DNA of 64,000 bases from an uncultured Eubacteriales bacterium. GTDB taxonomy: Bacteria; Bacillota; Clostridia; RGIG6154. The notes beneath the pieces are model-generated. The model did not search any database. It was not told where the DNA came from and was given only the letters and a program-made list of their open reading frames with translations. The stretch is taken from NCBI GenBank assembly GCA_964492155.1, contig CAZBJD010000001.1, positions 5,729 through 69,728 on the forward strand, in the 5' to 3' direction. Positions within the stretch are counted from its first letter, which is position 1; the number at the start of each line of letters is the position of its first letter. The position numbers were made by a program, and so were the translations under genes. Shown here piece after piece: positions 1-64,000 of this stretch.

Positions 1-1
1 A

Positions 2-505
2 AAATTTGTAACAGGGTCATTGAAAATAGGGGCGTTTGAGTTACCATACCTGATTATATATCTGGTGGTTATCGCCGCGATAATGTGGTTTATCTGGAAC
101 AAAACTGTTTTGGGACGTAATATGTTTGCAATTGGCGGAAATCCTGAGGCGGCTGCTGTGTCAGGTGTAAAACTTTCAACAAATATTATTTTGATATTTT
201 TAATCTCAGGAATTTTGTATGGATTGGCTGGTTTTTTAGAAGCAGGACGCGTAGGGTCAGCGACAAGTAACAGCGGTATAAACTATGAGCTTGATGCCAT
301 ATCTGCTTGTGTTGTGGGAGGTGTATCCTTTGCAGGCGGCGTTGGAACAATCCCGGGTGTATTGATTGGAACAATAATACTCCAATTTATAAATTACGGT
401 TTGAACTTTATTGGTGTCAGTCCGTATTTGCAGTATATTATAAAAGGTGTAATAATTATTTTGGCAGTTTCTATCGACGTAAGAAAGTATCTTGAAAAGA
501 AATAA
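2..505 (+). CDS. Sugar ABC transporter permease (RbsC/XylH-like). C-terminal fragment; the 5' end lies outside the window.
   Basis: The frame is open from the window edge. The translation shows a polytopic membrane profile with the GGxSxxGGxG-type motif typical of monosaccharide ABC permeases. It sits next to the hexuronate genes. Confidence 0.65.
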   Translation, partial: KFVTGSLKIGAFELPYLIIYLVVIAAIMWFIWNKTVLGRNMFAIGGNPEAAAVSGVKLSTNIILIFLISGILYGLAGFLEAGRVGSATSNSGINYELDAISACVVGGVSFAGGVGTIPGVLIGTIILQFINYGLNFIGVSPYLQYIIKGVIIILAVSIDVRKYLEKK

Positions 506-541
506 AAAAATATACCTGATTAAATCAGGTATATTTTTTTC
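504..541. terminator. Bidirectional intrinsic terminator shared by the convergent permease and AraC-family genes.
   Basis: Perfect palindrome A7-tatacctgat-taa-atcaggtata-T7: a 10-bp stem flanked by an A-run and a T-run. Confidence 0.7.
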
Positions 542-1334
542 TGTATTCAGCAGGAGTCATTGACATATATTTTTTAAAAACATTTGTAAAATATGCCGGC
601 GAGTTAAAACCGCAACAGTAACAAATATCCGTTATTGTCATATCAGTTTCTATCATAAGATTACAAGCGTGCTTAAGCTTGATTTTGTTCAGGTAAGTGA
701 CTAGTGAAATACCTGTTTCTTTTTTAAAAAGTCTGCAAAGATGATATTTGGTTACATAAATTTGATCTGCAATTTCTTCAATTTCATTGATTGTCCGATA
801 GTTTTCGTTGATATATTCGATAATGGTTTTAATTTTTTGATTAATTGAATTGTCAATATATTCACTTTTTTCACAATTATTAAGTTCATTAAGTAATTCA
901 GCTATATAAACATAAGCAAAACCTGTATCCGGCTTTTTATATTCGTCAAGTATTTTGTAAAGAAGTTTTTTAAAATTTTGACTTGCATTGTCAGAAGGTC
1001 GCACTAATGTGGCGCTGAAACAATTTTTTAAAAGCTGGACAGACAGAGGCGAAAAGTATTTTTGTAAGAATTCTTCCTTAAAATCAATAAGTATTCTTGT
1101 AACAGTATCACCCCCGGTTTTGTGTATATATCCCGGAGGAATAAGCACAAAATCGCCCTCTTTTAACATAAAAAATTTATCTTCAATAAAATAGTTTCTT
1201 ACTCCTTTTTCAAGATAGTATATTTCATAACTGTAATGATAGTGCATAGAAACCATTTCATAATTTGTTTCGTTTCTTCCGACTTTAATGCATTCGGTTT
1301 TGTTGGTCTGGACAAGCTTTGCCACAAATAACAC
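525..1334 (-). CDS. AraC-family transcriptional regulator with an N-terminal cupin sugar-binding domain and a C-terminal HTH.
   Basis: 269 aa. C-terminal AraC-type HTH (…DICYCCGFNSPAYFTNVFKKYMSMTPAEYR). Divergent from the uxa operon. Confidence 0.85.
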   Translation of the reverse strand: MLFVAKLVQTNKTECIKVGRNETNYEMVSMHYHYSYEIYYLEKGVRNYFIEDKFFMLKEGDFVLIPPGYIHKTGGDTVTRILIDFKEEFLQKYFSPLSVQLLKNCFSATLVRPSDNASQNFKKLLYKILDEYKKPDTGFAYVYIAELLNELNNCEKSEYIDNSINQKIKTIIEYINENYRTINEIEEIADQIYVTKYHLCRLFKKETGISLVTYLNKIKLKHACNLMIETDMTITDICYCCGFNSPAYFTNVFKKYMSMTPAEYRKKYT

Positions 1335-1459
1335 CTCGCTTATATCAATATTTTACAATAAATCATAAAAATAAGCAATATATTAAAATGTTTTTTAGGA
1401 AAAGTGTCACCCATCATTGAGAATTGCACAAGAAATTAAAATAATTTTACAAATTTGTA

Positions 1460-1488
1460 TTGAAAAAGATTTTTGTTTGTGGTAAAAT
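1460..1488 (+). promoter_or_regulatory. SigmaA-type promoter for the uxaBAC operon.
   Basis: TTGAAA - 17 nt - TAAAAT, with a TGg extended -10. Confidence 0.45.
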
Positions 1489-1567
1489 GAATAAAATATG
1501 ATTTATACGGAATAGATGTAATGTTTATCCCTGTATGTTATTTATTAAAACGAACGGAGTAGTGGCA

Positions 1568-2878
1568 ATGGAAAAAATTAACGAGAAGTTCAAAAAGGTT
1601 GAAAGACCCGAAAAAGTAATTCAGTTTGGCGAAGGTGGTTTTTTAAGAGGCTTTGTTGACTGGATGCTTCAGAAATTGAATGAAAGCGGCAAATATAACG
1701 GTAGTGTTGTTGTAGTTCAGCCAATTGAACAGGGAATGTGTGACAAATTGTCTGAGCAAGACTGTATGTATACTCATGTTATGCGTGGTATTGAAAACGG
1801 CGAAGCTGTAGTTCGTAAAGATGTTATAGACGTTATCTCAAGATGCGTTAAACCTTATGATAATTATGACGAATATTTAAAACTGGCTCATAATCCTGAT
1901 TTTAGATTGGTGGTTTCCAATACAACTGAGGCAGGTATTGCATATGTGGAAGGTGATAAATTGGATGATGCTCCTCCTAAATCTTTCCCTGCAAAAGTAA
2001 CAGCTCTCTTATATGAAAGATTTAAAGCAAAACTTCCCGGATTTATTTTCATCCCTTGCGAGCTTATTGATAACGCAGGCGATAATTTAAAACGTATCGT
2101 TCTTCAGTATGCAAGTGACTGGAATTTACCTGAAGATTTTGTTTTATGGGTTAATAATGATAATATATTCTGCAATACTTTGGTTGACAGAATTGTTACC
2201 GGTTATCCCAAAGACGAGGATATGGAGCTTGGTTATATAGATAATATGGTTAACACATCTGAAGTGTTTCATTTCTGGGCAATTGAAGGACCGGCCTGTC
2301 TTGCTGATGAGCTTCCGTTTGATAAAATAGGTCTTAATGTTATCTGGACAGATAATCTTGCAATGTATAAAAAAAGAAAGGTAAGAATTTTGAATGGTGC
2401 ACATACATCGTTAGTGCCATATGCTATGCTTAATGGCTTTGATACCGTCAAGTCATGCATTGATGATGAAAAAATGCTTGCTCACCTCAAAAAATGCGTG
2501 TACGACGAAATTGTTCCTACGCTTGACCTCCCTCGTGAAGAACTGATTGAATACGCAGATGCTGTTGTTGAAAGATTTGCAAATCCGTATATAAAGCATT
2601 ATCTTTCTTCCATTGCACTTAATTCTGTAAGTAAATTTAAAGTAAGAGTATTGCCTTCAATTCTTGAATATATTAAAAGATATGATAAAATGCCTGATGA
2701 ACTTATACTTTCTTTTGCTGCTTTGATAAAATTCTATAAAACCGATATGAAAAATGATGATAAAGATGTCGAAGAATTTATGGCAAAAGCTACTACGGAA
2801 GAAATCCTTGCGAAAACCGAGTATTGGGACCAGGATCTTTCTTTCTTGCTTAATGAGGTGAAAAAGTATGAAAATTAA
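1568..2878 (+). CDS. uxaB: Tagaturonate reductase (altronate oxidoreductase).
   Basis: N-terminal …VIQFGEGGFLRGFVDWM… mannitol-dehydrogenase-family signature. Start chosen at MEKINEK (ORF-track start 1535). Followed by uxaA and uxaC. Confidence 0.8.
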   Translation: MEKINEKFKKVERPEKVIQFGEGGFLRGFVDWMLQKLNESGKYNGSVVVVQPIEQGMCDKLSEQDCMYTHVMRGIENGEAVVRKDVIDVISRCVKPYDNYDEYLKLAHNPDFRLVVSNTTEAGIAYVEGDKLDDAPPKSFPAKVTALLYERFKAKLPGFIFIPCELIDNAGDNLKRIVLQYASDWNLPEDFVLWVNNDNIFCNTLVDRIVTGYPKDEDMELGYIDNMVNTSEVFHFWAIEGPACLADELPFDKIGLNVIWTDNLAMYKKRKVRILNGAHTSLVPYAMLNGFDTVKSCIDDEKMLAHLKKCVYDEIVPTLDLPREELIEYADAVVERFANPYIKHYLSSIALNSVSKFKVRVLPSILEYIKRYDKMPDELILSFAALIKFYKTDMKNDDKDVEEFMAKATTEEILAKTEYWDQDLSFLLNEVKKYEN

Positions 2879-4247
2879 TAAGCTTGATAATGTTGAGGTT
2901 AATCTTGAAACGGGTCACAAAATTGCTGTAGCTGATATAAAAGAAGGCGAAAACGTTATTAAATACGGTTGCCCGATTGGTCACGCTACTTGTGATATTA
3001 AAATCGGCGATGCGGTACATACACATAATGTGAAAACAAACTTAAGTGATATTCTGGAATATCAGTATAACCCGAAATTCTACGACATTCCCGAAGTTAA
3101 TGATGGTATTACTTTTAAGGGATATGTTAGAGAAAATGGGGATGTGGGTATCAGAAATGAAGTTTGGATTGTTAATACTGTAGGGTGTGTTAACAAAGTT
3201 TCTGATAAGATCGCTTCTCTTACAGGAGCAATCAGCATCACGCATCCTTTTGGCTGTTCACAGCTCGGTGATGATCAGGCAACAACACAGAAAATTTTAA
3301 GAGGTCTTATTAACCATCCTAATGCTGCCGGCGTACTCGTTCTTGGTTTAGGATGCGAAAATAACAATATTGAAACCTTTAAAAGTGTGCTTGGTGAGTA
3401 CAATCCCAAGCGTGTTAAATTTTTGATTGCTCAGGAGTCTGAGGATGAAATAGCAGAAGGCGTTAAGATTGTAAACGAACTTAAAGCATATGCTGATACA
3501 TTTAAAAGGGAAGATGTTCCGATTTCCAAATTAAAAGTTGGTCTAAAGTGCGGCGGAAGTGACGGATACTCAGGCATTACAGGCAATCCGTTGGTAGGTG
3601 CATTTTCAGATATGCTTATAGCACGCGGAGGAACAAGCGTTTTAACTGAAGTTCCGGAAATGTTTGGAGCAGAGCAGCTTTTGATGGAACGTTGCGAAAG
3701 TAAAGAAGTTTTTGACAAAACCGTTGATTTAATCAATAATTTCAAAAAATATTTTATTAAACATGATCAGGTTGTATACGAAAATCCTTCGCCGGGTAAT
3801 AAGGCAGGAGGGATTACTACTTTAGAGGAAAAATCTCTCGGTTGCGTGCAAAAGGGTGGTTTGTCAAAGGTTGTTGACGTTCTCGATTATGGTGATACAC
3901 TGCAAAAGAGCGGCCTTAATCTTTTGAATGGCCCGGGTAATGATATTGTTGCAATTACTAATCTTGCGGCATGCGGTGCACATATTATCTTGTTTACAAC
4001 AGGTAGAGGAACACCGGTCGGTTCGCATGTGCCTACAGTAAAGATTTCTACAAATTCTTCGCTTGCCGAAAGAAAACCGACATGGATTGATTTCAATGCA
4101 GGTAAGCTTTTGGAAAATGGTGATATGGAAGGTAATGCAAAAGAATTGTTTGATTACATTATTTCTGTTGCAAACGGCGAACTTACAAACAACGAAAAAA
4201 ATGGCTACAGAGAAATTTCTATATTTAAGGATGGTGTTACATTATGA
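2868..4247 (+). CDS. uxaA: Altronate dehydratase.
   Basis: 459 aa. N-terminal SAF domain (MKINKLDNVEV…), sitting between uxaB and uxaC. Confidence 0.85.
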   Translation: MKINKLDNVEVNLETGHKIAVADIKEGENVIKYGCPIGHATCDIKIGDAVHTHNVKTNLSDILEYQYNPKFYDIPEVNDGITFKGYVRENGDVGIRNEVWIVNTVGCVNKVSDKIASLTGAISITHPFGCSQLGDDQATTQKILRGLINHPNAAGVLVLGLGCENNNIETFKSVLGEYNPKRVKFLIAQESEDEIAEGVKIVNELKAYADTFKREDVPISKLKVGLKCGGSDGYSGITGNPLVGAFSDMLIARGGTSVLTEVPEMFGAEQLLMERCESKEVFDKTVDLINNFKKYFIKHDQVVYENPSPGNKAGGITTLEEKSLGCVQKGGLSKVVDVLDYGDTLQKSGLNLLNGPGNDIVAITNLAACGAHIILFTTGRGTPVGSHVPTVKISTNSSLAERKPTWIDFNAGKLLENGDMEGNAKELFDYIISVANGELTNNEKNGYREISIFKDGVTL

Positions 4248-5611
4248 GTTTTATTAATGATAACTTTATGCTTCAGAATGAAACTGCAAAGAAGCTTTAT
4301 AATGATTATGCAAAAGATATGCCGATTATTGATTACCATTGTCATATCAGTCCTAAAATGATTGCTGAAGATGCAAAATTTAAAAATATTACCGAGCTGA
4401 TGCTTGGTGGTGATCACTATAAATGGCGTCAGATGCGTTCAAACGGTGTTGATGAAAAATATATTACAGGAGATTCAACCGATTACGAAAAATTTGAAAA
4501 GTGGGCTGAAACCCTTCCTTATGCGATCGGAAATCCTCTTTATCATTGGACACATCTTGAACTTAAACGTTATTTTGGTATTGATGAAACCTTGTCACCC
4601 AAGACAGTAAAGTCTATTTGGGACAGATGTAATGAACTTTTGGCGAAAGATGATTTTTCTGTTCGCAGTTTGATTTCCAAATCCAATGTTGATACCATTT
4701 GTACTACCGACGACCCGATGGATACACTGGAGTATCATAAAGCTATCAAAGAAAGCGGCTTCAACACCAAAGTTCTTCCGACATTCAGACCTGATAAGGC
4801 TGTAGAAATCGGAAAAGAAACTTTTATACCATACCTTGACACTATGGGTGTAAAATCTTTCAAGGAATTTTGTGATAAATTAGTTGAAAGACTTCATTTC
4901 TTCCACGAAAACGGATGCAGACTTTCTGACCATGCACTTGAATATGTTCCGTACGCCGAAGGAGATGCCGAAGCGGTTTATAATAAAAAAGTTGCAGGTG
5001 CTGAACTTTCAAAAGAAGAAATTGATGTATTTAAAACATTTGTTTTACAGCTTTGTGCTAAAGAGTACACCAAGCTTGATTGGGCAATGCAACTTCATAT
5101 TGGCGCACTCAGAAATAACAACTCAAAGATGTACGAAAAAATGGGTCCTGATGTTGGTTTCGACTCAATCAACGACCTTTGTATTGCAGAAGCATTATCA
5201 GCCTTCTTAAATTCTCTCGAGGCTATTGATTCCTTACCAAAAACTATTCTCTATACATTAAATCCGAAGGATAATTATGTGTTGGGAACAATGCTTGGCA
5301 ACTTCCAGAAGGCACCTACACCCGGCAAAATACAATTTGGCTCAGGTTGGTGGTTTAATGACCAAAAAGATGGTATGCAAGAACAAATGAAGGCTCTTGC
5401 AAACCTTGGCTTACTCGGCAGATTTGTTGGTATGCTTACAGATTCAAGAAGCTTTGTTTCATATACAAGACACGAATATTTCAGAAGAATTTTCTGCAAT
5501 TTAATTGGTACTTGGGTAGAAAACGGAGAATATCCTGCAGATTACGATATGTTAAAAACAATCGTTGAAGGTGTTTCTTACAGGAATGCAAAAGAATACT
5601 TTAAACTTTAA
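4244..5611 (+). CDS. uxaC: Glucuronate (uronate) isomerase.
   Basis: 455 aa with the IIDYHCH motif. Its start overlaps the uxaA stop. Confidence 0.9.
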   Translation: MSFINDNFMLQNETAKKLYNDYAKDMPIIDYHCHISPKMIAEDAKFKNITELMLGGDHYKWRQMRSNGVDEKYITGDSTDYEKFEKWAETLPYAIGNPLYHWTHLELKRYFGIDETLSPKTVKSIWDRCNELLAKDDFSVRSLISKSNVDTICTTDDPMDTLEYHKAIKESGFNTKVLPTFRPDKAVEIGKETFIPYLDTMGVKSFKEFCDKLVERLHFFHENGCRLSDHALEYVPYAEGDAEAVYNKKVAGAELSKEEIDVFKTFVLQLCAKEYTKLDWAMQLHIGALRNNNSKMYEKMGPDVGFDSINDLCIAEALSAFLNSLEAIDSLPKTILYTLNPKDNYVLGTMLGNFQKAPTPGKIQFGSGWWFNDQKDGMQEQMKALANLGLLGRFVGMLTDSRSFVSYTRHEYFRRIFCNLIGTWVENGEYPADYDMLKTIVEGVSYRNAKEYFKL

Positions 5612-5613
5612 TA

Positions 5614-5647
5614 AAAATCACCCGTTCGCAGAGCGGGTGATTTTTTT
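5614..5647 (+). terminator. Intrinsic terminator of the uxa operon.
   Basis: Stem atcacccg/cgggtgat, loop ttcgcaga, then T7. Confidence 0.75.
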
Positions 5648-5722
5648 GTGCTATTAATTAATATCGTTATTGGGACTTGCAAAAGTTGCGAATAGAAACA
5701 TATACTTTTAGAAAGGAGGAGT

Positions 5723-6412
5723 ATGATGTTTCTTTTTTTTAGTTCTGCATTGAGTCAGGTTATGTTTCTTTTATCCTATGTTTCTTCATCGAATTCATTT
5801 CCAAAACCCTTATCTGTACGTGAGGAAAACGAAGCATTGGAAAAACTTAAATCAGGAGACAATGGTGCAAGAAATTTACTTATTGAAAAGAATTTAAGAT
5901 TAGTTGCTTATATAGCTAAAAAATATTCATCATCTAACATTGATGCAGACGATTTAATATCCATAGGTACGATTGGGCTTATAAAAGCAATCAATACGTT
6001 TAATTCCGATAAGGGTATCAGATTAGCTACATATGCATCGAGATGTATTGAGAATGAGATTCTTATGGTAATTCGTAATTCAAAAAAGTTGACGAATGAA
6101 ATTTCTTTAGAAGAACCGATAGGGGTGGATAAAGAAGGAAACGAAATAAGCTTCCTGGATATTGTGTCACAAGATGATGAAGACGTAATCGAGTCAGTGG
6201 AAATAAATACTCAAGTTAAAAAAATGTATTCAGCAATTGAAAGTCTGCTGGATGATCGTGAAAAATCAGTTTTGCTTTACAGATATGGCTTAAATGGTGT
6301 TGAGGAAAAAACTCAACGGGAAATTGCGTCGTTGCTTGGAATATCAAGGTCATACGTATCCCGTATTGAGAAAAAGGCATTAAAAAAACTAAGAGCATTT
6401 TTAGAAAAATAG
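5723..6412 (+). CDS. sigK: Pro-sigma-K, the late mother-cell sporulation sigma factor. Intact, with its pro-sequence.
   Basis: Near-colinear with B. subtilis SigK (LRLVAYIAKKY…[15 protein letters not shown]…[14 protein letters not shown]…TQREIA..LGISRSYVSRIEKKAL). N-terminal hydrophobic pro-peptide ending …NSFPKPLS. The preferred start may be the second ATG, at 5726. Confidence 0.85.
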   Translation: MMFLFFSSALSQVMFLLSYVSSSNSFPKPLSVREENEALEKLKSGDNGARNLLIEKNLRLVAYIAKKYSSSNIDADDLISIGTIGLIKAINTFNSDKGIRLATYASRCIENEILMVIRNSKKLTNEISLEEPIGVDKEGNEISFLDIVSQDDEDVIESVEINTQVKKMYSAIESLLDDREKSVLLYRYGLNGVEEKTQREIASLLGISRSYVSRIEKKALKKLRAFLEK

Positions 6413-6457
6413 TGAATATTTGCGTTCTGTTTACGAATACTAACAATTGGATGGGAT

Positions 6458-7135
6458 GTGTATGCATTGTTAATTTCGTTAATAAGAACGCTGATATTAT
6501 ATTTTGTAATAATTATTGTCTTTCGATGTATGGGAAAAAGGCAAATTGGTGAGTTGCAACCAAGCGAACTAATTTTGGCTATAATGCTGTCTGATATTGC
6601 AACTGTTCCGATGGAATCAACTGAAATGCCGCTTTTAATTGGTATTATACCGGTCATAGCATTAATGACCGCAGAGATTGCGTTATCGTTTTTGTCGCAA
6701 AAAAGTGAAAAAATCAGAAAAATGCTTACAGGTTCTGCCAGCTTGTTAATTAACAGAGGAAAAATTGACATTAAGGAATTAAAAAGGCTGAGAATTAACA
6801 TTGATGACTTGTCTGAGGAATTGCGTATGAGTGGTTATTCAACTGTTGCAGAAGTTGAATATGCTATTTTGGAGACAAATGGGGAGATAAGTATTATTCC
6901 TAAGTCTAATCTGCGACCGCTTTGTGCAAGTGATATAGGGATACAAGTAGAATCTGCCAGTTTACACAAAAATATTATAAAAGACGGGAAAATTGATAAA
7001 ATAAGCCTAAAAGAAATCGGGCGTGACGAAAACTGGTTAAAAAAGGTCTTGAGTAGTGAACAGACAACATTAAACAAGGTGTTTCTGATGTCATCGGACG
7101 GCAATTCGTATTTTTTGCAAAATAAGGAGAAGTGA
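6458..7135 (+). CDS. DUF421 (YetF-like) membrane protein.
   Basis: 225 aa, N-terminal transmembrane helices plus the conserved DUF421 C-terminal domain. Confidence 0.6.
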   Translation: MYALLISLIRTLILYFVIIIVFRCMGKRQIGELQPSELILAIMLSDIATVPMESTEMPLLIGIIPVIALMTAEIALSFLSQKSEKIRKMLTGSASLLINRGKIDIKELKRLRINIDDLSEELRMSGYSTVAEVEYAILETNGEISIIPKSNLRPLCASDIGIQVESASLHKNIIKDGKIDKISLKEIGRDENWLKKVLSSEQTTLNKVFLMSSDGNSYFLQNKEK

Positions 7136-7515
7136 TGAAAAGTTTTATTAGTTCACTTGTAGTTTTTTTGTTAATGCTTACAGGAGTAATATACTATCAA
7201 AATATTGTAGAAATCAAGATTGATGAAATTAATAATATAATTAATGATGCGGAAAATTTTATATTAAATCATGAAAAACTGCCGGAAAACAAACAAATTG
7301 AACAACTTAAAACAACATTTTCAGATATGAAGGAATGGATAATGATATTTGAGAATCATGATAAAATCTATTCAATGGAACAATGTATGGAAAGTATGAT
7401 GACTTATTGTAACTCCTCAGACACTAGTGATTTTTTGTCAGAATTAAAAAATCTTAAGTATTTAATTAACAATTTTTCTGATAGCGTGAAACCGACAATT
7501 AAAAATATTTTCTAA
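7135..7515 (+). CDS. Small membrane-anchored protein, possibly DUF4363-like.
   Basis: 126 aa with one N-terminal transmembrane helix. ATGA overlap with the DUF421 gene. Confidence 0.35.
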   Translation: MKSFISSLVVFLLMLTGVIYYQNIVEIKIDEINNIINDAENFILNHEKLPENKQIEQLKTTFSDMKEWIMIFENHDKIYSMEQCMESMMTYCNSSDTSDFLSELKNLKYLINNFSDSVKPTIKNIF

Positions 7516-7526
7516 TAGCTGCAATG

Positions 7527-7567
7527 ATATGCGGCTTTTTTGTTCTATTGTTGTACAAGCCGCATAT
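7527..7567 (+). promoter_or_regulatory. Hairpin overlapping a CATATATT box upstream of spoIIIAA.
   Basis: 11-bp perfect inverted repeat atatgcggctt/aagccgcatat with a 19-nt loop. The right arm runs into CATATATT (7563-7570), which is a -10-like box for sigmaE. Confidence 0.4.
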
Positions 7568-7594
7568 ATTTAAATATATCACTTAGGAGGCAAA

Positions 7595-8473
7595 ATGATC
7601 TATAAATATTTTCCTGAAGATATCAGACATATTATAAAACAGGCTGTTAAAAAAACGCGTTGTCTGGAAGAAATAAGAATACGATGCGGACAAAAAATTG
7701 TTTTTTGCGAAGCTCAAGGAAAATTTTTTGTTAATTCGCAAGGAAATTTAACACAAAACAAATGTGACGGTATTACTATGTGCAAAAGGCAAATGGAAGA
7801 AATGCTAAGGCTTATCACAAAAAACTCAATGTATGCAGTACAAGCCGAGATAAAAAAAGGTTTTGTAACATTGCCGGATGGATCACGTGTAGGTTTGTGC
7901 GGTAAATGTGTGACTACAAACGGGAAGGTTGAGTACATAAGAGATATAACGAGTTTAAATATCAGAATTTCCCGCGAAGTTAAGGAATGTGCGACAAAAA
8001 TTTATAGTGAACTACTTATTTCTGATAAAAACATTTTGATTATGTCACCTCCGGGACACGGTAAAACAACTTTTTTGCGTGACCTGGTTCGATTGGCTTC
8101 CGAAGATGGTAAAAACGTAGTTATTATTGATGAAAGATGTGAAATAGCTCCATTTGTTGACGGATACAGTATTTACGATTTAGGCAATAATACGGATGTG
8201 CTTTGCGACTTGCCGAAATCACTTGGAATTGATATGGCTTTAAGGACAATGAATCCGCAAATGATCGCAGTTGATGAAATAAGTACAATTGATGACTTTG
8301 ATGCCATAATACGTGCTATGTATTCAGGTGTAAAGATTTTGGCTACTTTTCATGGAACCAACAAAACAGATTTTCATAATAAGGTTTCAGAAAAATATGT
8401 GTCCAAACTTAATTTTGATAATTTTATTTATATAAATAAAAGTGCATCTTGTCGCAAGATTTGGTATGAATAA
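7595..8473 (+). CDS. spoIIIAA: Stage III sporulation protein AA (secretion-ATPase-like).
   Basis: Walker A motif MSPPGHGKTTFLRDLVR. First gene of an eight-gene operon. Confidence 0.85.
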   Translation: MIYKYFPEDIRHIIKQAVKKTRCLEEIRIRCGQKIVFCEAQGKFFVNSQGNLTQNKCDGITMCKRQMEEMLRLITKNSMYAVQAEIKKGFVTLPDGSRVGLCGKCVTTNGKVEYIRDITSLNIRISREVKECATKIYSELLISDKNILIMSPPGHGKTTFLRDLVRLASEDGKNVVIIDERCEIAPFVDGYSIYDLGNNTDVLCDLPKSLGIDMALRTMNPQMIAVDEISTIDDFDAIIRAMYSGVKILATFHGTNKTDFHNKVSEKYVSKLNFDNFIYINKSASCRKIWYE

Positions 8474-8484
8474 AGGAGATATAA

Positions 8485-8988
8485 ATGAAAATATTTGGTG
8501 CAATATCTGTTGTGCTTGCATGTGCGTTACTGGGATATGATATATACATAAAGGCTGTAAATAAATTAAAGTTTACCGAAGGCCTGATATCGGGATTTGA
8601 ATTTTGCAGGTGCGAAATATCATTTACGCATTTAACATTAGGTGATACTTTGATTAAATGCAGTAATTTTGCAGGTGAAGCAAGTGTTTTTTTTAATACA
8701 ATGGGTAATGCGTTAAATGCAGAAGGTGCTATACTTGAAAAAGTCTTTAGCAACTACTCAAATGTACTTAAACAATCTGTAAGTGAAGATGTTTTCGCTA
8801 TTATCAAAGATACAACGCTTCAACTTGGAACAAATGATGTTGACAATCAAGTAAATTTGATAGACAGCACCATTGAAAAATTAAATAATTGTAAATTACG
8901 CCAACGGGTGTTTTGTGATAAGGAAGGAACAATGTGTAAAAAAGTCAGTATAATTGTAGGTATAGCAATTTCACTTATGCTTTTCTGA
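8485..8988 (+). CDS. spoIIIAB: Stage III sporulation protein AB.
   Basis: 167 aa membrane protein in the second operon position. Confidence 0.6.
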   Translation: MKIFGAISVVLACALLGYDIYIKAVNKLKFTEGLISGFEFCRCEISFTHLTLGDTLIKCSNFAGEASVFFNTMGNALNAEGAILEKVFSNYSNVLKQSVSEDVFAIIKDTTLQLGTNDVDNQVNLIDSTIEKLNNCKLRQRVFCDKEGTMCKKVSIIVGIAISLMLF

Positions 8989-9005
8989 TACAAAAGGAGA
9001 AAAAT

Positions 9006-9200
9006 ATGGATGTTGATTTGATTTTCAAGATTGCGGCACTTGGTATCATAGTAGCGGTACTTAACCAATTACTGTCAAAATCCGGTAGGGACGAACAGGC
9101 AATGCTTGTAACACTGGCAGGTTTAATAGTCGCGTTGCTGACAATGGTGAGTGAAGTAAAAAATCTGTTTGATGTAGTAAAAGATACATTTGGATTTTAA
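9006..9200 (+). CDS. spoIIIAC: Stage III sporulation protein AC.
   Basis: 64 aa with two transmembrane helices, typical of AC. Confidence 0.65.
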   Translation: MDVDLIFKIAALGIIVAVLNQLLSKSGRDEQAMLVTLAGLIVALLTMVSEVKNLFDVVKDTFGF

Positions 9201-9201
9201 A

Positions 9202-9588
9202 ATGAATATTATACCGATGTTAGTATTTGCAATTATAACTATTATACTTGCCGCAATAATCAAGGAATACAGACCCGAGTTTACTGCATTAATTATTGTG
9301 ATGTCCGGGATTATATTTTTTACATACATTTGTTCCGGCGTGATAAATATTTTCGATTATTTCAGAGATTTATGTAATTATGTTGGTATAGATATCGTAT
9401 ACATAGAAGTGATGTTTAAGATTATTGGTATATCTTACATGAGCGAATTTGTATCATCTTTGTGTAAGGATGCCGGGCAAAGTTCCGTAGCGGTTAAGGT
9501 TGACATTGTAGGTAAGCTGGTAGTTTTATCTGTTTCGCTGCCTATATTTAAAGAATTATTAAATCTGATTGTCAATATTATTACATAG
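9202..9588 (+). CDS. spoIIIAD: Stage III sporulation protein AD.
   Basis: About 129 aa, polytopic. ATG at 9202 (the ORF track gives TTG at 9190). Confidence 0.65.
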   Translation: MNIIPMLVFAIITIILAAIIKEYRPEFTALIIVMSGIIFFTYICSGVINIFDYFRDLCNYVGIDIVYIEVMFKIIGISYMSEFVSSLCKDAGQSSVAVKVDIVGKLVVLSVSLPIFKELLNLIVNIIT

Positions 9589-9596
9589 GAGAAATA

Positions 9597-10721
9597 ATGA
9601 GTAAAAATTTTTTAAAAATATTTATATTTCTTTTTATAATTGTATTTGCAAAAAAGGTGTGTGCAGAAAACAATTTGATTTTGGAACAATATAACAATAT
9701 GGAAATTGATGGTATATTTTATGCAGCGGAGGAGGCTTTGCCTGAATTTAACAGCAGAAAGATAGTTGAGATGCTGACAAGCGGAACCGCTTTTGAAACT
9801 GAAAACATTTTTCATATTGTTATTAATTATTTATTTGCAAACGCGAGGGAATTAATAAAGATTTGTTTATTAATTATTACTATCGGATATATAATCAGCA
9901 TAATTAATGTAACTCAAGAATCGTTTGGCGGTAACAGCACTCAAACGGCATTTTTGGTTGGATACTGTATATTTGCAGGAATACTTGGTTCATCATTTAG
10001 TACTGTTATTACGCCGGCAAAGGACGCAATTCAGATGCTGATAAGTATGATAAAGACGTCTATACCAACACTGCTGACATTGCTAACACTTGGTGGAGGA
10101 ATAAACACTTCTGCATATATGTCATCTTCGTTAATATCTATGATTAACATTATAGCACTGATATTAGGAGAATTTTTAATTTCAGTGGTCACTGTTATAG
10201 TGGCATTATCTGTTGCGGATAGAATGTCTAACAGGATTAATGTCACTTCAACAGTAAAGTTTTTAAAGCAATTTGTACGTTGGATTATGATATTTTGTAT
10301 GGCGATATACAGCGGGATTTACGGGGTATATGGTTTGGCAGGGACTGCACTCGATAGCAGAATTGGTAAAGCAACAAAATTTGCTGTAGGTAGCAGTGTA
10401 CCAATAGTAGGCGGCGTAGTCTCAGACTCAATTGAAGTTGTTCTTGGTACTGTCAGTGCCGTCAGGAGTATTACGGGGATAGTTGGTATAATATCAATAT
10501 GCGCACTGGCTTTGCAGCCTCTTGTAAAAACCGGTATGGTTATGTGGTCGCTACGGTTATGTGCTGCTATTTTAGAGCCGGTTTCGGATCAAAGACTTGT
10601 ACAACTAACATCAGATATTGCAGATTGCGTTTCGTTGATTTTTGCAATTCTTGTTTCAGTAAGTCTTTTGTTGGTTGGTTGCATTGGCATAATTCTTATA
10701 TGCGGTAATTTTTTGTTGTGA
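9597..10721 (+). CDS. spoIIIAE: Stage III sporulation protein AE.
   Basis: 374 aa with a signal peptide and a polytopic C-terminal region. Confidence 0.7.
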   Translation: MSKNFLKIFIFLFIIVFAKKVCAENNLILEQYNNMEIDGIFYAAEEALPEFNSRKIVEMLTSGTAFETENIFHIVINYLFANARELIKICLLIITIGYIISIINVTQESFGGNSTQTAFLVGYCIFAGILGSSFSTVITPAKDAIQMLISMIKTSIPTLLTLLTLGGGINTSAYMSSSLISMINIIALILGEFLISVVTVIVALSVADRMSNRINVTSTVKFLKQFVRWIMIFCMAIYSGIYGVYGLAGTALDSRIGKATKFAVGSSVPIVGGVVSDSIEVVLGTVSAVRSITGIVGIISICALALQPLVKTGMVMWSLRLCAAILEPVSDQRLVQLTSDIADCVSLIFAILVSVSLLLVGCIGIILICGNFLL

Positions 10722-10729
10722 GGTGTAAA

Positions 10730-11164
10730 ATGAGTAAAGCACTTCTTTTAATTGCAGAAACTGTAGTAGTTATAAATATTATATATGTTCTGTTGCCAAA
10801 TGGTACTTTTGAAAAATACAGCAGACATATCTTTGGGTTGATACTTATGCTGGTTTTTGCAGGCACTGTTACAAAAGTGGATATTTCAAGTGATATTCTT
10901 TACTTTGATAAAAATATCCCTGTTTACAACCAACAAAAAATCATAGATGTTGTTGAACACCAAACAAAAGATATCATTGAAGAGAAGATTGTTGAACAAC
11001 TCACAAATGAAGGTGTTAGCATCAAAAATGTTACGGTATCTCTTGAAAATGATACGCTAAATGGTATAGAAATTGTTTCAGGCAATAATACCAATAATGA
11101 AAAAATAATAAGTCTTGTTGCAGAGTATTGTGGTGTAAATGATAATATTATTGTAGTAAAATAG
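10730..11164 (+). CDS. spoIIIAF: Stage III sporulation protein AF.
   Basis: ATG at 10730 after GAGGTG (the ORF track gives GTG at 10718). Two N-terminal transmembrane helices. Confidence 0.55.
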   Translation: MSKALLLIAETVVVINIIYVLLPNGTFEKYSRHIFGLILMLVFAGTVTKVDISSDILYFDKNIPVYNQQKIIDVVEHQTKDIIEEKIVEQLTNEGVSIKNVTVSLENDTLNGIEIVSGNNTNNEKIISLVAEYCGVNDNIIVVK

Positions 11165-11173
11165 GGAGAATAT

Positions 11174-11638
11174 ATGAAACTTAAAAGTACTATCGAAAAA
11201 CTTTTGAACAAAAAGAACTTATTGATATTATTGTTTTTGGGAATTGCATTAATGGTTTTTCCGGATATTCTTGGAAAAAATGAACAGGCGTGCGAACAAC
11301 CCGCATTGCAAAATGAACGAATAGATGAAAAAGCCTTAGAAAAAATTCTTATAAAATTGGACAGCGTAGAAAAAGTTGATGTTTTTGTTACATACAATGA
11401 CAACGGCAATACAAATTACGCTTATGATGTAACAAGCGATACTGACAGGCAGGAACTAAAAATCAAGATGAGTAAAGATACTCCGCTGGTTACTCATACC
11501 GATAATCCTCGTATTAATGGCATATTAGTAGTTGTGCAAGGGAAAAATTTAAGCACACTTGAACTGTGTAATATTGTTAAAGCTGCAACAGGTGTTCCTT
11601 TGCATAGAATTTGTGTAGTTGTATCGAAAGGAGAATGA
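11174..11638 (+). CDS. spoIIIAG: Stage III sporulation protein AG.
   Basis: N-terminal transmembrane helix. Conserved C-terminal NGILVVVQG…AATGVPLHRICV. Confidence 0.6.
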   Translation: MKLKSTIEKLLNKKNLLILLFLGIALMVFPDILGKNEQACEQPALQNERIDEKALEKILIKLDSVEKVDVFVTYNDNGNTNYAYDVTSDTDRQELKIKMSKDTPLVTHTDNPRINGILVVVQGKNLSTLELCNIVKAATGVPLHRICVVVSKGE

Positions 11639-11640
11639 AA

Positions 11641-12150
11641 ATGAAAAAAATTTTTAACAGGAAATACATTACTGCCGTTATGATAATAGTGTTGCTTTTG
11701 GCAGGAGCTATTAATAGAAATTATTCTCAGAGTAATAAAGAAGAAACAACAAAAATTCTTGGTGAAGCAGCTTATGTCAATAACGATGTTGCAATTGAAG
11801 AAAATTCAGAATACAATATTGCTATGAATGCACGTGATAAAGCAAGAGATGAAGCAAAAGAAACTTTGCAGGACATCATTAAAAACCCAAATACAACAGG
11901 AGAGGGCAGGAAATCTGCCGAACAAGAGTTGATATCGTTGGTTAAAATAAGTAAAAATGAAGCAGATTGCGAAATGATATTAAAAGAAAAGGGATTTGAA
12001 AATGTTGTAGTTACAATCACAGATGCCGGTGCAAATGTTTCAGTGTCAATTGAAAATCCTATGAATACAGAAATTGCACAAATTACGGAAACCGTATCTT
12101 CGGTTACAGGTATAGCTGCAGAAAAAATAAAAATTTTATCGGGTGATTGA
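11641..12150 (+). CDS. spoIIIAH: Stage III sporulation protein AH.
   Basis: ATG at 11641 after AAAGGAGAA. N-terminal transmembrane helix plus a YscJ-like C-terminal domain. Confidence 0.6.
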   Translation: MKKIFNRKYITAVMIIVLLLAGAINRNYSQSNKEETTKILGEAAYVNNDVAIEENSEYNIAMNARDKARDEAKETLQDIIKNPNTTGEGRKSAEQELISLVKISKNEADCEMILKEKGFENVVVTITDAGANVSVSIENPMNTEIAQITETVSSVTGIAAEKIKILSGD

Positions 12151-12175
12151 TATTCATAAAAGTTTGTGATATAAT
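12147..12175 (+). promoter_or_regulatory. SigmaA-type promoter upstream of the Asp23-family gene.
   Basis: TTGATA - 17 nt - TGaTATAAT (extended -10). It overlaps the spoIIIAH stop codon. Confidence 0.45.
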
Positions 12176-12228
12176 ATTAACTGCAGTATGACAGACAACT
12201 TTATATATTTACCCAGGAGGAACAAAAT

Positions 12229-12579
12229 ATGATTGAAAAACAAAACGATTTTGGTGAAGTTAGAATTTCTGATGAAGTTATTTCCGTTGTTTCATCAATT
12301 GCTGTCGGAGATGTCGACGGTGTTGTTGGAATTTATGATTCCGGGAAGTCAGGAATTTTTGGGATGAAAAACAATTCTAAAGGTGTATCTGCTGAAATGA
12401 AAGACAATGTTATTTCCGTTGATATTGACATTGTAGTAAAGTATGGCGTAAAAATGCAGGATATTTCTTGGGAAATTCAAAGTAAGGTGAAAAATGCTGT
12501 TGAAACTATGACAGGACTTTTGGTTCAGAAAGTTAATGTCAACATAAAAGGGATTGAAGTTCCGGAAGTTTCTGAATAA
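12229..12579 (+). CDS. Asp23/Gls24-family envelope stress protein.
   Basis: 116 aa. The same family, YqhY, follows spoIIIAH in B. subtilis. Confidence 0.8.
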   Translation: MIEKQNDFGEVRISDEVISVVSSIAVGDVDGVVGIYDSGKSGIFGMKNNSKGVSAEMKDNVISVDIDIVVKYGVKMQDISWEIQSKVKNAVETMTGLLVQKVNVNIKGIEVPEVSE

Positions 12580-13797
12580 ATGGGGTTATTCAATACAAAA
12601 CGTCCTATAGCAATGATTATTCTGATTAATTTAGCCGGATATGCGTTGCTTTCCTTTTTTAAACACAGTTATGATGTTGATATGCTTTATGTAGGGCTTG
12701 CCGTAATTGGTATGCTCTGTTTTTCGTATGTTTTGACATCTAAATTTGGCGTTCAGGATGGTTATATTTTTTTAATCGTTGCAATGCTGTTTTCAATTGG
12801 CGAAATAATGCTCTACAGAATTGATAGCTATTTTGGACATAGACAACTGAAGTGGCTGGCAATTAGTCTGGTGTGTTTCTTTATTATATATTTTATGGTA
12901 ATGAAATTAAATTTTTGGACAAAACTCGGATGGGTTTATTATTTTGCAACGATAGGACTTTTGGTACTTACCATAATTATCGGAACAACCCGTGGCGGTG
13001 CTAAAAACTGGATAGTATTCGGTAATTGGGGATTTCAGCCATCTGAAATTGCAAAACTTTTGGTTGTATTTTTTCTTGCCGACAGATATAACCGACCTGA
13101 AAGATACAGGCTCAAAGGAATAAATGAAGGCATTGTAACTTCTGTTTTGGTATATTTTGCAATAGGATTAATGATTTTACAAAAAGAATGGGGAACTTCT
13201 GTTCTTATTTTTATGGTGCATTTGGCACTAATGTATATTTTCGGTGAAAAAAAACGCATTATATTCAGCAACTTGTTGTTTGGCATTGTCGGATGCCTGC
13301 TTGGAGCCATTTTAGTATCTCATATAAAAGTACGAATAGATGTATGGCTTGACCCTTGGTCGGATATGACCGGGAAGGGGTATCAGATAACTCAGTCATT
13401 GTTTGCAATTGGCTCAGGCGGCTTTTTTGGAAGCGGTATCGGACTGGGCAGTCCTGAGTACATACCGGAAGTACATTCAGATTTTATTTTTTCTGCAATA
13501 TGTGAAGAACTTGGACTATTCGGCGGTGTTGCAGTAGTTATGCTATACTTTCTTTTGGTGTACAGAGGCATAAGGATTGCGATGAAATCCAACCACATTT
13601 TCTACAGATGTGTAGCTGCGGGAATTAGTATTTTATTTGGCTTTCAAACATTTATAATTCTTGGAGGCGTAATTAAACTAATTCCTTTGACAGGAATAAC
13701 GCTGCCATTTATCAGTTACGGCGGCAGTTCATTGCTAATCAGCTTTTCGGCGGTTGCGGTCCTCGAGGCTATTGCTAACAGGCGGGAAAATGTGTAA
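12580..13797 (+). CDS. SEDS-family peptidoglycan glycosyltransferase (FtsW/RodA/SpoVE).
   Basis: 405 aa, polytopic, with the family C-terminal GGSS…S region. Contiguous with the Asp23 gene. Confidence 0.85.
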   Translation: MGLFNTKRPIAMIILINLAGYALLSFFKHSYDVDMLYVGLAVIGMLCFSYVLTSKFGVQDGYIFLIVAMLFSIGEIMLYRIDSYFGHRQLKWLAISLVCFFIIYFMVMKLNFWTKLGWVYYFATIGLLVLTIIIGTTRGGAKNWIVFGNWGFQPSEIAKLLVVFFLADRYNRPERYRLKGINEGIVTSVLVYFAIGLMILQKEWGTSVLIFMVHLALMYIFGEKKRIIFSNLLFGIVGCLLGAILVSHIKVRIDVWLDPWSDMTGKGYQITQSLFAIGSGGFFGSGIGLGSPEYIPEVHSDFIFSAICEELGLFGGVAVVMLYFLLVYRGIRIAMKSNHIFYRCVAAGISILFGFQTFIILGGVIKLIPLTGITLPFISYGGSSLLISFSAVAVLEAIANRRENV

Positions 13798-13830
13798 TTG
13801 CTTATAAAATATACAGATAGGAGGGGAGAC

Positions 13831-15273
13831 ATGAGAAAAAGTGATTTGGATAAAGGCGGAAGTATATACAGAGAAGAGACAAGGCTAATTGTTGTTCTTT
13901 GTACTATCGGCATTATGTTCTTGTGTCTCGTTGGATATCTTACTTATATTGAAATTTATTCAAAGGACAAGTTTATCAGCAATTCCTTCAATCAGCGGCA
14001 ATGGAAACTTGAAGAAAGTACATTACGCGGAGAAATATATGACCGTGACGGAGTTGTTCTTGCCCACAGTGTTATGAATGATAATAATACACAAATAAGA
14101 GAATATCCATATAAGGAGTTATATACTCATGTTATTGGTTATACTTCAAAAATATATGGGAAATCACAAATTGAACTTGCTTATAATAAAGAATTAGCCG
14201 GATTAGCTGATTCCAACGGGTTAACGGGCATTACCGAACAAATCAGCGGTAATAAGGAAGGTAATTCCGTAACTTTGACGATTTCAAATCAACTTCAACA
14301 GGTTGCGTCTGCAAAAATGGGCGGACGAAAAGGTGCTGTTGTAGCCATACAACCGCAAACCGGTGAAATACTTTGTATGTTAAGCAATCCATCGTTTATG
14401 CCTGACGATGAATCCCTGCAGGAAAAGTGGTCAGACTTAAATGACGATACGTCATCACCTTTTGTAGCAAGAGCCACCAATGGGTTATATGCTCCGGGAT
14501 CTATTTTTAAAACTATTATGTTATGTGCTGCTCTTGATAATGGCTTGCAGGATGAAGTTATTAATGATACCGGTGAATATGTTGTTGGAAATAAAGCCTT
14601 TAAGAATAGCGGAAATCGTTCATATGGTGAACTTTCTTTGATGAAAGCGTATTCTGTTTCAAGTAATGTTGCTTTTATGCAAATTGGAGATAAACTCGGG
14701 CAAGATGCTGTCAAGGATTATATGAAAAAATTTAAAATAGGCGACAGTATTCCGTTTGAACTCGCTGCCTCTAAAAGCAGGTTTGATTATAATGATAAGA
14801 TGGGAAAAGGTGATTTCGCCCAATTGTGCATCGGACAAGGTAAGTTGTTGGTGACGCCACTTCAAATGGCATTAATGACGGCAACAATTGCCAATGATGG
14901 TATCATGCAAAAGCCGTATTTGGTAAGTAAGGTTACAAATAGTCTGGGTATAACTGTCGAAAGCACAAGACCGCAAATATTTGATAGGGTTATTTCTTCC
15001 AATACCGCTGCTCAAGTTACAGATTATATGATAAATGTTGTGGAAAACGGAACAGGTTATAACGCACGTATCAATGGTGTCAAAGTTGCCGGTAAAACCG
15101 GTACCGCCGAAAATGAAATTCCAGGTAAAGAACATACATGGTTTATTGGTTTTGCTCCTGCCGACAATCCTACCATTGCAGTTGCGGTTTTGTGTGAATA
15201 TAGCGGCAACACCGGCGGAGCTGACGGTGCACCGATTGCTGCGGCATTAATTAAAGAATGGCTTAATAATTAA
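13831..15273 (+). CDS. Class B penicillin-binding protein (transpeptidase) with no PASTA domains.
   Basis: Motifs SIFK (SXXK), SSN (SXN) and KTGTAE (KTG). Start at MRKSD after AGGAGGGGAG (ORF-track start 13798). Confidence 0.85.
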   Translation: MRKSDLDKGGSIYREETRLIVVLCTIGIMFLCLVGYLTYIEIYSKDKFISNSFNQRQWKLEESTLRGEIYDRDGVVLAHSVMNDNNTQIREYPYKELYTHVIGYTSKIYGKSQIELAYNKELAGLADSNGLTGITEQISGNKEGNSVTLTISNQLQQVASAKMGGRKGAVVAIQPQTGEILCMLSNPSFMPDDESLQEKWSDLNDDTSSPFVARATNGLYAPGSIFKTIMLCAALDNGLQDEVINDTGEYVVGNKAFKNSGNRSYGELSLMKAYSVSSNVAFMQIGDKLGQDAVKDYMKKFKIGDSIPFELAASKSRFDYNDKMGKGDFAQLCIGQGKLLVTPLQMALMTATIANDGIMQKPYLVSKVTNSLGITVESTRPQIFDRVISSNTAAQVTDYMINVVENGTGYNARINGVKVAGKTGTAENEIPGKEHTWFIGFAPADNPTIAVAVLCEYSGNTGGADGAPIAAALIKEWLNN

Positions 15274-15303
15274 AAACGGCTTTTTATAATTGGAGGAATT
15301 TTT

Positions 15304-16722
15304 ATGTATAATGCTAAATCTATGAAAGCGGAAGAGTTTATATCTCACGACGAGATAGTTGAAACTTTAAAATATGCTGAGGACAATAAGACCAATATTG
15401 AATTGGCAAGAGAAATATTAAAGAAAGCTCAACAGTGTAAAGGTCTTTCTCATCGGGAGGCGTCAGTTCTTCTTGCGTGTGAAGATAAAGATATTATCAA
15501 TGATATTTACGCACTTGCTAACAAAATCAAGAAAGATTTTTATGGCAACAGAATTGTAATGTTCGCACCATTATACCTTTCTAATTATTGTGTTAATGGG
15601 TGCGTATACTGCCCGTATCATGCAAAGAACAAACAGATACCAAGAAAAAAATTGTCACAAGAAGAGGTTGAACGCGAAGTTATAGCTTTGCAAGATATGG
15701 GACATAAAAGACTTGCTATTGAGGCGGGTGAAGACCCGGTCAATAATCCTATTGAGTATATCTTGGAATGTGTTAAAACTATTTATGGTGTTAAACATAA
15801 AAACGGTGCAATCAGACGTGTTAATGTCAATATTGCAGCTACAACTGTAGAAAATTACAGAAAACTTAAAGAAGCTGAGATTGGAACTTACATATTGTTC
15901 CAAGAAACTTACCATAAAGAAAGTTATGAAAAATTACATCCTACAGGTCCCAAACACGATTATGCATATCACACTGAAGCGATGGATAGAGCGATGGAGG
16001 GCGGAATTGATGATGTCGGCCTCGGCGTATTATTCGGATTGGAAATGTATAAATATGAGTTTGCCGGTTTGTTAATGCACGCCGAGCATTTAGAAGCTGC
16101 ACATGGCGTTGGCCCGCACACAATCAGCGTTCCGAGAATTAAGCGTGCAAGTGACATAGATCCAAGTGCATTTGATAATGGAATTGATGATGATACTTTT
16201 GCTAAAATTATTGCTTGTATCAGAATTGCTGTTCCGTATACAGGTATGATTATTTCAACCCGTGAAAGTAAAGAATGCAGAGAGAAAGTGTTGCCGTTGG
16301 GAATTTCTCAGATTAGCGGCGGTTCCAGGACAAGTGTTGGTGGATATTATGAACCCGAACCCGAAGATGATAACTCTGAACAATTTGATGTTAGCGATAA
16401 GAGAACATTGGATGAAGTTGTAAGATGGCTTATGGAACTTGGTTATATCCCGAGTTTTTGCACAGCCTGTTACAGATTGGGCAGAACAGGTGACAGATTT
16501 ATGCAATTATGTAAAGCAGGTCAAATTCTTAATTGCTGCCATCCTAATGCATTAATCACTTTGAAAGAATTTCTTGTTGATTATGCTTCTGCTGAAACAA
16601 AATCTATTGGAGATAAATTGATAGATAAAGAAATCGAACTTGTACCAAATGAAAAAGTTAAGAAGTTTGCAAAACAAAACCTTCTCGAAATAGAAAATGG
16701 TATGCGAGATTTTAGATTTTAA
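15304..16722 (+). CDS. hydG: [FeFe]-hydrogenase H-cluster radical-SAM maturase HydG.
   Basis: CVNGCVYC radical-SAM motif and a C-terminal CX2CX22C (CTAC…NCC). 472 aa. Confidence 0.8.
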   Translation: MYNAKSMKAEEFISHDEIVETLKYAEDNKTNIELAREILKKAQQCKGLSHREASVLLACEDKDIINDIYALANKIKKDFYGNRIVMFAPLYLSNYCVNGCVYCPYHAKNKQIPRKKLSQEEVEREVIALQDMGHKRLAIEAGEDPVNNPIEYILECVKTIYGVKHKNGAIRRVNVNIAATTVENYRKLKEAEIGTYILFQETYHKESYEKLHPTGPKHDYAYHTEAMDRAMEGGIDDVGLGVLFGLEMYKYEFAGLLMHAEHLEAAHGVGPHTISVPRIKRASDIDPSAFDNGIDDDTFAKIIACIRIAVPYTGMIISTRESKECREKVLPLGISQISGGSRTSVGGYYEPEPEDDNSEQFDVSDKRTLDEVVRWLMELGYIPSFCTACYRLGRTGDRFMQLCKAGQILNCCHPNALITLKEFLVDYASAETKSIGDKLIDKEIELVPNEKVKKFAKQNLLEIENGMRDFRF

Positions 16723-16780
16723 TTAATAACTCCGTAATTTTTCGGAGGATTTATACAAATAAAATTAAATGTCCTCAACG

Positions 16781-17122
16781 TCAAAATAAAGGGCAAAGAG
16801 GGTATATTAACTTAAATATAAAAAAGATTATTACACAAAGAACTATTACAAATGCAGAGAATATAAGAGCTGCAGCTGCATAGTTCTTTTTGTTTATGTT
16901 TGTTTTTGAAGAACAACACCAAGTAACAAAAGAAATTAAATTTACCAGTGGTATTATTGACAAAGCAAACATTAGCAAATAGTCGGAAATTTTAAGCATT
17001 CGTATCTTTTTAGTTTGTGGTAATGTTGAATAAGCTCTTTGCTTCGCAGTGAGAGGAGAACCGCAATTCTTGCAGTATGTATCATTTTCATTTATTTGTT
17101 TTCCGCATATAGGACAATTCAT
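16781..17122 (-). CDS. Zinc-ribbon membrane protein of unknown function.
   Basis: CPICG…CKNCG zinc ribbon followed by two transmembrane segments. Confidence 0.5.
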   Translation of the reverse strand: MNCPICGKQINENDTYCKNCGSPLTAKQRAYSTLPQTKKIRMLKISDYLLMFALSIIPLVNLISFVTWCCSSKTNINKKNYAAAALIFSAFVIVLCVIIFFIFKLIYPLCPLF

Positions 17123-17124
17123 AA

Positions 17125-17592
17125 TTATACTCCTTTAATAATATCTAAACCAAATTTTCCGTCATCAATTTCAATGACACCATATGAACAATAAGTGTCT
17201 CTTGGCCTCGAAATACTGCCCGGGTTTAAGAGCGTAATTCCACTATCGGTAATTTTCTCACTTCTGTGCGTGTGTCCCCGAAGAATAATCGAACAGCCTT
17301 CATCTTCAGCAATCTTAAACAATGTTTCTTGCTTATACATATGACCATGGCAACAAAATATTTTCACATCGTCACATTCAACTACGGTTTCCAATGGAAC
17401 AGTATAGTTAAAATCGTTGTTACCACGAATTTTTATCATTTCAATATCAGGATATAGATAGCTGATATTTTCCGCATCGGAAATGTGATCGCCCAAATGG
17501 ATAATCATATCAACGTCAATCAGGTTATCCAGAATTCGCATACAGTTATTTATATCTCTGTGTGTATCTGAAAAAACTACTATTCTTTTCAA
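17125..17592 (-). CDS. YfcE/MJ0936-family metallophosphoesterase.
   Basis: VVFSDTH…GDH…GHTH motifs. A TTG start with GGGTGA 6 nt upstream gives MKRIVVF (the ORF track extends to 17637). Confidence 0.8.
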   Translation of the reverse strand: MKRIVVFSDTHRDINNCMRILDNLIDVDMIIHLGDHISDAENISYLYPDIEMIKIRGNNDFNYTVPLETVVECDDVKIFCCHGHMYKQETLFKIAEDEGCSIILRGHTHRSEKITDSGITLLNPGSISRPRDTYCSYGVIEIDDGKFGLDIIKGV

Positions 17593-17646
17593 ACAAATCA
17601 CCCATATAAGTTTATTATATAAATATGATTTTGTCAAGAAACAGTA

Positions 17647-17674
17647 ACAAGATATTAATTTTATTCATAATATA
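17647..17674 (+). promoter_or_regulatory. Candidate mother-cell (sigmaK/sigmaE-class) promoter.
   Basis: AC - 17 nt - CATAATATA, close to the sigmaK -10 consensus CATAnnnTA. It lies upstream of the mini-ORF. Confidence 0.3.
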
Positions 17675-17716
17675 AAACGAGGACACAAGTTCCAATAATT
17701 AATAGGAGGAGTTATT

Positions 17717-17800
17717 ATGTTAAACTGTAATTCTGAAAAAGGTATGGATACCGGTATTTTATTCTTTATTCTGGTATTTTTGATTTTGTTTGCTTGCTAA
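17717..17800 (+). CDS. 27-aa hydrophobic peptide, MLNCNSEKGMDTGILFFILVFLILFAC. Possibly YjcZ-like.
   Basis: Perfect AGGAGG 7 nt upstream of the ATG. It is not in the ORF track because it is short. Confidence 0.4.
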   Translation: MLNCNSEKGMDTGILFFILVFLILFAC

Positions 17801-17814
17801 CATATTTTTAATCC

Positions 17815-17846
17815 GAGTGCCATACAATTATCTTAGTATGGCACTC
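17815..17846 (+). other. Perfect stem-loop, stem 11 bp and loop 10 nt.
   Basis: gagtgccatac-aattatctta-gtatggcactc. No U-tract on either strand. Located 10 nt upstream of the RBS of the next ORF. Confidence 0.6.
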
Positions 17847-17871
17847 CGCCTTGGAAAGGAGTAAAACAGCT

Positions 17872-18114
17872 GTGGATATATTAGGTAAAAACATTGACCC
17901 CGAGGTACTGCAAAAGATTGCTGATGTTCTGAAAACGCCCGAAGGAAATAAACTGAAATCACAAATGCAAAACGTAGACAAAGAATCTTTGATGAAGTTG
18001 CTCACACAAATGAATATGTCGCAGCAGGATATTGTTGAAGCAAGTAATAAAATTAAAGAACTTTCGCAAGCAGAGTTGATGAATAAAATATTTGAAAAAT
18101 TGAGAAGGAGCTAA
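17872..18114 (+). CDS. Hypothetical small protein, helical and K/E-rich.
   Basis: GTG at 17872, 10 nt after AGGAG (the ORF track gives TTG at 17851). I recognise no domain. Confidence 0.4.
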   Translation: MDILGKNIDPEVLQKIADVLKTPEGNKLKSQMQNVDKESLMKLLTQMNMSQQDIVEASNKIKELSQAELMNKIFEKLRRS

Positions 18115-18116
18115 AA

Positions 18117-18500
18117 ATGGATAGCAATGCTGTTAATATGTTCAATAGCCTGTTGTCAAACCCGGATGCATTAAATAATATAAAAGATATGTTTAATAAT
18201 ATTAATGGGGAAAATAAACTTGACGGGAATTTCGCTGAAAAAACATCAGGTAACGATGATAATAAATCTAATCAACCTGATATGACATTTATTATTGACT
18301 TAATCAACAAAAATCAAAATAAGGAGTTGTTGCGAAAAGTCAGCAATGCATACAGTGCTTATTCAAGCAATTCATCGCCGGGAATTGGACTGCTTGAAGC
18401 ATTATCACCTTATTTAAGCAGTAAACGCTCAGCCAATCTTGAAATGGTTAAAAATGTCATAAGAATGACAAATGCAGTTTCCGAATTTAACCGAAAATAA
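18117..18500 (+). CDS. Hypothetical N/S-rich low-complexity protein.
   Basis: 127 aa. Its start is 3 nt after the previous stop, suggesting translational coupling. Confidence 0.4.
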   Translation: MDSNAVNMFNSLLSNPDALNNIKDMFNNINGENKLDGNFAEKTSGNDDNKSNQPDMTFIIDLINKNQNKELLRKVSNAYSAYSSNSSPGIGLLEALSPYLSSKRSANLEMVKNVIRMTNAVSEFNRK

Positions 18501-18512
18501 TATTAGGAGGAT

Positions 18513-18767
18513 ATGATGGAGCGAAGGTATTACAGGCAATATGAGAATTTTGATACTGTGGTTCCAAGAATTGACGATTTTCCTGTTCTTGATGCACACA
18601 CTGCCGCCAGTACAAAGTGTGATGATAATTCGGCAATTTTATCCGGTATTAAGGCAGATGATATAATCCTGCTGGGGATATTGATATTGCTGCTGTTAGA
18701 AGATGAAAAAGACATTACTGCAATACTCGGCATTGCTTTTTTGTTCTTGGCCGAGTACATATTTTAA
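18513..18767 (+). CDS. Hypothetical small protein with a C-terminal hydrophobic segment.
   Basis: 84 aa, RBS AGGAGG. Convergent with yihY. Confidence 0.3.
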   Translation: MMERRYYRQYENFDTVVPRIDDFPVLDAHTAASTKCDDNSAILSGIKADDIILLGILILLLLEDEKDITAILGIAFLFLAEYIF

Positions 18768-18776
18768 AGCCGCACA

Positions 18777-19574
18777 TTATGTGTGGCTTTTTAATTTACC
18801 GATGTAAGCATTAATATAACCGCCGAAAATTATTACAAATGAACACAAGTAAAGCCACAGCAAAAGGACAATTACGCTTCCCATAGTTCCATATAATTTT
18901 GAATAATCTGCAATTTGGCTGACATAGTACGAAAAAAATATCGATGACAAAGATAAGCCTGCAGTTGCAAAGATTGCTCCGGGTATTGCTTCGGAAAATT
19001 TAAGACGTTTTGGTGGCAAAATCATATACAGAAGCACCATATCTACTATTATTATTACAATTGTTGCCAACATTGTTAAGGTGTGCGAAAAATAGGTAAT
19101 GTCAATATATCGTGATATAAAACTCAGGCATATATTTACTAACAATGTAGCAAAAAATGAAAACACAATGAGAAACAGGACTACAATAGTTACGGCGATA
19201 GATACCACTCTTGAAATTAATGGGTTTTTCGGGATGTCGGTCTGATAATTTTCAGCAAGTGTTACTTTTAGAGAGTTAAAAAGCATTGATGATGACCACA
19301 AAGCAATTATGATATATACAACTGTATGAGTCGAAGATGAATCAACCGTTATTGTTAAAAAAGTGTTATATATTATGTCATATGTCATTGAAGGAAATAT
19401 ATAATGCAAGCTATCCAGGAAATTAACAACAGATAAAGAAAAAACAGATAGTAATTTTGTAATTATATAAATGAACGGAAATAAAGAAAGCAGAAAATAG
19501 AAAGCTGCCTGAGCAGAATGCATAAATATATTCTTTTTTATAATATTAGTAATAAATTTTTTTACGTGTAGCAT
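18777..19574 (-). CDS. YihY/BrkB-family membrane protein.
   Basis: …AAFYFLLSLFPF… signature. Likely start at MLHVKK (19574). The ORF track extends to a TTG at 19616. Confidence 0.75.
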   Translation of the reverse strand: MLHVKKFITNIIKKNIFMHSAQAAFYFLLSLFPFIYIITKLLSVFSLSVVNFLDSLHYIFPSMTYDIIYNTFLTITVDSSSTHTVVYIIIALWSSSMLFNSLKVTLAENYQTDIPKNPLISRVVSIAVTIVVLFLIVFSFFATLLVNICLSFISRYIDITYFSHTLTMLATIVIIIVDMVLLYMILPPKRLKFSEAIPGAIFATAGLSLSSIFFSYYVSQIADYSKLYGTMGSVIVLLLWLYLCSFVIIFGGYINAYIGKLKSHT

Positions 19575-19588
19575 ATTTACCCCATCTC

Positions 19589-19625
19589 TTGACATAATTT
19601 CAAATATATAGTACAATATATAGTA
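19589..19625 (+). promoter_or_regulatory. SigmaA promoter carrying a tandem 11-bp direct repeat.
   Basis: TTGACA - 17 nt - TACAAT. The repeat aatatatagta occurs twice (19603-19613 and 19615-19625), overlapping the -10 and +1 positions. Confidence 0.4.
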
Positions 19626-19715
19626 TAATATAATGTGTTAATTGTTGCTTTATATGTATATTATAAACATAAAAGGAAATAAAATCAAGATAAATTGAAA
19701 GGTGTTGAATTCTGC

Positions 19716-21680
19716 GTGAAAAAAGCGGAGTATGGTAATGAGAGTATAACATCTCTGAAAGGAGCTGACAGAGTCAGACTGAGACCCGGAGTTATGTTTG
19801 GCTCTGACGGTATTGAAGGATGCCAGCATTCTGTTTTTGAAATATTATCCAATTCAATTGATGAAGCAAGAGAGGGTTATGGTAATTTAATAACACTTGA
19901 AAGGTTTGACGATAATTCCATTAAAGTTACTGATAAAGGTAGAGGCGTACCTGTTGATTATAATGAAAAAGAAGAACGATATAACTGGGAACTTGTTTTT
20001 TGTGAATTGTATGCCGGTGGTAAATATAAGAACAATTCTGAAGATAATTATGAATTCTCGTTGGGTTTAAATGGTCTTGGTGCATGTGCAACTCAGTATG
20101 CTTCTGAATATATGGATGTTGTTGTGCATCGTGACGGATTTAAATATTCTCTCCACTTTGAAAAAGGTGAAAATATTGGCGGGCTTTTTAAAGAAATATC
20201 TGAAAGCAAGCTTACCGGTACGCAAATTACATGGAAACCGGATAATCAAGTGTTTACAGATATTAATATTCCGTCTGAGTATTTCATAAATGTTATGAAA
20301 AAGCAGGCGGTAGTCAATAAGGGGCTAAAATTTAAGTTTATTGATCATAAAGAAAATACAAATTTTGAATTTGTTTACCCTGATGGCATTGTTGATTATA
20401 TAAAAGAAATTGAAAACGAAAAAAGTTTTTCGGATATAAAGTTAATTGAAACCGAAAGAAAAGGCCGCGACAGAGAGGATAAGCCTGAATATAAAGTTAA
20501 ATTGTCATGTGCGTTTTGTTTTAATAATGAAGTTAATTTAATTGAATATTATCATAATTCAAGCTTTCTGGAGCATGGCGGTTCTCCCGATAAAGCGGTT
20601 AAAAATGCTTTTGTTTATTCTATTGATAAATTAATAAAAAATTCTAATAAATATAAAAACAACGAAGCTAAAATCAGTTTTGTTGATGTTGAAGACAGCT
20701 TGATTTTTGTTTCTAACAGTTTTTCAACGATTACCAGCTATGAAAATCAGACAAAGAAAGCAATCAGTAATAAGTTTATTCAAGACACTATGACTGAGTT
20801 TTTAAAGGAGCAACTTGATATTTTCTTCATTGAAAATAAAGCTGTTGCCGATAAAGTTGCTGATCAGATATTGCTTAATAAACGTTCAAGAGAAAACGCT
20901 GAAAAAGCCAAAATTTCTTACAAGAAAAAATTGAGTGGTAACACCGATGTTACAAATAGAGTTCAAAAATTTATTGATTGCCGTACAAAAGATGTAACAA
21001 GACGTGAAGTATATATCGTAGAAGGCGACTCTGCGATGGGGTCTTGTAAACAGGGAAGAGATGCAGAGTTTCAGGCAATTATTCCTGTCAGAGGTAAGAT
21101 ATTAAACTGCCTGAAAGCGGATTATCCAAAAATATTTTCAAGTGAGATAATTACCGATTTGCTGAAAGTATTGGGATGCGGCGTTGAAATCAAAACAAAA
21201 CATTCCCAGGAAATGTTTGACTTAAATGCGCTCCGCTGGAATAAAATTATAATCTGTACCGATGCCGATGTTGACGGATTTCAGATCAGAACTCTTATTC
21301 TTACTATGCTCTATACTTTAGTTCCGACTCTTATAAAAGAAGGAAAGGTTTTTATTGCAGAATCGCCTTTGTTTGAAATAACATCTAAAGGTGAAACTTA
21401 TTTTGCTTATAACGAAGCTGAAAAGGTGGAAATTCTCAAAAAACTTGATGGGCAGAAATGCTCTATTCAGCGTTCAAAGGGTTTGGGTGAAAATGAACCT
21501 GAAATGATGTGGCGCACGACCATGAATCCCGAAACAAGGAGATTGATAAAGGTTATGCCGCAGGATGAAGAAACTACACGCAGAATGTTTGATATTTTAT
21601 TGGGAGATAATCTTCAGGGCAGAAAAGATTACATTGCTGAGTTTGGCGGCAAGTATTTGGAACTTGCTGATATTTCATAA
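19716..21680 (+). CDS. Type IIA topoisomerase ATPase subunit (GyrB/ParE family).
   Basis: EGDSAMGS…QAIIPVRGKILN TOPRIM motif. Divergent N-terminal CQHSVFEILSNSIDEA. GTG start at 19716 after AAAGGTG. Confidence 0.85.
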   Translation: MKKAEYGNESITSLKGADRVRLRPGVMFGSDGIEGCQHSVFEILSNSIDEAREGYGNLITLERFDDNSIKVTDKGRGVPVDYNEKEERYNWELVFCELYAGGKYKNNSEDNYEFSLGLNGLGACATQYASEYMDVVVHRDGFKYSLHFEKGENIGGLFKEISESKLTGTQITWKPDNQVFTDINIPSEYFINVMKKQAVVNKGLKFKFIDHKENTNFEFVYPDGIVDYIKEIENEKSFSDIKLIETERKGRDREDKPEYKVKLSCAFCFNNEVNLIEYYHNSSFLEHGGSPDKAVKNAFVYSIDKLIKNSNKYKNNEAKISFVDVEDSLIFVSNSFSTITSYENQTKKAISNKFIQDTMTEFLKEQLDIFFIENKAVADKVADQILLNKRSRENAEKAKISYKKKLSGNTDVTNRVQKFIDCRTKDVTRREVYIVEGDSAMGSCKQGRDAEFQAIIPVRGKILNCLKADYPKIFSSEIITDLLKVLGCGVEIKTKHSQEMFDLNALRWNKIIICTDADVDGFQIRTLILTMLYTLVPTLIKEGKVFIAESPLFEITSKGETYFAYNEAEKVEILKKLDGQKCSIQRSKGLGENEPEMMWRTTMNPETRRLIKVMPQDEETTRRMFDILLGDNLQGRKDYIAEFGGKYLELADIS

Positions 21681-21692
21681 ACGGAGGGAAAT

Positions 21693-23867
21693 ATGAATTT
21701 TACTGAACAAAAAATTGCAGATACGCTTGAAACTAACTATATGCCATATGCAATGAGTGTTATTGTTTCGCGTGCTATTCCTGAAATTGACGGATTTAAA
21801 CCTTCCCATAGAAAATTACTGTATACAATGTATAAAATGGGACTTCTTACCGGAGCAAAAACAAAGTCAGCAAATGTTGTTGGACAAACTATGCGTCTCA
21901 ATCCTCATGGTGATATGGCAATTTATGAAACTATGGTACGTCTCACCAGGGGTAATGCAGCACTTTTGCATCCTTTTGTTGATTCAAAGGGCAACTTCGG
22001 TAAACAATTTTCACGGGATATGGCATTTGCGGCATCGCGTTATACTGAAGTAAAACTTGATGAAATTTGCAAGGAACTGTTTTCGGAAATTGACAAGGAT
22101 TCCGTAGATTTTCAGGATAACTATGACGCTACGATGAAAGAACCCAAATTACTTCCTGTGACTTTCCCGAATATTTTGGTAAATCCAAATGAAGGTATTG
22201 CTGTTGGTATGGCAAGTAAAATTTGCAGTTTCAATCTTCGTGAAGTTTGTGATGCCACAATTGCATATATGCGTGACGAAAATGTGGATTTAATTCCTAT
22301 ATTGAAAGCACCGGATTTCCCGGGCGGCGGCCAGATTTTGTATGACGAAAAGGAAATGCGCGAAATTTACGAAACAGGCAGAGGCAGTTTTAAAATCCGC
22401 TCAAAATACAATCACGATAAAAAGAATAACGTTATCGAAATTACAGAAATTCCTTATTCGACAGCTGCTGAAGTTATTATTGATAAAATTATAGAATTGA
22501 TTAAAGCAGGTAAGATTAAGGATGTGACAGATGTTCGTGATGAAACAGATCTTTCGGGCTTAAAAATTACACTTGATATAAAACGCAGTACTGACGTTGA
22601 GAAACTGATGTCAATGTTGTTCAAAACTACCACACTTCAGGATACATTCAGTTGTAATTTCAACTTGTTGATTGATGGTATGCCCAAAGTGCTTGGCGTA
22701 AAACAGATTCTTGGCGAGTGGGTCAGATTTCGTATTAATTGCGTAAAAAGGACTTTGAAATTTGATTTATCTAAAAAGGAAGCTCGGTTGCACCTGCTAA
22801 AGGGACTTGAAAAAATTCTTTTGGACATCGACAAAGCCGTAAAAATCATCAGGGAGACGGAAAAAGATTCTCAGGTTATTCCTACACTTATGGAAGGTTT
22901 TGGAATTGATGAAATTCAGGCAAATTTTGTTGCTGAAATCAAACTCAGAAATCTGAATAAAGAATATATTCTCAAAAACATTGTTGATATTGCTGATTTA
23001 GAAAGAGAAATCGATGATATCAAGTTAACACTTGACAGCGAAAGACGAATTAAAAATCTTATTTCCAAGCAATTACAGGAAATATCTAAAAAATACGGGA
23101 AGGACAGGCAGACTGAAATTATTTCTGCCGAAGACAATCAAATTGAATATGTCCCTGAAAAATTTATCGATGATTTCGCACTTAAAATTTTTGTTACCAA
23201 GCAAGGTTATATCAAGAAGATATCATTGGTTTCATTACGAGCCAGCAATGTGCAAAAATTGAAAGAAACTGATGAAATAATGACAGAATTGGAAACATCA
23301 AACAAAGAAGAACTACTTTTGTTTTCTAATCAGTGTAATGTTTACAAACTGAAAATTTATGAAATTCCTAATGCCAAAGCCAGTGATTTAGGTGAATATA
23401 TGTCTAATATTTTGGGCTTGAACGAAGGTGAAATGATAGTTAATGCTGTTGTTGCCGGCGACTATAAAGGTTATATGGTTTTTGGATTTGAAGACGGAAG
23501 AACATGTAAGGTTCCGCTTTCAGCATATGTTACCAAGACTAACAGAAAGATGTTAACAAAAGCATATTCCGATCATTGTTTAATGGTATCCTCTGTGTTT
23601 ATTCCTGAAGAATCTGATTTGGTGGCATTTGGCAGCAATGAAAAAGCTTTAGTATTCAACACTACTATGATTCCCGAGAAAGTAACAAGAAGTTCACAAG
23701 GCGTTAAGACCTTTAATCCCGGTAAGAGAGGTAAAATGATTAACCTCATTTTGCTTGAAAACTCCGGAATTTCCGATCCGAAGCCATACAAGTCGAGAAA
23801 TCTGCCTGCTGCAGGTGCAAAGTTATCTGCTGAAGACAAAGACGGCGAGCAGCTTTCTTTAATTTAA
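21693..23867 (+). CDS. Type IIA topoisomerase A subunit (GyrA/ParC family).
   Basis: YAMSVIVSRAIPEIDGFKPSHRK and the active-site AASRYTE. 724 aa, with no recognisable GyrA-box. Confidence 0.85.
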   Translation: MNFTEQKIADTLETNYMPYAMSVIVSRAIPEIDGFKPSHRKLLYTMYKMGLLTGAKTKSANVVGQTMRLNPHGDMAIYETMVRLTRGNAALLHPFVDSKGNFGKQFSRDMAFAASRYTEVKLDEICKELFSEIDKDSVDFQDNYDATMKEPKLLPVTFPNILVNPNEGIAVGMASKICSFNLREVCDATIAYMRDENVDLIPILKAPDFPGGGQILYDEKEMREIYETGRGSFKIRSKYNHDKKNNVIEITEIPYSTAAEVIIDKIIELIKAGKIKDVTDVRDETDLSGLKITLDIKRSTDVEKLMSMLFKTTTLQDTFSCNFNLLIDGMPKVLGVKQILGEWVRFRINCVKRTLKFDLSKKEARLHLLKGLEKILLDIDKAVKIIRETEKDSQVIPTLMEGFGIDEIQANFVAEIKLRNLNKEYILKNIVDIADLEREIDDIKLTLDSERRIKNLISKQLQEISKKYGKDRQTEIISAEDNQIEYVPEKFIDDFALKIFVTKQGYIKKISLVSLRASNVQKLKETDEIMTELETSNKEELLLFSNQCNVYKLKIYEIPNAKASDLGEYMSNILGLNEGEMIVNAVVAGDYKGYMVFGFEDGRTCKVPLSAYVTKTNRKMLTKAYSDHCLMVSSVFIPEESDLVAFGSNEKALVFNTTMIPEKVTRSSQGVKTFNPGKRGKMINLILLENSGISDPKPYKSRNLPAAGAKLSAEDKDGEQLSLI

Positions 23868-23874
23868 AAAACTA

Positions 23875-23903
23875 TTGATATTATTTACATTTTATGGTAA
23901 AAT
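23875..23903 (+). promoter_or_regulatory. SigmaA promoter for yajC.
   Basis: TTGATA - 17 nt - TGgTAAAAT. Confidence 0.45.
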
Positions 23904-23938
23904 ATTTAACATAAACATATTAAGGAGGTGCATTCATA

Positions 23939-24274
23939 ATGCCAATGGACCAGTTTATCGCCAAATATGGTATGTGGATTTATCTGATTTTCATCATTGC
24001 AATTTTTTATTTTATTCTTATCAGACCACAGAAAAAAAAGGATAAAGAGCACAAAGATATGATTTCGTCTCTGAAAAAAGGCGACCAGATTGTTACAATC
24101 GGCGGCTTCTACGCTAAAGTTGTTTCTCTTAAAGATCAAACACTTACAGTTATGTTAGGTGATTCTAAAGTGAAAATTGAACTTAGTGCTGTTAAAGCAG
24201 TTGTAAAAACTAACGACAACGCCGAATCTGTTATTGAAGAAGAAACTGCAGCTACAGAAGAAACAGAAGAATAA
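23939..24274 (+). CDS. yajC: Preprotein translocase subunit YajC.
   Basis: 111 aa. Transmembrane helix, then …GDQIVTIGGFYAKVV…. Confidence 0.8.
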   Translation: MPMDQFIAKYGMWIYLIFIIAIFYFILIRPQKKKDKEHKDMISSLKKGDQIVTIGGFYAKVVSLKDQTLTVMLGDSKVKIELSAVKAVVKTNDNAESVIEEETAATEETEE

Positions 24275-24343
24275 TCGAAACGAATATTAAACACACTTCA
24301 CGCATACTATTTAGTAACTTGAGTAAGCGGGGAGTGTGTTTTT

Positions 24344-24763
24344 TTGGATAAAATAAAATATATTAAAACAAGTGACTATAAAATTTCAGAACGCATTAAT
24401 TTAAGAAAAATTATAAAAAATGTCTTTTGGGGACTTTTTGCGGTAGGTGTATTATTGCTGTTATGTTCAATAATTTTTACTTATACTGATTTTGACGCAA
24501 AATATATCTCAATCGTTGCCAAAGTTATTCTATATCTTGGGGCAACATCGGTTGGTATTTTCTCAAGCTTAAAGGCAAAAAGTAACGGCTGGCTTATGGG
24601 CGGAACATCAAGTGCAATTTATATAGTAATTTTGGCAATAATCAGATTAATATTTTGTCCGGGCAAAACAATCGATGCTTCTGTGTTAATTTCTTTGGTT
24701 GGCACAATATTCTTTGGTGTGCTTGGAGGAATATTAGGTATAAATCTTAAATTAAAAAAATAA
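24344..24763 (+). CDS. Small four-transmembrane-helix membrane protein, possibly TIGR04086-like.
   Basis: TTG start lying inside a T-tract. Hydrophobic profile only. Confidence 0.35.
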   Translation: MDKIKYIKTSDYKISERINLRKIIKNVFWGLFAVGVLLLLCSIIFTYTDFDAKYISIVAKVILYLGATSVGIFSSLKAKSNGWLMGGTSSAIYIVILAIIRLIFCPGKTIDASVLISLVGTIFFGVLGGILGINLKLKK

Positions 24764-24796
24764 GAAAGTCGCACATTGTGACTTTCTTATTTTTTT
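24762..24796 (+). terminator. Intrinsic terminator.
   Basis: Stem aagaaagtc/gactttctt followed by T8. Confidence 0.65.
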
Positions 24797-24830
24797 ACTA
24801 ACTCAATAATACTTGATTTATTGATTATGC

Positions 24831-24859
24831 TTGAATTGTGGAATGTTATATGTTATAAT
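24831..24859 (+). promoter_or_regulatory. SigmaA promoter for ireB.
   Basis: TTGAAT - 17 nt - TATAAT. Confidence 0.45.
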
Positions 24860-24889
24860 AATATAAATAGTTAGAGAGGAGCAGTAACT

Positions 24890-25141
24890 ATGAATCAAAA
24901 TGAAACTGTAAAATTTAAAGTAACAAAAGATACAAAAGACAGAGCCAGAGAAATTATGAATACTGTTTATGACGCATTAAAAGAAAAAGGTTATAATCCT
25001 GTTAATCAAATTGTCGGCTATTTTCTTTCGGGTGACCCATCGTATATAACAGGTCATCAAAACGCACGTGCTATTATTACAAAGCTTGAACGTGATGAGT
25101 TGCTTGAAGAAATTGTTAAGTATTATATTGCTGAGGAATAA
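24890..25141 (+). CDS. ireB: IreB/UPF0297-family regulatory protein.
   Basis: …[20 protein letters not shown]…, close to B. subtilis YrzL. Confidence 0.8.
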
Positions 25142-25149
25142 TACATTTT

Positions 25150-26682
25150 ATGTTAAATAAATCTATCAAAACTGTGTCCGGTATGTTCATCATAATGATG
25201 TTCGCAAAAATTTTAGGACAAGTTCGTGAAATAATGCTTGCCGGATATTATGGAACAGGTGCTGAAGCATCAGCATTTTTAACTGCGTCGCAAATACCTT
25301 TAAATTTCTTTGATATGATTTTGGGACTTGCGATTGTATCTGCCTTTGTTCCTGTTTTTAATGAATATTACCAAAAATACGGAAAAGATGAGGCTAATTC
25401 TTTTGCCAATAACTTCATTGGCGTTGTATTGTTGATTTCGGTAGTTATATCGCTTTTAGGAGTTGGTTTCTCCCGTAATCTTGTTGGATTGTTGGCTAAT
25501 GGATTTGATACAGATACTGTTGTTTTGACATCCCGATTGCTGAAAATAATGTTTCCTTCACTTATTTTCACTGCATTAGCTTATTCCTATGCCGGAATTG
25601 TTCAATCATACGGCGAGTTCAAGATTCCTGCGGCCATGAGCATTGCATCGAATCTCGTAGCAATATTGTACTTTTTAATTTTTAACAAAAACAGCGGTAT
25701 CTATGGATTAGCATTTGCGATGCTTTTTGGATGGGGATTACAACTGCTGATTTTATTGCCATCACTATTTAAGTTTAATTATAAATTTGGACTTAAATTT
25801 AACTTTTGGCATCCCGGAATGAAAAAAGTGTATAAACTCGCACTTCCTATTCTTTTGAGTTCGTGGGTTCAGCCGCTTAATGTGATGGTAAATTTATATC
25901 TTGCCTCATTTATTGATGGTGGTAATGCAGTTAGTTACATCAATTACGCTAATAAATTATATCTGATAATCGTTGGCGTATTTACCATGTCGGTAACTAA
26001 TCTTATTCTGCCGGAACTTTCAAGGTTGTTTGCTGCCAACAGGAATACAGACTGTGCCGGTGTAATTACCGCTTCGCTAAAAGCTACGATAATTTTTATT
26101 ACACCAATTATGTTGCTGTTTTTGGCATTTTCCCGCCCAATTGTGGAAGTTATATATATGCGAGGTGCTTTTGACACCGAGTCTGTACGTATGACTTCGA
26201 TAGCATTGTTTTTCTACAGTTTTGGTATGCTGGGTTACGGACTGCAGGAAGTATTGAATAAAAGCTTTTATTCAATGCAAAATTCTGTTGTCCCAATGAA
26301 AAATGCACTTTTTACAATAACCGTAAATATTGTTTTAAGTTTCTTGCTCTATGAAAAAGCAGGTGTTGCGGGATTGGCTTTGTCATCTGCATTTGCAGCG
26401 ATATGCAGTGCTGTCAATCTTATTCATAAGATTAAGAGAGCTGTACCATTGATTGACGTAAAATCGAATGTAATATTGTTGATAAAAACTTTAACTTCAT
26501 CAGCAATATCAGTCGTTGTTGCAAGAATTGTTTATACGGCACTTGAAGGTTTTATCAATGGTTTCCTGATAAAATTTGTTATTCTTGCTTTATGTGTGTT
26601 ATGTGCGTTATTAATATATTTTGTTCTTTTAGTTTTGATGCGTGTTAAGGACATTAGTAATTTGATTAAGAAAGGGGAGTAG
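25150..26682 (+). CDS. murJ: Lipid II flippase MurJ (MviN).
   Basis: 510 aa, 14 transmembrane helices, MurJ N-terminal signature. Confidence 0.85.
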   Translation: MLNKSIKTVSGMFIIMMFAKILGQVREIMLAGYYGTGAEASAFLTASQIPLNFFDMILGLAIVSAFVPVFNEYYQKYGKDEANSFANNFIGVVLLISVVISLLGVGFSRNLVGLLANGFDTDTVVLTSRLLKIMFPSLIFTALAYSYAGIVQSYGEFKIPAAMSIASNLVAILYFLIFNKNSGIYGLAFAMLFGWGLQLLILLPSLFKFNYKFGLKFNFWHPGMKKVYKLALPILLSSWVQPLNVMVNLYLASFIDGGNAVSYINYANKLYLIIVGVFTMSVTNLILPELSRLFAANRNTDCAGVITASLKATIIFITPIMLLFLAFSRPIVEVIYMRGAFDTESVRMTSIALFFYSFGMLGYGLQEVLNKSFYSMQNSVVPMKNALFTITVNIVLSFLLYEKAGVAGLALSSAFAAICSAVNLIHKIKRAVPLIDVKSNVILLIKTLTSSAISVVVARIVYTALEGFINGFLIKFVILALCVLCALLIYFVLLVLMRVKDISNLIKKGE

Positions 26683-26685
26683 ATT

Positions 26686-28563
26686 GTGACTGTCAAATCA
26701 ATAATAATCACTTTGTTCATAAAAGCATACACTGCAATTGGCAGCTTGATTCAAAAAAGTGCCATATGGCATTTTCTTACAACATTGAATGATAAATTCA
26801 ATGAAAAAGTGAAATCCAGTGCCATAGTTTATGCGTTTTCTGCACATGACAAGTTTGATGATGATTACTCGAAGTGTAAGCGATATGACATATCTATATT
26901 GGATAGATTTGCAAATAAAATATTTGCTTCGATAAGAGAGTTTTTAGATAAAAGTGCTATTATTACTTATTTTTCTAACTTGTGTGCTGATTTAATTAGT
27001 GTACCATTAGTATTCCCGGGAATTGTGCTGACTCTATGGGGTGGAATTGGGATTATTGGTTCTTTTCTTAAGAATGCCGGTACAGTTGCCACTTTGATTT
27101 GTGCTGCACTTCTTACTATTGGAGTTGTGTTGGCTATAGCAGGGCACAGTATTGTTACAACGCTTAACAATTCTTTTACTATTAGATATATACTTAAAAA
27201 GTTTCATATTGCTGTTCCTGACGATAAGCCCTTGAAAAACATATATAATTATGGGTCGTATGCTTTTGTCGGTGCGTTGCTTGGCATCTCAACGCTTATT
27301 TTCGGTTTGATACCTACCGCTTTGGTTATAATCTTGATAATTGCAACCGTAATATTCTTTAGATATACGGTTTTTGCAGCATGGTTGTACGTTTGTATCC
27401 TGCCATTTATGCCGACAATGGCGATGGTTTTGTACGGGATTGCTTTATTTGGCAGTGTTGTTGTCAAATGTTGCTTGGGATATAAAAACAATTTATTCGC
27501 GGACAAGTATGCCTTTAATATGTTGTTGCTGTTTATGGGGATTTCCTTTGCAATTGCAGCTATGTTTTCTTTTGCAAAAGCATCAAGCGTTAAGATTGCT
27601 ATGGTGTATATAGCATTTTTGTGTTCAAGTTATGCTTTGGTTAAATTGTTTTCTACCAAAAAAGTTATCGTTTCGGTTTTAAATGGAATTTCTGCTTTTT
27701 CCTTGCCTGTATCATTGTTTGGTATTTACCAACATTTTAGTGGGTTTGATAATCAAAATACATGGATTGATACCGAGATGTTTGATGAGATTTCAGGTCG
27801 TGTCGTGTCCTTCTTTGGCAATCCGAATGTTTTTGGTGAATATCTTATTCTTGTTATAATTACATCTGCCGTTTGCTTCTTTATTTCAAAAAATATGTAT
27901 GCAAAAATTATACATTTAGCAGCGGTTGCTTTTTCCGGTGTAGCTTTGGTTTTCACATATTCGCGCGGTTGCTGGATTGGGTTGATTTTTGCAGTTGTGA
28001 TTTTCCTTTTTATGAGCAAGCGTAAAATGTTTGCAGTTTTTTGCATCCTTGGACTTGCTTCAATATTCTTTTTACCGGATAGTATAATATCCAGAATAAC
28101 TAGTGTCGGCAACTTAGCTGACAGTTCCACGTCCTACAGAGTTTATATTTGGGAAGGCACAATCAATATGTTAAAAGATTTTTGGATTACGGGAATTGGG
28201 CTTGGCTCTGATGCTTTTAATTCAATATATCCGCTGTATGCCTATTCAGCTATTACTGCACCACATCCGCACAATCTGTACCTCGTTATTTTGACAGAAA
28301 CCGGCATTGTTGGTGCTGTGGCCTTCATTTTGATTATTATATTCTATTATAAACGACTATTTTCAATTGTAAGGAGTTCAAATGATGCAACCCTGAAAAC
28401 TATAGCTTCAGGTTTGATTGCAGCCATAAGCGGCTATTTACTGCAAGGTATGTTTGATAACGTTTGGTACAACTACAGAGTTTTTCTTATGTTTTGGATA
28501 TATATAGCTATCGGATTAGCCGTTGACATTGTTGCAAGGAGGAAGTTAGATGGGAAAAATTAA
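26686..28563 (+). CDS. O-antigen-ligase-like polytopic membrane protein (Wzy_C family).
   Basis: GTG start after AAAGGGGAG. Wzy_C core around …YSRGCWIGL…. 625 aa. Confidence 0.65.
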   Translation: MTVKSIIITLFIKAYTAIGSLIQKSAIWHFLTTLNDKFNEKVKSSAIVYAFSAHDKFDDDYSKCKRYDISILDRFANKIFASIREFLDKSAIITYFSNLCADLISVPLVFPGIVLTLWGGIGIIGSFLKNAGTVATLICAALLTIGVVLAIAGHSIVTTLNNSFTIRYILKKFHIAVPDDKPLKNIYNYGSYAFVGALLGISTLIFGLIPTALVIILIIATVIFFRYTVFAAWLYVCILPFMPTMAMVLYGIALFGSVVVKCCLGYKNNLFADKYAFNMLLLFMGISFAIAAMFSFAKASSVKIAMVYIAFLCSSYALVKLFSTKKVIVSVLNGISAFSLPVSLFGIYQHFSGFDNQNTWIDTEMFDEISGRVVSFFGNPNVFGEYLILVIITSAVCFFISKNMYAKIIHLAAVAFSGVALVFTYSRGCWIGLIFAVVIFLFMSKRKMFAVFCILGLASIFFLPDSIISRITSVGNLADSSTSYRVYIWEGTINMLKDFWITGIGLGSDAFNSIYPLYAYSAITAPHPHNLYLVILTETGIVGAVAFILIIIFYYKRLFSIVRSSNDATLKTIASGLIAAISGYLLQGMFDNVWYNYRVFLMFWIYIAIGLAVDIVARRKLDGKN

Positions 28564-29668
28564 GGTTATAAATGTTTCCAGTGATCATAATATTGGTGGC
28601 GCGGGACGTTGTATATTGACATTTTTGCAACATTACGACAGAGAATTGTTTGATATAAGCGTTGTTCTTCCTAAAGGCAGCGAATTAATTCCGCATATTG
28701 AATTGACAAAGACAAGAATAATTGAAGTTGATGGACTTGAAAACCAATCTTTTTCGAAAGTTGGCGTTAAGGAATTATATCAGGTTTTTAAAACCGAAAA
28801 ACCTGACGTTGTTCACACTCACGCAAGTTTCTCTGCGAGAATTGCCGCTAAAATTTGCGGGATTCCTGTTGTCTATACAAGGCATAGCGTTTTTCCTAAT
28901 TCACCAAAAGTTACAAAAGGCATTGGCAAAATGGTAAACGGTTTTGCAAACAACATTACATCAAATCGAATTATAGCTGTTGCACAAGCTGCAATGGATA
29001 ATCTCACAGAGGCAGGGGTATCTTCAAAAAAAATTACTGTTATTAAAAATGGCGTTAAACCTGTTGCCAGATACACAGAATCTGAACTGGCTAAAGCACG
29101 TGATTTTTTTGGTTTAGATAGCGAATTCGTTTTTGCGATGGTTGCGCGCGTCGAAGATATCAAAGGACATGATTTTTTCATTGATGCTGCAAAGAACATT
29201 GTTAAGGATTACAACAATGTTAAGTTTATGATATGCGGTACAGGCGGGTATCTCGAACATATTAAAGAACGAATTGCTTCAGAAAAAATGGAGGAGCATA
29301 TTATTGTTACGGGGCATATAAAAGATGTCACTTCAGTTATGAATGTTATTGATGTCAACGTTAATGCTTCTTTTGGAACTGAAGCAACAAGTTTATCGTT
29401 GCTCGAGGGAATGAGTGTTAGCAAGCCTATCATTGCGTCTGATTACGGCGGAAATCCTGAATTAGTTGTTGATGGAGTCAATGGCTTGTTGTTTAAAAGT
29501 AAGGACAGTCTTGCTCTCGAAAAGTGTATGAGAAAAGTTTTAGATGATAAAGCATTATACACTTCTCTGTCTGAAGGGGCTGAAAAACTATATAACCAAA
29601 AATATACTGCAAGCATTAATGCACAGCATATACAAGATGTGTATACTTCATTAGTCAGGAGGAAATAG
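28550..29668 (+). CDS. GT4-family glycosyltransferase.
   Basis: EGMSVSKPIIASDYGGNPELVVDGVNG: the E-X7-E region of retaining GT-B enzymes. Confidence 0.85.
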   Translation: MGKIKVINVSSDHNIGGAGRCILTFLQHYDRELFDISVVLPKGSELIPHIELTKTRIIEVDGLENQSFSKVGVKELYQVFKTEKPDVVHTHASFSARIAAKICGIPVVYTRHSVFPNSPKVTKGIGKMVNGFANNITSNRIIAVAQAAMDNLTEAGVSSKKITVIKNGVKPVARYTESELAKARDFFGLDSEFVFAMVARVEDIKGHDFFIDAAKNIVKDYNNVKFMICGTGGYLEHIKERIASEKMEEHIIVTGHIKDVTSVMNVIDVNVNASFGTEATSLSLLEGMSVSKPIIASDYGGNPELVVDGVNGLLFKSKDSLALEKCMRKVLDDKALYTSLSEGAEKLYNQKYTASINAQHIQDVYTSLVRRK

Positions 29669-29669
29669 T

Positions 29670-30140
29670 ATGAAAATAAATAAAATTAAATTTAATATCA
29701 TTGATATTCTTATAATATTAGTCATATTAGCAATTGTTGCTTTGGGATATGTATATATCAACGGTAAAGCCGTGGATTCGAATTCTTCCGATTTCACTTA
29801 TGATATTTTATTCAAAGAGGTCACGGCTGAGTTTGCTGATGCTATTCAACCCGGTGCCGCAATTTTTGACGGCATTAAAATTATTGAAATTGGTAATATT
29901 TCTGATTATAGTGAAAAAGATGCCGTCAGATATGAATTCAGCAGTCAAGCAGGCGAATATGTTGAAACTTCTATTCCGGGCAAATATGACGTAACAGTGA
30001 CGGTTTCTGCCGCAGGAAATTGCGATGAATTAGCATGCTTTGTCAATGATTATGAAGTGTATATCGGAAAAACAGTTGATGTAAAAAGTGCTGGTCTGGT
30101 TGGACATGGTGTTGTTGTAGCAATTAACGAGGTGGAATGA
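29670..30140 (+). CDS. Membrane-anchored protein of unknown function, possibly DUF4330-like.
   Basis: N-terminal KFNIIDILIILVILAIV transmembrane anchor. Paralogous to the next gene. Confidence 0.5.
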   Translation: MKINKIKFNIIDILIILVILAIVALGYVYINGKAVDSNSSDFTYDILFKEVTAEFADAIQPGAAIFDGIKIIEIGNISDYSEKDAVRYEFSSQAGEYVETSIPGKYDVTVTVSAAGNCDELACFVNDYEVYIGKTVDVKSAGLVGHGVVVAINEVE

Positions 30141-30141
30141 A

Positions 30142-30603
30142 ATGAAAAAGAAATTTAATATTGTAGATGTAATAATTGCTGTGTTTGTTATTGCTGTTGT
30201 AGTGTTTTTGGTTCAAAAATTTTCCCAGACCTCGGTTTTAAGAAACGAGACTGACGGTTCTTTGGATGTTATATACACTTTAAAAGTCAGTGAACTTATG
30301 AACATAACCGCCGATGCTGTCCCTTCTTCCGGAAAGCTGTATGACGACGAAGGGAATTTCCTCGGTACAATATCAGATAAAAAAATAGCTAATGCAGAAG
30401 TGCTTAAACTCAAAGCTGATGGACAATATACTAAAGTAACAAACCCCGATAAATTTGATGTATATCTTACTGTTGAGTCTAAAGCCACGTTGAAAGATGA
30501 GGGGTATTTCTTAAACGGAAAGAAGAACATTGGTGTAGGCAGCGTTCTGAAGGTAAGAGGCTCTAAAATTGAATTCGAAGCATATGTTGTTGAAATTAGC
30601 TGA
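30142..30603 (+). CDS. Paralog of the preceding gene.
   Basis: KFNIVDVIIAVFVIAVV anchor. Shared KYDV/KFDV and C-terminal GxVGxG blocks. Confidence 0.5.
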   Translation: MKKKFNIVDVIIAVFVIAVVVFLVQKFSQTSVLRNETDGSLDVIYTLKVSELMNITADAVPSSGKLYDDEGNFLGTISDKKIANAEVLKLKADGQYTKVTNPDKFDVYLTVESKATLKDEGYFLNGKKNIGVGSVLKVRGSKIEFEAYVVEIS

Positions 30604-30630
30604 TAATTACACACTCACTAGGTGAATATA

Positions 30631-30673
30631 AAAAAGCAGACACATGTAAAGTCAACATGTATCTGCTTTTTTC
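30631..30673 (+). terminator. Intrinsic terminator of the envelope gene cluster.
   Basis: aagcagacacatg/catgtatctgctt followed by T6. Confidence 0.6.
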
Positions 30674-30745
30674 TTTGAGCGTTAGTATATATGAAGTTCG
30701 CCACGACGTGGAAGAACGATATAATTTTACTGTGAGTGATAACTG

Positions 30746-30786
30746 AAAAAGAGATAATCTTACCGACAGCAAAATTATCTCTTTTT
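30746..30786 (-). terminator. Hairpin 3 nt downstream of tRNA-Arg(CCT). Terminator or processing structure.
   Basis: 13-bp perfect stem aaaaagagataat/attatctcttttt with a 15-nt loop. Symmetric, so it can act bidirectionally. Confidence 0.5.
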
Positions 30787-30788
30787 CA

Positions 30789-30865
30789 TGGCGCACCCAA
30801 AGGGATTCGAACCCCCGACCTGCGGTTTAGGAAACCGTCGCTCTATCCTGCTGAGCTATGGATGC
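30789..30865 (-). tRNA. tRNA-Arg, anticodon CCT.
   Basis: 77 nt cloverleaf with encoded CCA, D-arm GCTCAG…GGATAGAGC, loop TT-CCT-AA. Confidence 0.65.
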
Positions 30866-30921
30866 AAACTAGATAAATTATAATATATTTTGTGAATTTT
30901 GTCAATTGATAAGTGAATATT

Positions 30922-30947
30922 GAGAGCATCCTTTTACAGATGCTCTC
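30922..30947 (-). other. Hairpin abutting the 3' end of tRNA-Arg(CCG).
   Basis: 9-bp stem gagagcatc/gatgctctc, loop cttttaca. Confidence 0.5.
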
Positions 30948-31024
30948 TGGAGCGCCCGATGGGATTCGAACCCACTACCTTCAGAGTCGGAGTCTGATAC
31001 TCTATCCAAGTGAGCTACGGACGC
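30948..31024 (-). tRNA. tRNA-Arg, anticodon CCG.
   Basis: 77 nt with encoded CCA. Anticodon stem TCAGA/TCTGA, loop CT-CCG-AC. Confidence 0.75.
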
Positions 31025-31069
31025 AGACATAAGTATATTTTATGATAAAATCATCCTGATGTCAAGCAT

Positions 31070-31768
31070 TTACTCTATTAATTTGCTGATTTCGTTTTTT
31101 AATCTTAAAATTATTCTTTTTTCTAGACGAGAAATGTAGGATTGTGATATCCCTAACATATCTGCCACTTCTTTTTGGGTTTTTTCATCTTCGTTTTTCA
31201 ACCCAAAACGTAGTTGCATAATTGTCTTTTCTCGTGCAGAAAGTCTTTCAATTGCTTGTGCCAGTAATTCTTTATCGGTTTCATCATCCAGTGATTTTTG
31301 TATCATATCAACATCTGAGCCAAGTATGTCCGATAATAGTAATTCATTGCCGTCACTGTCTGTGTTTAATGGTTCATCTATAGAGATTTCCTGGCGTTGT
31401 GAGCTTACTTTTCTTAAATGCATTAATATTTCATTTTCAATACATCTTGATGCATAAGTAGCCAGCTTAATATTTTTATCCGGATTGAAAGTGTTAATTG
31501 CCTTTATCAGTCCTATCGTTCCGATTGATATTAAATCTTCGATATTAATCCCTGTATTTTCAAACTTTTTCGCTATGTATACTACAAGTCTTAGATTATG
31601 CTCGATTAATATTTTTTTCACCTTATCGTCGCCAATGCTTTGCAAAAGCGTCTTTTCGGTTTCTTTGTCAAGTGGTGCCGGTAAATTTTCACACCCACCG
31701 ATATAAAAAATGTTTTGCTCGTCGCAGAAAAATATTTTCTTCAAATATTCCAATAATGATTTAAACAT
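31070..31768 (-). CDS. sigE: Pro-sigma-E, the early mother-cell sigma factor.
   Basis: Colinear with B. subtilis SigE ([18 protein letters not shown]…[38 protein letters not shown]…[14 protein letters not shown]). Starts 8 nt inside the spoIIGA end. Confidence 0.9.
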
Positions 31769-32579
31769 ATAAATTCTCCGTTTCTGTATTTTTTGAATTT
31801 AGATTATCAGTAAATATATCTTCAGTTAATAACAAATCATAATCATTATTAAACTCAAAGTCGCTTATGCCTATCATAGCCTGTATACTTCTGCTTTCTA
31901 CCATAATATTATCTGGCTTAAATACTTTAATTTTCCCTATCCCGGATACAGTTCGACATTCCATTGTTTTTGTGTATTCAATATCAGGGATTTTGCTGAG
32001 AATTCCACTTGTGGCTACAAATATCGGACACATATTTTCGTAATCATACATGGTATTTCCACTATCACAAAATCCAATTAAATTGATGGTTGTGCTACTA
32101 TAGAAAATAGTGACTGCTTTATAATTCTCCGGATTCTTAAGTTGCCGCGATAAAAATTTACGAATAATCAATATCAAAAGCAGCATCATAGCTACCGATA
32201 AAAGCACACCCGCACCGGATACATATGAATAATTGACACCATTTATGCTTATAGTCTCTGTAATGGTATTAATAGATAACACTATACCCGCCAACATATA
32301 TGAATATAAATAATATACACAAACAAACTTGATTTTTAATTTGTAGCTACCCTTGAATAAAATTATTGCAATCAAAAATATCACTGCGAATTTTGCAGGT
32401 ACTATGTAAAATTTGCTGAACATTATGAATACTGACAGAAAACTGCTCACAACAGATGCAATAATTATCTTGTATAATTTAACCGCAATTTTGCTTGTAA
32501 ATAAACTTAGAGTCATAATTAAAAAGTTAAAAAAGATATTGATTAATATATATATATCTAAATACAGTACTGTGTTCAA
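31761..32579 (-). CDS. spoIIGA: Sigma-E processing peptidase SpoIIGA.
   Basis: Polytopic N-terminal region plus the DSG aspartic-protease motif (GFCDSGNT). Directly upstream of sigE. Confidence 0.8.
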
Positions 32580-32607
32580 TTTAAATCACCCTATCTATGT
32601 TGACATA

Positions 32608-32657
32608 ATTATATCATACATATTAAGCTGATTTTGTCAGTTTTACCGAGGTGACAA
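32608..32657 (-). promoter_or_regulatory. Candidate spoIIG promoter and inverted repeat.
   Basis: On the minus strand: cTGACA - 21 nt - TGaTATAAT, a long spacer as in B. subtilis spoIIG. TTGTCA/TGACAA 6-bp inverted repeat at 32634-32657. Confidence 0.3.
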
Positions 32658-33587
32658 AATTTCTTTAATATTTGAAATAGTTGTCCCCGGATAATACTTA
32701 TCCAAAATTTCCAAATAACTCATCCCGATTTTTGCATATTCATTTGCACCGGACTGACTCATACCAACGCCATGACCATATCCAATCACATCAAATATAA
32801 CATTATCAGAATTTTGAGTTATGGTGAAATTCGCCGAACGTAAATTGAGCTTTTGCCGCACGTCTTTACCATCGTAATTTTCTCCAAAAATCTTAATTTC
32901 TTTAACAGAACCGCCTGCAGTCCGAGATAAAATTTTAATATCGTCACTATTATCACCAGAACCAAAAATATCTTTAAGCTCAGGAACTGAATAGTCAACT
33001 GAACTATGATAACCATTAACCGCTTTATCTAAGTTGCTTTCAACATTTGTAAGGTAGGGGAGTTGCTTAACCCAAACATCGGATGATTTTTCGGTAATAC
33101 CCGAAGATATGGCATGAAACACCGCGAGGATTGGTTCGCCTTCATAAGTTAATATTTGATTTTTTGTTTGAGATACTAATAAAGATATCCTTTCACAGAT
33201 TTTGTCTTTTTCTTCCCCGAAACTATTTGTTTCTTCGCCCGGTATCATAAAAGCAGTACAATGGTTAAAATCTGTGCATACGTCTGCACCTTTATGTTCA
33301 GGTATCTGTACGCCGATTTTTCGTGCGGCATAGGTTCGCACTGCAACTGCTTGAGCTTTCAATGCATCATCTGAAAAAGTATTAGGCATTTCCTTTGCCG
33401 TAGCTCTCCACACATATTCTTCAAGCGGCATTTTAACAATGCTGTTGGTTGTAGTTTGGAGTACACTTATAATAATATTACTCTCTGTGACATTATCTCT
33501 TTTTTTATCATCACATAAATGTATAGCTATAGGTGTTATAACTATACATAAAATGCAACAAAGAAATATCAAACTTGCATTTTTCAT
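32643..33587 (-). CDS. spoIID: Stage II sporulation protein D (lytic transglycosylase).
   Basis: SpoIID/LytB domain: …LKAQAVAVRTYA…GYGHGVGMSQSGA…. Confidence 0.85.
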   Translation of the reverse strand: MKNASLIFLCCILCIVITPIAIHLCDDKKRDNVTESNIIISVLQTTTNSIVKMPLEEYVWRATAKEMPNTFSDDALKAQAVAVRTYAARKIGVQIPEHKGADVCTDFNHCTAFMIPGEETNSFGEEKDKICERISLLVSQTKNQILTYEGEPILAVFHAISSGITEKSSDVWVKQLPYLTNVESNLDKAVNGYHSSVDYSVPELKDIFGSGDNSDDIKILSRTAGGSVKEIKIFGENYDGKDVRQKLNLRSANFTITQNSDNVIFDVIGYGHGVGMSQSGANEYAKIGMSYLEILDKYYPGTTISNIKEILSPR

Positions 33588-33637
33588 AATTTTGCAACCT
33601 CTGAGAAAAAAGACGTTTTATAATAATTAATATGCTA

Positions 33638-33666
33638 TTGACAAATTATTTAGAAATATGTATACT
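33638..33666 (+). promoter_or_regulatory. SigmaA promoter for citrate synthase.
   Basis: TTGACA - 17 nt - TATACT. Confidence 0.45.
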
Positions 33667-33719
33667 AATATTATGAATTTTTTGAATATCAAAAATTGCG
33701 AAATATAGGAGATATTGTA

Positions 33720-35093
33720 ATGAACAATAAGTTTTTGGAAAGAAAAGAAATTGATGAACATTTAGAGAATTTAATGAAGCTTACGGAAGAGATGAACATT
33801 ATTCCAATGGAACTGTATAATAAGTATAATGTTAAAAGAGGCTTGAGAAATTCAGACGGAACCGGCGTTTTAGTTGGACTTACTTCTATTGGTGAGGTTC
33901 ATGGGTACACAATAGAAGATAGCGATAAAATTCCGGCTGATGGTAAATTGTTATATCGAGGTCTGGAAGTCAAAGAGCTTGTATCCGCGTGTCTGAAAGA
34001 AGATAGACATGGATTTGAAGAGATTTGTTTCCTGATACTGTTTGGTGTCCTTCCAACAAAAGAAGAATTGACAGATTTCAAGGCGTTGCTTACCGAATTA
34101 AGAACCTTACCCGGCAATTTCATTGAAGATATGATATTAAAAGCCCCAAGTCCTAATATCATGAACAAACTTGCTCGTTCGGTTTTGGCGTTATATTCAT
34201 ATGACTCTAACCCTGATGATCTTTCGGTAAAAAATACATTAATCCAGTCAATTGGTTTAATTGCCAAATTCCCGGTTTTAATTGCTAACGCATATGCAGT
34301 TAAAAGACACGCATATGATGGTGACAGCCTTTATATTCATATTCCAAACCCGAAACTTGATATAGCAGAAAACTTTTTATATATGATGAGACCGAACAGG
34401 GAGTTTACAAAAGAAGAAGCTGATATTCTTGACCTTTGTCTTATGATACACGCGGAACATGGCGGCGGTAACAACTCTGCTTTCACTACACACGTAGTAT
34501 CTTCAACAGGTACGGATACATATTCAGCAATTTCGGCAGCAGTTGGCTCACTAAAGGGACCTAAGCACGGCGGTGCTTCACTTTCTGTCGCTGAGATGTT
34601 TGATGATATCAAAAAACACGTTTCAAACTGGACTGACGAAACAGAAGTTGAGCAATATCTTACCAAGATTGTTAACAAAGAAGCTTTTGACAAGTCAGGT
34701 CTTGTATATGGTATGGGACACGCGATTTATACTCTTTCTGACCCACGTGCAGTAATGTTAAAAGAAAAAGCCAGAGAGTTAGCCCGTTTGAAAGGCAGGG
34801 AAGATGAATTCGCTCTGTATGATTTGGTTGAAAAACTCACCCCTGTGGTTTTCGCCAAAATCAAAGGAAATACAAAAGTGTTATGTGCAAATGTGGACTT
34901 TTACTCGGGATTTGTTTATAGTATGCTGGGAATAGAGAAAGATTTGTTTATTCCTCTGTTTGCTATGTCAAGAATAGTTGGATGGTGTGCACACAGAATT
35001 GAAGAAATTGTTTCCGGTGGCCGTATTATGCGCCCTGCTTATAAAAGTGTAACCCACAGAACAAATTATACTTCGCTTGAAGACAGAAAGTAA
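33720..35093 (+). CDS. Citrate synthase.
   Basis: …GMGHAIYTLSDPRA… and catalytic His/Asp blocks. Start at MNNKF after AGGAGA (ORF-track start 33696). Confidence 0.85.
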   Translation: MNNKFLERKEIDEHLENLMKLTEEMNIIPMELYNKYNVKRGLRNSDGTGVLVGLTSIGEVHGYTIEDSDKIPADGKLLYRGLEVKELVSACLKEDRHGFEEICFLILFGVLPTKEELTDFKALLTELRTLPGNFIEDMILKAPSPNIMNKLARSVLALYSYDSNPDDLSVKNTLIQSIGLIAKFPVLIANAYAVKRHAYDGDSLYIHIPNPKLDIAENFLYMMRPNREFTKEEADILDLCLMIHAEHGGGNNSAFTTHVVSSTGTDTYSAISAAVGSLKGPKHGGASLSVAEMFDDIKKHVSNWTDETEVEQYLTKIVNKEAFDKSGLVYGMGHAIYTLSDPRAVMLKEKARELARLKGREDEFALYDLVEKLTPVVFAKIKGNTKVLCANVDFYSGFVYSMLGIEKDLFIPLFAMSRIVGWCAHRIEEIVSGGRIMRPAYKSVTHRTNYTSLEDRK

Positions 35094-35165
35094 TAATCGA
35101 TAACCTCTTGATTTTTTTCCCATTTAAGTGTAAAATATATATATTAATTTGTTATCGAGGTAAAT

Positions 35166-35879
35166 TTGATGAGAATACAAAAGTATCTTGCCGATTGCGG
35201 TGTTGCTTCAAGAAGAGCTTCTGAAAAAATTGTAGAGCAAAGCAGAGTTATGGTTAATGACGTTGTTGCCGTTATCGGACAGGATGTTGATGAAAATTCC
35301 GATATCATTAAAGTTGATGGAAATATCGTAAAACGTGCTGACAAAAAAATATATATTATGTTATATAAGCCAATAGGTGTTGTTTCTACTTCAGATGATG
35401 ACCGTGGACGAAAAACGGTAATTGATTTAATTAAAACTGATATAAATGAACGTGTTTTTTGTGTTGGCAGACTGGATTATAACACTGAGGGTTTACTCAT
35501 TTTGACTAATGACGGTGATTTTGCCAACAAGGTTACGCATCCTAAAAACAAAATTCCCAAAACGTATCTTGCCAGAGTTAAAGGCGGAATGGTCACACGT
35601 GAGGATATAAATAAATTGCGTACAGGTGTTGTGCTCGAAGACGGTATGACTATGCCCTCAAAAGTTTATATTGAAGACGTATACAATGATAACACTACAC
35701 TTGTAAAGATAACAATTTTTGAAGGCAAAAACAGGCAGGTAAGGCGAATGTTTGAAGCTGTAAATCACCCGGTTATAGATTTGAAGCGAATTGAGTTGGG
35801 TGGCATTTCACTGGGTAATTTACCCTACGGGAAGTGGCGTCATCTTTCGCCAAGTGAAGTTGCTAAAATTTTAAAATAG
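35166..35879 (+). CDS. rluB: Pseudouridine synthase, RsuA/RluB family (S4 domain plus catalytic domain).
   Basis: S4 domain (RIQKYLADCGVASRR…) and catalytic GRLDYNTEGLLILTNDG. Confidence 0.85.
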   Translation: MMRIQKYLADCGVASRRASEKIVEQSRVMVNDVVAVIGQDVDENSDIIKVDGNIVKRADKKIYIMLYKPIGVVSTSDDDRGRKTVIDLIKTDINERVFCVGRLDYNTEGLLILTNDGDFANKVTHPKNKIPKTYLARVKGGMVTREDINKLRTGVVLEDGMTMPSKVYIEDVYNDNTTLVKITIFEGKNRQVRRMFEAVNHPVIDLKRIELGGISLGNLPYGKWRHLSPSEVAKILK

Positions 35880-35894
35880 ATTGCAGGGGAAAGT

Positions 35895-36761
35895 ATGGAT
35901 AATGTTTTAAAACAAATTGAGGAATCGTATTCTTCTTTCAGTAAAGGGCAGAAAAAAATTGCAGATTATGTCACGACCCAGTATGATAAAGCTGCGTATA
36001 TCACTGCCGCCAAGCTTGGAAAGGAAGTAGATGTCAGCGAATCTACCGTTGTCAGGTTTGCCGTAGCTCTTGGTTATGAAGGTTTTCCTGAGCTTCAGTC
36101 TGCTCTGCGCGAAATAATAAAAAACAAGCTTACTTCACTTCAAAGATTTGAAATTGTATCTGACAAAATGGATAACGAAGACATCTTGTCCAAAATTATG
36201 TCCGCAGATATTTCTAAATTAAAAACAACTATGGAGAATGTAGACAAAAAGGCTTTTGCCGGAGCAGTCGATACTATTTTAAAAGCTAAAACAATTTATA
36301 TTCTCGGTGTAAGAAGTGCATCTGCTTTGGCGTCTTTTATGGGTTTTTATTTTAACTTATTATTTGAAAACGTGAAAATTGTGCAAACAACAAGCATCAG
36401 CGAAGTGTTTGAGCAAATACTTAGAGTTAACTCCAATGATGTTGTAATTGGTATTACTTTTCCCAGATATTCAAGACGAACTGTGAAAGCATTGGAATAT
36501 GCAAAAAACAGAAATGCCTCAGTCGTGTCAATTACCGATACCTGCAAATCACCCATTGTAGCCTATTCCGATTTTAATCTGTATGCCAAAAATGACACTG
36601 CTTCATTTGTGGATTCTTTGGTTGCACCTATGAGTATTATTAATGCTTTAATTGTTGCTTTAGGTATGCGTAAGAAAGAGGAAACTTCCATGATTTTCAA
36701 TGAATTAGAACAACTCTGGGATGAATACGACGTTTATAATAAGGAACACAACGATGAGTAA
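35895..36761 (+). CDS. RpiR/MurR-family regulator (HTH_6 plus SIS).
   Basis: N-terminal HTH (…SESTVVRFAVALGYEGF…) and a C-terminal SIS domain. Confidence 0.85.
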   Translation: MDNVLKQIEESYSSFSKGQKKIADYVTTQYDKAAYITAAKLGKEVDVSESTVVRFAVALGYEGFPELQSALREIIKNKLTSLQRFEIVSDKMDNEDILSKIMSADISKLKTTMENVDKKAFAGAVDTILKAKTIYILGVRSASALASFMGFYFNLLFENVKIVQTTSISEVFEQILRVNSNDVVIGITFPRYSRRTVKALEYAKNRNASVVSITDTCKSPIVAYSDFNLYAKNDTASFVDSLVAPMSIINALIVALGMRKKEETSMIFNELEQLWDEYDVYNKEHNDE

Positions 36762-38001
36762 CAACCATTTTGATATAGCTGTTATCGGCGGCGGTGCAGC
36801 AGGTATGATGGCTGCTATTTCTGCAGCTATGTACGGTGCAAATGTTGTAATTTTGGAAAAAAATCACATTCTTGGCAAGAAAATGCGAATCACGGGAAAA
36901 GGTAGATGTAATATCACCAACGCTTGTGAAGATACTGTTTTTTTCGAGAATATTCCTGTAAATTCAAAATTTATGTATAGTGCATACTATAATTTTAATA
37001 ATTTTGCATTACAAAAGTTTTTGGCGGATAACGGGCTTGAATTAAAGACCGAACGCGGCGGACGTGTTTTCCCGAAATCCGACAAAGCTATTGACGTCGT
37101 GAATGTATTTATTAAAATTCTGCAAGACTTAAATGTTGATGTACTCTTTTCAAGAGTCCGAAATATTCAAAAAAACAGTTCCGGCTTTTTTGAAATAAGT
37201 TTGGTTGATAATAAAATCACTTCAGTTGCTGTTATATTGGCAACAGGGGGTGTTTCTTACCCTCTTACAGGTTCTACAGGCGACGGTTATAAATTTGCAC
37301 AAAAATTTGGTCACCACATAACCGATTTGAAACCGTCTTTGGTTCCAATTGAAATTTCTGAGCAATACTGCACTGAATTACAAGGATTATCACTTAAAAA
37401 TGTCGGTATCAAAGTTTGTGATAACGAAAAATGTGTTTATTCTGATTTTGGTGAAATGATGTTTACACATTTTGGCGTTACCGGCCCGATTGTGCTCAGT
37501 TCCAGCTCACATATTAAATCCGATAAGAATTACAAACTTTATATCGATCTTAAGCCCGCACTTTCAGCTGAAATGTTGGACAAGCGGTTACTGCGAGATT
37601 TTTCACAATTTATTAATAAAAATTTTTCAAATTCACTGGATTTATTATTGCCAAAAAAGCTCATTCCTGTTATAATAGAGTTATCGGGCATTCATCCTGA
37701 TAAGAAAGTAAATTCTATAACTAAGGCTGAACGTGAAAATCTTGTTGCTTTAATGAAGGGATTTCCTATTTCTGTAAAGGGATTAAGACCAATTGAAGAA
37801 GCTATAATTACTTCCGGTGGTGTTCAATTACAGGAAGTTAATCCTTCAACTATGGAATCTAGGCTTTGCAACAATTTATATTTTTGCGGTGAGGTCTTGG
37901 ATGTTGACGCGTATACAGGCGGTTTCAATTTGCAAATTGCTTTTTCTACCGGCTATCTGGCCGGCGAAAAAGCTGCACAAAAGTGCATAGGAGGTTTTTG
38001 A
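36754..38001 (+). CDS. HI0933/BaiN-family NAD(P)/FAD-dependent flavoprotein.
   Basis: DIAVIGGGAAGMMAA…TGKGRCNITN. Start at MSNNHFD after AAGGAA. Its stop overlaps the cmk ATG. Confidence 0.85.
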   Translation: MSNNHFDIAVIGGGAAGMMAAISAAMYGANVVILEKNHILGKKMRITGKGRCNITNACEDTVFFENIPVNSKFMYSAYYNFNNFALQKFLADNGLELKTERGGRVFPKSDKAIDVVNVFIKILQDLNVDVLFSRVRNIQKNSSGFFEISLVDNKITSVAVILATGGVSYPLTGSTGDGYKFAQKFGHHITDLKPSLVPIEISEQYCTELQGLSLKNVGIKVCDNEKCVYSDFGEMMFTHFGVTGPIVLSSSSHIKSDKNYKLYIDLKPALSAEMLDKRLLRDFSQFINKNFSNSLDLLLPKKLIPVIIELSGIHPDKKVNSITKAERENLVALMKGFPISVKGLRPIEEAIITSGGVQLQEVNPSTMESRLCNNLYFCGEVLDVDAYTGGFNLQIAFSTGYLAGEKAAQKCIGGF

Positions 38002-38669
38002 TGAAAATTGCTATTGATGGGCCATCCGGGGCCGGCAAAAGTACAATCTCAAAATGTGTAGCAAAAAAATTTGGCTTTGTATATATTGATACCGGTGCTA
38101 TGTATCGAACTATCGGTTTATATGCTCTCAATAACAACCTTGATACAAAACGCGATATTTCACAGATAATTGCCTTGCTTGACGGTCTAAAAATTGATAT
38201 ATCACTTGATACAGCAGGTCAAAGAATGTTTTTGAACGATGAGGATGTCACTGATAAAATCCGTACTCCCGAGGTTTCAATGGCTGCATCGGATGTTGCC
38301 GCTATTCCCGAAGTAAGAATTAAGCTTGTCGAGCTGCAAAGAAATCTTGCAAAAGGAAAAAATGTTGTTATGGATGGCAGAGATATTGCAACTTATGTTT
38401 TGCCTGATGCTGAAATTAAAATTTTTCTTACAGCTTCTGCCGAGAGCAGAGCACAACGCAGATATGATGAATTGATTGATAAAGGCATCAAAACTACATT
38501 TGAGCAAGTCCTTCAAGATGTGATTAACAGAGACACTAATGACAGCAAAAGAGAATTTAGTCCTTTGCGTATTGATGAGTCTGCCAAGGTTATAGACACT
38601 ACAGGTAACACGCTGGACGAATCTATTAGTGTTGTTGAAAAATATATTATGCAAGAAATGGTAAAGTAA
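38001..38669 (+). CDS. cmk: Cytidylate kinase.
   Basis: MKIAIDGPSGAGKST P-loop. AGGAGG 6 nt upstream. Confidence 0.9.
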   Translation: MKIAIDGPSGAGKSTISKCVAKKFGFVYIDTGAMYRTIGLYALNNNLDTKRDISQIIALLDGLKIDISLDTAGQRMFLNDEDVTDKIRTPEVSMAASDVAAIPEVRIKLVELQRNLAKGKNVVMDGRDIATYVLPDAEIKIFLTASAESRAQRRYDELIDKGIKTTFEQVLQDVINRDTNDSKREFSPLRIDESAKVIDTTGNTLDESISVVEKYIMQEMVK

Positions 38670-39245
38670 ATGTTTAGAAAGTTTATTGTATGTGTTGTTG
38701 ATTTGTTTTTAAAATTTATATACAAAGTGAATGTTATAGGTGAGGAAAATCTGGAGATTGACGGAGGGTATGTATTAACTGCCAACCACAGAAGTAATTG
38801 GGATGTTGTTGTATTATATGTCTTATTAAAAAGGCAACTTAATTTTATGGCAAAAGCTGAATTGTTTGAAAACGCATTTGCCGGATGGTTCCTGAAAAAA
38901 TTCGGCGCTTTTCCTGTGAAAAGAAATTCAAATGATATCAATGCCATTAAACAGGCAATACATATTTTGAATGATAATAAAATTTTAGCTATTTTTCCTC
39001 AAGGAAAACGTAGCAGCGATTTAAATGTCGATGATGCAAAAGCAGGTGCCGTTTTACTTGCTTCAAGATGTCAAAAGCCGATAGTTCCCATTGCTATTAC
39101 CGGTGAATATAAATTCAGAAGTAAGATTAATATCATTATCGGTGATCCTATGTATTTTGAAGGTCGTAAGCTTTCTCAGGATGAATTAAATCAAAACACC
39201 GTAAATGTTATGCAAAGAATTAAGGAGCTGTCAGAATTGTTATGA
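38670..39245 (+). CDS. plsC: 1-acyl-sn-glycerol-3-phosphate acyltransferase.
   Basis: HxxxxD motif (ANHRSNWD) and PQG(K/T)R. Confidence 0.85.
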   Translation: MFRKFIVCVVDLFLKFIYKVNVIGEENLEIDGGYVLTANHRSNWDVVVLYVLLKRQLNFMAKAELFENAFAGWFLKKFGAFPVKRNSNDINAIKQAIHILNDNKILAIFPQGKRSSDLNVDDAKAGAVLLASRCQKPIVPIAITGEYKFRSKINIIIGDPMYFEGRKLSQDELNQNTVNVMQRIKELSELL

Positions 39246-41191
39246 AAATAATTGTTGCTGAAACTGCCGGTTTTTGCTATGGTGTAAACAGAGCTGTTAA
39301 TATGCTCAATGATGAAATTTCCAAATCTGACAACCTTAAGACATACGGACCTATTATTCATAACTCTGCTGTTGTTGATTCTTTTTCTGCACGTGGCGTC
39401 GAAGTTATCAGTAGTGTGGATGAAATATCACCTGATGACACTGTTTTAATTCGTTCTCATGGCATTTCTAAATTTGAAATGGAAGAAATAAGTAAGCGGG
39501 CAAAAAAAATAATTGATGCAACTTGTCCTTTTGTAAAAAAAATTCATAATGTAGTTGAAAAATATTATAATTTAGGGTATAATATATTTGTTGTGGGTGA
39601 CATAACTCATCCCGAAGTGTTGGGAATACTCGGTTGGTGTGATAATAATGCAACAGTTTTATCTGATTTGAAAGATATTCCCAAAGAGATTTCTTCACTT
39701 GATAATGTTTGCGTTGTTTCACAGACAACATTTGAACGACGTAAATGGGAAGAAATATCTAAAAAAATTCTGCAATCCAAGCATGATTCCGTTATTGTAG
39801 ATACCGTATGTAACGCGACTTTGGACAGGCAGAACGAAGCTATAAATTTATCCGAAATCTGTGACGCTGTTGTTGTTATAGGCGACAACAAGAGTTCAAA
39901 CAGCAAACGCTTAGCTAATGTTGCTGAAAAGAAATGCGCTAACGTTTTCTTTATTCAAAACAAAAATGAATTATTGTTTAATTCGGATAAATTTGATGTT
40001 GTTGGTGTTACTGCAGGTGCTTCAACACCTGCGTGCATAATAAAGGAGGTAGTAAACATGTTAGAAGAAAAAGAAATGAATTTTGAGGAGGCAATTGAAA
40101 GCACTTTAAAACCTTTAAATACAGGGGATATTGTTAAGGGTACTGTTATTAAAATAACACCTACTGAAGTGTATGTTGGACTTGACGCAAAAGCTGATGG
40201 TATTATTCCTGCTGATCAGGTTACAATTAAACCTAACGTAAACATCGAAGATGTTTTATCAGTGGGACAGGAAATTGAAGCATTCGTTGTTCGTGTTAAC
40301 GATATGGAAGGTTATGTTACCCTCTCAATGAGAAAGCTTGAATCTATTGCTGCACAGCGTGAAATTAATGAAGCTTTTGAAAACAAGACCCCTATTAGCG
40401 GTATTGTTACAGAAGTTGTAAAGAGCGGCATTATTGTTGTGGCCTTGGGAACCAAGGTTTTTGTCCCGGCTTCTCTTGCTACTGAAAGATATTCAGAAGA
40501 TTTGTCATCAATGATTGGTCAGGAAGTTACTTTACGTCTTATCGATTTCGATAGAAGAAGACGCAAAGTTGTAGGCTCTATTAAGGAATTGTTACTCGAA
40601 GAAAGAAGAAGAAAGTCTGAAGCTTTCTGGAGCACAATTGAAGAAGGACAGACAATCAAGGGTGTTGTTAAGTCAATTACCAATTTTGGTGTATTTGTTG
40701 ATATTGGCGGTGTTGATGGTTTAGTACATATTACCGAACTTTCATGGAAACACATCAAGCATCCTTCTGAAGTTGTTAATGTTGGTGACATCATTGAAGT
40801 TACCGTATTAAGCTTCGATAAAGAAACGAAGAGAATTTCTTTGGGTCACAAGAAAGCTGAAGATAATCCATGGAATAAAGTAATTGAAACAATTCACGAA
40901 GGAGATATCGTTGATTGTAAAATAGTAAGACTTCTTCCGTTTGGTGCATTTGCCGAAATCATTCCGGGTGTTGATGGCTTGATTCACATTTCACAGATTG
41001 CAAATAAACGTATTGCAAAGCCTGCTGACGTGCTTGAACTTGGACAGGAAGTACAGGCTAAAGTTGTTGATATCAATGCAGAAACTCAGAAGATTGGCTT
41101 AAGTATGCGTGCTCTCATTGAAGAAGAAACTGTGGCAGCAGAAGAAATTCCTGCTCAAAATGAAGAAGAAGTAATTTCTGAAGAAGAATAA
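39242..41191 (+). CDS. ispH: Bifunctional IspH (HMBPP reductase) / ribosomal protein S1-domain fusion.
   Basis: N-terminal LytB fold (MKIIVAETAGFCYGV…), then four S1 repeats (…GVFVDIGGVDGLVHISE…). Confidence 0.85.
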   Translation: MKIIVAETAGFCYGVNRAVNMLNDEISKSDNLKTYGPIIHNSAVVDSFSARGVEVISSVDEISPDDTVLIRSHGISKFEMEEISKRAKKIIDATCPFVKKIHNVVEKYYNLGYNIFVVGDITHPEVLGILGWCDNNATVLSDLKDIPKEISSLDNVCVVSQTTFERRKWEEISKKILQSKHDSVIVDTVCNATLDRQNEAINLSEICDAVVVIGDNKSSNSKRLANVAEKKCANVFFIQNKNELLFNSDKFDVVGVTAGASTPACIIKEVVNMLEEKEMNFEEAIESTLKPLNTGDIVKGTVIKITPTEVYVGLDAKADGIIPADQVTIKPNVNIEDVLSVGQEIEAFVVRVNDMEGYVTLSMRKLESIAAQREINEAFENKTPISGIVTEVVKSGIIVVALGTKVFVPASLATERYSEDLSSMIGQEVTLRLIDFDRRRRKVVGSIKELLLEERRRKSEAFWSTIEEGQTIKGVVKSITNFGVFVDIGGVDGLVHITELSWKHIKHPSEVVNVGDIIEVTVLSFDKETKRISLGHKKAEDNPWNKVIETIHEGDIVDCKIVRLLPFGAFAEIIPGVDGLIHISQIANKRIAKPADVLELGQEVQAKVVDINAETQKIGLSMRALIEEETVAAEEIPAQNEEEVISEEE

Positions 41192-41211
41192 TAAAAAGAA
41201 TTTAAATAGTA

Positions 41212-41240
41212 TGGGTGGGTTTTTACCCGCCCAACTTTTT
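41212..41240 (+). terminator. Intrinsic terminator.
   Basis: tgggtgggt-tttt-acccgccca followed by a T-run. Confidence 0.6.
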
Positions 41241-41269
41241 AAATAATTAATAGTTGGAATGGTGTTAGT

Positions 41270-42508
41270 ATGAGTATTATCAGAGATATTAATTTACATG
41301 AACATGGCAGAATGAAAATAGATTGGGTAAAGAAAAATATGCCTCTTTTAAATAACATTGAAAAAGATTTTTCTGACTCGCAATGTTTAAAAGGTATTAA
41401 AATAGCAATGTGTATACATGTAGAAGCAAAAACTGCATATTTGGCTGAAGTGCTGAAAGCTGCGGGTGCCGAAGTAAGACTTACCGGATGTAATCCGCTT
41501 TCTACACAAGATGATGTTGCAGCTGCTCTTGTTAAAAACGGTCTTGAAGTTTTTGCATGGCATAATGCTACTGAAGAAGAATATAACTATCATTTAAGAA
41601 AAACTTTGGAATTCAATCCTAATATTTTTCTTGATGATGGAGGAGATATAACGAACTTTTTACACGATGAATTTTTAGATATGCAGGTGTGGGGGGGGAG
41701 TGAGGAAACCACTACCGGTATTCACAGACTTCGTTCACGAGAAAAAGCCGGAAAATTACGTTTCCCTGTTGTTTCGGTTAATGATGCCGATTGCAAGCAT
41801 CTTTTTGATAACAGATACGGAACCGGTCAATCAGTATGGAATGCTATTAATAAAACTACCAATCTGATTGTTGCCGGCAAAAACGTTGTAATTGCCGGAT
41901 ATGGTTGGTGCGGCAAAGGATGTGCTATGAGAGCAAAAGGTCTTGGTGCAGATGTTATAGTTTGTGAAATAGATCCAATAAAAGCTATTGAAGCTGTCAT
42001 GGACGGATTTAAGGTTATGACAATGAATGAAGCGAGCAAAATTGGCGATATATTTGTTACTGTTACTGGCTGTGAGCGGGTTATTCATAAGGAACACTAC
42101 AAAAATATGAAGAACGGTGCAATTCTTTCAAATGCCGGTCATTTCGATGTAGAAGTTAACATCCCTGAGTTGGAAGAAATGGCTGTTGAAATTAAATGTG
42201 TCAGAGATAATGTTATGGGATATAAAATGCCGGATGGCAGATGGATTAATGTTTTGGCTGAAGGTCGCCTTGTCAATCTTGCCTCAGGCGATGGTCATCC
42301 CGCTGAAATAATGGATATGAGTTTTGCTATACAGGCACTTACAATGAAATATATTGCTGAGCACCACAACGAAATGACAAATATGGTATATGAGGTTCCG
42401 GCAGAACTTGATAGCTATGTTGCAAATCTTAAATTATCCACTATGGGGATAAGTATTGACAAACTTACTAAAGAGCAAGAAGAATATTTAAATTCTGCAG
42501 AGCACTAA
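41270..42508 (+). CDS. ahcY: Adenosylhomocysteinase (short archaeal/clostridial type).
   Basis: 412 aa. NAD-binding GYGWCGKGCA and conserved catalytic blocks. Confidence 0.9.
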   Translation: MSIIRDINLHEHGRMKIDWVKKNMPLLNNIEKDFSDSQCLKGIKIAMCIHVEAKTAYLAEVLKAAGAEVRLTGCNPLSTQDDVAAALVKNGLEVFAWHNATEEEYNYHLRKTLEFNPNIFLDDGGDITNFLHDEFLDMQVWGGSEETTTGIHRLRSREKAGKLRFPVVSVNDADCKHLFDNRYGTGQSVWNAINKTTNLIVAGKNVVIAGYGWCGKGCAMRAKGLGADVIVCEIDPIKAIEAVMDGFKVMTMNEASKIGDIFVTVTGCERVIHKEHYKNMKNGAILSNAGHFDVEVNIPELEEMAVEIKCVRDNVMGYKMPDGRWINVLAEGRLVNLASGDGHPAEIMDMSFAIQALTMKYIAEHHNEMTNMVYEVPAELDSYVANLKLSTMGISIDKLTKEQEEYLNSAEH

Positions 42509-42526
42509 TTTGAATGGAGAAATATT

Positions 42527-44839
42527 TTGATTATTTATGATATACCTGTACTTCCTTTGAGAGGAATTGTTGTTTTTCCCGGAATTCAGATACATTTTGA
42601 CGTTGAAAGAAAATCAACCATAGCTGCTATCAAAGAAGCGTTGAAAAATGAACAAATGGTTTTTTTAGTATCACAGAAAGATCCGGTCGTAGATAAACCT
42701 CTTTCCGATGATATATATTCCTGTGGTACTTTAGCAAAAATTTCGCATTTTCTCAAATCGTCAGAAAATACATATCGTGTTGTTGTAACCAGCTTATACA
42801 GAGTAAATGCCACTGATATAAAAAACACCAAAGGATTTTTAACATGTAATGTTGAAAAAACAAGCGTTACAAACGACTTTAACCTTGATATTCCTGAAGA
42901 TTTGCAAAAATACAGGGAATTAAGAAATAAATCTTATTTGTATTTCACTACTGCTAACAACAATGTACCGAATGTGGTGGCTAATTCATTTGACTCACAT
43001 AAGCCTTTGTTAAATATATGCGATAATATCAGTTCAAATCTTGTTATAGAGCACAATGAACTGCAGTCACTTCTGGATATTACAGATGTTAGAGAATTGT
43101 TTGGCAAGTTGATTGCTTTTTTAGACAGAGAAATCAGAATTAATGAAATTGAGTCGGAAATCCAAGGTAAAGTTAAACAAAAAATTGATAAAAATCAAAG
43201 AGAATATTATTTAAATGAACAGTTGAAAACAATCAAAAACGAGCTTGGGGATGCCGAAGATTTTGATAGCATATGTGATGAGTATTATGATAAAATCATT
43301 AATTTAAAATTGCCTGAAATCAGTGAAAAAAAATTAATTAAAGAAATAGACAGACTCAGCAATATGAATCTTCATTCCTCGGAAGCCGGAGTGATTATAT
43401 CTTATCTTGATTTAGTTTTGGATTTACCGTGGAATTATTCTACGAATGATAATCTTGATGTGAACAATGCAAAGAATATTCTTGATGAACATCATTTTGG
43501 TTTAAATGATGTTAAAGAGAGAATTTTAGAGTATATTGCAGTCAGACAACTTGGTGGAATTGGGAATGGAAATATAATATGTCTCGTGGGACCTCCCGGT
43601 GTAGGTAAAACTACTATTGCGGAATCTTTGGCAGCGGCACTTGGAAGAGTATACACAAGAATTTCATTGGGCGGTCTTAAGGATGAAAGTGAAATTCGCG
43701 GTCACAGGAAGACGTATATTGGAGCTATGCCCGGACGTATAATTAACGCATTTAAGCAAACTGAAGTTAACAATCCGTTAATTTTACTTGATGAAATCGA
43801 TAAAATTGCTTCTGATTTCAGAGGTGATCCGTCGTCTGCATTGCTTGAAGTTCTTGATAATGGACAAAACAAGGAATTTAAAGATAATTACCTGGAAATT
43901 CCTTTTGATATTTCTAATGCAATTTTTATCGCTACAGCTAATGATGTTTCATCTATTCCTTCGGCATTGATTGACAGAATGGACATTATTTCAATTCCCG
44001 GATATACTTTCGAAGAAAAATTGCAAATTGCAAAGCAGCACTTAATTCCCAATGAAATTTTCAAACATGCTATAAAAGGTGTATCTTTTGCAGATGACGC
44101 TTTGGAAAAAATAATACTTTCTTACACCAGAGAAGCAGGTGTTAGAAATCTCGACAGATGCATTCAAAAGATATGTCGTAAATGTGCGGTAAAAATCGTT
44201 GAAAGCAATTCAAAAAGGACAAAAATTACTGCAAATACTGTTAAAAAGTATTTGGGAACAGAGGCATATTCTAATTCTGACGTTTTATCATTAGATAAGT
44301 GCGGAATAGTAACAGGTCTTGCCTGGACACAATATGGCGGCGAGGTTCTTAATATTGAAGCAGTTTTGATGGAAGGCAAAGGGAAATTACAATTAACCGG
44401 CAATTTGGGTGAGGTAATGAAAGAATCAGCACAGATTGCTTTCTCATATGTTAAGTCCAACTGCAAAAAATATGGAATTGATATATCTCAAATTAATGAA
44501 AAAGATGTGCACATACACGTTCCTGAAGGTGCTGTACCCAAAGATGGACCATCCGCAGGCGTCACTATTGTTACTGCATTGATATCCGCTTTTACAGGTA
44601 AGCAGTTTAAACAAGGATTTGCTATGACCGGAGAGGTTTCTCTGACAGGGAAAGTTCTTCCTATTGGCGGATTAAGGGAAAAAAGTTTAGCGGCACTCCA
44701 AAATAATATTAACACTGTACTTATACCTTATGGTAATAAACGTAATCTTAATGATGTATCGGAAACCGTAAAACAAAAAATTAAATTTATTACTGTTAAT
44801 GATGTATCTGAGATTATAAAAATTGCGTTAAATTCATAA
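42527..44839 (+). CDS. lon: ATP-dependent Lon protease.
   Basis: GPPGVGKTT Walker A and the PKDGPSAGVTI catalytic Ser. TTG start. Confidence 0.9.
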   Translation: MIIYDIPVLPLRGIVVFPGIQIHFDVERKSTIAAIKEALKNEQMVFLVSQKDPVVDKPLSDDIYSCGTLAKISHFLKSSENTYRVVVTSLYRVNATDIKNTKGFLTCNVEKTSVTNDFNLDIPEDLQKYRELRNKSYLYFTTANNNVPNVVANSFDSHKPLLNICDNISSNLVIEHNELQSLLDITDVRELFGKLIAFLDREIRINEIESEIQGKVKQKIDKNQREYYLNEQLKTIKNELGDAEDFDSICDEYYDKIINLKLPEISEKKLIKEIDRLSNMNLHSSEAGVIISYLDLVLDLPWNYSTNDNLDVNNAKNILDEHHFGLNDVKERILEYIAVRQLGGIGNGNIICLVGPPGVGKTTIAESLAAALGRVYTRISLGGLKDESEIRGHRKTYIGAMPGRIINAFKQTEVNNPLILLDEIDKIASDFRGDPSSALLEVLDNGQNKEFKDNYLEIPFDISNAIFIATANDVSSIPSALIDRMDIISIPGYTFEEKLQIAKQHLIPNEIFKHAIKGVSFADDALEKIILSYTREAGVRNLDRCIQKICRKCAVKIVESNSKRTKITANTVKKYLGTEAYSNSDVLSLDKCGIVTGLAWTQYGGEVLNIEAVLMEGKGKLQLTGNLGEVMKESAQIAFSYVKSNCKKYGIDISQINEKDVHIHVPEGAVPKDGPSAGVTIVTALISAFTGKQFKQGFAMTGEVSLTGKVLPIGGLREKSLAALQNNINTVLIPYGNKRNLNDVSETVKQKIKFITVNDVSEIIKIALNS

Positions 44840-44858
44840 ATGGATTGGAGGTAATTAT

Positions 44859-45437
44859 GTGAATTTTCATTTAGCTCAATTTATTGTATCTGCTGTAAAA
44901 GATTCTCAATATCCCGTTGGGAATTTACCTGAAATAGCTATGGTTGGGCGTTCAAATGTTGGCAAATCTTCTTTAATTAACAAAGTTTTAAACAGGAAAA
45001 ATTTTGCAAGAACCAGTTCCAAACCCGGAAAAACTGCAACAATTAATTTTTACAATATAGATAAGAAATTAAACATTGTTGATTTGCCCGGATATGGATA
45101 TGCAAAAGTTTCCAAAAATGAACAAGCGGCATGGGCTGAAATGATTAACTATTATCTCGAAAATCGTCCCCAATTAAAAACAATTTTCTTACTGATTGAT
45201 GCACGGCATCTGCCTACAGATGATGATTTTATGATGTTGGAATGGATTGAACATTATAACATTGATTATTTTGTAATTGCTACCAAAACCGACAAACTGA
45301 AACCTTCACAAAAAAAGCAACAACTTGACGATATCTTTAACGCTTTAGGCGTAGAAGAAAGCAAATTTATCCCATTTTCCGCGGAAAATGGGGAAAACAA
45401 AGATAAAATTCTTTCAATTTTTTCTTCATACGAATAG
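44859..45437 (+). CDS. engB: Ribosome-biogenesis GTPase YsxC/EngB.
   Basis: GRSNVGKSSLIN. GTG start after GGAGGT. Conserved lon-ysxC arrangement. Confidence 0.9.
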   Translation: MNFHLAQFIVSAVKDSQYPVGNLPEIAMVGRSNVGKSSLINKVLNRKNFARTSSKPGKTATINFYNIDKKLNIVDLPGYGYAKVSKNEQAAWAEMINYYLENRPQLKTIFLLIDARHLPTDDDFMMLEWIEHYNIDYFVIATKTDKLKPSQKKQQLDDIFNALGVEESKFIPFSAENGENKDKILSIFSSYE

Positions 45438-45458
45438 ATTGCATATTGAGGTGATATT

Positions 45459-46109
45459 ATGAATTCAAACAAATTTTTTGTATATACTGTTGGATTAATC
45501 TTTCTTATTGCAGGTTTAGGCACAATTTTGGAAATGCTCAGCATTCCATTTTCTTCTATTATTTTGCTTTTAATCGGTGCTGCTTTTCTATGTTGTTACT
45601 ATAAATTCAATAATAATGTTTTTAAGTATTTATCTTGCTTTTTTATTCCTACCGGCATTTCATATTTAATAATTTCTGCGTTTAACGTTGTTGGTGGTGC
45701 TAACTTCCTTTTAATCTATTTTGCATTGGCGTGTGCCTTTTTACTTCTGTATCTTACTTCAAAACGGAAATTATTCATCTATATTTCTGTTGCTATCGCT
45801 TTTTTTGCACTGCATGTATTTACTGCAGCAACATCTTCGATGAGCGAACTACTAATCGGGTATGACTGCTTTTACATTGGAATTTTAGCTGTTATTGTAT
45901 TTATATTTGAAAATAAAAATTTAGGATATTTTCCTATATGGATATCAATAATTGCTTATTTATGCGGAATTTTAAACTTTTTAAGTTTTTATAATATTAT
46001 TGCTCCCGTGATTTTCAAACTATCTGTTTCACTTGTTTTGCTGTTAACCGGAGCCTCAATTATTTTATTTAACTTTTTAAAGTCCAGAAATCACCAAAAG
46101 GAGAATTAA
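45459..46109 (+). CDS. Polytopic membrane protein of unknown function.
   Basis: 216 aa with 6-7 predicted transmembrane helices. Confidence 0.45.
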   Translation: MNSNKFFVYTVGLIFLIAGLGTILEMLSIPFSSIILLLIGAAFLCCYYKFNNNVFKYLSCFFIPTGISYLIISAFNVVGGANFLLIYFALACAFLLLYLTSKRKLFIYISVAIAFFALHVFTAATSSMSELLIGYDCFYIGILAVIVFIFENKNLGYFPIWISIIAYLCGILNFLSFYNIIAPVIFKLSVSLVLLLTGASIILFNFLKSRNHQKEN

Positions 46110-46110
46110 A

Positions 46111-47379
46111 ATGAGCAAACAAATTAAAATTTCAGCCCCAAAAGGTACACATGATATTTTACCTGCTGATGTACATATTTGGCAATATGTAGAAAAATGT
46201 ATATATGACGTATGCAAAAATTTCGGTTATAATGAAATCAGATTTCCTGTTTTTGAACAAACTGATTTGTTTAACAGAGGAGTAGGAGATACTACGGATG
46301 TTGTGCAGAAGGAGATGTACACTTTTACAGATAAGGGTGACAGAAGTATCACACTTCGTCCTGAAGGTACTGCTTCAACTGTAAGAAGTTATCTTGAAAA
46401 CAATCTATACAATGCACCTGCTCCGGTCAAACTTTTCTATATTATTACTTGCTATCGCTACGAAAGACCTCAGGCGGGCAGATTTCGTGAATTCAGACAG
46501 TTTGGGGTGGAAAATTTTGGCAGTAGCAATCCCCGTACTGACACTGAAGTAATTTCTCTTGCTATGAGTTTATTAAAAAAACTTGGAATTGAAGATTTAA
46601 CACTTTATATAAATTCTATCGGTTGTGCAGAATGTCGTAAAAAATACAATGAACTTTTAAAAACGTACTTGTCGGAACATAGCAGTGAGCTTTGCGAGTT
46701 ATGCAATGACCGCATTGGACGAAATCCTCTCCGAGTGTTGGATTGTAAGAATGGCGATTGCAGAAATGTTATAAATTATGCTCCGACTGTTGATACGGTA
46801 TTGTGCGACGAATGCAAAAATCACTTTGAAACTTTAAAAAGTTCTTTAACTGATATTGGAATTGATTTTGTTGTAGACAATACCTTGGTTAGAGGTCTTG
46901 ATTATTACACAAAAACCGTATTTGAAATCAAATCTTCTGATCTTGGTGCACAATCAACTGTTTGCGGCGGCGGTAGATATGATGGCTTGGTGGAACAATT
47001 AGGTGGTTCATCAACTCCCGGAATTGGTTTTTCTGTTGGATTAGAACGTCTGATAGATGTTTTAACCAAAAAAGGTCTTTTACCTGAACCGCAGAATGAT
47101 ATTACGTTGTTTGTAGCTTCTATTGGTGAACTCGCTACTAATTTTGCATTTAAATTAGTTACACAATTAAGAAGATTAGGTGTTTCCGCTGAATTTGATC
47201 ATTTAAATCGTTCCGTAAAAGCACAATTAAAATATGCAGATAAATTAAATGCTAAATATAGCTTGGTACTTGGTGATGACGAAATTAAATCAGGTGTCGC
47301 TGTTATTAAAAATATGTATAGCGGTGAAAACAAAGAAATTAAGATAGATGAACTATCTGCCGAAACTTTAAACTTTTAA
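46111..47379 (+). CDS. hisS: Histidine--tRNA ligase.
   Basis: Class II aaRS motifs, HisRS N-terminal …GTHDILP…RPEGTAS…. Confidence 0.9.
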   Translation: MSKQIKISAPKGTHDILPADVHIWQYVEKCIYDVCKNFGYNEIRFPVFEQTDLFNRGVGDTTDVVQKEMYTFTDKGDRSITLRPEGTASTVRSYLENNLYNAPAPVKLFYIITCYRYERPQAGRFREFRQFGVENFGSSNPRTDTEVISLAMSLLKKLGIEDLTLYINSIGCAECRKKYNELLKTYLSEHSSELCELCNDRIGRNPLRVLDCKNGDCRNVINYAPTVDTVLCDECKNHFETLKSSLTDIGIDFVVDNTLVRGLDYYTKTVFEIKSSDLGAQSTVCGGGRYDGLVEQLGGSSTPGIGFSVGLERLIDVLTKKGLLPEPQNDITLFVASIGELATNFAFKLVTQLRRLGVSAEFDHLNRSVKAQLKYADKLNAKYSLVLGDDEIKSGVAVIKNMYSGENKEIKIDELSAETLNF

Positions 47380-47394
47380 TTGTTGGAGGTTTTT

Positions 47395-47730
47395 ATGAAA
47401 ATTACAGAGGTTAAAGAAATTTTAAATGCAGAAATTGTATGTGGCGAGGAGTTAATTGATGAAGAAGTATTTTCTGCATGCGGATGTGATCTTATGAGTG
47501 ATGTTCTTGCTTTTGTCAAAAATCAAGGGTTATTACTTACCGGATTAAATAATCCGCAGGTTGTCAGGACAGCTTTTATGATGGATATGAAAGCAATTGT
47601 GTTTGTCCGTGGTAAAAATCCTGACGATGAAGTAGTACAATTGGCAAAACTTAAAGATATTATCTTATTAAAGACTGATGAACGGTTATATGCAGCTTGC
47701 GGAAAGCTTTATAATGCAGGATTAGTTTAA
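47395..47730 (+). CDS. Small DRTGG-like domain protein.
   Basis: About 112 aa. ATG after TTGGAGG. Paralogous in outline to 49489-49818. Confidence 0.5.
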   Translation: MKITEVKEILNAEIVCGEELIDEEVFSACGCDLMSDVLAFVKNQGLLLTGLNNPQVVRTAFMMDMKAIVFVRGKNPDDEVVQLAKLKDIILLKTDERLYAACGKLYNAGLV

Positions 47731-47757
47731 TATCGTTGTCAGGGAAGAGGGATAAAT

Positions 47758-48189
47758 TTGGAAAACTCAAATTTGAAACTACACTATGATATTGATAAAA
47801 AAGATTTTATAAATGCTGGCGAGGCATCAAGTTCCGTGAAAAAAGTATTGAGGAAATTAGGTGTAAATCCTGATTGCATCCGAAATCTTGCCATTGCTAT
47901 GTATGAGGCTGAAATTAATATGGTTATTCATGCCAACGGCGGAACTATCGATGTTGAAATTTCCCCGGAATGCATCCATGTTGTTTTGGCAGATAGCGGT
48001 CCCGGGATATCCGATCTTAACCTTGCTATGCAGGAGGGATACTCTACTGCAGGCGATAGCGTTAGAGAGTTGGGTTTTGGAGCCGGGATGGGGTTGCCCA
48101 ATATTAAAAAATACGCTGATGATTTAAAAATTACTACTGAAATTGGTGTTGGTACCACTGTTGAAATCAAAGTAAACATTCCTTCTTAA
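47758..48189 (+). CDS. GHKL ATPase-like protein, anti-sigma regulatory factor (serine kinase) type.
   Basis: HATPase_c N/G-box-like (…EAEINMVIHANGG…DSGPGI…GFGAGMGLPNI…). No HisKA domain. Confidence 0.6.
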   Translation: MENSNLKLHYDIDKKDFINAGEASSSVKKVLRKLGVNPDCIRNLAIAMYEAEINMVIHANGGTIDVEISPECIHVVLADSGPGISDLNLAMQEGYSTAGDSVRELGFGAGMGLPNIKKYADDLKITTEIGVGTTVEIKVNIPS

Positions 48190-48200
48190 GATAGGAGAAT

Positions 48201-49475
48201 ATGATTATGAATAAGTATTTTCACTCTGTTACTTTGGATAAGGACTTATGCAAAGGATGTACTAATTGTCTGAAACATTGTCCAACTGAAGCGATTAGAA
48301 TCAGGAATTCTAAAGCTAAAATTATAAAGGAACGTTGTATAGATTGCGGTGAGTGTATCCGCATTTGTCCATATCATGCTAAGAAGGCGATTACTGATGA
48401 GTATGATAAGATTTTTGATTATAAATACAAAATTGCTTTGCCTGCACCGGCTTTTTACGCTCAATACAATGAAATTAATATTGAAATTTTACTTTATGCT
48501 CTTGAACTTCTTGGGTTCGACGAAGTCAGGGAGGTTACACTCGGTGCAGACATTATTTCTTCCAAAACGAATGATTTATTGGCTAAAGACAGTTCTGTTA
48601 AGCCGCTGATAAGTTCATCATGTCCGGCAATCGTCAGACTTATCAAAATACGATTTCCAAGTTTAATTGATAATATTTTGCCACTGCAAAGTCCTTTAGA
48701 CATTGTTGCCAAAAAGGCAAAATTTGAAAGTGCTGAACGGCTTAAACTTGCCCCTGGCGATGTTGGAGTTTTTTTCATTTCGCCATGTGCCGCAAAAGTT
48801 ACTAGTTGTAAAGCTCCGATTGGCATTTCCGAATCTTATGTAGACGGGGTTATTTCTATCGCCGACATTGTTCGTGAAATCGCACCTTTTTATTCAAAAT
48901 TAACAACAAGTTCTCATTCTACAATTTCAACCTCGTCGGGGATTGGCTGGGCAAAAAGCGGGGGTGAAAGTCAAAAACTTAGCTCATATAACAGTATTGC
49001 AGTTGATGGCGTAAAGAACGTTATCAAAGTTCTCGAAGATTTAGAGGATGATAAAATTGTCGACATTGACTTCATAGAATGTTGTGCGTGTACCGGAGGA
49101 TGTGTTGGTGGACCATTGACTGTAAATAATACATACGTTGCCCAGGCAAATATAAAGAAACTTATGAAAAAATACGAACGTACGCCATATATTGATGATG
49201 TTAATATTGATGATATTTCGCTTACATCACAAATCGAATGTGAACCAATTTTAAAATTGAGTTCTAACATGGCGGAGTCAATAAAAATGATGGATGAGAT
49301 CGACAAACTTATAGATAAACTTCCAGGGCTTGATTGTGGCTCTTGCGGAGCACCGTCATGTACGGCTTTGGCTGAAGATGGAGTTAAAGGTTTTGCCAAA
49401 GAATCAGACTGTATATTTATTTATAAGGAAAAATTAAAATTTATAATGAACGAAATGAATCATCTTGAAGAATAA
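48201..49475 (+). CDS. [FeFe]-hydrogenase-like protein with altered H-cluster motifs. Putative sensory or regulatory.
   Basis: Two CxxCxxCxxxCP motifs. H-domain L1 SSSCP, L2 SPCAAK and L3 ECCACTGGCVGG. C-terminal CGSCGAPSC. Confidence 0.7.
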   Translation: MIMNKYFHSVTLDKDLCKGCTNCLKHCPTEAIRIRNSKAKIIKERCIDCGECIRICPYHAKKAITDEYDKIFDYKYKIALPAPAFYAQYNEINIEILLYALELLGFDEVREVTLGADIISSKTNDLLAKDSSVKPLISSSCPAIVRLIKIRFPSLIDNILPLQSPLDIVAKKAKFESAERLKLAPGDVGVFFISPCAAKVTSCKAPIGISESYVDGVISIADIVREIAPFYSKLTTSSHSTISTSSGIGWAKSGGESQKLSSYNSIAVDGVKNVIKVLEDLEDDKIVDIDFIECCACTGGCVGGPLTVNNTYVAQANIKKLMKKYERTPYIDDVNIDDISLTSQIECEPILKLSSNMAESIKMMDEIDKLIDKLPGLDCGSCGAPSCTALAEDGVKGFAKESDCIFIYKEKLKFIMNEMNHLEE

Positions 49476-49488
49476 GGGAGTATAGCGT

Positions 49489-49818
49489 ATGCTTGTTAAA
49501 GATATTATTGAAAAGCTTGGTGCACAGATTGTTAATGAAGGTGATTTACTGCAACGTGATATTACCGGATGTTACATAGGCGATCTGCTCAGTTGGGTTA
49601 TGGCAAATGCCAGAGAAGGTGATATTTGGCTTACAATTATGTCGAATGTCAATGTTGTTGCTGTTGCAACACTCACTGATATATCTTGTGTTTTAATGTG
49701 CGAAAACGTCGTGCCTGATGAAGATTGTCTTATTCGTGCCAGGGAACAGGGGATTACAATTTTAAAAACTCCGTTATCTGCATATCAGGCTGCGGTTATA
49801 CTTGGTAATATATTATGA
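49489..49818 (+). CDS. Second small DRTGG-like protein.
   Basis: 109 aa. Overlaps the PHP gene start (ATGA). Confidence 0.45.
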   Translation: MLVKDIIEKLGAQIVNEGDLLQRDITGCYIGDLLSWVMANAREGDIWLTIMSNVNVVAVATLTDISCVLMCENVVPDEDCLIRAREQGITILKTPLSAYQAAVILGNIL

Positions 49819-50507
49819 AACTTTATTATGATTTACATATACATTCTGCGTTGTCCCCCTGCGGAGATAACGATATGACACCTAACAACATTGTCAATAT
49901 GTCCATTCTCAAAGGGTTGGATGTTATTGCTGTTTCTGACCACAACAGTATTAAAAATTTGCACGCTGTTTTTGAGGTTGCAAAAAACACCAACTTAATT
50001 GTAATTCCCGCTATGGAAATTGAAACTTCAGAAAATGTGCATATGTTAACTTTATTTCGAGATATGGATGCTGCAGAAAATGCTTATAACAGGATATATA
50101 CATTGCTGCCGGATATTAAAAACGAAAAAGAAATATTCGGTGAACAGCTTGTTATTAACTCAAAGGATGAAATTGTCGATTACGAAGAAAAGCTTTTGGT
50201 TAATTCAGCCAATATTGATATTGCTGAATTAGTCGAGTTAGTAAATAGTGTTGACGGTGTGGTAATACCTGCTCACGTCGACAGAAGTTCTTATAGCATA
50301 TTATCAAATCTCGGCACCGTTCCTGACCTGGGATTTAGACGCATAGAACTGTCGAAAAATGCTGATGAGAAAATGTACGAATATCTTGGCTATGAGTTTA
50401 TAAGAAATTCAGACGCACACTATTTGTATGACATTTTTGAGGCTGAAAACTATTTGGAATGTACGGAAAAATCAATAAATTCGTTTTTTGACGCTATTTT
50501 AAAATGA
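49815..50507 (+). CDS. PHP-domain phosphoesterase.
   Basis: YYDLHIHSALSPCGD…VIAVSDHN PHP motifs. Confidence 0.7.
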   Translation: MKLYYDLHIHSALSPCGDNDMTPNNIVNMSILKGLDVIAVSDHNSIKNLHAVFEVAKNTNLIVIPAMEIETSENVHMLTLFRDMDAAENAYNRIYTLLPDIKNEKEIFGEQLVINSKDEIVDYEEKLLVNSANIDIAELVELVNSVDGVVIPAHVDRSSYSILSNLGTVPDLGFRRIELSKNADEKMYEYLGYEFIRNSDAHYLYDIFEAENYLECTEKSINSFFDAILK

Positions 50508-50535
50508 TAAAAACATTATATTTTTGCTTTTTGTA

Positions 50536-50561
50536 GATTTTTGAATAATTATGTGATATAA
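50536..50561 (+). promoter_or_regulatory. Extended -10 promoter for the hydrogenase operon.
   Basis: TGaTATAAT (50553-50561) with a weak -35. Confidence 0.35.
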
Positions 50562-50606
50562 TCTAGCTTAGACAATTATGTAAATATAATTTAAGGAGGC
50601 ATAAAG

Positions 50607-51101
50607 ATGTCAGATAAAAAACTACCTGCTTTTCAGGGGACTAAAGAGCAGGAAGCACAGCTTATGGAGGTTATTAATAAACATAAGCAGTCTAAGGGAG
50701 CCCTTATCCCGGTTTTACATGAAGCTCAGGAAATATATGGATATCTTCCGATTGAGGTTCAAACAATCATTGCAGAGGAACTGGATTTGCCGCTTGCAGA
50801 AGTATATGGTGTTGTTACATTTTATACTCAGTTCTCGCTTTATCCGAAGGGACAGTACAAAATTGCTGTCTGTCTTGGAACAGCATGCTATGTAAAAGGT
50901 TCAGGCGATCTCTTGGATAAAATCAAAGAAATCCTTAGAATTGACGTAGGGGAATGTACTCCTGACGGTAAATTTTCACTTGAAGCTACTCGCTGTATTG
51001 GTGCATGCGGCTTAGCTCCTGTATTAACTGTAAATGATGATGTTTATGGCAGACTTGTTGTTGATGATATTCCGGGCATTATTGAAAAGTATCAGAATTA
51101 A
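50607..51101 (+). CDS. hydC: NuoE-like [2Fe-2S] subunit of the bifurcating hydrogenase.
   Basis: Thioredoxin-like fold with the conserved Cys pattern (…CLGTACYVKG…CIGACGLAP…). Confidence 0.85.
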   Translation: MSDKKLPAFQGTKEQEAQLMEVINKHKQSKGALIPVLHEAQEIYGYLPIEVQTIIAEELDLPLAEVYGVVTFYTQFSLYPKGQYKIAVCLGTACYVKGSGDLLDKIKEILRIDVGECTPDGKFSLEATRCIGACGLAPVLTVNDDVYGRLVVDDIPGIIEKYQN

Positions 51102-51106
51102 TTAAA

Positions 51107-51649
51107 ATGAAAGAATTATCATTAAATATACTTGATATTGCGGAGAATTCTATAGCTGCTAATGCTACAATTGTCGAAATCAAGATATCCGAACAAGTGT
51201 CCGAAAACTTGCTTGTTATTACTATTTCAGATAACGGCAAAGGTATGAGTGAAGATTTCTTAAAAAACGTTACCGATCCTTTTTCCACCACCAGAAACAC
51301 AAGAAAAGTGGGAATGGGGATATCTTTGTTAAAACTCATAACTGAACAGTCCAACGGTACATTTAGTATATCGTCAAAAGTCGGTGAGGGGACTTGTGTT
51401 AAAGCTATGTTTCAATATAATCACATTGACAGACCTCCGCTCGGAAATATTGAACAAACAATATCTACGCTTGTTTCTTGTAATTTAAATGTTAATTTTG
51501 TTTATGAACACACTTTCAATGACAAAAAATTCACAATGAACACCAAAGAAATCGATGAAATTCTCCGGGGTATACCGCCTAATAATCCGGATGTTATATT
51601 GTGGATGCAAAGTTATATCAGGGAAGGAATTGATAGTATTTCTTTCTGA
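51107..51649 (+). CDS. Histidine-kinase-like ATPase (HATPase_c only) embedded in the hydrogenase operon.
   Basis: …ITISDNGKGM…GMGISLL… G-boxes with no phospho-acceptor domain. Confidence 0.7.
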   Translation: MKELSLNILDIAENSIAANATIVEIKISEQVSENLLVITISDNGKGMSEDFLKNVTDPFSTTRNTRKVGMGISLLKLITEQSNGTFSISSKVGEGTCVKAMFQYNHIDRPPLGNIEQTISTLVSCNLNVNFVYEHTFNDKKFTMNTKEIDEILRGIPPNNPDVILWMQSYIREGIDSISF

Positions 51650-51710
51650 AACCAATTTGTTAAATATTATTATGCTGAATGTTTTCGTTCGGCAAGATAG
51701 GAGTTTAAAT

Positions 51711-52082
51711 ATGAAAAGTTTAGCAGATTTAGAAGCGATTAGACAAAAAACAATAAATAGGGTTAATTTAAGAAATGAATCTGAAGACAGCACACGTATC
51801 GTCGTTGGTATGGCAACTTGCGGTATAGCTGCAGGTGCACGTCCTGTTATGCAGGCTTTTGTTGAAGAAATTAACAAAAGAAACTTATCAGACACATATG
51901 TAGCTCAGACAGGTTGCATTGGTCTTTGCAAGTACGAACCTATTGTTGAAGTATACACTTCTGGCAAAGAAAAAGTTACTTATGTTAAAGTAACTCCGGA
52001 AAAAGTAGCTAAAATCGTTGCAGAACATATTGTTAATGGTAAAGTTGTTGACGAATACACTATTGGCGCTGCTGAAAAGTAA
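51711..52082 (+). CDS. Thioredoxin-like [2Fe-2S] ferredoxin (HydD-like).
   Basis: Start at MKSLADL after AGGAG (ORF-track start 51555). …MATCGIAAGA…GCIGLCKYEP…. Confidence 0.7.
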   Translation: MKSLADLEAIRQKTINRVNLRNESEDSTRIVVGMATCGIAAGARPVMQAFVEEINKRNLSDTYVAQTGCIGLCKYEPIVEVYTSGKEKVTYVKVTPEKVAKIVAEHIVNGKVVDEYTIGAAEK

Positions 52083-52124
52083 TTTTACATAACGCTATTG
52101 GTGTGTTGAAATGGAGGAAAGAAA

Positions 52125-53915
52125 ATGGAACTTGTAAGATCTCATGTTTTGGTTTGCGGTGGTACCGGTTGTACATCTTCCGGATCTACACAAATCATTG
52201 ATGAATTTGAAAAACAACTTAAAAATTTTAATATTGATAACGAAGTTAAAGTTGTTAAAACTGGTTGCTTTGGTTTGTGTGCTTTAGGACCGATTGTTAT
52301 CATATATCCTGAAGGTTCATTTTATAGCATGGTTAAAACCGAAGATGTTGCTGAAATTGTTGAACAGCACTTACTTAAAGGTAAAATTGTTAAGAGATTG
52401 CTTTATAAAGAGACTATTGAAGAAGATAATATCAAGTCTCTTAATGAAGTTGATTTCTATAAAAAACAACTTCGTGTTGCTTTGAGAAATTGCGGTGTAA
52501 TTAATCCGGAAGATATTGATGAATATATTGCACAAGACGGTTATAAAGCACTTGGTAAGGTTCTTACCGAAATGACACCGGAAGAAGTTATTAATGTTGT
52601 AAAGGAATCCGGTTTGCGTGGCCGTGGAGGCGGTGGTTTCCCCACAGGTGTTAAATGGAGTTTTGCTGCACAACAAGTTAATGAACAAAAATATGTTCTT
52701 TGTAATGCCGACGAAGGTGACCCGGGTGCATTTATGGATAGATCTATTCTCGAAGGTGACCCTCACAGCTTAATTGAAGCTATGTCGATAGCAGGTTATG
52801 CAATTGGTGCTAATCAGGGTTATGTATACGTAAGAGCTGAATATCCGATCGCTGTGCACAGACTCAATGTTGCAATAAAGCAGGCTAGAGAATACGGTTT
52901 ACTTGGTAATAACATCTTTGGAACTGATTTTTCATTTGATCTTGAAATCCGTCTTGGTGCCGGTGCGTTTGTTTGTGGTGAAGAAACTGCTCTTATCACT
53001 TCTATTGAAGGACATAGAGGTGAACCTAGACCAAGACCGCCATTCCCGGCAGTTAAAGGTCTTTGGGGCAAGCCTTCAATTCTTAATAACGTTGAAACTT
53101 ATGCAAATATTCCTGTTATCTTCCTTAAAGGGGTAGATTGGTTTACTTCTATCGGTACAGAAAAGAGCAAAGGAACTAAAGTATTTGCCTTAGGTGGTAA
53201 GATTAACAATACCGGTTTGGTTGAAGTGCCAATGGGCACAACTTTAAGAGAAGTTGTATACGAAATTGGCGGTGGAATTCCTAACGGAAAGAAATTCAAA
53301 GCTGCTCAGACCGGCGGTCCCTCAGGCGGATGTATCCCTGCTGAACTAATCGATACACCTATCGATTATGATTCACTTATCAGCATTGGTTCTATGATGG
53401 GTTCAGGCGGACTTATCGTAATGGATGAAGATACCTGTATGGTTGATATTGCAAAATTCTTCCTTGAATTTACTGTTGATGAATCATGCGGTAAATGTGT
53501 TCCTTGTCGTATTGGTACAAAGAGAATGCTTGAAATTCTTACTAAAATTACTAACGGACAAGGTACTCTTGAAGATATCGATAAGTTGGAACAACTTTGT
53601 CTTTCAGTTAAGAGCAGTGCATTGTGCGGTCTTGGTCAGACAGCTCCAAACCCAATTTTAAGCACACTCAAATACTTCAGACATGAATATGAAGAACACG
53701 TTGTTGAGAAGAAATGCCGTGCAGGCGTTTGTAAGGCACTTCTCAGCTATGTAATTGATGCTGATAAATGTATTGGTTGCGGAATTTGTGCAAGAAATTG
53801 TCCTGTTTCTGCAATCACAGGAAAAATTAAAGAACCGTTTGTTATTGATACTGCTAAGTGCGTAAAATGCGGTCTTTGTGAAACAAAATGTCCTAAAAAG
53901 GCAATCAGCAAATAA
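52125..53915 (+). CDS. hydB: NuoF-like NADH/FMN-binding subunit with N-terminal and C-terminal Fe-S domains.
   Basis: GRGGGGFPTGVKW FMN site, NADH site, and C-terminal 2x[4Fe-4S] CxxCxxCxxxCP. Confidence 0.9.
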   Translation: MELVRSHVLVCGGTGCTSSGSTQIIDEFEKQLKNFNIDNEVKVVKTGCFGLCALGPIVIIYPEGSFYSMVKTEDVAEIVEQHLLKGKIVKRLLYKETIEEDNIKSLNEVDFYKKQLRVALRNCGVINPEDIDEYIAQDGYKALGKVLTEMTPEEVINVVKESGLRGRGGGGFPTGVKWSFAAQQVNEQKYVLCNADEGDPGAFMDRSILEGDPHSLIEAMSIAGYAIGANQGYVYVRAEYPIAVHRLNVAIKQAREYGLLGNNIFGTDFSFDLEIRLGAGAFVCGEETALITSIEGHRGEPRPRPPFPAVKGLWGKPSILNNVETYANIPVIFLKGVDWFTSIGTEKSKGTKVFALGGKINNTGLVEVPMGTTLREVVYEIGGGIPNGKKFKAAQTGGPSGGCIPAELIDTPIDYDSLISIGSMMGSGGLIVMDEDTCMVDIAKFFLEFTVDESCGKCVPCRIGTKRMLEILTKITNGQGTLEDIDKLEQLCLSVKSSALCGLGQTAPNPILSTLKYFRHEYEEHVVEKKCRAGVCKALLSYVIDADKCIGCGICARNCPVSAITGKIKEPFVIDTAKCVKCGLCETKCPKKAISK

Positions 53916-53931
53916 AGGAGGTAAGTTGATA

Positions 53932-55671
53932 ATGGAAAATGTTACTCTTAAAATTAATAATATAGAAGTCACAGTTCCTGCTGACTATACAATTTTACAG
54001 GCAGCAAGAAGCGCGAATATCGACATCCCTACGCTTTGCTACCTTGAAGGATTAAACAAACTCGGTTCTTGTCGTTTGTGCGTTGTTGAAATTAAAGGTG
54101 CAAGAGCTCTTCAGGCAGCTTGCGTATATCCAGTAGCAGAGGGAATAGAAGTATTCACAAATACTCCTGCTGTACGAAAAGCAAGAAAAGCTAATTTAGA
54201 GCTTATTCTTTCAAATCATGACAGAAAATGTCTCACTTGTACCAGAAACAGAAATTGTGAACTTCAGGCATTGGCTGATGAATTTGGCATTGAAGATTTA
54301 GGATTTACAGGTGAAAATGATCCGAAGCTTCCTATCGAAGATTCTTCAACATCATACATTCGCGATAACAACAAATGCGTGCTTTGCAGACGTTGTGTTG
54401 CAGCTTGTGATAATCAGGCAGTTTCAGTTATTTCATGCATAAACAGAGGTTTTGCAACAACTGTTGGTACTGCTTTTGAAAAACCTGTTTCAGAAGTTGC
54501 ATGTATTTTCTGCGGACAGTGTATCAATGCTTGTCCCACAGGTGCTTTAACAGAAAAAAGTCATATTCCTCAGGTTTTGGAAGCCATTGATAATGCTGAA
54601 AAACATGTTGTTGTGCAGACTGCTCCGGCAGTTCGTGCAGCTCTTGGCGAGGAGTTCGGATTACCGATGGGTACCCCTGTTACAGGTAAAATGGTAACCG
54701 CTCTCAAGATTCTTGGTTTTGATAAAGTTTTCGACACAGACACTGCTGCTGACCTTACAATTATGGAAGAGGGAACAGAGTTTATTGAAAGATTTACTAA
54801 ACAGGAAAAATTACCGCTTATTACTTCATGCAGCCCCGGTTGGGTCAAGTATTGCGAACACTTTTTCCCAGAATTTACTGACAATCTTTCTTCAGCAAAA
54901 TCACCTATGGAAATGTTTGGCGCTGTAATCAAATCATATTATGCCGAAAAGAATAATATTGACAAAAAAGATATTTATTCTGTTGCAGTTATGCCATGTA
55001 CTTCTAAGAAATACGAAATTCAGAGAGAAGAAATGTCAAGCAGTGGTGCAGCTGATATTGATGCTTCACTTACAACACGTGAGCTTGCCAGAATGATTAA
55101 ACAGGCAGGTATCAATTTTGCCGATCTTCCTGATTCGGAATTTGACGATCCATTTGGCAATGCTACAGGTGCCGGAGTAATTTTTGGTGCTACTGGTGGT
55201 GTTATGGAAGCTGCAATCAGAACCGTTTACGAAGTTTTGGAAGGCAAATCGCTTGAAAATCTTGAACTTGCTCCAATTCGTGGAATGGACGGAATTAAAG
55301 AAGCAACTCTTACTATAAAAGGTAATGATGTTAAGATTGCTGTAGTTCATGGCACAAAAAATGCAAAAGAATTGCTTACAAAGATTAAAGCAGGTGAAGC
55401 AAAATATGATTTCATTGAAATTATGGCTTGCCCGGGCGGTTGTGTAAATGGTGGCGGTCAGCCAATTGTTCCCGCCAAAGAACAAGCTTTAATTGATGTT
55501 AGGGTAGAGAGAGCAAAAGCACTTTATGCCGAAGACAGAAATTCTGCATTGAGAAAATCTCACGAAAATCCTGCAATCAAGAAGCTTTATGAAGAATACT
55601 TTGAAAAACCATGTTCACATAAAGCTCATGAACTTTTGCATACTCATTATACAAAGAGAAGCAAATATTAA
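53932..55671 (+). CDS. hydA: [FeFe]-hydrogenase catalytic subunit, with a NuoG-like N-terminal region.
   Basis: L2 MPCTSKKYE, L3 EIMACPGGCVNGGGQP, L1 reads TSCSPGW. Start at MENVTL (ORF-track start 53878). Confidence 0.9.
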   Translation: MENVTLKINNIEVTVPADYTILQAARSANIDIPTLCYLEGLNKLGSCRLCVVEIKGARALQAACVYPVAEGIEVFTNTPAVRKARKANLELILSNHDRKCLTCTRNRNCELQALADEFGIEDLGFTGENDPKLPIEDSSTSYIRDNNKCVLCRRCVAACDNQAVSVISCINRGFATTVGTAFEKPVSEVACIFCGQCINACPTGALTEKSHIPQVLEAIDNAEKHVVVQTAPAVRAALGEEFGLPMGTPVTGKMVTALKILGFDKVFDTDTAADLTIMEEGTEFIERFTKQEKLPLITSCSPGWVKYCEHFFPEFTDNLSSAKSPMEMFGAVIKSYYAEKNNIDKKDIYSVAVMPCTSKKYEIQREEMSSSGAADIDASLTTRELARMIKQAGINFADLPDSEFDDPFGNATGAGVIFGATGGVMEAAIRTVYEVLEGKSLENLELAPIRGMDGIKEATLTIKGNDVKIAVVHGTKNAKELLTKIKAGEAKYDFIEIMACPGGCVNGGGQPIVPAKEQALIDVRVERAKALYAEDRNSALRKSHENPAIKKLYEEYFEKPCSHKAHELLHTHYTKRSKY

Positions 55672-55679
55672 GATCAACA

Positions 55680-55736
55680 AATTCGGGCAGATACATAAAA
55701 ATCGGTGTTTGCCCGAATTTTTATGATTTTTTATAA
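55680..55736 (+). terminator. Intrinsic terminator of the hyd operon.
   Basis: aattcgggca/tgcccgaatt stem followed by a T-run. Confidence 0.6.
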
Positions 55737-55744
55737 AAAATGTA

Positions 55745-55773
55745 TTGATTTTTTGTATAAGTTGTGTTATAAT
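55745..55773 (+). promoter_or_regulatory. SigmaA promoter for rpmE.
   Basis: TTGATT - 17 nt - TGtTATAAT. Confidence 0.45.
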
Positions 55774-55805
55774 ATTCCTGTTATTTAATGAAAGAGGTGA
55801 AAATC

Positions 55806-56012
55806 ATGAAAGAAGGATTGCATCCTGATTATCAGACTGCTACTGTGAAATGCGCTTGTGGTGAAACATTTGAAACCAGATCTACTAAAAAAGATATTTC
55901 TATAGAAATTTGTTCAAAATGTCATCCGTTCTATACCGGTAAACAGAAGATTGTTGATGCTGGTGGACGTGTTGATAAATTCAGAAAGAAATTCAATTTG
56001 GAGTCTAAATAA
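55806..56012 (+). CDS. rpmE: 50S ribosomal protein L31.
   Basis: MKEGLHPDY…CxxC…C.KCHPFYTG. Start after GAGGTG (ORF-track start 55788). Confidence 0.9.
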
Positions 56013-56039
56013 TCCATTTCATTTTAAGTTGTAGCTATG

Positions 56040-56084
56040 CACCTGTTTGAAGTTTAATAACTTTAACAGGTGCTTTAAATTTAT
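56040..56084 (+). terminator. Intrinsic terminator after rpmE.
   Basis: gcacctgtt/aacaggtgc followed by a T-rich tail. Confidence 0.6.
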
Positions 56085-56155
56085 AGGGGATGACTTATTT
56101 TTAAACACGAAGTCGTCAATGTTTACAATTGTGTATTGTTAATAAGTCAAAATGT

Positions 56156-56207
56156 CCAACAGAAATTTTTTTGGCATAGATTTGATTGTTTTTAAAATTT
56201 CTGTTGG
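56156..56207. repeat. 14-bp perfect inverted repeat with a 24-nt spacer.
   Basis: ccaacagaaatttt … aaaatttctgttgg. Confidence 0.6.
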
Positions 56208-56268
56208 CTCCGACAGGGATTAATAATATAGTATATTTTTTATTCAGAATTTATGTGGGGTGTAGAGG

Positions 56269-56297
56269 TTGACATTTGATAAAATTTGTGATACAAT
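56269..56297 (+). promoter_or_regulatory. Near-consensus sigmaA promoter for the recombinase gene.
   Basis: TTGACA - 17 nt - TGaTACAAT. Confidence 0.5.
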
Positions 56298-56338
56298 TAT
56301 ACAAAATAAAAATTTTGTATAATTGAGGTGAGGGTTAA

Positions 56339-57310
56339 ATGGGGTTTAATATATCAGAACAACCATTGGTTTACAAAGAGTTTCTTATGTATATGCAAAC
56401 CATACGCGGTAAATCAATTGGTACAATTTCCGAATACGCATTAGATTTAAATATCTTTTTTAAATTTATGGTTCGTCATTTTGATACATCTGTATCATCT
56501 GAAATTGATGAAATTGACATCAGTAATCTTAACTACGATTTCGTAAAAAAAATTCAACTCACAGACATCTACGAATATCTTTCTTATATGAACACTGTCA
56601 GAAAAAATTCTGCTGCAACGCGTGCTCGCAAAGTTGCATGTTTGAGAAGCTATTTTAAGTATATGCATAGCAAAGCGAAATATATCAATGATAATCCAAC
56701 AAAAGAATTGGAATCTCCAAAGCTTAAGCAATCGCTGCCTAATTATCTGACTTTAGAGGAATCCAAAACTTTGTTGGAAACCGTTTTGAAAAACTCAAAT
56801 GGATATCGTGACTATGCGATTATTACCTTATTTCTCAATTGCGGAATGCGGTTGTCTGAGTTAGTTGGAATTAACTTGACTGATATTAAAAATGACACAT
56901 TAATTGTCACAGGTAAAGGCAACAAAGAACGAACAATATATTTAAACAACGCTTGCATTCAGGCAATCGCAAAATATTTAAAAGAGCGACCCGTGGATAA
57001 CGTTAAAGATAAAAATGCTTTATTTTTAAGTGCTCGTAACCAAAGAATAAGTAACAAGACTGTCCAGCATCTTGTAAAAAAATATTTACAGCTTGCAGGG
57101 CTTGATACAACACGCTTTTCTACTCACAAACTCAGACATACTGCAGCTACATTAATGTATCGTGAAGGAAATACCGATTTGCGGACACTGCAAGAAATCT
57201 TAGGTCATGAACACCTATCAACCACGCAGATATATACACATGTTAACGATCGGCAACAAAAAAATGCTATGGAAAATAACCCATTAGCAAATATAGTCAC
57301 AACTGAATAA
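56339..57310 (+). CDS. Tyrosine site-specific recombinase (XerC/XerD-like).
   Basis: Catalytic R…HKLRHTAAT…LGHEHLSTTQIYTHV (R-H-R-Y pattern). N-terminal SAM-like domain. Confidence 0.8.
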   Translation: MGFNISEQPLVYKEFLMYMQTIRGKSIGTISEYALDLNIFFKFMVRHFDTSVSSEIDEIDISNLNYDFVKKIQLTDIYEYLSYMNTVRKNSAATRARKVACLRSYFKYMHSKAKYINDNPTKELESPKLKQSLPNYLTLEESKTLLETVLKNSNGYRDYAIITLFLNCGMRLSELVGINLTDIKNDTLIVTGKGNKERTIYLNNACIQAIAKYLKERPVDNVKDKNALFLSARNQRISNKTVQHLVKKYLQLAGLDTTRFSTHKLRHTAATLMYREGNTDLRTLQEILGHEHLSTTQIYTHVNDRQQKNAMENNPLANIVTTE

Positions 57311-57313
57311 ATC

Positions 57314-57349
57314 AAGGAGATGATTTTTATAGTCATCTCCCTTTTTTTC
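57314..57349. terminator. Bidirectional intrinsic terminator between the recombinase and amidase genes.
   Basis: ggagatga/tcatctcc stem followed by T7. Confidence 0.65.
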
Positions 57350-57353
57350 AGGG

Positions 57354-57926
57354 CTACAATCGATTGTATCCAAAGAAATTCAATATGCCGTCGTAAATTG
57401 CAGCTGCAAATTCATATTGGTCATTTTTAAGTTTTTCTGCATCTCCCGGATTAGTTATAAATGCAAGCTCAATTAACATTGCCGGCATTTGTGTCCTTCT
57501 CAACACGAAAAATGTTTTATTAATTTTAACACCATTGTTCTTAGTTCCAAGTTGAGTGGTGATTTGTGTTAAAATGTTTTCTGCCATATAATAAATCGGT
57601 GTTCCTTCGCTATATACATATATTTCTGTACCGTTAAATACAGGATTTTCAGCAGCGTTAGCGTGTATACTGATAAAGTAGTCCGCCCCCCAGGAATTCG
57701 CCATATTGACTCTTTCTTGAAGACTGCTTGTATTGTTATATCCCAACGAATCTGTAGGTGTATTTCTTGATGTTATTGCATCAAACCGATAATCACTGTT
57801 AAGTAAATCTCTTAAAAAAATACCGACATTGTATGTTACATCTTGTTCTCTGAGCCCGTTACCTTCTGCGCCGGCATTAACATTTTCAGGATTATGCCCC
57901 TGATCAATAAAAATTTTAATTGCCAT
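57354..57926 (-). CDS. N-acetylmuramoyl-L-alanine amidase (Amidase_3), CwlD-like.
   Basis: …IFIDQGHNP…ISIHANA… Zn-ligand blocks. Start at MAIKIF after GGGAGAG (the ORF track extends to 57968). Confidence 0.75.
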   Translation of the reverse strand: MAIKIFIDQGHNPENVNAGAEGNGLREQDVTYNVGIFLRDLLNSDYRFDAITSRNTPTDSLGYNNTSSLQERVNMANSWGADYFISIHANAAENPVFNGTEIYVYSEGTPIYYMAENILTQITTQLGTKNNGVKINKTFFVLRRTQMPAMLIELAFITNPGDAEKLKNDQYEFAAAIYDGILNFFGYNRL

Positions 57927-57980
57927 TATATCTCTCCCTTTCAATATTAATATATTTAAATTTATCAAAAAAGTGAGAAC

Positions 57981-58024
57981 AAAAAATCAGATGTCAAACG
58001 ATAGTTTGGCATCTGATTTTTTTA
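57981..58024 (-). terminator. Intrinsic terminator of the SASP gene.
   Basis: aatcagatgtcaaa/tttggcatctgatt, flanked by an A-run and a T-run. Confidence 0.6.
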
Positions 58025-58034
58025 TACTTTGTTG

Positions 58035-58235
58035 TTATTTAATTGAATTTTCATAAGATTCAATCATTTTTTTAACCATCTGACCACCTACAGAACCAGC
58101 CTGCTTAGATGTTAAATCACCATTGTAACCTTGTTTAAGATTAACACCCACTTCGTTGGCAGCTTCCATTTTAAACTGATCTAAAGCAGCTCTTGCTTCA
58201 GGAACTACGACTTTACTTTTTCTTGACATTTTCAT
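58035..58235 (-). CDS. Alpha/beta-type small acid-soluble spore protein.
   Basis: …EAANEVGVNL…GSVGGQMVKKMIE… SASP signature. Confidence 0.85.
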   Translation of the reverse strand: MKMSRKSKVVVPEARAALDQFKMEAANEVGVNLKQGYNGDLTSKQAGSVGGQMVKKMIESYENSIK

Positions 58236-58339
58236 GACACTCCTTAAATAATTTAGTGATTTTCATCACGATAATATTGTCTGCAGCATCAATTTAAATA
58301 TCCAAGAATGTTTTTCAAAAAGTAATAAATTCTGCCAAA

Positions 58340-58855
58340 TCACAATGATTTTACATAAACATTTTCAATTTCGGCAATAAACATCGTATGAACATCATCA
58401 TTAGGATACTTTTTTTCTGCAAAAACACTATCACAGAAACAATCTTTGCTCATTTTTTGCACATATAAAGTATTGCATTCAAAAACATATTTTGATTCTT
58501 TGAAAGCAATCAGATTATCATTAAATTTTATCGGCTGTAAGCTTGTTTCAGCAACTTTATCGCAATCTCTTCCTGATTTTGAGCCGCAAAAACTATATAC
58601 ATCATTGTATCCGTCTGATAAAAAATTTAGTGTAAATTTAGGGTTTTTCGTTAAATACTCATACGTATATCTTGATGGTCTGACAACAATGTTAACTACA
58701 TTTTTGTACCACATTACCCCGCAAAATCCCCAGCTTGCGGTCATCATATTAATTTTTTGTCCATCATCCACCGTTATCAAGGCATAGTCGTCGCCAATCA
58801 GTTTAAAGAAATTTTCATCAAACTCCTTAATGTCGATAGTTTTAAAATTTTGCAT
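58340..58855 (-). CDS. Flavin-reductase-like (FMN-binding split-barrel) protein.
   Basis: 171 aa with the family fold signature (…ALITVDDG…MTASWG…). Confidence 0.6.
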   Translation of the reverse strand: MQNFKTIDIKEFDENFFKLIGDDYALITVDDGQKINMMTASWGFCGVMWYKNVVNIVVRPSRYTYEYLTKNPKFTLNFLSDGYNDVYSFCGSKSGRDCDKVAETSLQPIKFNDNLIAFKESKYVFECNTLYVQKMSKDCFCDSVFAEKKYPNDDVHTMFIAEIENVYVKSL

Positions 58856-58870
58856 AAAATCAACCTTTCG

Positions 58871-61800
58871 TTAAATATTGCTTATTTCTGTTAATATTCT
58901 AAGAATATCCTTACATATATTGCTCGCTAACAATTTTTGTGGTTTAAACACAAACAAAGGTTCAGGTGTACTTGTAAGATACATTTCAACGCGATTATTA
59001 GATATATAACTAATAATTTTGTCCATCGGAGATTCTTTTGTAAGTTTGAAATAAAACACTTCTCCCTTTTGCGAAATATCAGTAATGTTTAAAGTTTTTG
59101 CTGAATTTCGTATCAAGACGCTATCTATAAGATTAATCACACTTTTGGGAGGCTCGCCAAAGCGATCAATCAACTCGTCAACCATTTTAAGTGACTCATC
59201 AAAGTCTTCAATTGATGCAATAGCTTTATATACATCCATTCTGGTGAGCTGATCTTCAATGTATGTCGAAGGAATAAAGTTACTTACCGACAAATCAATT
59301 GTAACAGGAATTTCCTCAACAATTTCCTTATTTTCCTTTAAGCGACGCACTGCAGTATCCAATAATTTACAGTACAATTCATACCCAACCTGATTCATAT
59401 GTCCATGCTGCCGTTTACCAAGAACATTTCCGGCACCACGAATTTCCAAATCACGCATAGCAATTTTTATTCCCGAACCAAATTCAGTAAACTCTTTAAT
59501 TGCTTTAAGCCTTTTTTCAGCAACTTCGTCTAAAATTTTATTCTTTCGTACCATTAAATATGCATATGCCAATCTTGATGATCTGCCAACTCTGCCTCTT
59601 AATTGATACAGTTGTGACAGTCCGAATTTATCAGCATCTTCAATTATCATAGTATTCATATTTGGAATGTCTAATCCCGTTTCAACAATTGTCGTGCAAA
59701 CCAAAACATCATATTCTTTATTGAGTACAGAAAGCATTACATTTTCCAGCTCTTTTTCACTCATTTTTCCGTGTGCATATATAATTCTGGCATCAGGAAG
59801 CATTACAGACAGCCTAACTGCAACTCTTTCTATCCCCTCTACCCTATTATACAGATAATAAACCTGACCGTTTCTGGCAAGTTCACGTCTGATAGCATTT
59901 TTTACAGTATTTTCATCATATTCCATTACATAAGTCTGAACCGGATATCTATTACTCGGCGGGTCATTTAATACGCTCATATCTCTAAGACCGGTCATAG
60001 CCATATTCAACGTTCTGGGGATGGGTGTAGCAGTTAGTGTAAGTACATCAATGTTATTTTTAATCTCCTTGATTTTTTCCTTATGAGCAACGCCAAAGCG
60101 TTGTTCTTCATCTATGATTAATAATCCCAAATCTTTAAACTCAACGTCATTTTGCAATATTCTGTGTGTTCCGATAATTATATCAACATTGCCTTTTTTT
60201 AATTCTTCTAAAATTACTTTTTGCTGATTTTTACTCTTAAACCTACTTAGCATTTCAACTTTTATCGGAAAATCTTTCATTCTTTGAACAAATGTTTCGT
60301 AATGTTGTCTTGCAAGCAATGTCGTCGGGACAAGATATGCTACTTGTTTTGAGTCAAGAACAGCCTTAAATGCTGCACGAATCGCAACTTCTGTCTTACC
60401 GTAACCGACATCCCCACACAAAAGTCTGTCCATCGGTTTACCCGATTCCATATCGCGTTTCACATCTTTAATTGCTTTCATCTGATCTTCAGTTTCGCTA
60501 TAAATAAATGTGTCCTCAAATTCATATTGATAGTCGCAGTCAGGTGAAAAAGAAAATCCGGGCGTGTTTTCTCGTTTTGCATATAAATCTATCAAATCTT
60601 TTGCAAGTGTTTCAACAGACTCACTAACCTTCTTCTTTGTGGCAGACCACTCACTTCCGCCAAGCTTGTTAACCTTAACCCCTGTCTCTGCACCAATATA
60701 TTTATTCACCATATCAAGCTGGTTAACAGGTACATATAGCATATCTGCGCCTTTATATTGAATCTTAAGGTAATCTTTTACCACATTATCAACTGTCAGT
60801 TGATGTATCCCTTTATATACACCAATTCCATGGACATAATGTACAACATAGTCACCAACACTGATATCTGCAATATTTTTTATATTGCTTTTTCTTTTTA
60901 AAATCTTTTTAGTTTTAGGTACACCGGCAACAAGTTCATTATCTGAAAAAAAAGCACACAAAGTCAAGGGATATTCAAAGCCTAATCGCAAATTACCATA
61001 GACAAGCGTTGCAATCCCCCTTTTAGGCATACCTTTCGGATTGCACTCACATTGAATATTATTTTCCGTCAACACATTTTTAAGAACCTTCATTTTAGAT
61101 TCAGTACCGCACGGAATTATCACTCTGTACAAATTATTTAAATAATGCAACAGGTCATCACATAACAAAGAAATATTACCATTATATGTTGGCATAGATT
61201 TTGCAGTTATACTATAAATTGCCTTTGGCGATAAACCACGGGAACTGGTTGAAAGATTAGATAATCCAACAATGGGATTTTTGCCGAAAGATTTAAAAAC
61301 ATCTCCATAACTATAAAAATAATAGTCTATTTTAGCGAGTTCATTTTTAGGAATAAGTCCATTATCCAAAGCCTCAGATATACTGTCAGCCACATCTTTA
61401 ACAGTGTTATTGTAATAATCTTCAATATGGTGAGGTTCGTCATAAAATGCAATGTAATCACTCATATAGTGACTCAGGATGGAAGCGTTTACGGCAGTGT
61501 TTTCGTTTGCAGGCGGGATAATAGCTTTATCAACTTTCTCAGTTGATAACTGAGTATCGGGATCATAAGTTTTAATTGAGTCTATTTCATCATCCCAAAA
61601 CTCGATACGATACGGAAGATTGTTATTATATGTGAACACATCAACTATACCGCCGCGCACTGCAAATTGCCCCTGATATTCAGCATTGGCTTCTCTTTTA
61701 TACCCGACAGCGCTAAGGCACGAAATCAGCTTTTCTATATCAAAAATGTCACCGGTTTTCACAACTATTGTATTTGCTTTAAATTTATCAATTTCACAAG

Positions 61801-62179
61801 TTTTTTGTGACAGTGCCTCAATTGTAGTAACAATCAACGGATGTTTTTCTTCCAGGACTTTACACAATGTTTTTATACGTTCTTTAGTACTATCATTACT
61901 TTTCGCGTCGATTGAATGAAAAACAATATCCCTCGCCGGGAAAAATAAAACATCATCAGTAAAAAACGATAAATCCTGAAACACAAATTTTGCAGTTAAC
62001 GAGTCCGGTGCTATATACAGCATTCCTTTTGAAAGTTCTTTGCACAAAGAAAATGCCAGATGCACTTTTTGCGTCTCGCATGTTCCTGTTATTCTGATTG
62101 GAGAAATCCCTGATTTTAAAGAATTCAGAACCGTATTAAACTGTTCCTGCTCCCTCAAAATTTCGGCATACAAATTCAT
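58871..62179 (-). CDS. mfd: Transcription-repair coupling factor.
   Basis: 1102 aa. UvrB-like N-terminal region, superfamily 2 helicase motifs ([17 protein letters not shown]), TRCF C-terminal region. Confidence 0.9.
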
Positions 62180-62751
62180 TCCTGACTCCTTATAAAATTA
62201 TACTTGTTCATTGCTGACTGAATCCCGTTAGTTATAAATTCCTCAACAGCCAGGTTTGCCTTTTCAAATGTATCAAACATTACCTTTTGTTCAGTCGAAG
62301 TAAACTTACCAAGGACATAATCAGCTAAATTATATTCTGACGGTTTTTCATTAATTCCAAGTTTAAAACGCGGAAATTCATCGCTATTTAAATTTAAAAT
62401 TATAGATTTAATACCATTATGTCCACCGGCACTCCCCTTTTCGCGAATTCTGAGGCTGCCGGCCGGCATACTGACATCATCATAAATTACAATAATATTT
62501 TTTTGTTCTACCTTGTACCAGGAAACTAATTCTCTTATACTCTCGCCGCTTAAGTTCATAAAAGTCTGCGGCTTTGCAAGAACAACTTTTTTACCTGAAA
62601 TAATTCCTTCACCAATCATAGCCTTATGTTTTAATTTCTTTATCTCTATATTGTGTTTCTGGCTAATATAATCAATTGCTAAAAAACCGGCATTGTGCCT
62701 GGTAAAAGTATATTTATCTCCGGGATTTCCCAATCCGACAATCAAATACAT
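62176..62751 (-). CDS. pth: Peptidyl-tRNA hydrolase.
   Basis: MYLIVGLGNPG…HNAGF signature. Confidence 0.9.
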   Translation of the reverse strand: MYLIVGLGNPGDKYTFTRHNAGFLAIDYISQKHNIEIKKLKHKAMIGEGIISGKKVVLAKPQTFMNLSGESIRELVSWYKVEQKNIIVIYDDVSMPAGSLRIREKGSAGGHNGIKSIILNLNSDEFPRFKLGINEKPSEYNLADYVLGKFTSTEQKVMFDTFEKANLAVEEFITNGIQSAMNKYNFIRSQE

Positions 62752-62753
62752 AG

Positions 62754-63824
62754 TTACTTACGTTCCTTTATCACAGAATTAATTACATTTAAAATTTTAT
62801 CAGTACTTTTTAATACATCGGTATTTTCCTGATTAAAAATATATTTATCTTTATTGTTATACAGTGTCATAACTTTATCAAAAAAGTTGTCAACATTGAG
62901 TTCTTCCTCCTCTATATAGTCTGCATAACCCGATTTTGAAAAAGACTTAGCATTTAATATCTGGTCTCCGCGACTCGCTTTTTTAGAAAGCGGTATTAAT
63001 AGCATAGGTTTATTTAGAGCCAGAAGTTCGAAAATAGTTGTGGAACCTGCTCGAGATACAAAAAGTTCTGTAGCAGCAAAAATATCTTTAAGTTCATCTG
63101 AAACATAATCAAGCTGGCAATATCCTTCAACATTCAACAGAGTTTCCTCAATCTTACCTTTTCCGCAAATATGACATATATTAAATATATTTAACAGCTC
63201 TTGTAAATTCGCCCGAACAACTTTATTTAAAAATGCCGAGCCCTGACTCCCGCCAATTACGGTAAGAACAGGCTTGTTATTAGAAAAACCGCAGAATGAA
63301 ATTCCGACATCCTTGCTACCGGATGTCAATTCATTTCTTACAGGCAAGCCGGTGTATACGCTTTTTTCTGAAGGAATAAACTTTGCAGTTTCCGGAAATG
63401 CATAGCAAATTCTTGTTGCAAAAGGCACACATAATTTATTTGCAAGCCCCGGTGAAAAATCAGACTCATGCAGCACCACAGGAATCTTAAGTTTAGACGC
63501 TGCCCAAACAACAGGGCAAGATACAAAACCGCCTTTGCTGAAAACCACATCCGGTTTTTCTTTCTTCAAAATTTTGTGTGCCTGAAAAAAACCTTTGCAA
63601 ATTTTAGAAATATCTTTAATATTTTCGACATCTATATAACGTCTGAGTTTTCCTGCCTCAATTTCAAAAAAAGGCACATTTTGTTCATTGATGAGTTCAA
63701 ACTCCAATCCTTTTTTTGTTCCAAGGTATATAATTTCAAATCCTTGATTTTTAAGCTCCGGGAACATTGCAATATTGGGCGTAACGTGGCCCGATGTTCC
63801 ACCACCGGTCATAGCAATTTTCAA
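62754..63824 (-). CDS. murG: MurG-like GT28 N-acetylglucosaminyltransferase.
   Basis: G-loop MTGGGTSGHV. TTG start after AAAGGAGAG. Confidence 0.75.
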   Translation of the reverse strand: MKIAMTGGGTSGHVTPNIAMFPELKNQGFEIIYLGTKKGLEFELINEQNVPFFEIEAGKLRRYIDVENIKDISKICKGFFQAHKILKKEKPDVVFSKGGFVSCPVVWAASKLKIPVVLHESDFSPGLANKLCVPFATRICYAFPETAKFIPSEKSVYTGLPVRNELTSGSKDVGISFCGFSNNKPVLTVIGGSQGSAFLNKVVRANLQELLNIFNICHICGKGKIEETLLNVEGYCQLDYVSDELKDIFAATELFVSRAGSTTIFELLALNKPMLLIPLSKKASRGDQILNAKSFSKSGYADYIEEEELNVDNFFDKVMTLYNNKDKYIFNQENTDVLKSTDKILNVINSVIKERK

Positions 63825-63839
63825 GAATATCTCTCCTTT

Positions 63840-64000
63840 TTACTTAATTCTGTCCTTAGGCTTTGTCCACCCGGTTTTATTTATCTGCCTTTCTCGTGCA
63901 ATCGCGAAGCCGTTCTCGGGCACCTCATCAGTTATAGTTGAACCCGCAGCAATAAATGCGTTGTGACCTACTTTTACGGGTGATACCAGATTTGTGTTGC
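63840..64000 (-). CDS. glmU: GlmU, C-terminal acetyltransferase (left-handed beta-helix) fragment. The 5' end lies outside the window.
   Basis: C-terminal …[37 protein letters not shown]… aligns with the B. subtilis GcaD tail. Confidence 0.75.

What the first reader, a model, noticed from the sequence alone, without database searches (positions are those of the whole stretch)
17647..17800. Unannotated 27-aa hydrophobic peptide gene with a perfect SD and a sigmaK-like promoter
ATG at 17717 is preceded by AGGAGG at optimal spacing. It encodes MLNCNSEKGMDTGILFFILVFLILFAC: a polar head plus a single hydrophobic helix ending in Cys. Upstream lies AC - 17 nt - CATAATATA, which matches the mother-cell sigmaK -10 consensus CATAnnnTA. 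The peptide resembles the small YjcZ-type sporulation peptides of Firmicutes. It is missed by length-filtered ORF callers.
Basis: partly seen in the sequence, partly recalled or inferred. Interest (0 to 1): 0.5.

Follow-up and report, generated by a model that had tools for sequence, protein, structure and literature searches.

The report
Unannotated conserved sporulation-type membrane micropeptide gene
A real but never-annotated 27-codon gene encodes a tiny, very hydrophobic membrane peptide that is strictly conserved in a group of uncultured spore-forming gut Clostridia and sits behind a promoter of the late-sporulation (sigma-K) type; what the peptide does is not known.

Summary
ATG 17717 follows AGGAGG (17704-17709) by 7 nt and opens a 27-codon ORF (17717-17800), behind AC-17 nt-CATAATATA.

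It is a real gene. The same ORF lies at the same place in 11 other lineages. The 12-residue core ILFFILVFLILF is invariant, yet it is written in 12 different nucleotide versions. All 17 third codon positions vary, against 3 second positions, while the neighbouring proteins are only 30-64% identical.

No gene caller lists it, and 1.84 billion protein representatives give no match.

The upstream promoter, GTAACA-15/16 nt-CATAnTAT, is invariant in all 11 lineages with upstream sequence. It matches mapped C. difficile sigma-K promoters (GTAACA in 7/25 sigma-K, 0/47 sigma-E).

A stem-loop after the stop codon covaries: 10 of 14 pairs change on both sides. It carries a second, sigma-E-type promoter (ACATATT-14 nt-CATACAAT) for the three downstream genes.

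It is not a YjcZ family member. The family HMMs score YjcZ-like controls at about 50 bits and miss all 12 peptides. It is only analogous in design.

Most likely it is a late mother-cell, C-terminally anchored single-helix membrane peptide. Its function is untested.

The parts
17644..17649 (+).
   Evidence: Invariant in all 11 lineages with upstream sequence. The same hexamer is in the -35 region of 7/25 mapped C. difficile sigma-K promoters and 0/47 sigma-E promoters.
17666..17673 (+). P1 -10 box CATAATAT (mother-cell type)
   Evidence: CATAnTAT is invariant in 11/11 lineages, while the 15-16 nt spacer is variable in sequence. PMC3789822 calls CATATTAT the canonical -10 box for mother-cell sigma factors. 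The AC-to-CATA distance is 16-17 nt; the mode in C. difficile sigma-K promoters is 17.
17681..17692 (+). Small stem-loop GGAC-ACAA-GUUC about 2 nt from the predicted transcription start (about 17679)
   Evidence: RNAfold finds a stem-loop at this place in 7 of the 11 leaders. The GRAC-N4-GTTC repeat is also present in L011 and L052, where the minimum-energy fold differs. L143 and L147 have unrelated stems at the same place. L014 and L145 have short leaders and lack it. The start position is inferred from C. difficile, where the start lies 6 nt after the 8-nt -10 box. A role as a 5' stabiliser is inference.
17704..17709 (+). Shine-Dalgarno AGGAGG, 7 nt before the ATG
   Evidence: GGAGG, or GGAG in L143, lies upstream of the start codon in all 12 lineages.
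17717..17800 (+). Micropeptide gene, 27 codons plus TAA: MLNCNSEKGMDTGILFFILVFLILFAC
   Evidence: Homologous ORFs of 25-34 codons are found in 11 other lineages. The core ILFFILVFLILF is invariant and is encoded by 12 different nucleotide versions. Variable columns by codon position 1/2/3 are 6/3/17 of 17. Over the last 18 codons in six lineages, pS is 0.37-0.90 (14 of 15 pairs at least 0.65) and pN is 0-0.14.
17800..17806 (+). P2 -35 box ACATATT (ATA type); it overlaps the last base of the stop codon
   Evidence: AACATA is invariant in 11/11 lineages. It always lies exactly 14 nt before a CATAnnnT box. Of the mapped C. difficile sigma-E promoters, 34/47 carry ATA in the -35 region, and the ATA-to-NATA spacing has its mode at 16, as here.
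17821..17828 (+). P2 -10 box CATACAAT, embedded in the 5' arm and loop of the stem-loop
   Evidence: CATA is invariant, including in L147, whose stem-loop sequence is otherwise different (CATATATT at the same offset). It is identical to the -10 box of the mapped sigma-E promoter of CD2865. Predicted start is about 17834.
17815..17846 (+). Conserved RNA stem-loop (GAGUGCCAUAC / GUAUGGCACUC) 14 nt after the stop codon, with no U-run
   Evidence: In 11 lineages: 14 pairs, 92% of cells paired, 10 pairs changed on both sides, and 0/500 shuffles reach the observed values. Sliding the partner drops pairing to 24-43% (six-sequence version). U-G wobbles in L014, L143 and L145 work only on the + strand RNA. 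It is not reported as an intrinsic terminator.
17872..18114 (+). g1, 80 aa, unknown function; SD AGGAG at 17857-17861
   Evidence: Follows the peptide gene in all 12 lineages. No Pfam or NCBIfam family above threshold.
18117..18500 (+). g2, 127 aa, unknown function (LLSNP ... ALSPYLS..R motif)
18513..18767 (+). g3, 84 aa, hydrophobic C-terminal half, unknown function
   Evidence: Conserved in synteny. No Pfam family. Followed by a terminator-like hairpin at 18766-18790.

Best explanation
This is a translated, previously unannotated gene for a 25-34-residue peptide. The peptide has a short polar head that always holds at least one Cys, then an invariant Asp-Thr/Ser, then an invariant 12-residue hydrophobic stretch (ILFFILVFLILF) that runs to within two residues of the C-terminus. 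The C-terminal residue is Cys in 11 of 12 lineages.

SHOWN: the ORF is under strong purifying selection at the protein level. It is the first cistron of a conserved block: peptide gene, stem-loop, then g1, g2 and g3. Two promoter-like footprints and one RNA stem-loop are phylogenetically conserved.

INFERRED, transcription: the gene is transcribed late in the mother cell by sigma-K RNA polymerase from P1 (GTAACA-16-CATAATAT). The product would be a compact mRNA of about 170 nt, with a 5' stem-loop, a perfect SD and a 3' stem-loop that ends or stabilises the transcript. g1-g3 have their own, earlier sigma-E-type promoter P2, built into the region after the stop codon and the 5' arm of the stem-loop.

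INFERRED, the peptide: the whole peptide fits inside the ribosome exit tunnel, so it must insert into a membrane after translation. It would insert as a tail-anchored single helix with the head in the mother-cell cytoplasm. It would act through sequence-specific helix packing, using the Phe stripe at positions 17, 21 and 25, either with itself or with a membrane partner such as g3. That would make it a small structural or regulatory subunit in late spore morphogenesis.
For: Coding. Twelve lineages carry the ORF. In the last 17 codons the variable columns by codon position are 6/3/17, and 12 distinct nucleotide versions encode the identical 12-residue core. The flanking g1, g2 and g3 proteins are only 30-48, 38-61 and 41-64% identical to those of the window. 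Over the last 18 codons in six lineages, pS is 0.37-0.90 (14 of 15 pairs at least 0.65) and pN is 0-0.14. GGAGG, or GGAG in L143, lies upstream of the start codon everywhere.

P1. GTAACA and CATAnTAT are invariant in 11/11 lineages with a variable spacer. GTAACA occurs in the -35 region of 7/25 mapped C. difficile sigma-K promoters and 0/47 sigma-E promoters, and the spacing matches the sigma-K mode. PMC3789822 states that sigma-E and sigma-K share the -10 box and differ at -35, ATA against AC.

P2. ACATAww-14 nt-CATAnnnT is present at a fixed offset in 11/11 readable lineages.

Stem-loop. Covariation is strong.

Sporulation setting. spoIIIAH, spoVE and a spoVD-type PBP lie 2-6 kb upstream.

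Precedent. B. subtilis yjcZ, a tiny hydrophobic peptide gene, belongs to the sigma-K regulon (PMC517825).
Against: There are no expression, translation or localisation data, because the organism is known only from metagenomes.

The promoter classes are assigned from motifs. Each loose motif alone is not enriched in the window (5 against 2.6 expected; 3 against 1.6).

The hydrophobic stretch plus its flanks is only about 15-18 residues, which is short for spanning a bilayer.

The stem-loop lacks a U-run, so it is not a canonical terminator, and read-through from P1 into g1-g3 is possible.

Two lineages (L014, L145) have 23-nt leaders without the 5' stem-loop.

Distant relatives of the g1-g3 block (L146, L148) lack the peptide, so it is not essential to that block.

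No partner protein was identified.
Confidence: 0.6

Rival explanations
1. It is a divergent member of the YjcZ family of sigma-K-dependent sporulation peptides (TIGR01732 / PF09680).
For: The design is the same: a tiny size, a Cys/Asn/Gly-containing head, one very hydrophobic segment and a sigma-K-type promoter.
Against: None of the 12 peptides hits TIGR01732 or PF09680 at E<=10, while two YjcZ-like controls score 48-53 bits against cut-offs of about 21. An HMM of the 12 peptides, run with filters off, scores the controls at -0.8 and -2.0 bits. The hydrophobic motifs differ: ILFFILVFLILF here against FALIVVLFILLIIVG in the controls. This peptide also ends right after the helix.
Confidence: 0.08
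2. It is the toxin of a type I toxin-antitoxin pair or another membrane-damaging peptide, for example a sigma-K-timed effector of mother-cell lysis.
For: It has the size and hydrophobicity of type I toxins (review PMC10730256). The timing of a sigma-K promoter would suit mother-cell lysis.
Against: It holds a fixed chromosomal position, between the same genes, in every lineage where the flanks are readable. It is absent from viral contigs. The SD is strong and exposed. The only promoter-like sites on the - strand lie in sequence that is not conserved. According to the review, B. subtilis type I toxins are transcribed by sigma-A. Such strict sequence conservation is unusual for toxins that only perturb membranes.
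Confidence: 0.07
3. It is a cis-acting leader ORF. Its translation, or the stalling of ribosomes on it, would control g1-g3 through the stem-loop, as in ErmCL-, TnaC- or MifM-type attenuation.
For: A short ORF lies immediately upstream of an operon, with a conserved stem-loop starting 14 nt after its stop codon. In several lineages the flanks of the stem-loop can pair with the g1 SD.
Against: The g1 SD lies outside the stem-loop. In L078, L143 and L147 the SD is a further 40-60 nt away. The box after the stop codon is better explained as the -35 of P2. The stem-loop has no U-run. Seventeen consecutive residues are constrained, far more than known arrest motifs need. A MifM-type insertion monitor is impossible, because the whole peptide is still inside the ribosome at termination.
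Confidence: 0.07
4. It is a chance ORF inside a conserved non-coding RNA or promoter region.
For: No Pfam or NCBIfam family and no protein-database match. It is short and AT-rich.
Against: Variation is concentrated at third codon positions of this frame (17/17, against 3/17 at second positions). Leucine codons switch between the TTR and CTN families while the amino acid is kept. The start codon, the stop position and the SD are kept in 12 lineages. There is no Rfam match.
Confidence: 0.01

Closest known systems
YjcZ family sporulation peptides (NCBIfam TIGR01732, Pfam PF09680 YjcZ_2)
   Same: A tiny peptide with a short polar head containing Cys, Gly or Asn and one extremely hydrophobic segment. 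B. subtilis yjcZ is in the sigma-K regulon (PMC517825), and this gene has a conserved sigma-K-type promoter. Annotation often overlooks both.
   Different: There is no detectable sequence relation in either direction. The hydrophobic motif differs. This peptide ends two residues after the helix. It is single-copy in the window and fixed in one operon context, whereas YjcZ genes occur as several paralogues in B. cereus (PMC8313275).
SpoVM and CmpA (small mother-cell morphogenetic peptides of B. subtilis)
   Same: They are of similar size (SpoVM is 26 aa), are made in the mother cell and act at the forespore surface (PMC10730256). This locus lies near spoVD and spoVE.
   Different: SpoVM is an amphipathic surface helix under sigma-E. 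This peptide is uniformly hydrophobic, so it would be transmembrane or buried, and its promoter is of sigma-K type. There is no sequence similarity.
Type I toxins (Fst, TxpA, BsrG and similar)
   Same: Hydrophobic single-helix peptides of about 30 aa that gene callers miss.
   Different: Those are paired with an antisense RNA, are driven by sigma-A, are patchy in distribution and are often on mobile elements. This gene is syntenic in every lineage where the flanks are readable, has no conserved antisense promoter and gives no hit in viral contigs.
Mapped sigma-K and sigma-E promoters of Clostridioides difficile (Saujet et al. 2013, PMC3789822, Table S7)
   Same: P1 (GTAACA-16-CATAATAT) has the same form as the promoters of CD1067, CD1518, cotE, cotA and CD3613. 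P2 (ACATATT-14-CATACAAT) shares its -35 with CD0311 and its -10 with CD2865.
   Different: The assignment here rests on sequence and conservation only. The organism is a different, uncultured Clostridia lineage.

Membership tests
YjcZ family (TIGR01732 / PF09680) | Scores above the curated cut-off (about 21 bits) of the family HMM | tested here: not met
   All 12 peptides give no hit at E<=10 in NCBIfam and Pfam. Two YjcZ-like positive controls score 48-53 bits. The reverse HMM gives -0.8 and -2.0 bits.
YjcZ family (TIGR01732 / PF09680) | Tiny protein (under about 50 aa) with one hydrophobic segment after a short polar head | tested here: met
   25-34 aa, a head of 8-16 residues with at least one Cys, then DT/DS-x-ILFFILVFLILF.
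YjcZ family (TIGR01732 / PF09680) | Sigma-K-dependent expression during sporulation | not testable with these tools
   Only a conserved sigma-K-type promoter motif is available. There are no transcript data.
Sigma-K-dependent promoter (clostridial type) | -35 with AC (often GTAACA), then 16-18 nt, then a -10 box CATAnnnT | tested here: met
   GTAACA-15/16 nt-CATAnTAT, equivalent to AC-16/17-CATA, in 11/11 lineages. Calibrated on Table S7 of PMC3789822.
Sigma-K-dependent promoter (clostridial type) | Transcription lost in a sigK mutant, with the start about 6 nt after the -10 box | not testable with these tools
   The organism is uncultured and no RNA data are held.
Sigma-E-dependent promoter (P2, for g1-g3) | -35 with ATA, then 15-17 nt, then a -10 box CATAnnnT | tested here: met
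   ACATA[TA][TC]-14 nt-CATAnnnT, equivalent to ATA-16-CATA, at a fixed offset from the stop codon in 11/11 readable lineages. The mode in C. difficile is 16.
Type I toxin-antitoxin | Overlapping or adjacent antisense RNA antitoxin with its own conserved promoter | tested here: inconclusive
   The only promoter-like sites on the - strand fall in non-conserved sequence. No RNA data are held.
Type I toxin-antitoxin | Patchy, often mobile-element-linked distribution | tested here: not met
   The same position relative to the g1-g3 block in 12 lineages, with the YfcE-type phosphoesterase gene upstream wherever that sequence is available. There are 0 matches in viral contigs.
Regulatory leader peptide (ErmCL, TnaC or MifM type) | The downstream SD or a terminator lies in a structure that a ribosome on the leader remodels | tested here: not met
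   The g1 SD lies outside the stem-loop and is 40-60 nt away in L078, L143 and L147. There is no U-run.
Lipoprotein signal peptide (lipobox) | [LVI][ASTVI..][GAS]C lipobox after a hydrophobic core and a positively charged n-region, followed by a mature protein | tested here: inconclusive
   L-F-[A/G/S]-C is present in 10/12 lineages. Against it: nothing follows the Cys, the n-region is about neutral with an invariant Asp at its end, L078 has YC and L147 ends in VY. The lipobox rule is taken from my own knowledge, and no predictor was run.

The most novel reading that the evidence does not exclude
The peptide is not just a passive anchor. It may be a new class of minimal, sequence-invariant 'helix-only' peptide whose C-terminal L-F-[A/G/S]-C is a lipobox with no mature protein behind it. 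The terminal Cys would then be diacylglycerylated at the outer face of the membrane, which would leave a lipid-tagged peptide or release a lipo-cysteine. Alternatively, it may be a sigma-K-timed membrane effector that triggers a late event such as mother-cell lysis. Either reading would account for the absolute conservation of the 12 hydrophobic residues, which an ordinary anchor does not need.
Probability: 0.1. Interest if true: 0.75.

Novelty: new member of a known kind. Interest (0 to 1): 0.45.

Why it matters
It adds a well-supported, unannotated gene family to the small set of tiny peptides linked to endospore formation, in a gut Clostridia lineage known only from metagenomes.

The case shows how much signal a 27-codon ORF can carry. 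Synonymous sites are saturated, while the hydrophobic helix is invariant.

It also shows a compact regulatory layout. A sigma-K-type promoter drives a hairpin-bounded micro-mRNA, and a sigma-E-type promoter for the next genes is built into that hairpin.

The invariant helix points to a specific molecular partner worth finding. The three downstream genes, which are more widespread in Clostridia and also uncharacterised, are the first candidates.

Tried and rejected
Only two true homologues (L052, L078) were recovered, and the scan cannot be repeated.
- An exhaustive phmmer search with the 33-aa stop-to-stop translation gave 0 hits. This was expected, since callers skip ORFs this short.
- A search with g1 found only the same species.
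- PDB sequence searches found nothing relevant: no match for the peptide at E<=10, and for the g2 profile only two weak matches (best E 0.03).
- Rfam gave only noise.
- PHROGs gave one spurious hit at 15.9 bits.
- I considered that the conserved box after the stop codon pairs with the g1 SD (translational coupling). I dropped this because three lineages have 40-60 nt between the stem-loop and the SD, and because the box fits a sigma-E -35 at exactly 14 nt from a CATAnnnT box in every lineage.
- I considered reading that box as a second sigma-K promoter. I rejected this because its AC-to-CATA spacing is 19 nt, whereas 16 of the 21 measurable mapped sigma-K promoters have 16-18 nt.
- A sigma-A reading of P1 (GTAACA-16-CATAAT scores 9/12) is less likely. 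The C that replaces the key first T of the -10 box is invariant in 11 lineages.
- No paper contains the string ILFFILVFLILF.

Full report
**1. The observation**

- AGGAGG lies at 17704-17709, 7 nt before the ATG at 17717.
- The ORF 17717-17800 encodes MLNCNSEKGMDTGILFFILVFLILFAC.
- An in-frame TAA at 17696-17698 excludes a longer form.
- AC at 17647-17648 is followed by 17 nt and then CATAATATA at 17666-17674.

On its own the loose sigma-K consensus is not significant: 5 matches in the window against 2.6 expected, and 17 of 100 shuffles reach that number. This is, however, the only ORF of 15-45 codons in the 64 kb with both a strong SD and a hydrophobic run of at least 12 residues. No Pfam, NCBIfam or Rfam family matches.

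**2. Context**

The ORF lies in an intergenic gap of about 230 nt.
- On the - strand, upstream, is a YfcE-type phosphoesterase gene with its own conserved TTGACA-17-TAAACT promoter.
- On the + strand, downstream, are three small genes of unknown function: g1 (80 aa), g2 (127 aa) and g3 (84 aa, with a hydrophobic C-terminal half).
- spoIIIAH, an Asp23-family gene, spoVE, a spoVD-type PBP and a HydG-like radical SAM gene lie 1-6 kb upstream.
- A BrkB/YihY-family gene and gyrase/topoisomerase IV-type subunit genes lie downstream.

The organism is therefore a spore-forming member of the Clostridia. Related contigs come from uncultured 'Clostridia bacterium' MAGs, one of them from goat colon.

**3. 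It is a real gene**

Relatives of g2 are rare: 6 clusters with one sequence as query and 36 with a profile. I used them, together with direct DNA pattern scans, to collect syntenic loci. The small ORF is present at the same place in 11 further lineages.

| Locus | Peptide |
|---|---|
| window | MLNCNSEKGMDTGILFFILVFLILFAC |
| L007 | MYNKNCEKGMDTSILFFILVFLILFGC |
| L011 | MYNKKCEKGMDTSILFFILVFLILFGC |
| L014 | MLRKQHECMDTSILFFILVFLILFSC |
| L052 | MFNNCNSGKGIDTSILFFILVFLILFAC |
| L078 | MGCCGNEKGFDTSILFFILVFLILFYC |
| L137 | MFNCNSEKGMDTSILFFILVFLILFAC |
| L139 | MYNNCNTNKGIDTSILFFILVFLILFAC |
| L141 | MFNNCNTDKGIDTSILFFILVFLILFAC |
| L143 | MGCTGKKIDSNILFFILVFLILFAC |
| L145 | MCRKHNECGMDSSILFFILVFLILFSC |
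| L147 | MLRCGCENNCHKECGKMDTGILFFILVFLILFVY |

The substitution pattern is that of coding sequence under strong purifying selection.
- The 12-residue core is identical in all 12 lineages but is encoded by 12 different nucleotide versions, with 4-11 differences per pair over 36 nt.
- In the last 17 codons the variable columns at codon positions 1, 2 and 3 number 6, 3 and 17.
- Leucine codons switch between TTR and CTN while the amino acid is kept.
- Over the last 18 codons in six lineages, pS is 0.37-0.90 (14 of 15 pairs at least 0.65) and pN is 0-0.14.
- In the same lineages g1, g2 and g3 are only 30-48, 38-61 and 41-64% identical to those of the window.

This pattern is specific to the frame of the ORF, so a purely RNA-level or promoter-level explanation is excluded.

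None of the NCBI, ENA, JGI or Logan gene lists for these loci contains the ORF. In L143 an over-extended phosphoesterase call on the other strand even runs across it. An exhaustive search of 1.84 billion protein representatives found nothing.

More distant versions of the phosphoesterase/g1-g3 block (L146 and L148, higher in G+C) lack the peptide. The peptide is therefore a clade-specific addition to an older module.

**4. Regulatory anatomy**

*Promoter P1.* In all 11 lineages with upstream sequence, GTAACA and CATAnTAT are invariant and are separated by 15-16 nt of unconserved sequence. I calibrated this against the experimentally mapped C. difficile promoters in Table S7 of PMC3789822.
- GTAACA occurs in the -35 region of 7 of 25 sigma-K promoters (for example cotE, cotA, CD1067 and CD1518) and of 0 of 47 sigma-E promoters.
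- The AC-to-NATA spacing has its mode at 17. Here it is 16-17.
- The transcription start lies 6 nt after the 8-nt -10 box.

[quoted passage not shown] P1 is therefore a textbook clostridial sigma-K-type promoter.

*Leader.* The predicted start (about 17679) is followed within about 2 nt by a small stem-loop, GGAC-ACAA-GUUC at 17681-17692. RNAfold finds a stem-loop at this place in 7 of the 11 leaders. The GRAC-N4-GTTC repeat is also present in L011 and L052. L143 and L147 have unrelated stems at the same place, and L014 and L145 have short leaders without one. From general knowledge of Bacillus mRNA decay, I read it as a 5' stabiliser. This is inference.

*3' stem-loop.* Fourteen nt after the stop codon lies the stem-loop GAGUGCCAUAC/GUAUGGCACUC (17815-17846).
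- In 11 lineages, 92% of cells pair and 10 of 14 pairs change on both sides.
- No shuffle out of 500 reaches the observed values, and sliding the partner drops pairing to 24-43%.
- U-G wobbles in three lineages work only on the + strand, so the structure acts in the P1 transcript.
- It has no U-run and is not scored as an intrinsic terminator.

I therefore call it a 3' boundary or stabiliser, with leaky termination possible.

*Promoter P2.* The top of the stem (CCAUAC/GUAUGG), the first loop bases (AAU) and the box AACATATTT just after the stop codon are almost invariant, while the base of the stem covaries. A second promoter explains this. ACATA[TA][TC], then exactly 14 nt, then CATAnnnT is found at a fixed offset in all 11 readable lineages. 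That includes L147, whose stem-loop sequence is otherwise different. This equals ATA-16-CATA, the modal sigma-E geometry. The -35 box equals that of CD0311 and the -10 box CATACAAT equals that of CD2865. P2 would start transcription inside the 3' arm (about 17834) and serve g1-g3, which end at the terminator-like hairpin at 18766-18790.

*Proposed layout.* The proposed layout is a sigma-K-driven micro-mRNA for the peptide, nested against a sigma-E-driven g1-g3 operon. Each motif alone is not enriched in the window. The evidence is the phylogenetic footprint.

**5. The peptide**

These features can be read from the sequences.
- The head is 8-16 residues long, roughly neutral, and always holds at least one Cys at a varying position.
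- An invariant Asp followed by Thr or Ser sits at the start of the helix.
- Twelve invariant hydrophobic residues follow as three quartets (ILFF, ILVF, LILF). This puts F17, F21 and F25 on one face of a helix.
- Then come one small residue (A, G or S in 10 of 12) and a terminal Cys (11 of 12).

The whole chain is shorter than the ribosome exit tunnel, so any membrane insertion must follow translation (tail-anchor logic). The invariance of the helix is far beyond what an anchor needs. It points to specific packing or recognition. I could not identify the partner. g3 is the nearest membrane-protein candidate.

**6. Comparison with known families**

*YjcZ.* The family HMMs detect two YjcZ-like control peptides at 48-53 bits. 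They detect none of the 12 peptides at E<=10. An HMM of the 12 peptides, with filters off, gives the controls -0.8 and -2.0 bits. It is not a member. It is analogous in size, layout and probable sigma-K control; yjcZ belongs to the B. subtilis sigma-K regulon (PMC517825).

*SpoVM and CmpA.* They share the mother-cell setting, but SpoVM is amphipathic and sigma-E-dependent.

*Type I toxins.* They share size and hydrophobicity. Against this reading are the fixed synteny, the exposed SD, the lack of a conserved antisense promoter, the promoter type and the absence from viral contigs.

*Leader-peptide attenuation.* This does not fit the geometry.

*Lipobox.* The ending L-F-[AGS]-C-stop fits the lipoprotein lipobox, which I noticed from memory and did not test. 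The neutral head, the invariant Asp, and the YC and VY variants argue against an ordinary signal peptide.

**7. Verdict**

It is a new, unannotated family of tiny hydrophobic peptides in an uncultured clade of spore-forming Clostridia. The gene has a conserved sigma-K-type promoter, a hairpin-bounded mRNA and an embedded sigma-E-type promoter for the neighbouring genes.

| Claim | Confidence |
|---|---|
| It is a translated gene | about 0.95 |
| Mother-cell sigma-K-type control | about 0.65 |
| It is a membrane helix | about 0.7 |

Its molecular role is unknown. It is a new member of a known kind (small sporulation-associated membrane peptides), of moderate interest.

Noticed in passing
window 17800-17828, and the same offset in L007, L011, L014, L052, L078, L137, L141, L143, L145 and L147: A second conserved promoter footprint of sigma-E type (ACATATT-14 nt-CATACAAT) lies directly after the peptide stop codon. 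Its -10 box is embedded in the 5' arm and loop of the conserved stem-loop, and it presumably drives g1-g3.
   Followed up: yes
window 17872-18767; L146 2765-3734; L148 2726-3707: The three-gene module g1-g2-g3 has no Pfam family. It sits next to a YfcE-type phosphoesterase gene in L146, as in the window. In L148 an AraC-family gene lies between the two. Recurring motifs are TPEG in g1, LLSNP...ALSPYLS..R in g2, and RRYYRQYE or NRYIPQPDG plus a hydrophobic tail in g3. The module is also present in more distant, higher-GC Clostridia that lack the peptide. In L146 it is preceded by AC-17-CATATAGTA, a sigma-K-like motif.
   Followed up: partly
window 17609-17637, - strand: A near-consensus sigma-A-type promoter (TTGACA-17-TAAACT) is present for the divergent phosphoesterase gene. 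The TTTGTCAA box on the + strand is conserved across lineages. The phosphoesterase probably starts at the TTG near 17593 rather than at 17637.
   Followed up: partly
L143 1671-2318, - strand: The public gene call for the phosphoesterase is over-extended to 215 aa, against 157-181 aa in the other syntenic loci. It runs across the peptide gene on the opposite strand, which is one way the small gene gets masked.
   Followed up: no
window 18766-18790: An 11-bp hairpin (AAAGCCGCACA...TGTGTGGCTTT) lies between the convergent g3 and BrkB/YihY genes. It looks like a shared bidirectional terminator.
   Followed up: no
window 16781-17122, - strand: A 113-aa protein with an N-terminal zinc ribbon and hydrophobic segments is conserved next to the phosphoesterase gene in most syntenic loci.
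   Followed up: no
window 2241-2270 (-), 24283-24310 (+), 43573-43600 (-), 63156-63183 (+): These are other matches to the loose sigma-K or sigma-E motifs, for example GAAACA-16-CATATTAT at 2241-2270. I did not check them for conservation or gene context. By the shuffle counts most are probably chance.
   Followed up: no
L147 433-537: One lineage has a longer variant of 34 aa. Its head carries four Cys (MLRCGCENNCHKECGK) and it ends in VY instead of x-Cys. The C-terminal Cys is therefore not universal, while Cys in the head is.
   Followed up: partly

What the first reader, a model, noticed from the sequence alone, without database searches (positions are those of the whole stretch)
29670..30603. 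Tandem paralogous membrane-anchored proteins closing a MurJ - Wzy_C-ligase - GT4 envelope cluster
Two adjacent ORFs of 156 and 153 aa share an N-terminal KFNI(I/V)D(I/V)… transmembrane anchor and conserved C-terminal blocks (KYDVTVTV/KFDVYLTV; GKTVDVKSAGLVGHG/GVGSVLKVRGSKIEF). They are diverged overall, indicating an old duplication. They are likely DUF4330-type proteins of unknown function.

They end an apparent operon: murJ, a 625-aa O-antigen-ligase-like protein, a GT4 transferase, then these two. The overlaps are MurJ/ligase 3 nt and ligase/GT4 14 nt. This suggests a dedicated surface glycopolymer export and ligation system with two uncharacterised accessory components.
Basis: partly seen in the sequence, partly recalled or inferred. 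Interest (0 to 1): 0.5.

Follow-up and report, generated by a model that had tools for sequence, protein, structure and literature searches.

The report
Paired membrane-anchored partners of a glycan ligase
Two small neighbouring genes encode an anciently duplicated pair of membrane-anchored proteins of unknown function (DUF4330) that, in every related genome examined, sit beside one particular cell-envelope sugar-polymer enzyme, so they are very probably its so-far unstudied helper subunits.

Summary
ORFs 29670-30140 and 30142-30603 are both DUF4330 (PF14221) proteins and are 25% identical to each other. Each is predicted with high confidence to have one N-terminal TM helix, a short linker and a small extracytoplasmic all-beta domain.

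They end an inferred six-gene transcription unit: ireB, murJ, an IctB-like Wzy_C protein, a GT4, then DUF4330-A and DUF4330-B.

- Anchored on the Wzy_C gene, 61 of 61 evaluable species loci carry DUF4330 next to it, and 60 of 61 carry two copies.
- Anchored on DUF4330, 29 of 29 metagenome loci and 12 of 12 look-ups carry the Wzy_C gene.
- This holds despite different flanking genes, permuted gene order and 28-66% GC.

The two copies are separate ancient orthologous classes. Natural fusions exist (GT4 + class 1; class 1 + class 2 behind one TM helix).

Only a membrane-embedded Asp and some glycines are conserved, so the proteins are probably non-catalytic. No solved structure or paper explains them.

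Best reading: a heteromeric accessory unit of an IctB-like ligase/polymerase that builds a conserved cell-wall glycopolymer. The main rival is that they are the enzyme's glycosylation substrates. The biochemistry is untested.

The parts
24755..24795 (+). Intrinsic terminator hairpin ending the upstream DUF3792 gene; this is the upstream boundary of the unit
   Evidence: Perfect 19-bp stem followed by a U-run, -20.5 kcal/mol, z=-8.66; sequence
24831..24859 (+). Sigma-70-like promoter (TTGAAT-17-TATAAT with TG extension), the inferred operon promoter
   Evidence: Consensus scan, 10 of 12 matches plus TG. Consensus match only, not proven.
24890..25141 (+). ireB (IreB/ReoM-type regulatory phosphoprotein), probable first gene of the operon
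   Evidence: PF06135, 127 bits. 8-nt gap to murJ. An ireB homologue lies directly upstream of murJ in 27 of 54 species loci and in L001, L097 and L099.
25150..26682 (+). murJ, a MOP-family lipid-linked-glycan flippase
   Evidence: PF03023, 286 bits; TIGR01695, 341 bits, above the 235 cut-off. Immediately upstream of the ligase gene in 61 of 63 species loci.
26686..28563 (+). IctB-like Wzy_C-family polytopic membrane protein (glycan ligase or polymerase), the constant genomic partner of DUF4330
   Evidence: PF04932, 86.5 bits. Best NCBIfam hit is TIGR00947 IctB, 178 bits over model positions 28-418 of 425, below the 366 cut-off. About 13-14 hydrophobic segments. Conserved loop 472-533 with R485, H527, H529 and the motif H-N-x9-G-x-x-G at 529. 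The only solved relative is WaaL 7TPG, E=2e-6.
28550..29668 (+). GT4 retaining-type glycosyltransferase (cytoplasmic)
   Evidence: PF00534, PF13439 and PF13692. 41% identical over its full length to the GT4 part of the natural GT4-DUF4330 fusion P0123. Lies between the ligase and DUF4330 genes in 47 of 61 species loci.
29670..30140 (+). DUF4330 paralog A (class 1): N-in single-pass TM anchor (about residues 10-31), linker, extracytoplasmic all-beta domain
   Evidence: PF14221, 64 bits. AlphaFold pLDDT 90.4. Belongs to the class of position-1 copies. Invariant Asp12 at the cytoplasmic end of the TM helix.
30142..30603 (+). DUF4330 paralog B (class 2): same architecture (TM helix about residues 7-28)
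   Evidence: PF14221, 72.5 bits. AlphaFold pLDDT 88.1. Belongs to the class of position-2 copies. Invariant Asp9.
30630..30672 (+). Intrinsic terminator hairpin plus U-run closing the operon
   Evidence: -23.1 kcal/mol, z=-4.35, 0 of 200 shuffles fold as well; sequence

Best explanation
The two ORFs are the class-1 and class-2 members of an anciently duplicated DUF4330 pair. Each is a bitopic protein: the N-terminus is in the cytoplasm, one TM helix carries an invariant Asp near its cytoplasmic end, and a small non-catalytic beta-barrel-like domain is tethered to the outer face of the membrane by a short Ser/Thr-rich linker.

I propose that the two ectodomains act together, most likely as a heterodimer, as a dedicated accessory unit of the adjacent IctB-like Wzy_C enzyme.

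Proposed pathway:
1. A lipid-linked glycan is built in the cytoplasm (the GT4 adds one sugar).
2. The MurJ-type flippase flips it across the membrane.
3. The Wzy_C protein polymerises it or ligates it to its acceptor on the outer face.
4. The DUF4330 pair holds or positions the donor chain or the acceptor, or stabilises the enzyme. This is loosely comparable to what a co-polymerase does for Wzy.
5. On the cytoplasmic side, the class-1 N-terminus may keep the GT4 at the complex.

The product is most likely a conserved cell-wall glycopolymer (a secondary cell-wall polymer or an LTA-like lipoglycan) rather than a variable O-antigen-like capsule.

Shown: family membership, topology and fold prediction, the strict gene linkage, the ancient two-class duplication, and the fusions.

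Inferred: physical complex formation, heterodimerisation, the non-catalytic helper role, and the nature of the polymer.
For: 1. Strict two-way gene linkage despite variable context. 61 of 61 species loci anchored on the ligase have DUF4330. 29 of 29 evaluable metagenome loci anchored on DUF4330 have the ligase, as do 12 of 12 look-ups. Flanking genes differ. Gene order is permuted (LIG-GT4-DUF-DUF, LIG-DUF-DUF, GT4-DUF-LIG, DUF-LIG-GT4, GT4-LIG-DUF-DUF) across 28-66% GC.

2. Rosetta-stone fusions. P0123 is GT4 + TM + a class-1 domain; its cluster has 122 members on contigs up to 125 kb. About 13 of the top 150 representatives have one TM helix followed by a class-1 and then a class-2 domain. 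One protein has four domains.

3. Both classes have been retained side by side in 60 of 61 species, with much higher within-class than between-class similarity (about 60-72 bits against about 27 bits). This points to non-redundant, cooperating roles.

4. Both are confidently modelled as TM helix + disordered linker + all-beta domain (pLDDT 88 and 90). Lys residues precede the TM helix, and the internal TM segment in the GT4 fusion fixes the N-in/C-out orientation.

5. Only the TM Asp (100%) and some glycines are conserved. There is no conserved catalytic-type residue.

6. Tight translational coupling (1-nt gaps, strong RBSs) inside one terminator-bounded unit.

7. Cell-wall context. ireB, murT-gatD and dcw genes lie nearby. 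In some loci there are pyruvyl-transferase, WecG/TagA, LtaS-type sulfatase-family and SLH-domain genes. Wzy_C-clan proteins already have roles in Gram-positive LTA ligation (TacL, PMC5727136) and in SCWP assembly (WpaA/WpaB, PMC6030368).
Against: - There is no direct evidence of physical interaction. A multimer prediction could not be run.
- The mirror-tree test was not discriminating: partial r of DUF to ligase was only 0.26-0.31, similar to DUF to GT4.
- The invariant Asp lies at the cytoplasmic end of the helix, far from the extracytoplasmic catalytic loop of Wzy_C, so its role is unclear. It is also lost from the class-2 part of the two-domain fusions.
- 14 of 61 loci lack any GT, and the cluster holds no initiating phosphoglycosyl transferase, so the polymer and even the class of substrate are unknown.
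- Adjacency and an S/T-rich linker fit the substrate model equally well.
Confidence: 0.55

Rival explanations
1. The DUF4330 proteins are the dedicated acceptor substrates of the Wzy_C protein, which would then be an O-oligosaccharyltransferase. The enzyme would transfer the flipped glycan onto Ser/Thr in the membrane-proximal linker of the two anchored proteins, producing membrane-tethered glycoproteins.
For: Cognate substrates of TfpO, TfpM and PglS O-OTases are often encoded next to the enzyme (PMC12645811). The linker just outside the membrane is disordered and enriched in Ser+Thr (21-23% against 12-13% for the whole protein). The ectodomain has no catalytic-type conservation. The flippase + GT + Wzy_C set is also what an O-OTase pathway needs.
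Against: No Ser or Thr position is conserved in either class. The partner lacks the PglL_A and Wzy_C_2 domains that mark PglL/PglS-type O-OTases, although TfpO and TfpM lack them too. Fusion of a supposed substrate to the cytoplasmic GT4 and the strict retention of two ancient classes plus an invariant intramembrane Asp are more typical of machinery than of cargo.
Confidence: 0.17
2. The DUF4330 proteins are mainly membrane anchors and organisers that couple the two sides of the membrane. The class-1 N-terminus would recruit the otherwise soluble GT4 to the flippase/ligase site, with the ectodomain serving only as a spacer or wall contact.
For: In the GT4 + class-1 fusion only about 10 residues separate the GT4 C-terminus from the conserved ...INVLD... 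TM start. The invariant Asp and the conserved K-F-N-x-x-D motif lie at the cytoplasmic interface. The GT4 gene is immediately upstream of the class-1 gene in 47 of 61 loci.
Against: 14 of 61 species loci have both DUF4330 genes but no GT4, whereas the Wzy_C gene is never missing. The well-folded ectodomain is retained in every form, including two- and four-domain proteins. A mere anchor would not need it.
Confidence: 0.12
3. The DUF4330 proteins are MlaD/MCE-like or MreC-like factors: single-pass proteins whose beta-barrel domains handle the lipid carrier or lipid-linked intermediate, or scaffold peptidoglycan enzymes. They would link MurJ-dependent lipid II flux to the Wzy_C enzyme.
Confidence: 0.08
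4. The adjacency is inherited synteny without functional coupling, and DUF4330 does something unrelated to the glycan enzymes.
For: All sampled genomes that carry a source name are Clostridia/Bacillota, so some shared ancestry of gene order is expected. The closest relative (L001) shares the flanking genes too.
Against: Flanks differ: ireB is upstream in 27 of 54 loci, trmD/rimM in 12 of 54 and something else in 15 of 54, and the downstream neighbour is unmatched in 44 of 57. Gene order within the module is permuted. The cassette is duplicated within one locus (L098). Gene fusions with the GT4 exist. Linkage is 100% in both directions.
Confidence: 0.03

Closest known systems
Pfam PF14221 (DUF4330)
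   Same: Both ORFs are bona fide members (64 and 72 bits against a cut-off of 27.6). They share the family's N-terminal ...(F/S)-(N/I)-I-x-D + TM signature and an all-beta domain of about 125 aa.
   Different: The family has no assigned function and no paper in the searchable literature. The window carries the two-gene (class 1 + class 2) form with a short K-F-N-I-x-D N-terminus. The canonical single-copy form begins MIIDKKGKLFGKxSIID.
Wzx/Wzy/Wzz-dependent glycan assembly (flippase, polymerase, polysaccharide co-polymerase)
   Same: A MOP-family flippase (MurJ), a Wzy_C-domain polytopic protein and a small extracytoplasmic membrane-anchored partner are encoded together, plus a cytoplasmic GT.
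   Different: Wzz-type co-polymerases have two TM helices and a long helical periplasmic domain (my own knowledge). DUF4330 has one TM helix and a small beta domain. The cluster holds no initiating transferase and has one GT or none. The locus is conserved and core-genomic rather than hypervariable.
WaaL O-antigen ligase and TacL lipoteichoic-acid ligase (Wzy_C family)
   Same: The partner enzyme has the Wzy_C domain, a large conserved outer loop with Arg and His residues, and the H[NSQ]x9Gxx[GTY] motif (the motif is recalled from the WaaL literature). Its only solved relative is a WaaL (7TPG). TacL shows that a Wzy_C protein can ligate a flipped teichoic-acid chain to a glycolipid in a Gram-positive (PMC5727136).
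   Different: The similarity is weak (E=2e-6 to 7TPG). No WaaL/RfaL model reaches its threshold. The protein is about 200 aa longer than WaaL or TacL (397-419 aa; PMC5727136). To my knowledge neither WaaL nor TacL has a DUF4330-type partner.
IctB (TIGR00947), the conserved cyanobacterial Wzy/WaaL-like membrane protein of unknown function
   Same: IctB is the best NCBIfam match for the window protein and for 7 of 7 other DUF4330-partnered Wzy_C proteins, aligned over nearly the whole model (103-178 bits). IctB is likewise a conserved, core, apparently essential Wzy_C protein whose real function is unknown (PMC4594306, PMC9366323).
   Different: All scores are well below the equivalog cut-off of 366 bits. 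The organisms are Clostridia, not cyanobacteria. Whether cyanobacterial IctB has a DUF4330 neighbour could not be tested here.
O-oligosaccharyltransferase and substrate gene pairs (TfpO-PilA, PglS-ComP)
   Same: A Wzy_C-type enzyme is encoded next to small proteins with an N-terminal hydrophobic segment (PMC12645811).
   Different: DUF4330 is not pilin-like. The window proteins have no Gly before the hydrophobic segment and no Glu at +5 (read directly from the sequences). There is no conserved acceptor Ser/Thr and no PglL_A or Wzy_C_2 domain.
WpaA/WpaB of Bacillus anthracis (Wzy/WaaL-clan proteins implicated in secondary cell-wall polysaccharide assembly)
   Same: These are Gram-positive, Wzy/WaaL-clan membrane proteins proposed to polymerise or ligate a flipped SCWP precursor (PMC6030368). 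Some DUF4330 cassettes sit beside pyruvyl-transferase, WecG/TagA and SLH genes typical of SCWP systems.
   Different: WpaA/WpaB belong to a different Pfam family (PF13425, per PMC6030368). No activity has been shown for them, and no DUF4330 partner has been reported.
MlaD/MCE-domain proteins and MreC
   Different: No sequence relationship (0 of 104 members match the MlaD or MreC models). The structural scores are at the level of unrelated barrels.

Membership tests
Pfam PF14221 DUF4330 | Score above the Pfam gathering threshold over most of the model | tested here: met
   A: 64.3 bits, model positions 13-166 of 167. B: 72.5 bits, positions 12-166 of 167. Cut-off 27.6.
Pfam PF14221 DUF4330 | N-terminal single TM segment carrying the family's invariant Asp | tested here: met
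   The hydropathy peak is 3.0 at residues 10-28 (A) and 6-24 (B). Asp is the only invariant residue besides Gly across 104-121 members, and it is 100% conserved in both classes.
Pfam PF14221 DUF4330 | C-terminal all-beta domain of about 115-125 aa | tested here: met
   AlphaFold models have pLDDT 88.1 (B) and 90.4 (A), with the same order of strands.
Wzx/Wzy-dependent glycopolymer assembly system | MOP-superfamily flippase encoded in the locus | tested here: met
   MurJ: PF03023, 286 bits; TIGR01695, 341 bits, above the 235 cut-off. Whether it flips lipid II or another lipid-linked glycan cannot be told from sequence.
Wzx/Wzy-dependent glycopolymer assembly system | Wzy_C-domain polytopic membrane protein | tested here: met
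   PF04932, 86.5 bits. About 13-14 hydrophobic segments and a conserved outer loop.
Wzx/Wzy-dependent glycopolymer assembly system | Initiating phosphoglycosyl transferase and several GTs in the same locus | tested here: not met
   The operon holds only one GT (GT4) and no initiating transferase. 14 of 61 related loci hold no GT at all. The rest of the window was not fully annotated.
Wzx/Wzy-dependent glycopolymer assembly system | Wzz-type co-polymerase (two TM helices, large helical periplasmic domain) | tested here: not met
   None is present in the cluster. DUF4330 has one TM helix and a small beta domain, so it could only be a functional analogue, not a member.
WaaL/TacL-type glycan ligase | Wzy_C domain with conserved outer-loop His/Arg and the H[NSQ]x9Gxx[GTY] motif | tested here: met
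   The motif HNLYLVILTETGIVG starts at residue 529. R485, H527 and H529 are invariant among 8 partners. The motif definition is recalled from the literature, not retrieved here.
WaaL/TacL-type glycan ligase | Match to a curated ligase model above threshold | tested here: not met
   No RfaL/WaaL model reaches its cut-off. The best is 31-43 bits against a 277 cut-off in two relatives, and there is none for the window protein.
WaaL/TacL-type glycan ligase | Transfer of an Und-PP-linked glycan to a lipid acceptor | not testable with these tools
   This needs biochemistry or genetics.
IctB family (TIGR00947) | Score above the equivalog cut-off (366.4 bits) | tested here: not met
   178 bits for the window protein and 103-174 bits for seven other partners. 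It is therefore IctB-like, not IctB.
IctB family (TIGR00947) | Alignment across essentially the whole model | tested here: met
   Model positions 28-418 of 425 are matched by residues 234-609. Coverage is similar in all seven relatives.
O-oligosaccharyltransferase + cognate substrate pair | PglL_A and/or Wzy_C_2 domains in the enzyme | tested here: not met
   Only Wzy_C is found in the window protein and in seven relatives. TfpO and TfpM also lack these domains (PMC12645811), so this does not exclude the class.
O-oligosaccharyltransferase + cognate substrate pair | A conserved acceptor Ser/Thr in the neighbouring protein | tested here: not met
   No Ser/Thr column reaches 80% in either class. 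The linker is only compositionally S/T-rich.
MCE (MlaD) / MreC | Sequence match to PF02470 or PF04085, or a strong structural match | tested here: not met

The most novel reading that the evidence does not exclude
IctB-like Wzy_C proteins together with DUF4330 partners form a previously unrecognised, conserved core cell-envelope machine of Clostridia, often operon-linked to ireB and murJ. The DUF4330 pair would be an obligatory new kind of subunit for a Wzy_C-family enzyme. Because the enzyme is the closest non-cyanobacterial relative of IctB, working out this module would also reveal what the long-enigmatic, apparently essential cyanobacterial IctB really does.
Probability: 0.25. Interest if true: 0.7.

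Novelty: new variant of a known kind. Interest (0 to 1): 0.5.

Why it matters
Wzy_C-family enzymes (WaaL, Wzy, TacL, O-OTases) build major bacterial surface structures, yet no small single-pass beta-domain partner has been described for any of them, as far as the searches here and my own knowledge go.

Here an uncharacterised Pfam family turns out to be linked one-to-one with a specific IctB-like Wzy_C subfamily, in both directions. The linkage holds in every evaluable case among the 80 best of 377 matching species genomes and among 77 metagenome loci. It comes with an ancient two-class duplication and natural fusions that point to a multi-subunit complex.

That gives DUF4330 (about 2,100 clusters at 50% identity) a concrete, testable role in cell-wall glycopolymer assembly in abundant but mostly uncultured gut and rumen Clostridia.

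It may also give an experimental handle on IctB. That protein has been used for two decades in crop-engineering attempts while its native function remains unknown.

Tried and rejected
I used a 4-sequence ligase alignment and the canonical-N-terminus DUF4330 subgroup instead.
- AFDB50 was not available, so the family's taxonomic range beyond named Clostridia/Bacillota, and in particular cyanobacteria, could not be seen.
- The DUF4330 profile has no sequence match in the PDB.
- The mirror-tree partial correlations with MurJ as phylogeny proxy were positive but weak and not discriminating. DUF4330 distances are near saturation.
- A pilin-like prepeptide reading of the N-terminus was rejected by direct inspection: no Gly(-1) or Glu(+5) arrangement.
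- A cleavable signal peptide was rejected: the hydrophobic stretch is about 20 residues long, and the same segment is an internal TM helix in the GT4 fusion.
- A sporulation or spore-envelope role suggested by the neighbouring sigE/spoIIGA/spoIID was rejected. These genes are convergent, lie beyond a terminator and two tRNA genes, and are not linked to the module in other lineages.
- The literature search for DUF4330/PF14221 returned nothing.
- No Rfam element other than the two tRNAs lies in or around the operon.
- The GT4 could not be assigned a specific substrate. Its best curated hits are far below their cut-offs, and its nearest solved relative is Alr3699 at E=5e-18.
Full report

Yes. The two ORFs lie exactly where stated (29670-30140, 156 aa; 30142-30603, 153 aa). 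They are separated by one base, and each is preceded by a strong ribosome-binding site. They are 25% identical over 154 residues (E=4e-7). Both pass the Pfam gathering threshold for PF14221 (DUF4330) over nearly the whole model (64 and 72.5 bits against 27.6). Each has a single, very hydrophobic N-terminal segment preceded by lysines.

Two details needed correction:
- murJ and the ligase gene are separated by a 3-nt gap rather than overlapping.
- The transcription unit probably starts one gene earlier, at ireB. A perfect terminator hairpin closes the preceding DUF3792 gene (z=-8.7). A TG-extended sigma-70-like promoter follows it. ireB is only 8 nt from murJ.

A second terminator hairpin follows paralog B (z=-4.35). 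Beyond it lie two tRNA-Arg genes and the convergent sigE-spoIIGA-spoIID genes.

**2. What the proteins look like.**

With family alignments, AlphaFold models both paralogs confidently (mean pLDDT 88.1 and 90.4, above 90 in the soluble domain). Both have the same architecture: one TM helix, a short low-confidence linker and an all-beta domain with the same strand order. The positive charges before the helix place the beta domain outside the cell. The natural fusion with a cytoplasmic GT4 (below) supports this orientation.

Across 104-121 diverse family members, the only invariant positions are an Asp at the cytoplasmic end of the TM helix and two or three glycines. Within each paralog class the picture is the same. 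No conserved His, Cys, Ser or acidic residue is present in the ectodomain, and no fixed Ser/Thr position. So the domain is very unlikely to be an enzyme.

**3. The family and its fusions.**

An exhaustive profile search found 2,119 cluster representatives at E<=1e-3. Where a source gives a name, they are Clostridia/Bacillota MAGs. Three kinds of natural fusion are informative:
- P0123 is a complete GT4 (41% identical to the window's GT4, E=5e-99), followed by the conserved ...INVLD... TM segment and a DUF4330 domain. Its 90% cluster has 122 members on many contigs of up to 125 kb, so it is not an assembly artefact.
- About 13 of the top 150 representatives are roughly 290-aa proteins with one TM helix and two DUF4330 domains.
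- One protein has four domains.

**4.

Twelve context look-ups on progressively more divergent family members all placed DUF4330 next to a Wzy_C gene. These covered at least eight different flanking contexts and several gene orders. One locus (L098) holds two complete GT4-DUF4330-Wzy_C cassettes beside an LtaS-type sulfatase-family gene, a pyruvyl transferase and a WecG/TagA-type gene.

I then anchored a scan of species-representative genomes on the Wzy_C partner. 377 species encode a relative, and the best 80 loci were fetched. All are uncultured gut or rumen Clostridia, and the closest is only 59% identical to the window protein. I annotated them with my own HMMs:

| Measure | Result |
|---|---|
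| DUF4330 downstream of the ligase gene (loci with at least 2.7 kb downstream) | 61 of 61 |
| Two DUF4330 copies | 60 of 61 |
| GT4 between the ligase and DUF4330 genes | 47 of 61 |
| No GT4 | 14 of 61 |
| MurJ immediately upstream | 61 of 63 |

Flanks vary. Upstream is ireB in 27 of 54 loci, trmD/rimM in 12 of 54 and something else in 15 of 54. Downstream, 44 of 57 loci match none of my probes.

The reverse test anchored on the canonical DUF4330 subgroup in metagenomes. It gave 77 loci, of which 29 were evaluable, and all 29 have the IctB-like Wzy_C gene adjacent. One locus was flagged by my script only because its ligase gene lies between two DUF4330 genes.

The module spans 28-66% GC and its internal gene order is permuted. 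The linkage is therefore functional, not inherited synteny. Its constant core is Wzy_C + DUF4330, while GT4 and MurJ are frequent additions.

**5. The duplication is ancient and ordered.**

Among 67 tandem pairs, position-1 copies find another position-1 copy as best hit in 66 of 67 cases, and position-2 copies in 67 of 67. Mean scores are about 60 and 72 bits within classes against about 27 bits between them.

The window's A is class 1 and B is class 2. The two-domain fusions are class 1 followed by class 2. The GT4 fusion carries class 1, matching the usual GT4-then-class-1 gene order. The single-copy form is closer to class 2.

Retention of both classes side by side, and their repeated fusion into one polypeptide, indicates that the two ectodomains work together.

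**6. The partner enzyme.**

The 625-aa protein and seven other DUF4330-partnered Wzy_C proteins all have the cyanobacterial IctB family (TIGR00947) as best NCBIfam hit. The match covers nearly the full model but scores well below the equivalog cut-off (103-178 bits against 366). None has the PglL_A or Wzy_C_2 domains.

The eight partners share invariant residues in a large loop (R485, H527, H529, a G-x-G-x-G stretch). They also share a motif that matches the WaaL-type H[NSQ]x9Gxx[GTY] pattern, which I recall from the WaaL literature. The only solved relative is the Cupriavidus WaaL 7TPG, at E=2e-6.

IctB itself is a near-universal cyanobacterial Wzy/WaaL-like protein for which fully segregated mutants could not be isolated (PMC4594306). 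It is not a bicarbonate transporter, and its function remains unknown (PMC9366323).

**7. How it most likely works.**

In Gram-positives, Wzy_C-clan proteins are known or proposed to act on flipped, lipid-linked polymers. TacL ligates teichoic-acid chains to a glycolipid (PMC5727136). WpaA/WpaB are implicated in SCWP polymerisation or ligation (PMC6030368).

The window's unit (ireB, murJ, IctB-like Wzy_C, GT4, DUF4330-A/B) fits a compact pathway: a cytoplasmic sugar addition, flipping, then extracytoplasmic ligation or polymerisation.

Three things point to a conserved wall-associated polymer rather than a variable capsule:
- The locus sits in the core genome among peptidoglycan genes.
- It contains few GTs.
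- In some lineages it is associated with pyruvyl-transferase, TagA and SLH genes.

Within this scheme I assign DUF4330-A/B the role of a heteromeric, non-catalytic accessory unit of the Wzy_C enzyme, anchored beside it in the membrane (confidence 0.55). The linkage, the duplication history, the topology and the fusions are shown. The complex, its stoichiometry and what it binds are inferred.

**8. Rivals.**

- Substrate model (0.17). DUF4330 proteins would be the dedicated acceptors of an O-OTase. This is a real alternative, because such substrates are often encoded next to the enzyme (PMC12645811) and the linker is S/T-enriched. Against it: no acceptor position is conserved, the GT4 fusion exists, and the two-class retention and invariant intramembrane Asp look like machinery.
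- Anchor for the GT4 (0.12). This explains the fusion and the cytoplasmic-side motif. It does not explain the 14 of 61 loci without a GT4, or the conserved ectodomain.
- Mere synteny (0.03). Effectively excluded.

**9. Novelty and limits.**

The proteins belong to a catalogued but uncharacterised Pfam family. No paper mentions it.

What is new is the strict partnership with an IctB-like Wzy_C subfamily, the ancient class-1/class-2 pair and the fusions. Together these define a new accessory component for a known kind of glycan-assembly system.

What I could not do:
- predict or test complexes;
- determine the polymer;
- decide whether the linked murJ is the housekeeping flippase.

The mirror-tree test was inconclusive.

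Noticed in passing
window 30789-30865 (-) and 30948-31024 (-): Two tRNA-Arg genes (anticodons CCT and CCG) lie between the operon's terminator and sigE. Each is preceded by a very good sigma-70-like promoter: 12 of 12 consensus matches at 30905-30877 and 11 of 12 at 31065-31037.
   Followed up: partly
window 31070-33587 (-): sigE (232 aa), spoIIGA (272 aa, overlapping sigE by 8 nt) and spoIID (314 aa) are convergent with the envelope operon, which marks the organism as an endospore former. This adjacency is seen only in the window's own lineage (L001-L004), not in other carriers of the module.
   Followed up: partly
window about 56500-57500: GC skew changes sign (positive to negative) at the point where gene orientation switches from the + strand to the - strand. 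This is compatible with a replication terminus. The B. subtilis dif sequence (from memory), with up to 3 mismatches allowed, was not found.
   Followed up: partly
L098 5099-16507: Two complete GT4-DUF4330-Wzy_C cassettes lie side by side in one genome. They are next to an LtaS-type sulfatase-family gene, a PemK toxin gene, a pyruvyl transferase (PS_pyruv_trans) and a WecG/TagA-type transferase, which is a typical secondary cell-wall polymer gene set. The 181-aa ORF after the second cassette's DUF4330 gene has no Pfam hit and may be a diverged second copy.
   Followed up: partly
L097 3239-10556; L099 590-6433; window 24890-25141: ireB (the IreB/ReoM regulatory phosphoprotein of cell-wall synthesis) is directly upstream of murJ in 27 of 54 species loci. 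In L097 the module is followed directly by murT-gatD (lipid II amidation). This suggests the module is co-regulated with peptidoglycan precursor supply.
   Followed up: partly
P0148 (535 aa); P0091 (260 aa); P0093 (332 aa): Unusual family architectures. P0148 has one TM helix followed by four tandem DUF4330 domains, two of them nearly identical. P0091 has an acidic extension of about 100 aa at the C-terminus. P0093 has a degenerate N-terminal half of a GT4 fused to DUF4330, which looks like a decayed version of the P0123 fusion.
   Followed up: no
L001 10601-10989, compared with window 30604-30788: The closest relatives carry two small Phage_holin_4_1 genes between DUF4330-B and the tRNA genes. 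The window has no such genes there, only the terminator and non-coding sequence.
   Followed up: no
P0190: One DUF4330 family member is named 'formylmethanofuran dehydrogenase subunit A' by its JGI source. This is almost certainly a misannotation, since it is a 161-aa protein with a full PF14221 match.
   Followed up: no
window 26686-27400 (residues 1-230 of the Wzy_C protein): The Wzy_C partner has an N-terminal extension of about 230 aa with extra hydrophobic segments and no Pfam match. The extension is shorter by about 100 aa or more in the 453-536-aa partners, which are found mostly in GT4-DUF-Wzy_C loci. Its role is unknown.
   Followed up: no
L016-L095: The DUF4330 proteins evolve roughly twice as fast as the enzymes they accompany. 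Mean Kimura distance is 1.6-1.7, against 0.74 for the GT4, 0.90 for MurJ and 1.24 for the ligase-like protein. This is typical of exposed, non-catalytic extracytoplasmic proteins.
   Followed up: partly

What the first reader, a model, noticed from the sequence alone, without database searches (positions are those of the whole stretch)
47395..50507. Five-gene putative H2/redox-sensing module immediately upstream of the bifurcating hydrogenase operon
The block between hisS and hydC contains five genes.
- A DRTGG-like small protein.
- A GHKL ATPase of the anti-sigma-factor serine-kinase type, with no phospho-acceptor domain.
- A 424-aa protein with two ferredoxin CxxCxxCxxxCP motifs plus an [FeFe]-hydrogenase H-domain. 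All three H-cluster motifs are recognisable but altered: L1 SSSCP versus TSCCP, L2 SPCAAK versus MPCxxK, L3 ECCACTGGCVGG. An extra C-terminal CGSCGAPSC Cys cluster follows.
- A second DRTGG-like protein.
- A PHP-domain phosphoesterase.

The gene overlaps (ATGA) suggest one transcription unit.

The architecture (sensor hydrogenase, a partner-switch-like kinase, a phosphoesterase) looks like a signal-transduction device reporting H2 or redox state to hydrogenase expression. I know of no experimental characterisation of such a module.
Basis: partly seen in the sequence, partly recalled or inferred. Interest (0 to 1): 0.75.

Follow-up and report, generated by a model that had tools for sequence, protein, structure and literature searches.

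The report
Group D sensory hydrogenase (HydS) cassette
The five genes are a real, widely conserved cassette built around a slow "sensor-type" iron hydrogenase (Group D HydS) next to the main hydrogen-producing enzyme; the hydrogenase class is already known and studied in vitro, but how its four partner proteins pass on a signal is still unknown.

Summary
Between hisS and hydC lie five co-directional genes: DRTGG protein, SpoIIAB-like GHKL ATPase, a 422-aa [FeFe]-hydrogenase-like protein, a second DRTGG protein and a PHP phosphoesterase. All pass Pfam thresholds.

The hydrogenase is a textbook Group D (M2e) "HydS". It has two N-terminal 4Fe-4S motifs and an intact set of H-cluster cysteines. 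The proton-relay Cys is lost (SSSCP) and Met353 is Ser (SPCAAK). It carries the C-terminal Cx2Cx4Cx16C cluster and has no PAS domain. In-frame stretches are about 50-60% identical to TamHydS, which has been characterised spectroscopically and electrochemically since 2019-2020. The claim of "no experimental characterisation" is therefore only true for the partner proteins and for in vivo function.

In 65 of 68 evaluable genomes the same five-gene order recurs. It sits beside hydC-GHKL-fdx-hydB-hydA in 51 loci, and no transcription factor is conserved nearby.

The partner-switch reading is only partly supported. The GHKL protein resembles SpoIIAB. The DRTGG proteins are not STAS-fold. The PHP protein is structurally closest to EndoQ/RNase AM-type nucleases, not to protein phosphatases.

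Verdict: a new member of a known kind, with a useful lead on unexplored signalling partners.

The parts
47395..47730 (+). DRTGG1: a 111-aa stand-alone DRTGG-domain protein and the most conserved member of the cassette. It is frequently translationally coupled to GHKL1 in other genomes.
47758..48189 (+). GHKL1: a 143-aa SpoIIAB/RsbW-like GHKL ATPase (anti-sigma-factor serine-kinase type). It has no DHp or phospho-acceptor domain.
   Evidence: HATPase_c_2, E = 3.9e-12. TIGR01925 SpoIIAB scores E = 1.8e-14 but is below the curated cutoff. PDB SpoIIAB 1til scores E = 7.5e-6 and RsbW 0.02. The N-box (E50/E52/N54/H58), G1 box (D79-G81-G83) and G2 box (G106-G112) are invariant in 21 orthologs.
48207..49475 (+). 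HydS: a 422-aa Group D (M2e) putative sensory [FeFe]-hydrogenase (alternative ATG at 48201). It has two N-terminal [4Fe-4S] motifs, an H-domain and a C-terminal Cx2Cx4Cx16C cluster.
   Evidence: Fer4 x2, Fe_hyd_lg_C (E = 1e-34) and PF04060 FeS. The cluster cysteines C15/18/21/25, C44/47/50/54, C139, C194, C295, C299 and C377/380/385/402 are invariant, as are D376, D401 and E254. tblastn to the TamHydS coding sequence gives 48-63% identity. No PAS domain is present.
49489..49818 (+). DRTGG2: a 109-aa paralog of DRTGG1, translationally coupled to PHP through an ATGA overlap.
   Evidence: PF07085, E = 5.6e-8. hhalign against DRTGG1 gives probability 99.1% at 26% identity. The ATGA overlap is at 49815-49818. 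An exact 4-bp overlap occurs in 18 of 75 loci.
49815..50507 (+). PHP: a 230-aa PHP-family metal-dependent phosphoesterase of the EndoQ / TM0559 / RNase AM structural branch. Its metal-binding site is complete.
50508..50606 (+). A 99-bp spacer before hydC. It holds an extended -10-like box (TGaTATAAT, 50554-50562), a second TATAAT (50585-50590) and an imperfect 16/17-bp direct repeat (50547-50562 and 50574-50590). This is the likely hydCBA promoter and operator region.
   Evidence: Read directly from the sequence. No Rex box is present here. No function has been tested.
50607..55671 (+). The presumed target operon: hydC (50607-51101), orphan GHKL2 ATPase (51107-51649), 2Fe-2S ferredoxin/HydD (51711-52082), hydB (52125-53915) and hydA (53932-55671). 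Together these encode the electron-bifurcating [FeFe]-hydrogenase.
   Evidence: Pfam and NCBIfam hits. HydA scores 909 bits to NF040763 against a cutoff of 765. The same operon follows the cassette in 46 loci and lies divergent to it in 5.

Best explanation
The block is the conserved five-gene cassette of a Group D (M2e) "HydS" hydrogenase. It most likely acts as a cytoplasmic H2 (redox-poise) sensor tied to the electron-bifurcating HydABC hydrogenase encoded immediately downstream.

Proposed sequence of events:
1. HydS keeps every ligand needed for an H-cluster and three accessory [4Fe-4S] clusters. It lacks the Group A proton-relay cysteine (Ser138 here) and Met353 (Ser192). It retains the Group D glutamate relay (E254).
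2. By analogy with the characterised ortholog TamHydS, it should react with H2 slowly but with high affinity. It should hold a reduced H-cluster state and change conformation when H2 is present.
3. That state is probably read through protein-protein contacts by two tightly co-encoded pairs. One pair is DRTGG1 with a SpoIIAB-like GHKL ATPase/kinase. The other is DRTGG2 with an EndoQ/RNase AM-like PHP phosphodiesterase.
4. These pairs would turn the signal into an ATP-dependent and phosphoester-dependent output that sets the amount or activity of HydABC, and possibly of other redox pathways.

What is shown and what is inferred:
- Shown here: the identity and integrity of all domains, membership of Group D, and conservation of the cassette and its linkage to hydCBA.
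- Shown elsewhere, for the ortholog only: H2 reactivity, slow catalysis and an H2-induced structural change.
- Inferred: every step after H2 binding, including who binds whom, whether GHKL1 phosphorylates anything, what PHP hydrolyses and what the output target is.
For: Domain content and motif integrity.

Group D hallmarks as defined in Land 2020 and the JACS 2025 paper:
- C299 is not conserved.
- M353 is replaced by Ser/Thr.
- The C-terminal motif is Cx2Cx4Cx16C.
- There is no PAS domain.
- The E252 relay is present (E254 here).
- The gene lies upstream of the trimeric bifurcating hydrogenase.

Direct similarity to the TamHydS coding sequence.

TamHydS biochemistry: high H2 affinity, low rates, a stabilised Hred state and an H2-induced secondary-structure change.

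Synteny:
- 65 of 68 evaluable loci carry all five genes in the same order.
- hydCBA is adjacent in 51 loci: 46 downstream on the same strand and 5 divergent.
- Junctions are tight and often overlap by 4 bp at DRTGG1/GHKL1 and DRTGG2/PHP.
- Locus-tag offsets in six model thermophiles and clostridia fit the same ten-gene layout.

Catalytic residues of GHKL1 and PHP are invariant, so both are probably active enzymes.

The related Group C sensor HfsB/HydS has genetic evidence for a regulatory role.
Against: - No in vivo evidence for sensing exists for any Group D enzyme in the searched literature.
- TamHydS still catalyses reversible H+/H2 interconversion.
- Its C-terminal cluster, the presumed signalling cluster, is not reduced by H2.
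- No DNA-binding protein, sigma factor or response regulator is conserved next to the cassette, so the output is unknown.
- About 14 of roughly 65 loci with sufficient flanking sequence have no hydABC within 8-10 kb.
- In this window the cassette follows hisS after 15 bp with no promoter or terminator hit, so its own expression looks constitutive and housekeeping-linked.
- The PHP protein looks like a nuclease or nucleotide phosphodiesterase, which does not fit a simple phospho-relay.
Confidence: 0.6

Rival explanations
1. A true partner-switching module. GHKL1 is a serine kinase/anti-factor that phosphorylates a DRTGG protein acting as antagonist. PHP is the matching protein phosphatase. HydS biases the switch, releasing an unlinked sigma or transcription factor that drives hydCBA.
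For: - GHKL1's closest characterised relatives are SpoIIAB and RsbW, and it has an intact ATP site.
- There are two small co-encoded partner proteins, with Ser35 and Thr49 invariant in both paralogs.
- PHP-family protein phosphatases do exist (CpsB/YwqE), and they appear as distant structural matches.
- Group C sensory hydrogenases are linked to Ser/Thr kinases and phosphatases.
Against: - Ser35 and Thr49 sit in the family-wide D..TGG signature, so they are not specific evidence of a phospho-site.
- No PP2C domain, STAS domain or sigma factor occurs in the cassette or is conserved beside it.
Confidence: 0.15
2. A nucleic-acid- or nucleotide-directed output. The PHP protein is a nuclease or nucleotide phosphodiesterase acting on the hyd mRNA leader, nanoRNA/pAp or a nucleotide messenger. 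DRTGG2, HydS and the GHKL ATPase gate its activity, so control is post-transcriptional or works through a small nucleotide rather than a phospho-relay.
For: - The best structural and profile matches of PHP are EndoQ, TM0559, RNase AM, pAp-type phosphatases and PolC proofreading PHP domains.
- The best NCBIfam hit is the PHP nuclease head of TrlF.
- The DRTGG fold matches the UDP-binding N-domains of MurE/MurF and the HPrK N-domain.
- PHP is the last gene before the hydC leader and is translationally coupled to DRTGG2.
- The absence of any conserved DNA-binding protein fits a non-transcriptional output.
Against: - Fold similarity within the PHP superfamily does not define the substrate.
- The protein lacks EndoQ's zinc-finger and C-terminal DNA-binding domains (230 aa against 400 aa).
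- No RNA element was detected in the hydC leader by Rfam.
- There is no experimental hint of this in the literature.
Confidence: 0.15
3. HydS is simply a low-rate metabolic hydrogenase, for example a ferredoxin-linked safety valve or an extra subunit of HydABC. The four neighbours regulate or assemble it rather than receive a signal from it.
For: - TamHydS catalyses reversible H+/H2 conversion close to the thermodynamic potential.
- All cluster ligands are intact.
- The N-terminal 2x[4Fe-4S] domain is a normal electron-transfer relay.
Against: - Rates are very low, and the proton pathway and active-site pocket are systematically altered across the whole group.
- The hydrogenase is invariably packaged with ATPase, DRTGG and PHP genes rather than with redox partners.
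- Purified HydABC(D) complexes and the solved HydABC structures do not list such a subunit (PDB chain lists).
- NCBIfam scores are far below the cutoffs for catalytic groups A and B.
Confidence: 0.08

Closest known systems
TamHydS, the Group D (M2e) putative sensory [FeFe]-hydrogenase of Thermoanaerobacter mathranii (Land 2019/2020; Cabotaje 2023, 2025; Schumann 2026)
   Same: - Same domain architecture: 2x[4Fe-4S] F-domain, H-domain and a C-terminal Cx2Cx4Cx16C cluster, with no PAS domain.
- Same altered motifs: xSxCP without the relay Cys, SPCAAK, and the Asp residues flanking the C-terminal cluster cysteines.
- The E252-equivalent glutamate is present.
- In-frame segments are 48-63% identical.
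- Both are encoded upstream of a trimeric bifurcating hydrogenase and beside a histidine-kinase-like ATPase.
   Different: - The window protein has Ser where TamHydS has A137 (CpI C299). Only 1 of about 80 related loci shares this.
- It has Cys-Cys instead of Ala-Leu before the L3 cysteine.
- It comes from an uncultured mesophile-like, low-GC Clostridia lineage rather than a thermophile.
- Nothing is known experimentally about this protein itself.
Group C (M2f) sensory hydrogenases: TmHydS, R. albus HydS and Thermoanaerobacterium HfsB with HfsA/C/D
   Same: - Slow, H-cluster-containing sensor-type enzymes that lack the relay cysteine and carry the same C-terminal 4-Cys cluster.
- They are encoded next to catalytic hydrogenases and next to kinase/phosphatase-type genes.
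- hfsB deletion has a regulatory phenotype.
   Different: - Group C enzymes carry a C-terminal PAS domain. Their partners are Ser/Thr kinase and serine phosphatase-type proteins.
- The window protein has no PAS domain. Its partners are two DRTGG proteins, a SpoIIAB-like GHKL protein and an EndoQ-like PHP enzyme.
SpoIIAB-SpoIIAA-SpoIIE and RsbW-RsbV-RsbU partner-switching modules
   Same: Both include a small stand-alone GHKL protein of the anti-sigma/serine-kinase type, co-encoded with small partner proteins and a phosphoesterase.
   Different: The window cassette has no STAS antagonist, no PP2C phosphatase and no sigma factor. The partner fold is DRTGG, and the phosphoesterase is a nuclease-like PHP enzyme.
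The regulatory [NiFe]-hydrogenase system HoxBC-HoxJ-HoxA of Cupriavidus necator (Ralstonia eutropha)
   Same: The logic is the same: a low-activity hydrogenase is used as an H2 sensor to control catalytic hydrogenase genes (described in PMC5707799).
   Different: The metal centre and proteins are unrelated. That system has a PAS-containing histidine kinase and a response regulator, neither of which is present here.

Membership tests
Group D (M2e) [FeFe]-hydrogenase (HydS) | [quoted passage not shown] | tested here: met
   C15/18/21/25-P26 and C44/47/50/54-P55 are invariant in the alignment. Fer4 Pfam hits.
Group D (M2e) [FeFe]-hydrogenase (HydS) | H-domain with the four H-cluster cysteine ligands and the L2 lysine | tested here: met
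   Fe_hyd_lg_C, E = 1e-34. C139, C194, K197, C295 and C299 are invariant.
Group D (M2e) [FeFe]-hydrogenase (HydS) | The proton-relay Cys (CpI C299) is absent, Met353 is replaced by Ser/Thr, and the Group D glutamate relay (TamHydS E252) is present | tested here: met
   SSSCP (Ser138), SPCAAK (Ser192) and E254 invariant.
Group D (M2e) [FeFe]-hydrogenase (HydS) | C-terminal Cx2Cx4Cx16C cluster domain, with no PAS domain after it | tested here: met
   C377-x2-C380-x4-C385-x16-C402. PF04060 FeS at residues 374-406, and no PAS hit. The protein ends 20 residues after C402.
Group D (M2e) [FeFe]-hydrogenase (HydS) | Close sequence relationship to the reference enzyme TamHydS rather than to groups A or B | tested here: met
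   tblastn to the TamHydS coding sequence (an OCR copy with frame errors) gives 48-63% identity in in-frame segments. Identity to Thermoanaerobacteraceae and Thermoanaerobacterium orthologs is 52-53%. NCBIfam models for groups A and B1 score far below their cutoffs. No formal phylogeny with Group C sequences was built.
Group D (M2e) [FeFe]-hydrogenase (HydS) | Slow, high-affinity H2 turnover, a stabilised Hred state and unusual CO/O2 reactivity | not testable with these tools
   These properties are known only for TamHydS.
Partner-switching module (SpoIIAB/RsbW type) | GHKL anti-sigma factor / serine kinase | tested here: inconclusive
   The best matches are SpoIIAB and RsbW, but the scores are far below the NCBIfam equivalog cutoffs (53.8 against 135). 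ATP-binding motifs are intact. Kinase activity is untested.
Partner-switching module (SpoIIAB/RsbW type) | STAS-domain antagonist that is phosphorylated on Ser/Thr | tested here: not met
   There is no STAS Pfam hit in the cassette. The DRTGG1 model matches AF_1212, the CBS-PPase DRTGG domain and the HPrK N-domain, with no STAS protein in the top 60.
Partner-switching module (SpoIIAB/RsbW type) | PP2C-type phosphatase and a cognate sigma factor in or beside the operon | tested here: not met
   The phosphoesterase is PHP. No further gene family is conserved around the cassette in 80 loci.
Group C (M2f) sensory [FeFe]-hydrogenase | PAS domain fused after the C-terminal cluster | tested here: not met
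   No PAS hit, and the protein ends shortly after the cluster.
Two-component sensor histidine kinase | DHp/HisKA phospho-acceptor domain and a cognate response regulator | tested here: not met
   GHKL1 (143 aa) and GHKL2 (180 aa) carry only the ATPase domain. No response regulator is conserved nearby.
PHP-family protein-tyrosine phosphatases (CpsB/YwqE) | Closest structural and sequence relationship within the PHP superfamily | tested here: not met

The most novel reading that the evidence does not exclude
The DRTGG-GHKL-HydS-DRTGG-PHP cassette could be a previously undescribed type of signal-transduction device. In it, an H2-reactive metalloprotein would control two DRTGG-adaptor/enzyme pairs: a SpoIIAB-like ATPase and an EndoQ/RNase AM-like phosphodiesterase. 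The output would be nucleic-acid- or nucleotide-directed, or would act directly on the HydABC enzyme. It would not be a phospho-relay to a transcription factor. This would explain why no DNA-binding protein is ever co-encoded.
Probability: 0.25. Interest if true: 0.75.

Novelty: new member of a known kind. Interest (0 to 1): 0.4.

Why it matters
How fermentative anaerobes sense H2 partial pressure and re-route electrons between H2, ethanol, lactate and acetate is an open question. It has consequences for gut and rumen ecology and for biofuel strains.

Group D HydS enzymes are the leading candidates for such a sensor in many Clostridia, yet current work treats the hydrogenase in isolation. This analysis shows three things:
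- HydS almost never travels alone. Four specific partner genes accompany it in 65 of 68 genomes examined.
- Two of those partners form tightly coupled pairs with DRTGG proteins.
- The phosphoesterase looks like a nuclease rather than a protein phosphatase.

That gives concrete, testable candidates for the missing signal-transduction step. The window itself adds only one more example, with a Ser instead of Ala at the relay position.

Tried and rejected
- **Rex control.** I searched the window for a Rex operator (TTGTKAAnnnnTTMACAA, up to 2 mismatches). There is none near the cassette or hydC. Rex-like boxes do occur upstream of hydC in 12 of 46 other loci and upstream of DRTGG1 in 9 of 73. Rex is therefore not a universal partner.
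- **RNA elements.** An Rfam gathering-threshold scan of the whole window found only two tRNAs. There is no riboswitch or leader RNA near the cassette.
- **Defence system.** This idea was prompted by the PHP hits to TrlF and Ppl. PADLOC gave no hit for any cassette protein, so it was rejected.
- **A conserved output regulator.** All-versus-all clustering of ORFs from 80 loci found nothing conserved beyond the ten cassette and hyd genes. The next most frequent family is present in only 10 loci. The hisS adjacency is not conserved either.
- **Genes downstream of cassettes that lack hydCBA.** They are unrelated: GGDEF-EAL, LacI, glycosidases, anaerobic RNR and others.
- **Literature on the partner proteins.** Searches for DRTGG plus hydrogenase, HydS plus PHP domain, and the locus tags Cthe_0335, Athe_1292, Csac_1857, TTE0887, Teth39_1463 and Cphy_3798 returned only genome-survey mentions.
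- **Sources not held.** Calusinska 2010, the original M2e description, is not in the library.
- **TamHydS comparison.** The TamHydS coding sequence could only be recovered as an OCR copy with frame errors. The comparison is therefore by segments.

Full report
**1. Observation**

The region 47395-50507 contains five co-directional ORFs between hisS (46111-47379) and hydC (50607-51101).
- DRTGG: 31.4 and 33.0 bits against a cutoff of 25.2.
- HATPase_c_2: E = 3.9e-12.
- Two Fer4 domains, Fe_hyd_lg_C (E = 1e-34) and the PF04060 "FeS" domain (E = 6e-10).
- PHP: 34.3 bits against a cutoff of 26.4.

Independent gene calls on identical metagenome contigs give the same genes, with lengths of 111, 143, 422, 109 and 230 aa.

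Two details need correcting. The hydrogenase most likely starts at ATG 48207, giving 422 aa. Only the DRTGG2/PHP junction is an ATGA overlap. The other junctions are gaps of 27, 17 and 13 bp.

DRTGG1 starts 15 bp after the hisS stop, behind a GGAGG site. The simple scans find no promoter or terminator there. In this genome the cassette therefore probably rides on the lon-engB-hisS transcript.

**2. What the 422-aa protein is**

It has the architecture that defines the M2e subclass, or Group D, of [FeFe]-hydrogenases:
- two N-terminal CxxCxxCxxxCP motifs;
- an H-domain whose four cluster cysteines and L2 lysine are intact (C139, C194, K197, C295, C299);
- a C-terminal Cx2Cx4Cx16C motif (C377, C380, C385, C402), with the aspartates that flank the first and last cysteines;
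- no PAS domain.

The motif changes are the ones described for Group D. The proton-relay cysteine (CpI C299) is missing; it is Ser138 here and Ala137 in TamHydS. Met353 is serine (SPCAAK). The glutamate proposed as the Group D proton relay (TamHydS E252) is present and invariant (E254).

A tblastn comparison was run against the TamHydS coding sequence printed in the supplement of Schumann et al. 2026. That text is an OCR copy with frame errors. In-frame segments are 48-63% identical, with the motifs in register. NCBIfam models for catalytic groups A and B score far below their cutoffs. No Group C or D structure exists in the PDB, and the nearest solved chains are Group A enzymes.

**3. What is already known**

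Carere et al. 2012 list M2e "monomeric sensory" hydrogenases five locus tags upstream of trimeric bifurcating hydrogenases. The organisms are C. bescii, C. saccharolyticus, C. subterraneus, C. phytofermentans, C. thermocellum and T. pseudethanolicus. They note the proximity to protein kinases. The tag offsets fit the ten-gene layout seen here; this is my inference.

TamHydS was screened in 2019 and purified in 2020. It shows low turnover, high H2 affinity, a stabilised Hred state and unusual CO/O2 reactivity. Its authors proposed a sensory role, noting only a flanking "histidine kinase-like ATPase" and a putative regulator.

Later work mapped an alternative proton pathway and converted the enzyme towards Group A behaviour. 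It also showed that the C-terminal cluster is not reduced by H2, although H2 induces a secondary-structure change.

It appears correct for the other four proteins and for in vivo function. Searches linking DRTGG or PHP to these hydrogenases, and searches for the locus tags, returned nothing functional.

**4. Conservation of the cassette**

They come from Oscillospiraceae, Christensenella, Thermoanaerobacterium, Thermoanaerobacteraceae, Coprothermobacterota and other lineages, at 45-55% identity. I searched their ORFs with phmmer, using the window proteins as queries.
- Of 68 loci with enough flanking sequence, 65 carry DRTGG1-GHKL1-HydS-DRTGG2-PHP in that order. One further failure, L021, is an ORF-calling artefact.
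- hydC-GHKL2-fdx-hydB-hydA follows on the same strand in 46 loci and lies divergently upstream in 5.
- About 14 loci have no hydABC within 8-10 kb, and their neighbours are unrelated.
- Clustering all ORFs shows no other family shared by more than 10 loci. No transcription factor, sigma factor or response regulator is part of the system.
- The DRTGG1/GHKL1 and DRTGG2/PHP junctions are the tightest, with median spacings of -4 and -1 bp. Exact 4-bp overlaps occur in 21 of 74 and 18 of 75 loci. This suggests two stoichiometric DRTGG-enzyme pairs flanking HydS.
- DRTGG1 is the most conserved component: 65-75% identity where HydS is 50-57%.

**5. The partner proteins**

*GHKL1.* It is closest to SpoIIAB (NCBIfam E = 1.8e-14; PDB 1til E = 7.5e-6) and to RsbW. 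Its N, G1 and G2 boxes are invariant. It is probably an active ATPase or kinase, although it scores far below the equivalog cutoffs.

**6. Interpretation**

The best-supported reading is the field's own hypothesis, now with more anatomy. HydS would be an H2 (redox-poise) sensor. Its state would be read by co-encoded proteins that tune the bifurcating hydrogenase, and perhaps other redox pathways.
- Shown here: the domain and motif facts and the synteny.
- Known from TamHydS only: the H2 chemistry.
- Inferred: everything downstream of H2 binding.

It fails for the antagonist fold, the phosphatase class and the sigma factor, so the cassette should not be filed as a partner-switching module.

The nuclease-like PHP enzyme and the lack of any DNA-binding partner leave room for a different kind of output. 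It could be RNA- or nucleotide-directed, or could act directly on the enzyme. I rate this at about 0.25.

A purely metabolic role for HydS is unlikely. The active-site changes are group-wide, and the gene is invariably packaged with signalling-type genes.

**7. Verdict**

The finding is real and correctly read in outline, but it belongs to a known and actively studied class: a new member of a known kind. Its value is as a pointer. The four partner genes are conserved and uncharacterised, and they are the obvious next experimental targets for the unanswered question of how Group D hydrogenases signal. Interest is 0.4.

Noticed in passing
window 51107-51649 (+): A second orphan GHKL ATPase (180 aa) lies inside the hydCBA operon, between hydC and the 2Fe-2S ferredoxin. 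It has an HATPase_c domain only, with no DHp domain, plus a C-terminal extension of about 75 aa with no Pfam hit. It is conserved at this position in 42 related loci, so the whole ten-gene region carries two GHKL proteins and two DRTGG proteins.
   Followed up: partly
window 50547-50590 (+): The 99-bp PHP-hydC spacer holds an imperfect direct repeat, AATTATGTGATATAAT and AATTATGTAAATATAAT, with starts 27 bp apart. Each copy ends in a -10-like TATAAT, and the first has an extended-10 TG. These may be tandem promoters or an operator. Conservation was not tested.
   Followed up: no
window 54790-54820 (HydA) and HydA genes of 44 related loci: The catalytic HydA has the L1 motif TSCSP rather than the textbook TSCCP. 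All 44 HydA genes in the related loci share it, as does the solved bifurcating HydA1 (7q4v), whereas CpI has TSCCP. It is a clade-wide feature, not an error in this window.
   Followed up: partly
window 48618-48620 and 49080-49085 (HydS codons 138, 292-293): This HydS has Ser at the relay position, where TamHydS and nearly all relatives have Ala (SSSCP against SSACP; only 1 of about 80 loci shares it). It also has Cys-Cys before the L3 cysteine (ECCAC against EALAC or ELNAC). A hydroxyl at this position could alter proton coupling.
   Followed up: partly
window 42527-50507 (+): lon, engB, a 216-aa membrane protein, hisS and the cassette are co-directional with gaps of 21 bp or less. The simple scans find no terminator or promoter before DRTGG1, so the sensor cassette may be expressed with housekeeping genes here. 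The hisS adjacency is not conserved in other species.
   Followed up: partly
L006, L008, L016, L034 and others (PHP-hydC spacers); L011, L024, L030 (upstream of DRTGG1): Rex-type boxes (TTGTTAAnnnnTTAACAA, up to 3 mismatches) occur upstream of hydC in 12 of 46 loci and upstream of the cassette in 9 of 73. None is found in this window. Redox (Rex) control and the HydS cassette are therefore combined in some lineages only.
   Followed up: partly
L016, L024, L030, L034 (about 400-7600); L071 8443-8877: In four loci a second hydrogenase operon lies just upstream of the cassette: hydC, a long HydB of about 1,040-1,080 aa, and hydA. Where downstream sequence is available (L016, L030, L034), the cassette sits between two hydrogenase operons. 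L024 ends at HydS, so this cannot be seen there. L071 has an extra GHKL1-like gene after PHP.
   Followed up: no
window 30792-30865 and 30951-31024 (-): Two tRNA genes lie 86 bp apart and have identical Rfam scores. They are probably a tandem duplicate.
   Followed up: no
window about 56000-58000: The GC-skew sign flips from positive to negative here. This coincides with a switch in gene strand and with a XerC-like tyrosine recombinase ORF (56339-57310) followed by an amidase-like ORF on the minus strand.
   Followed up: no
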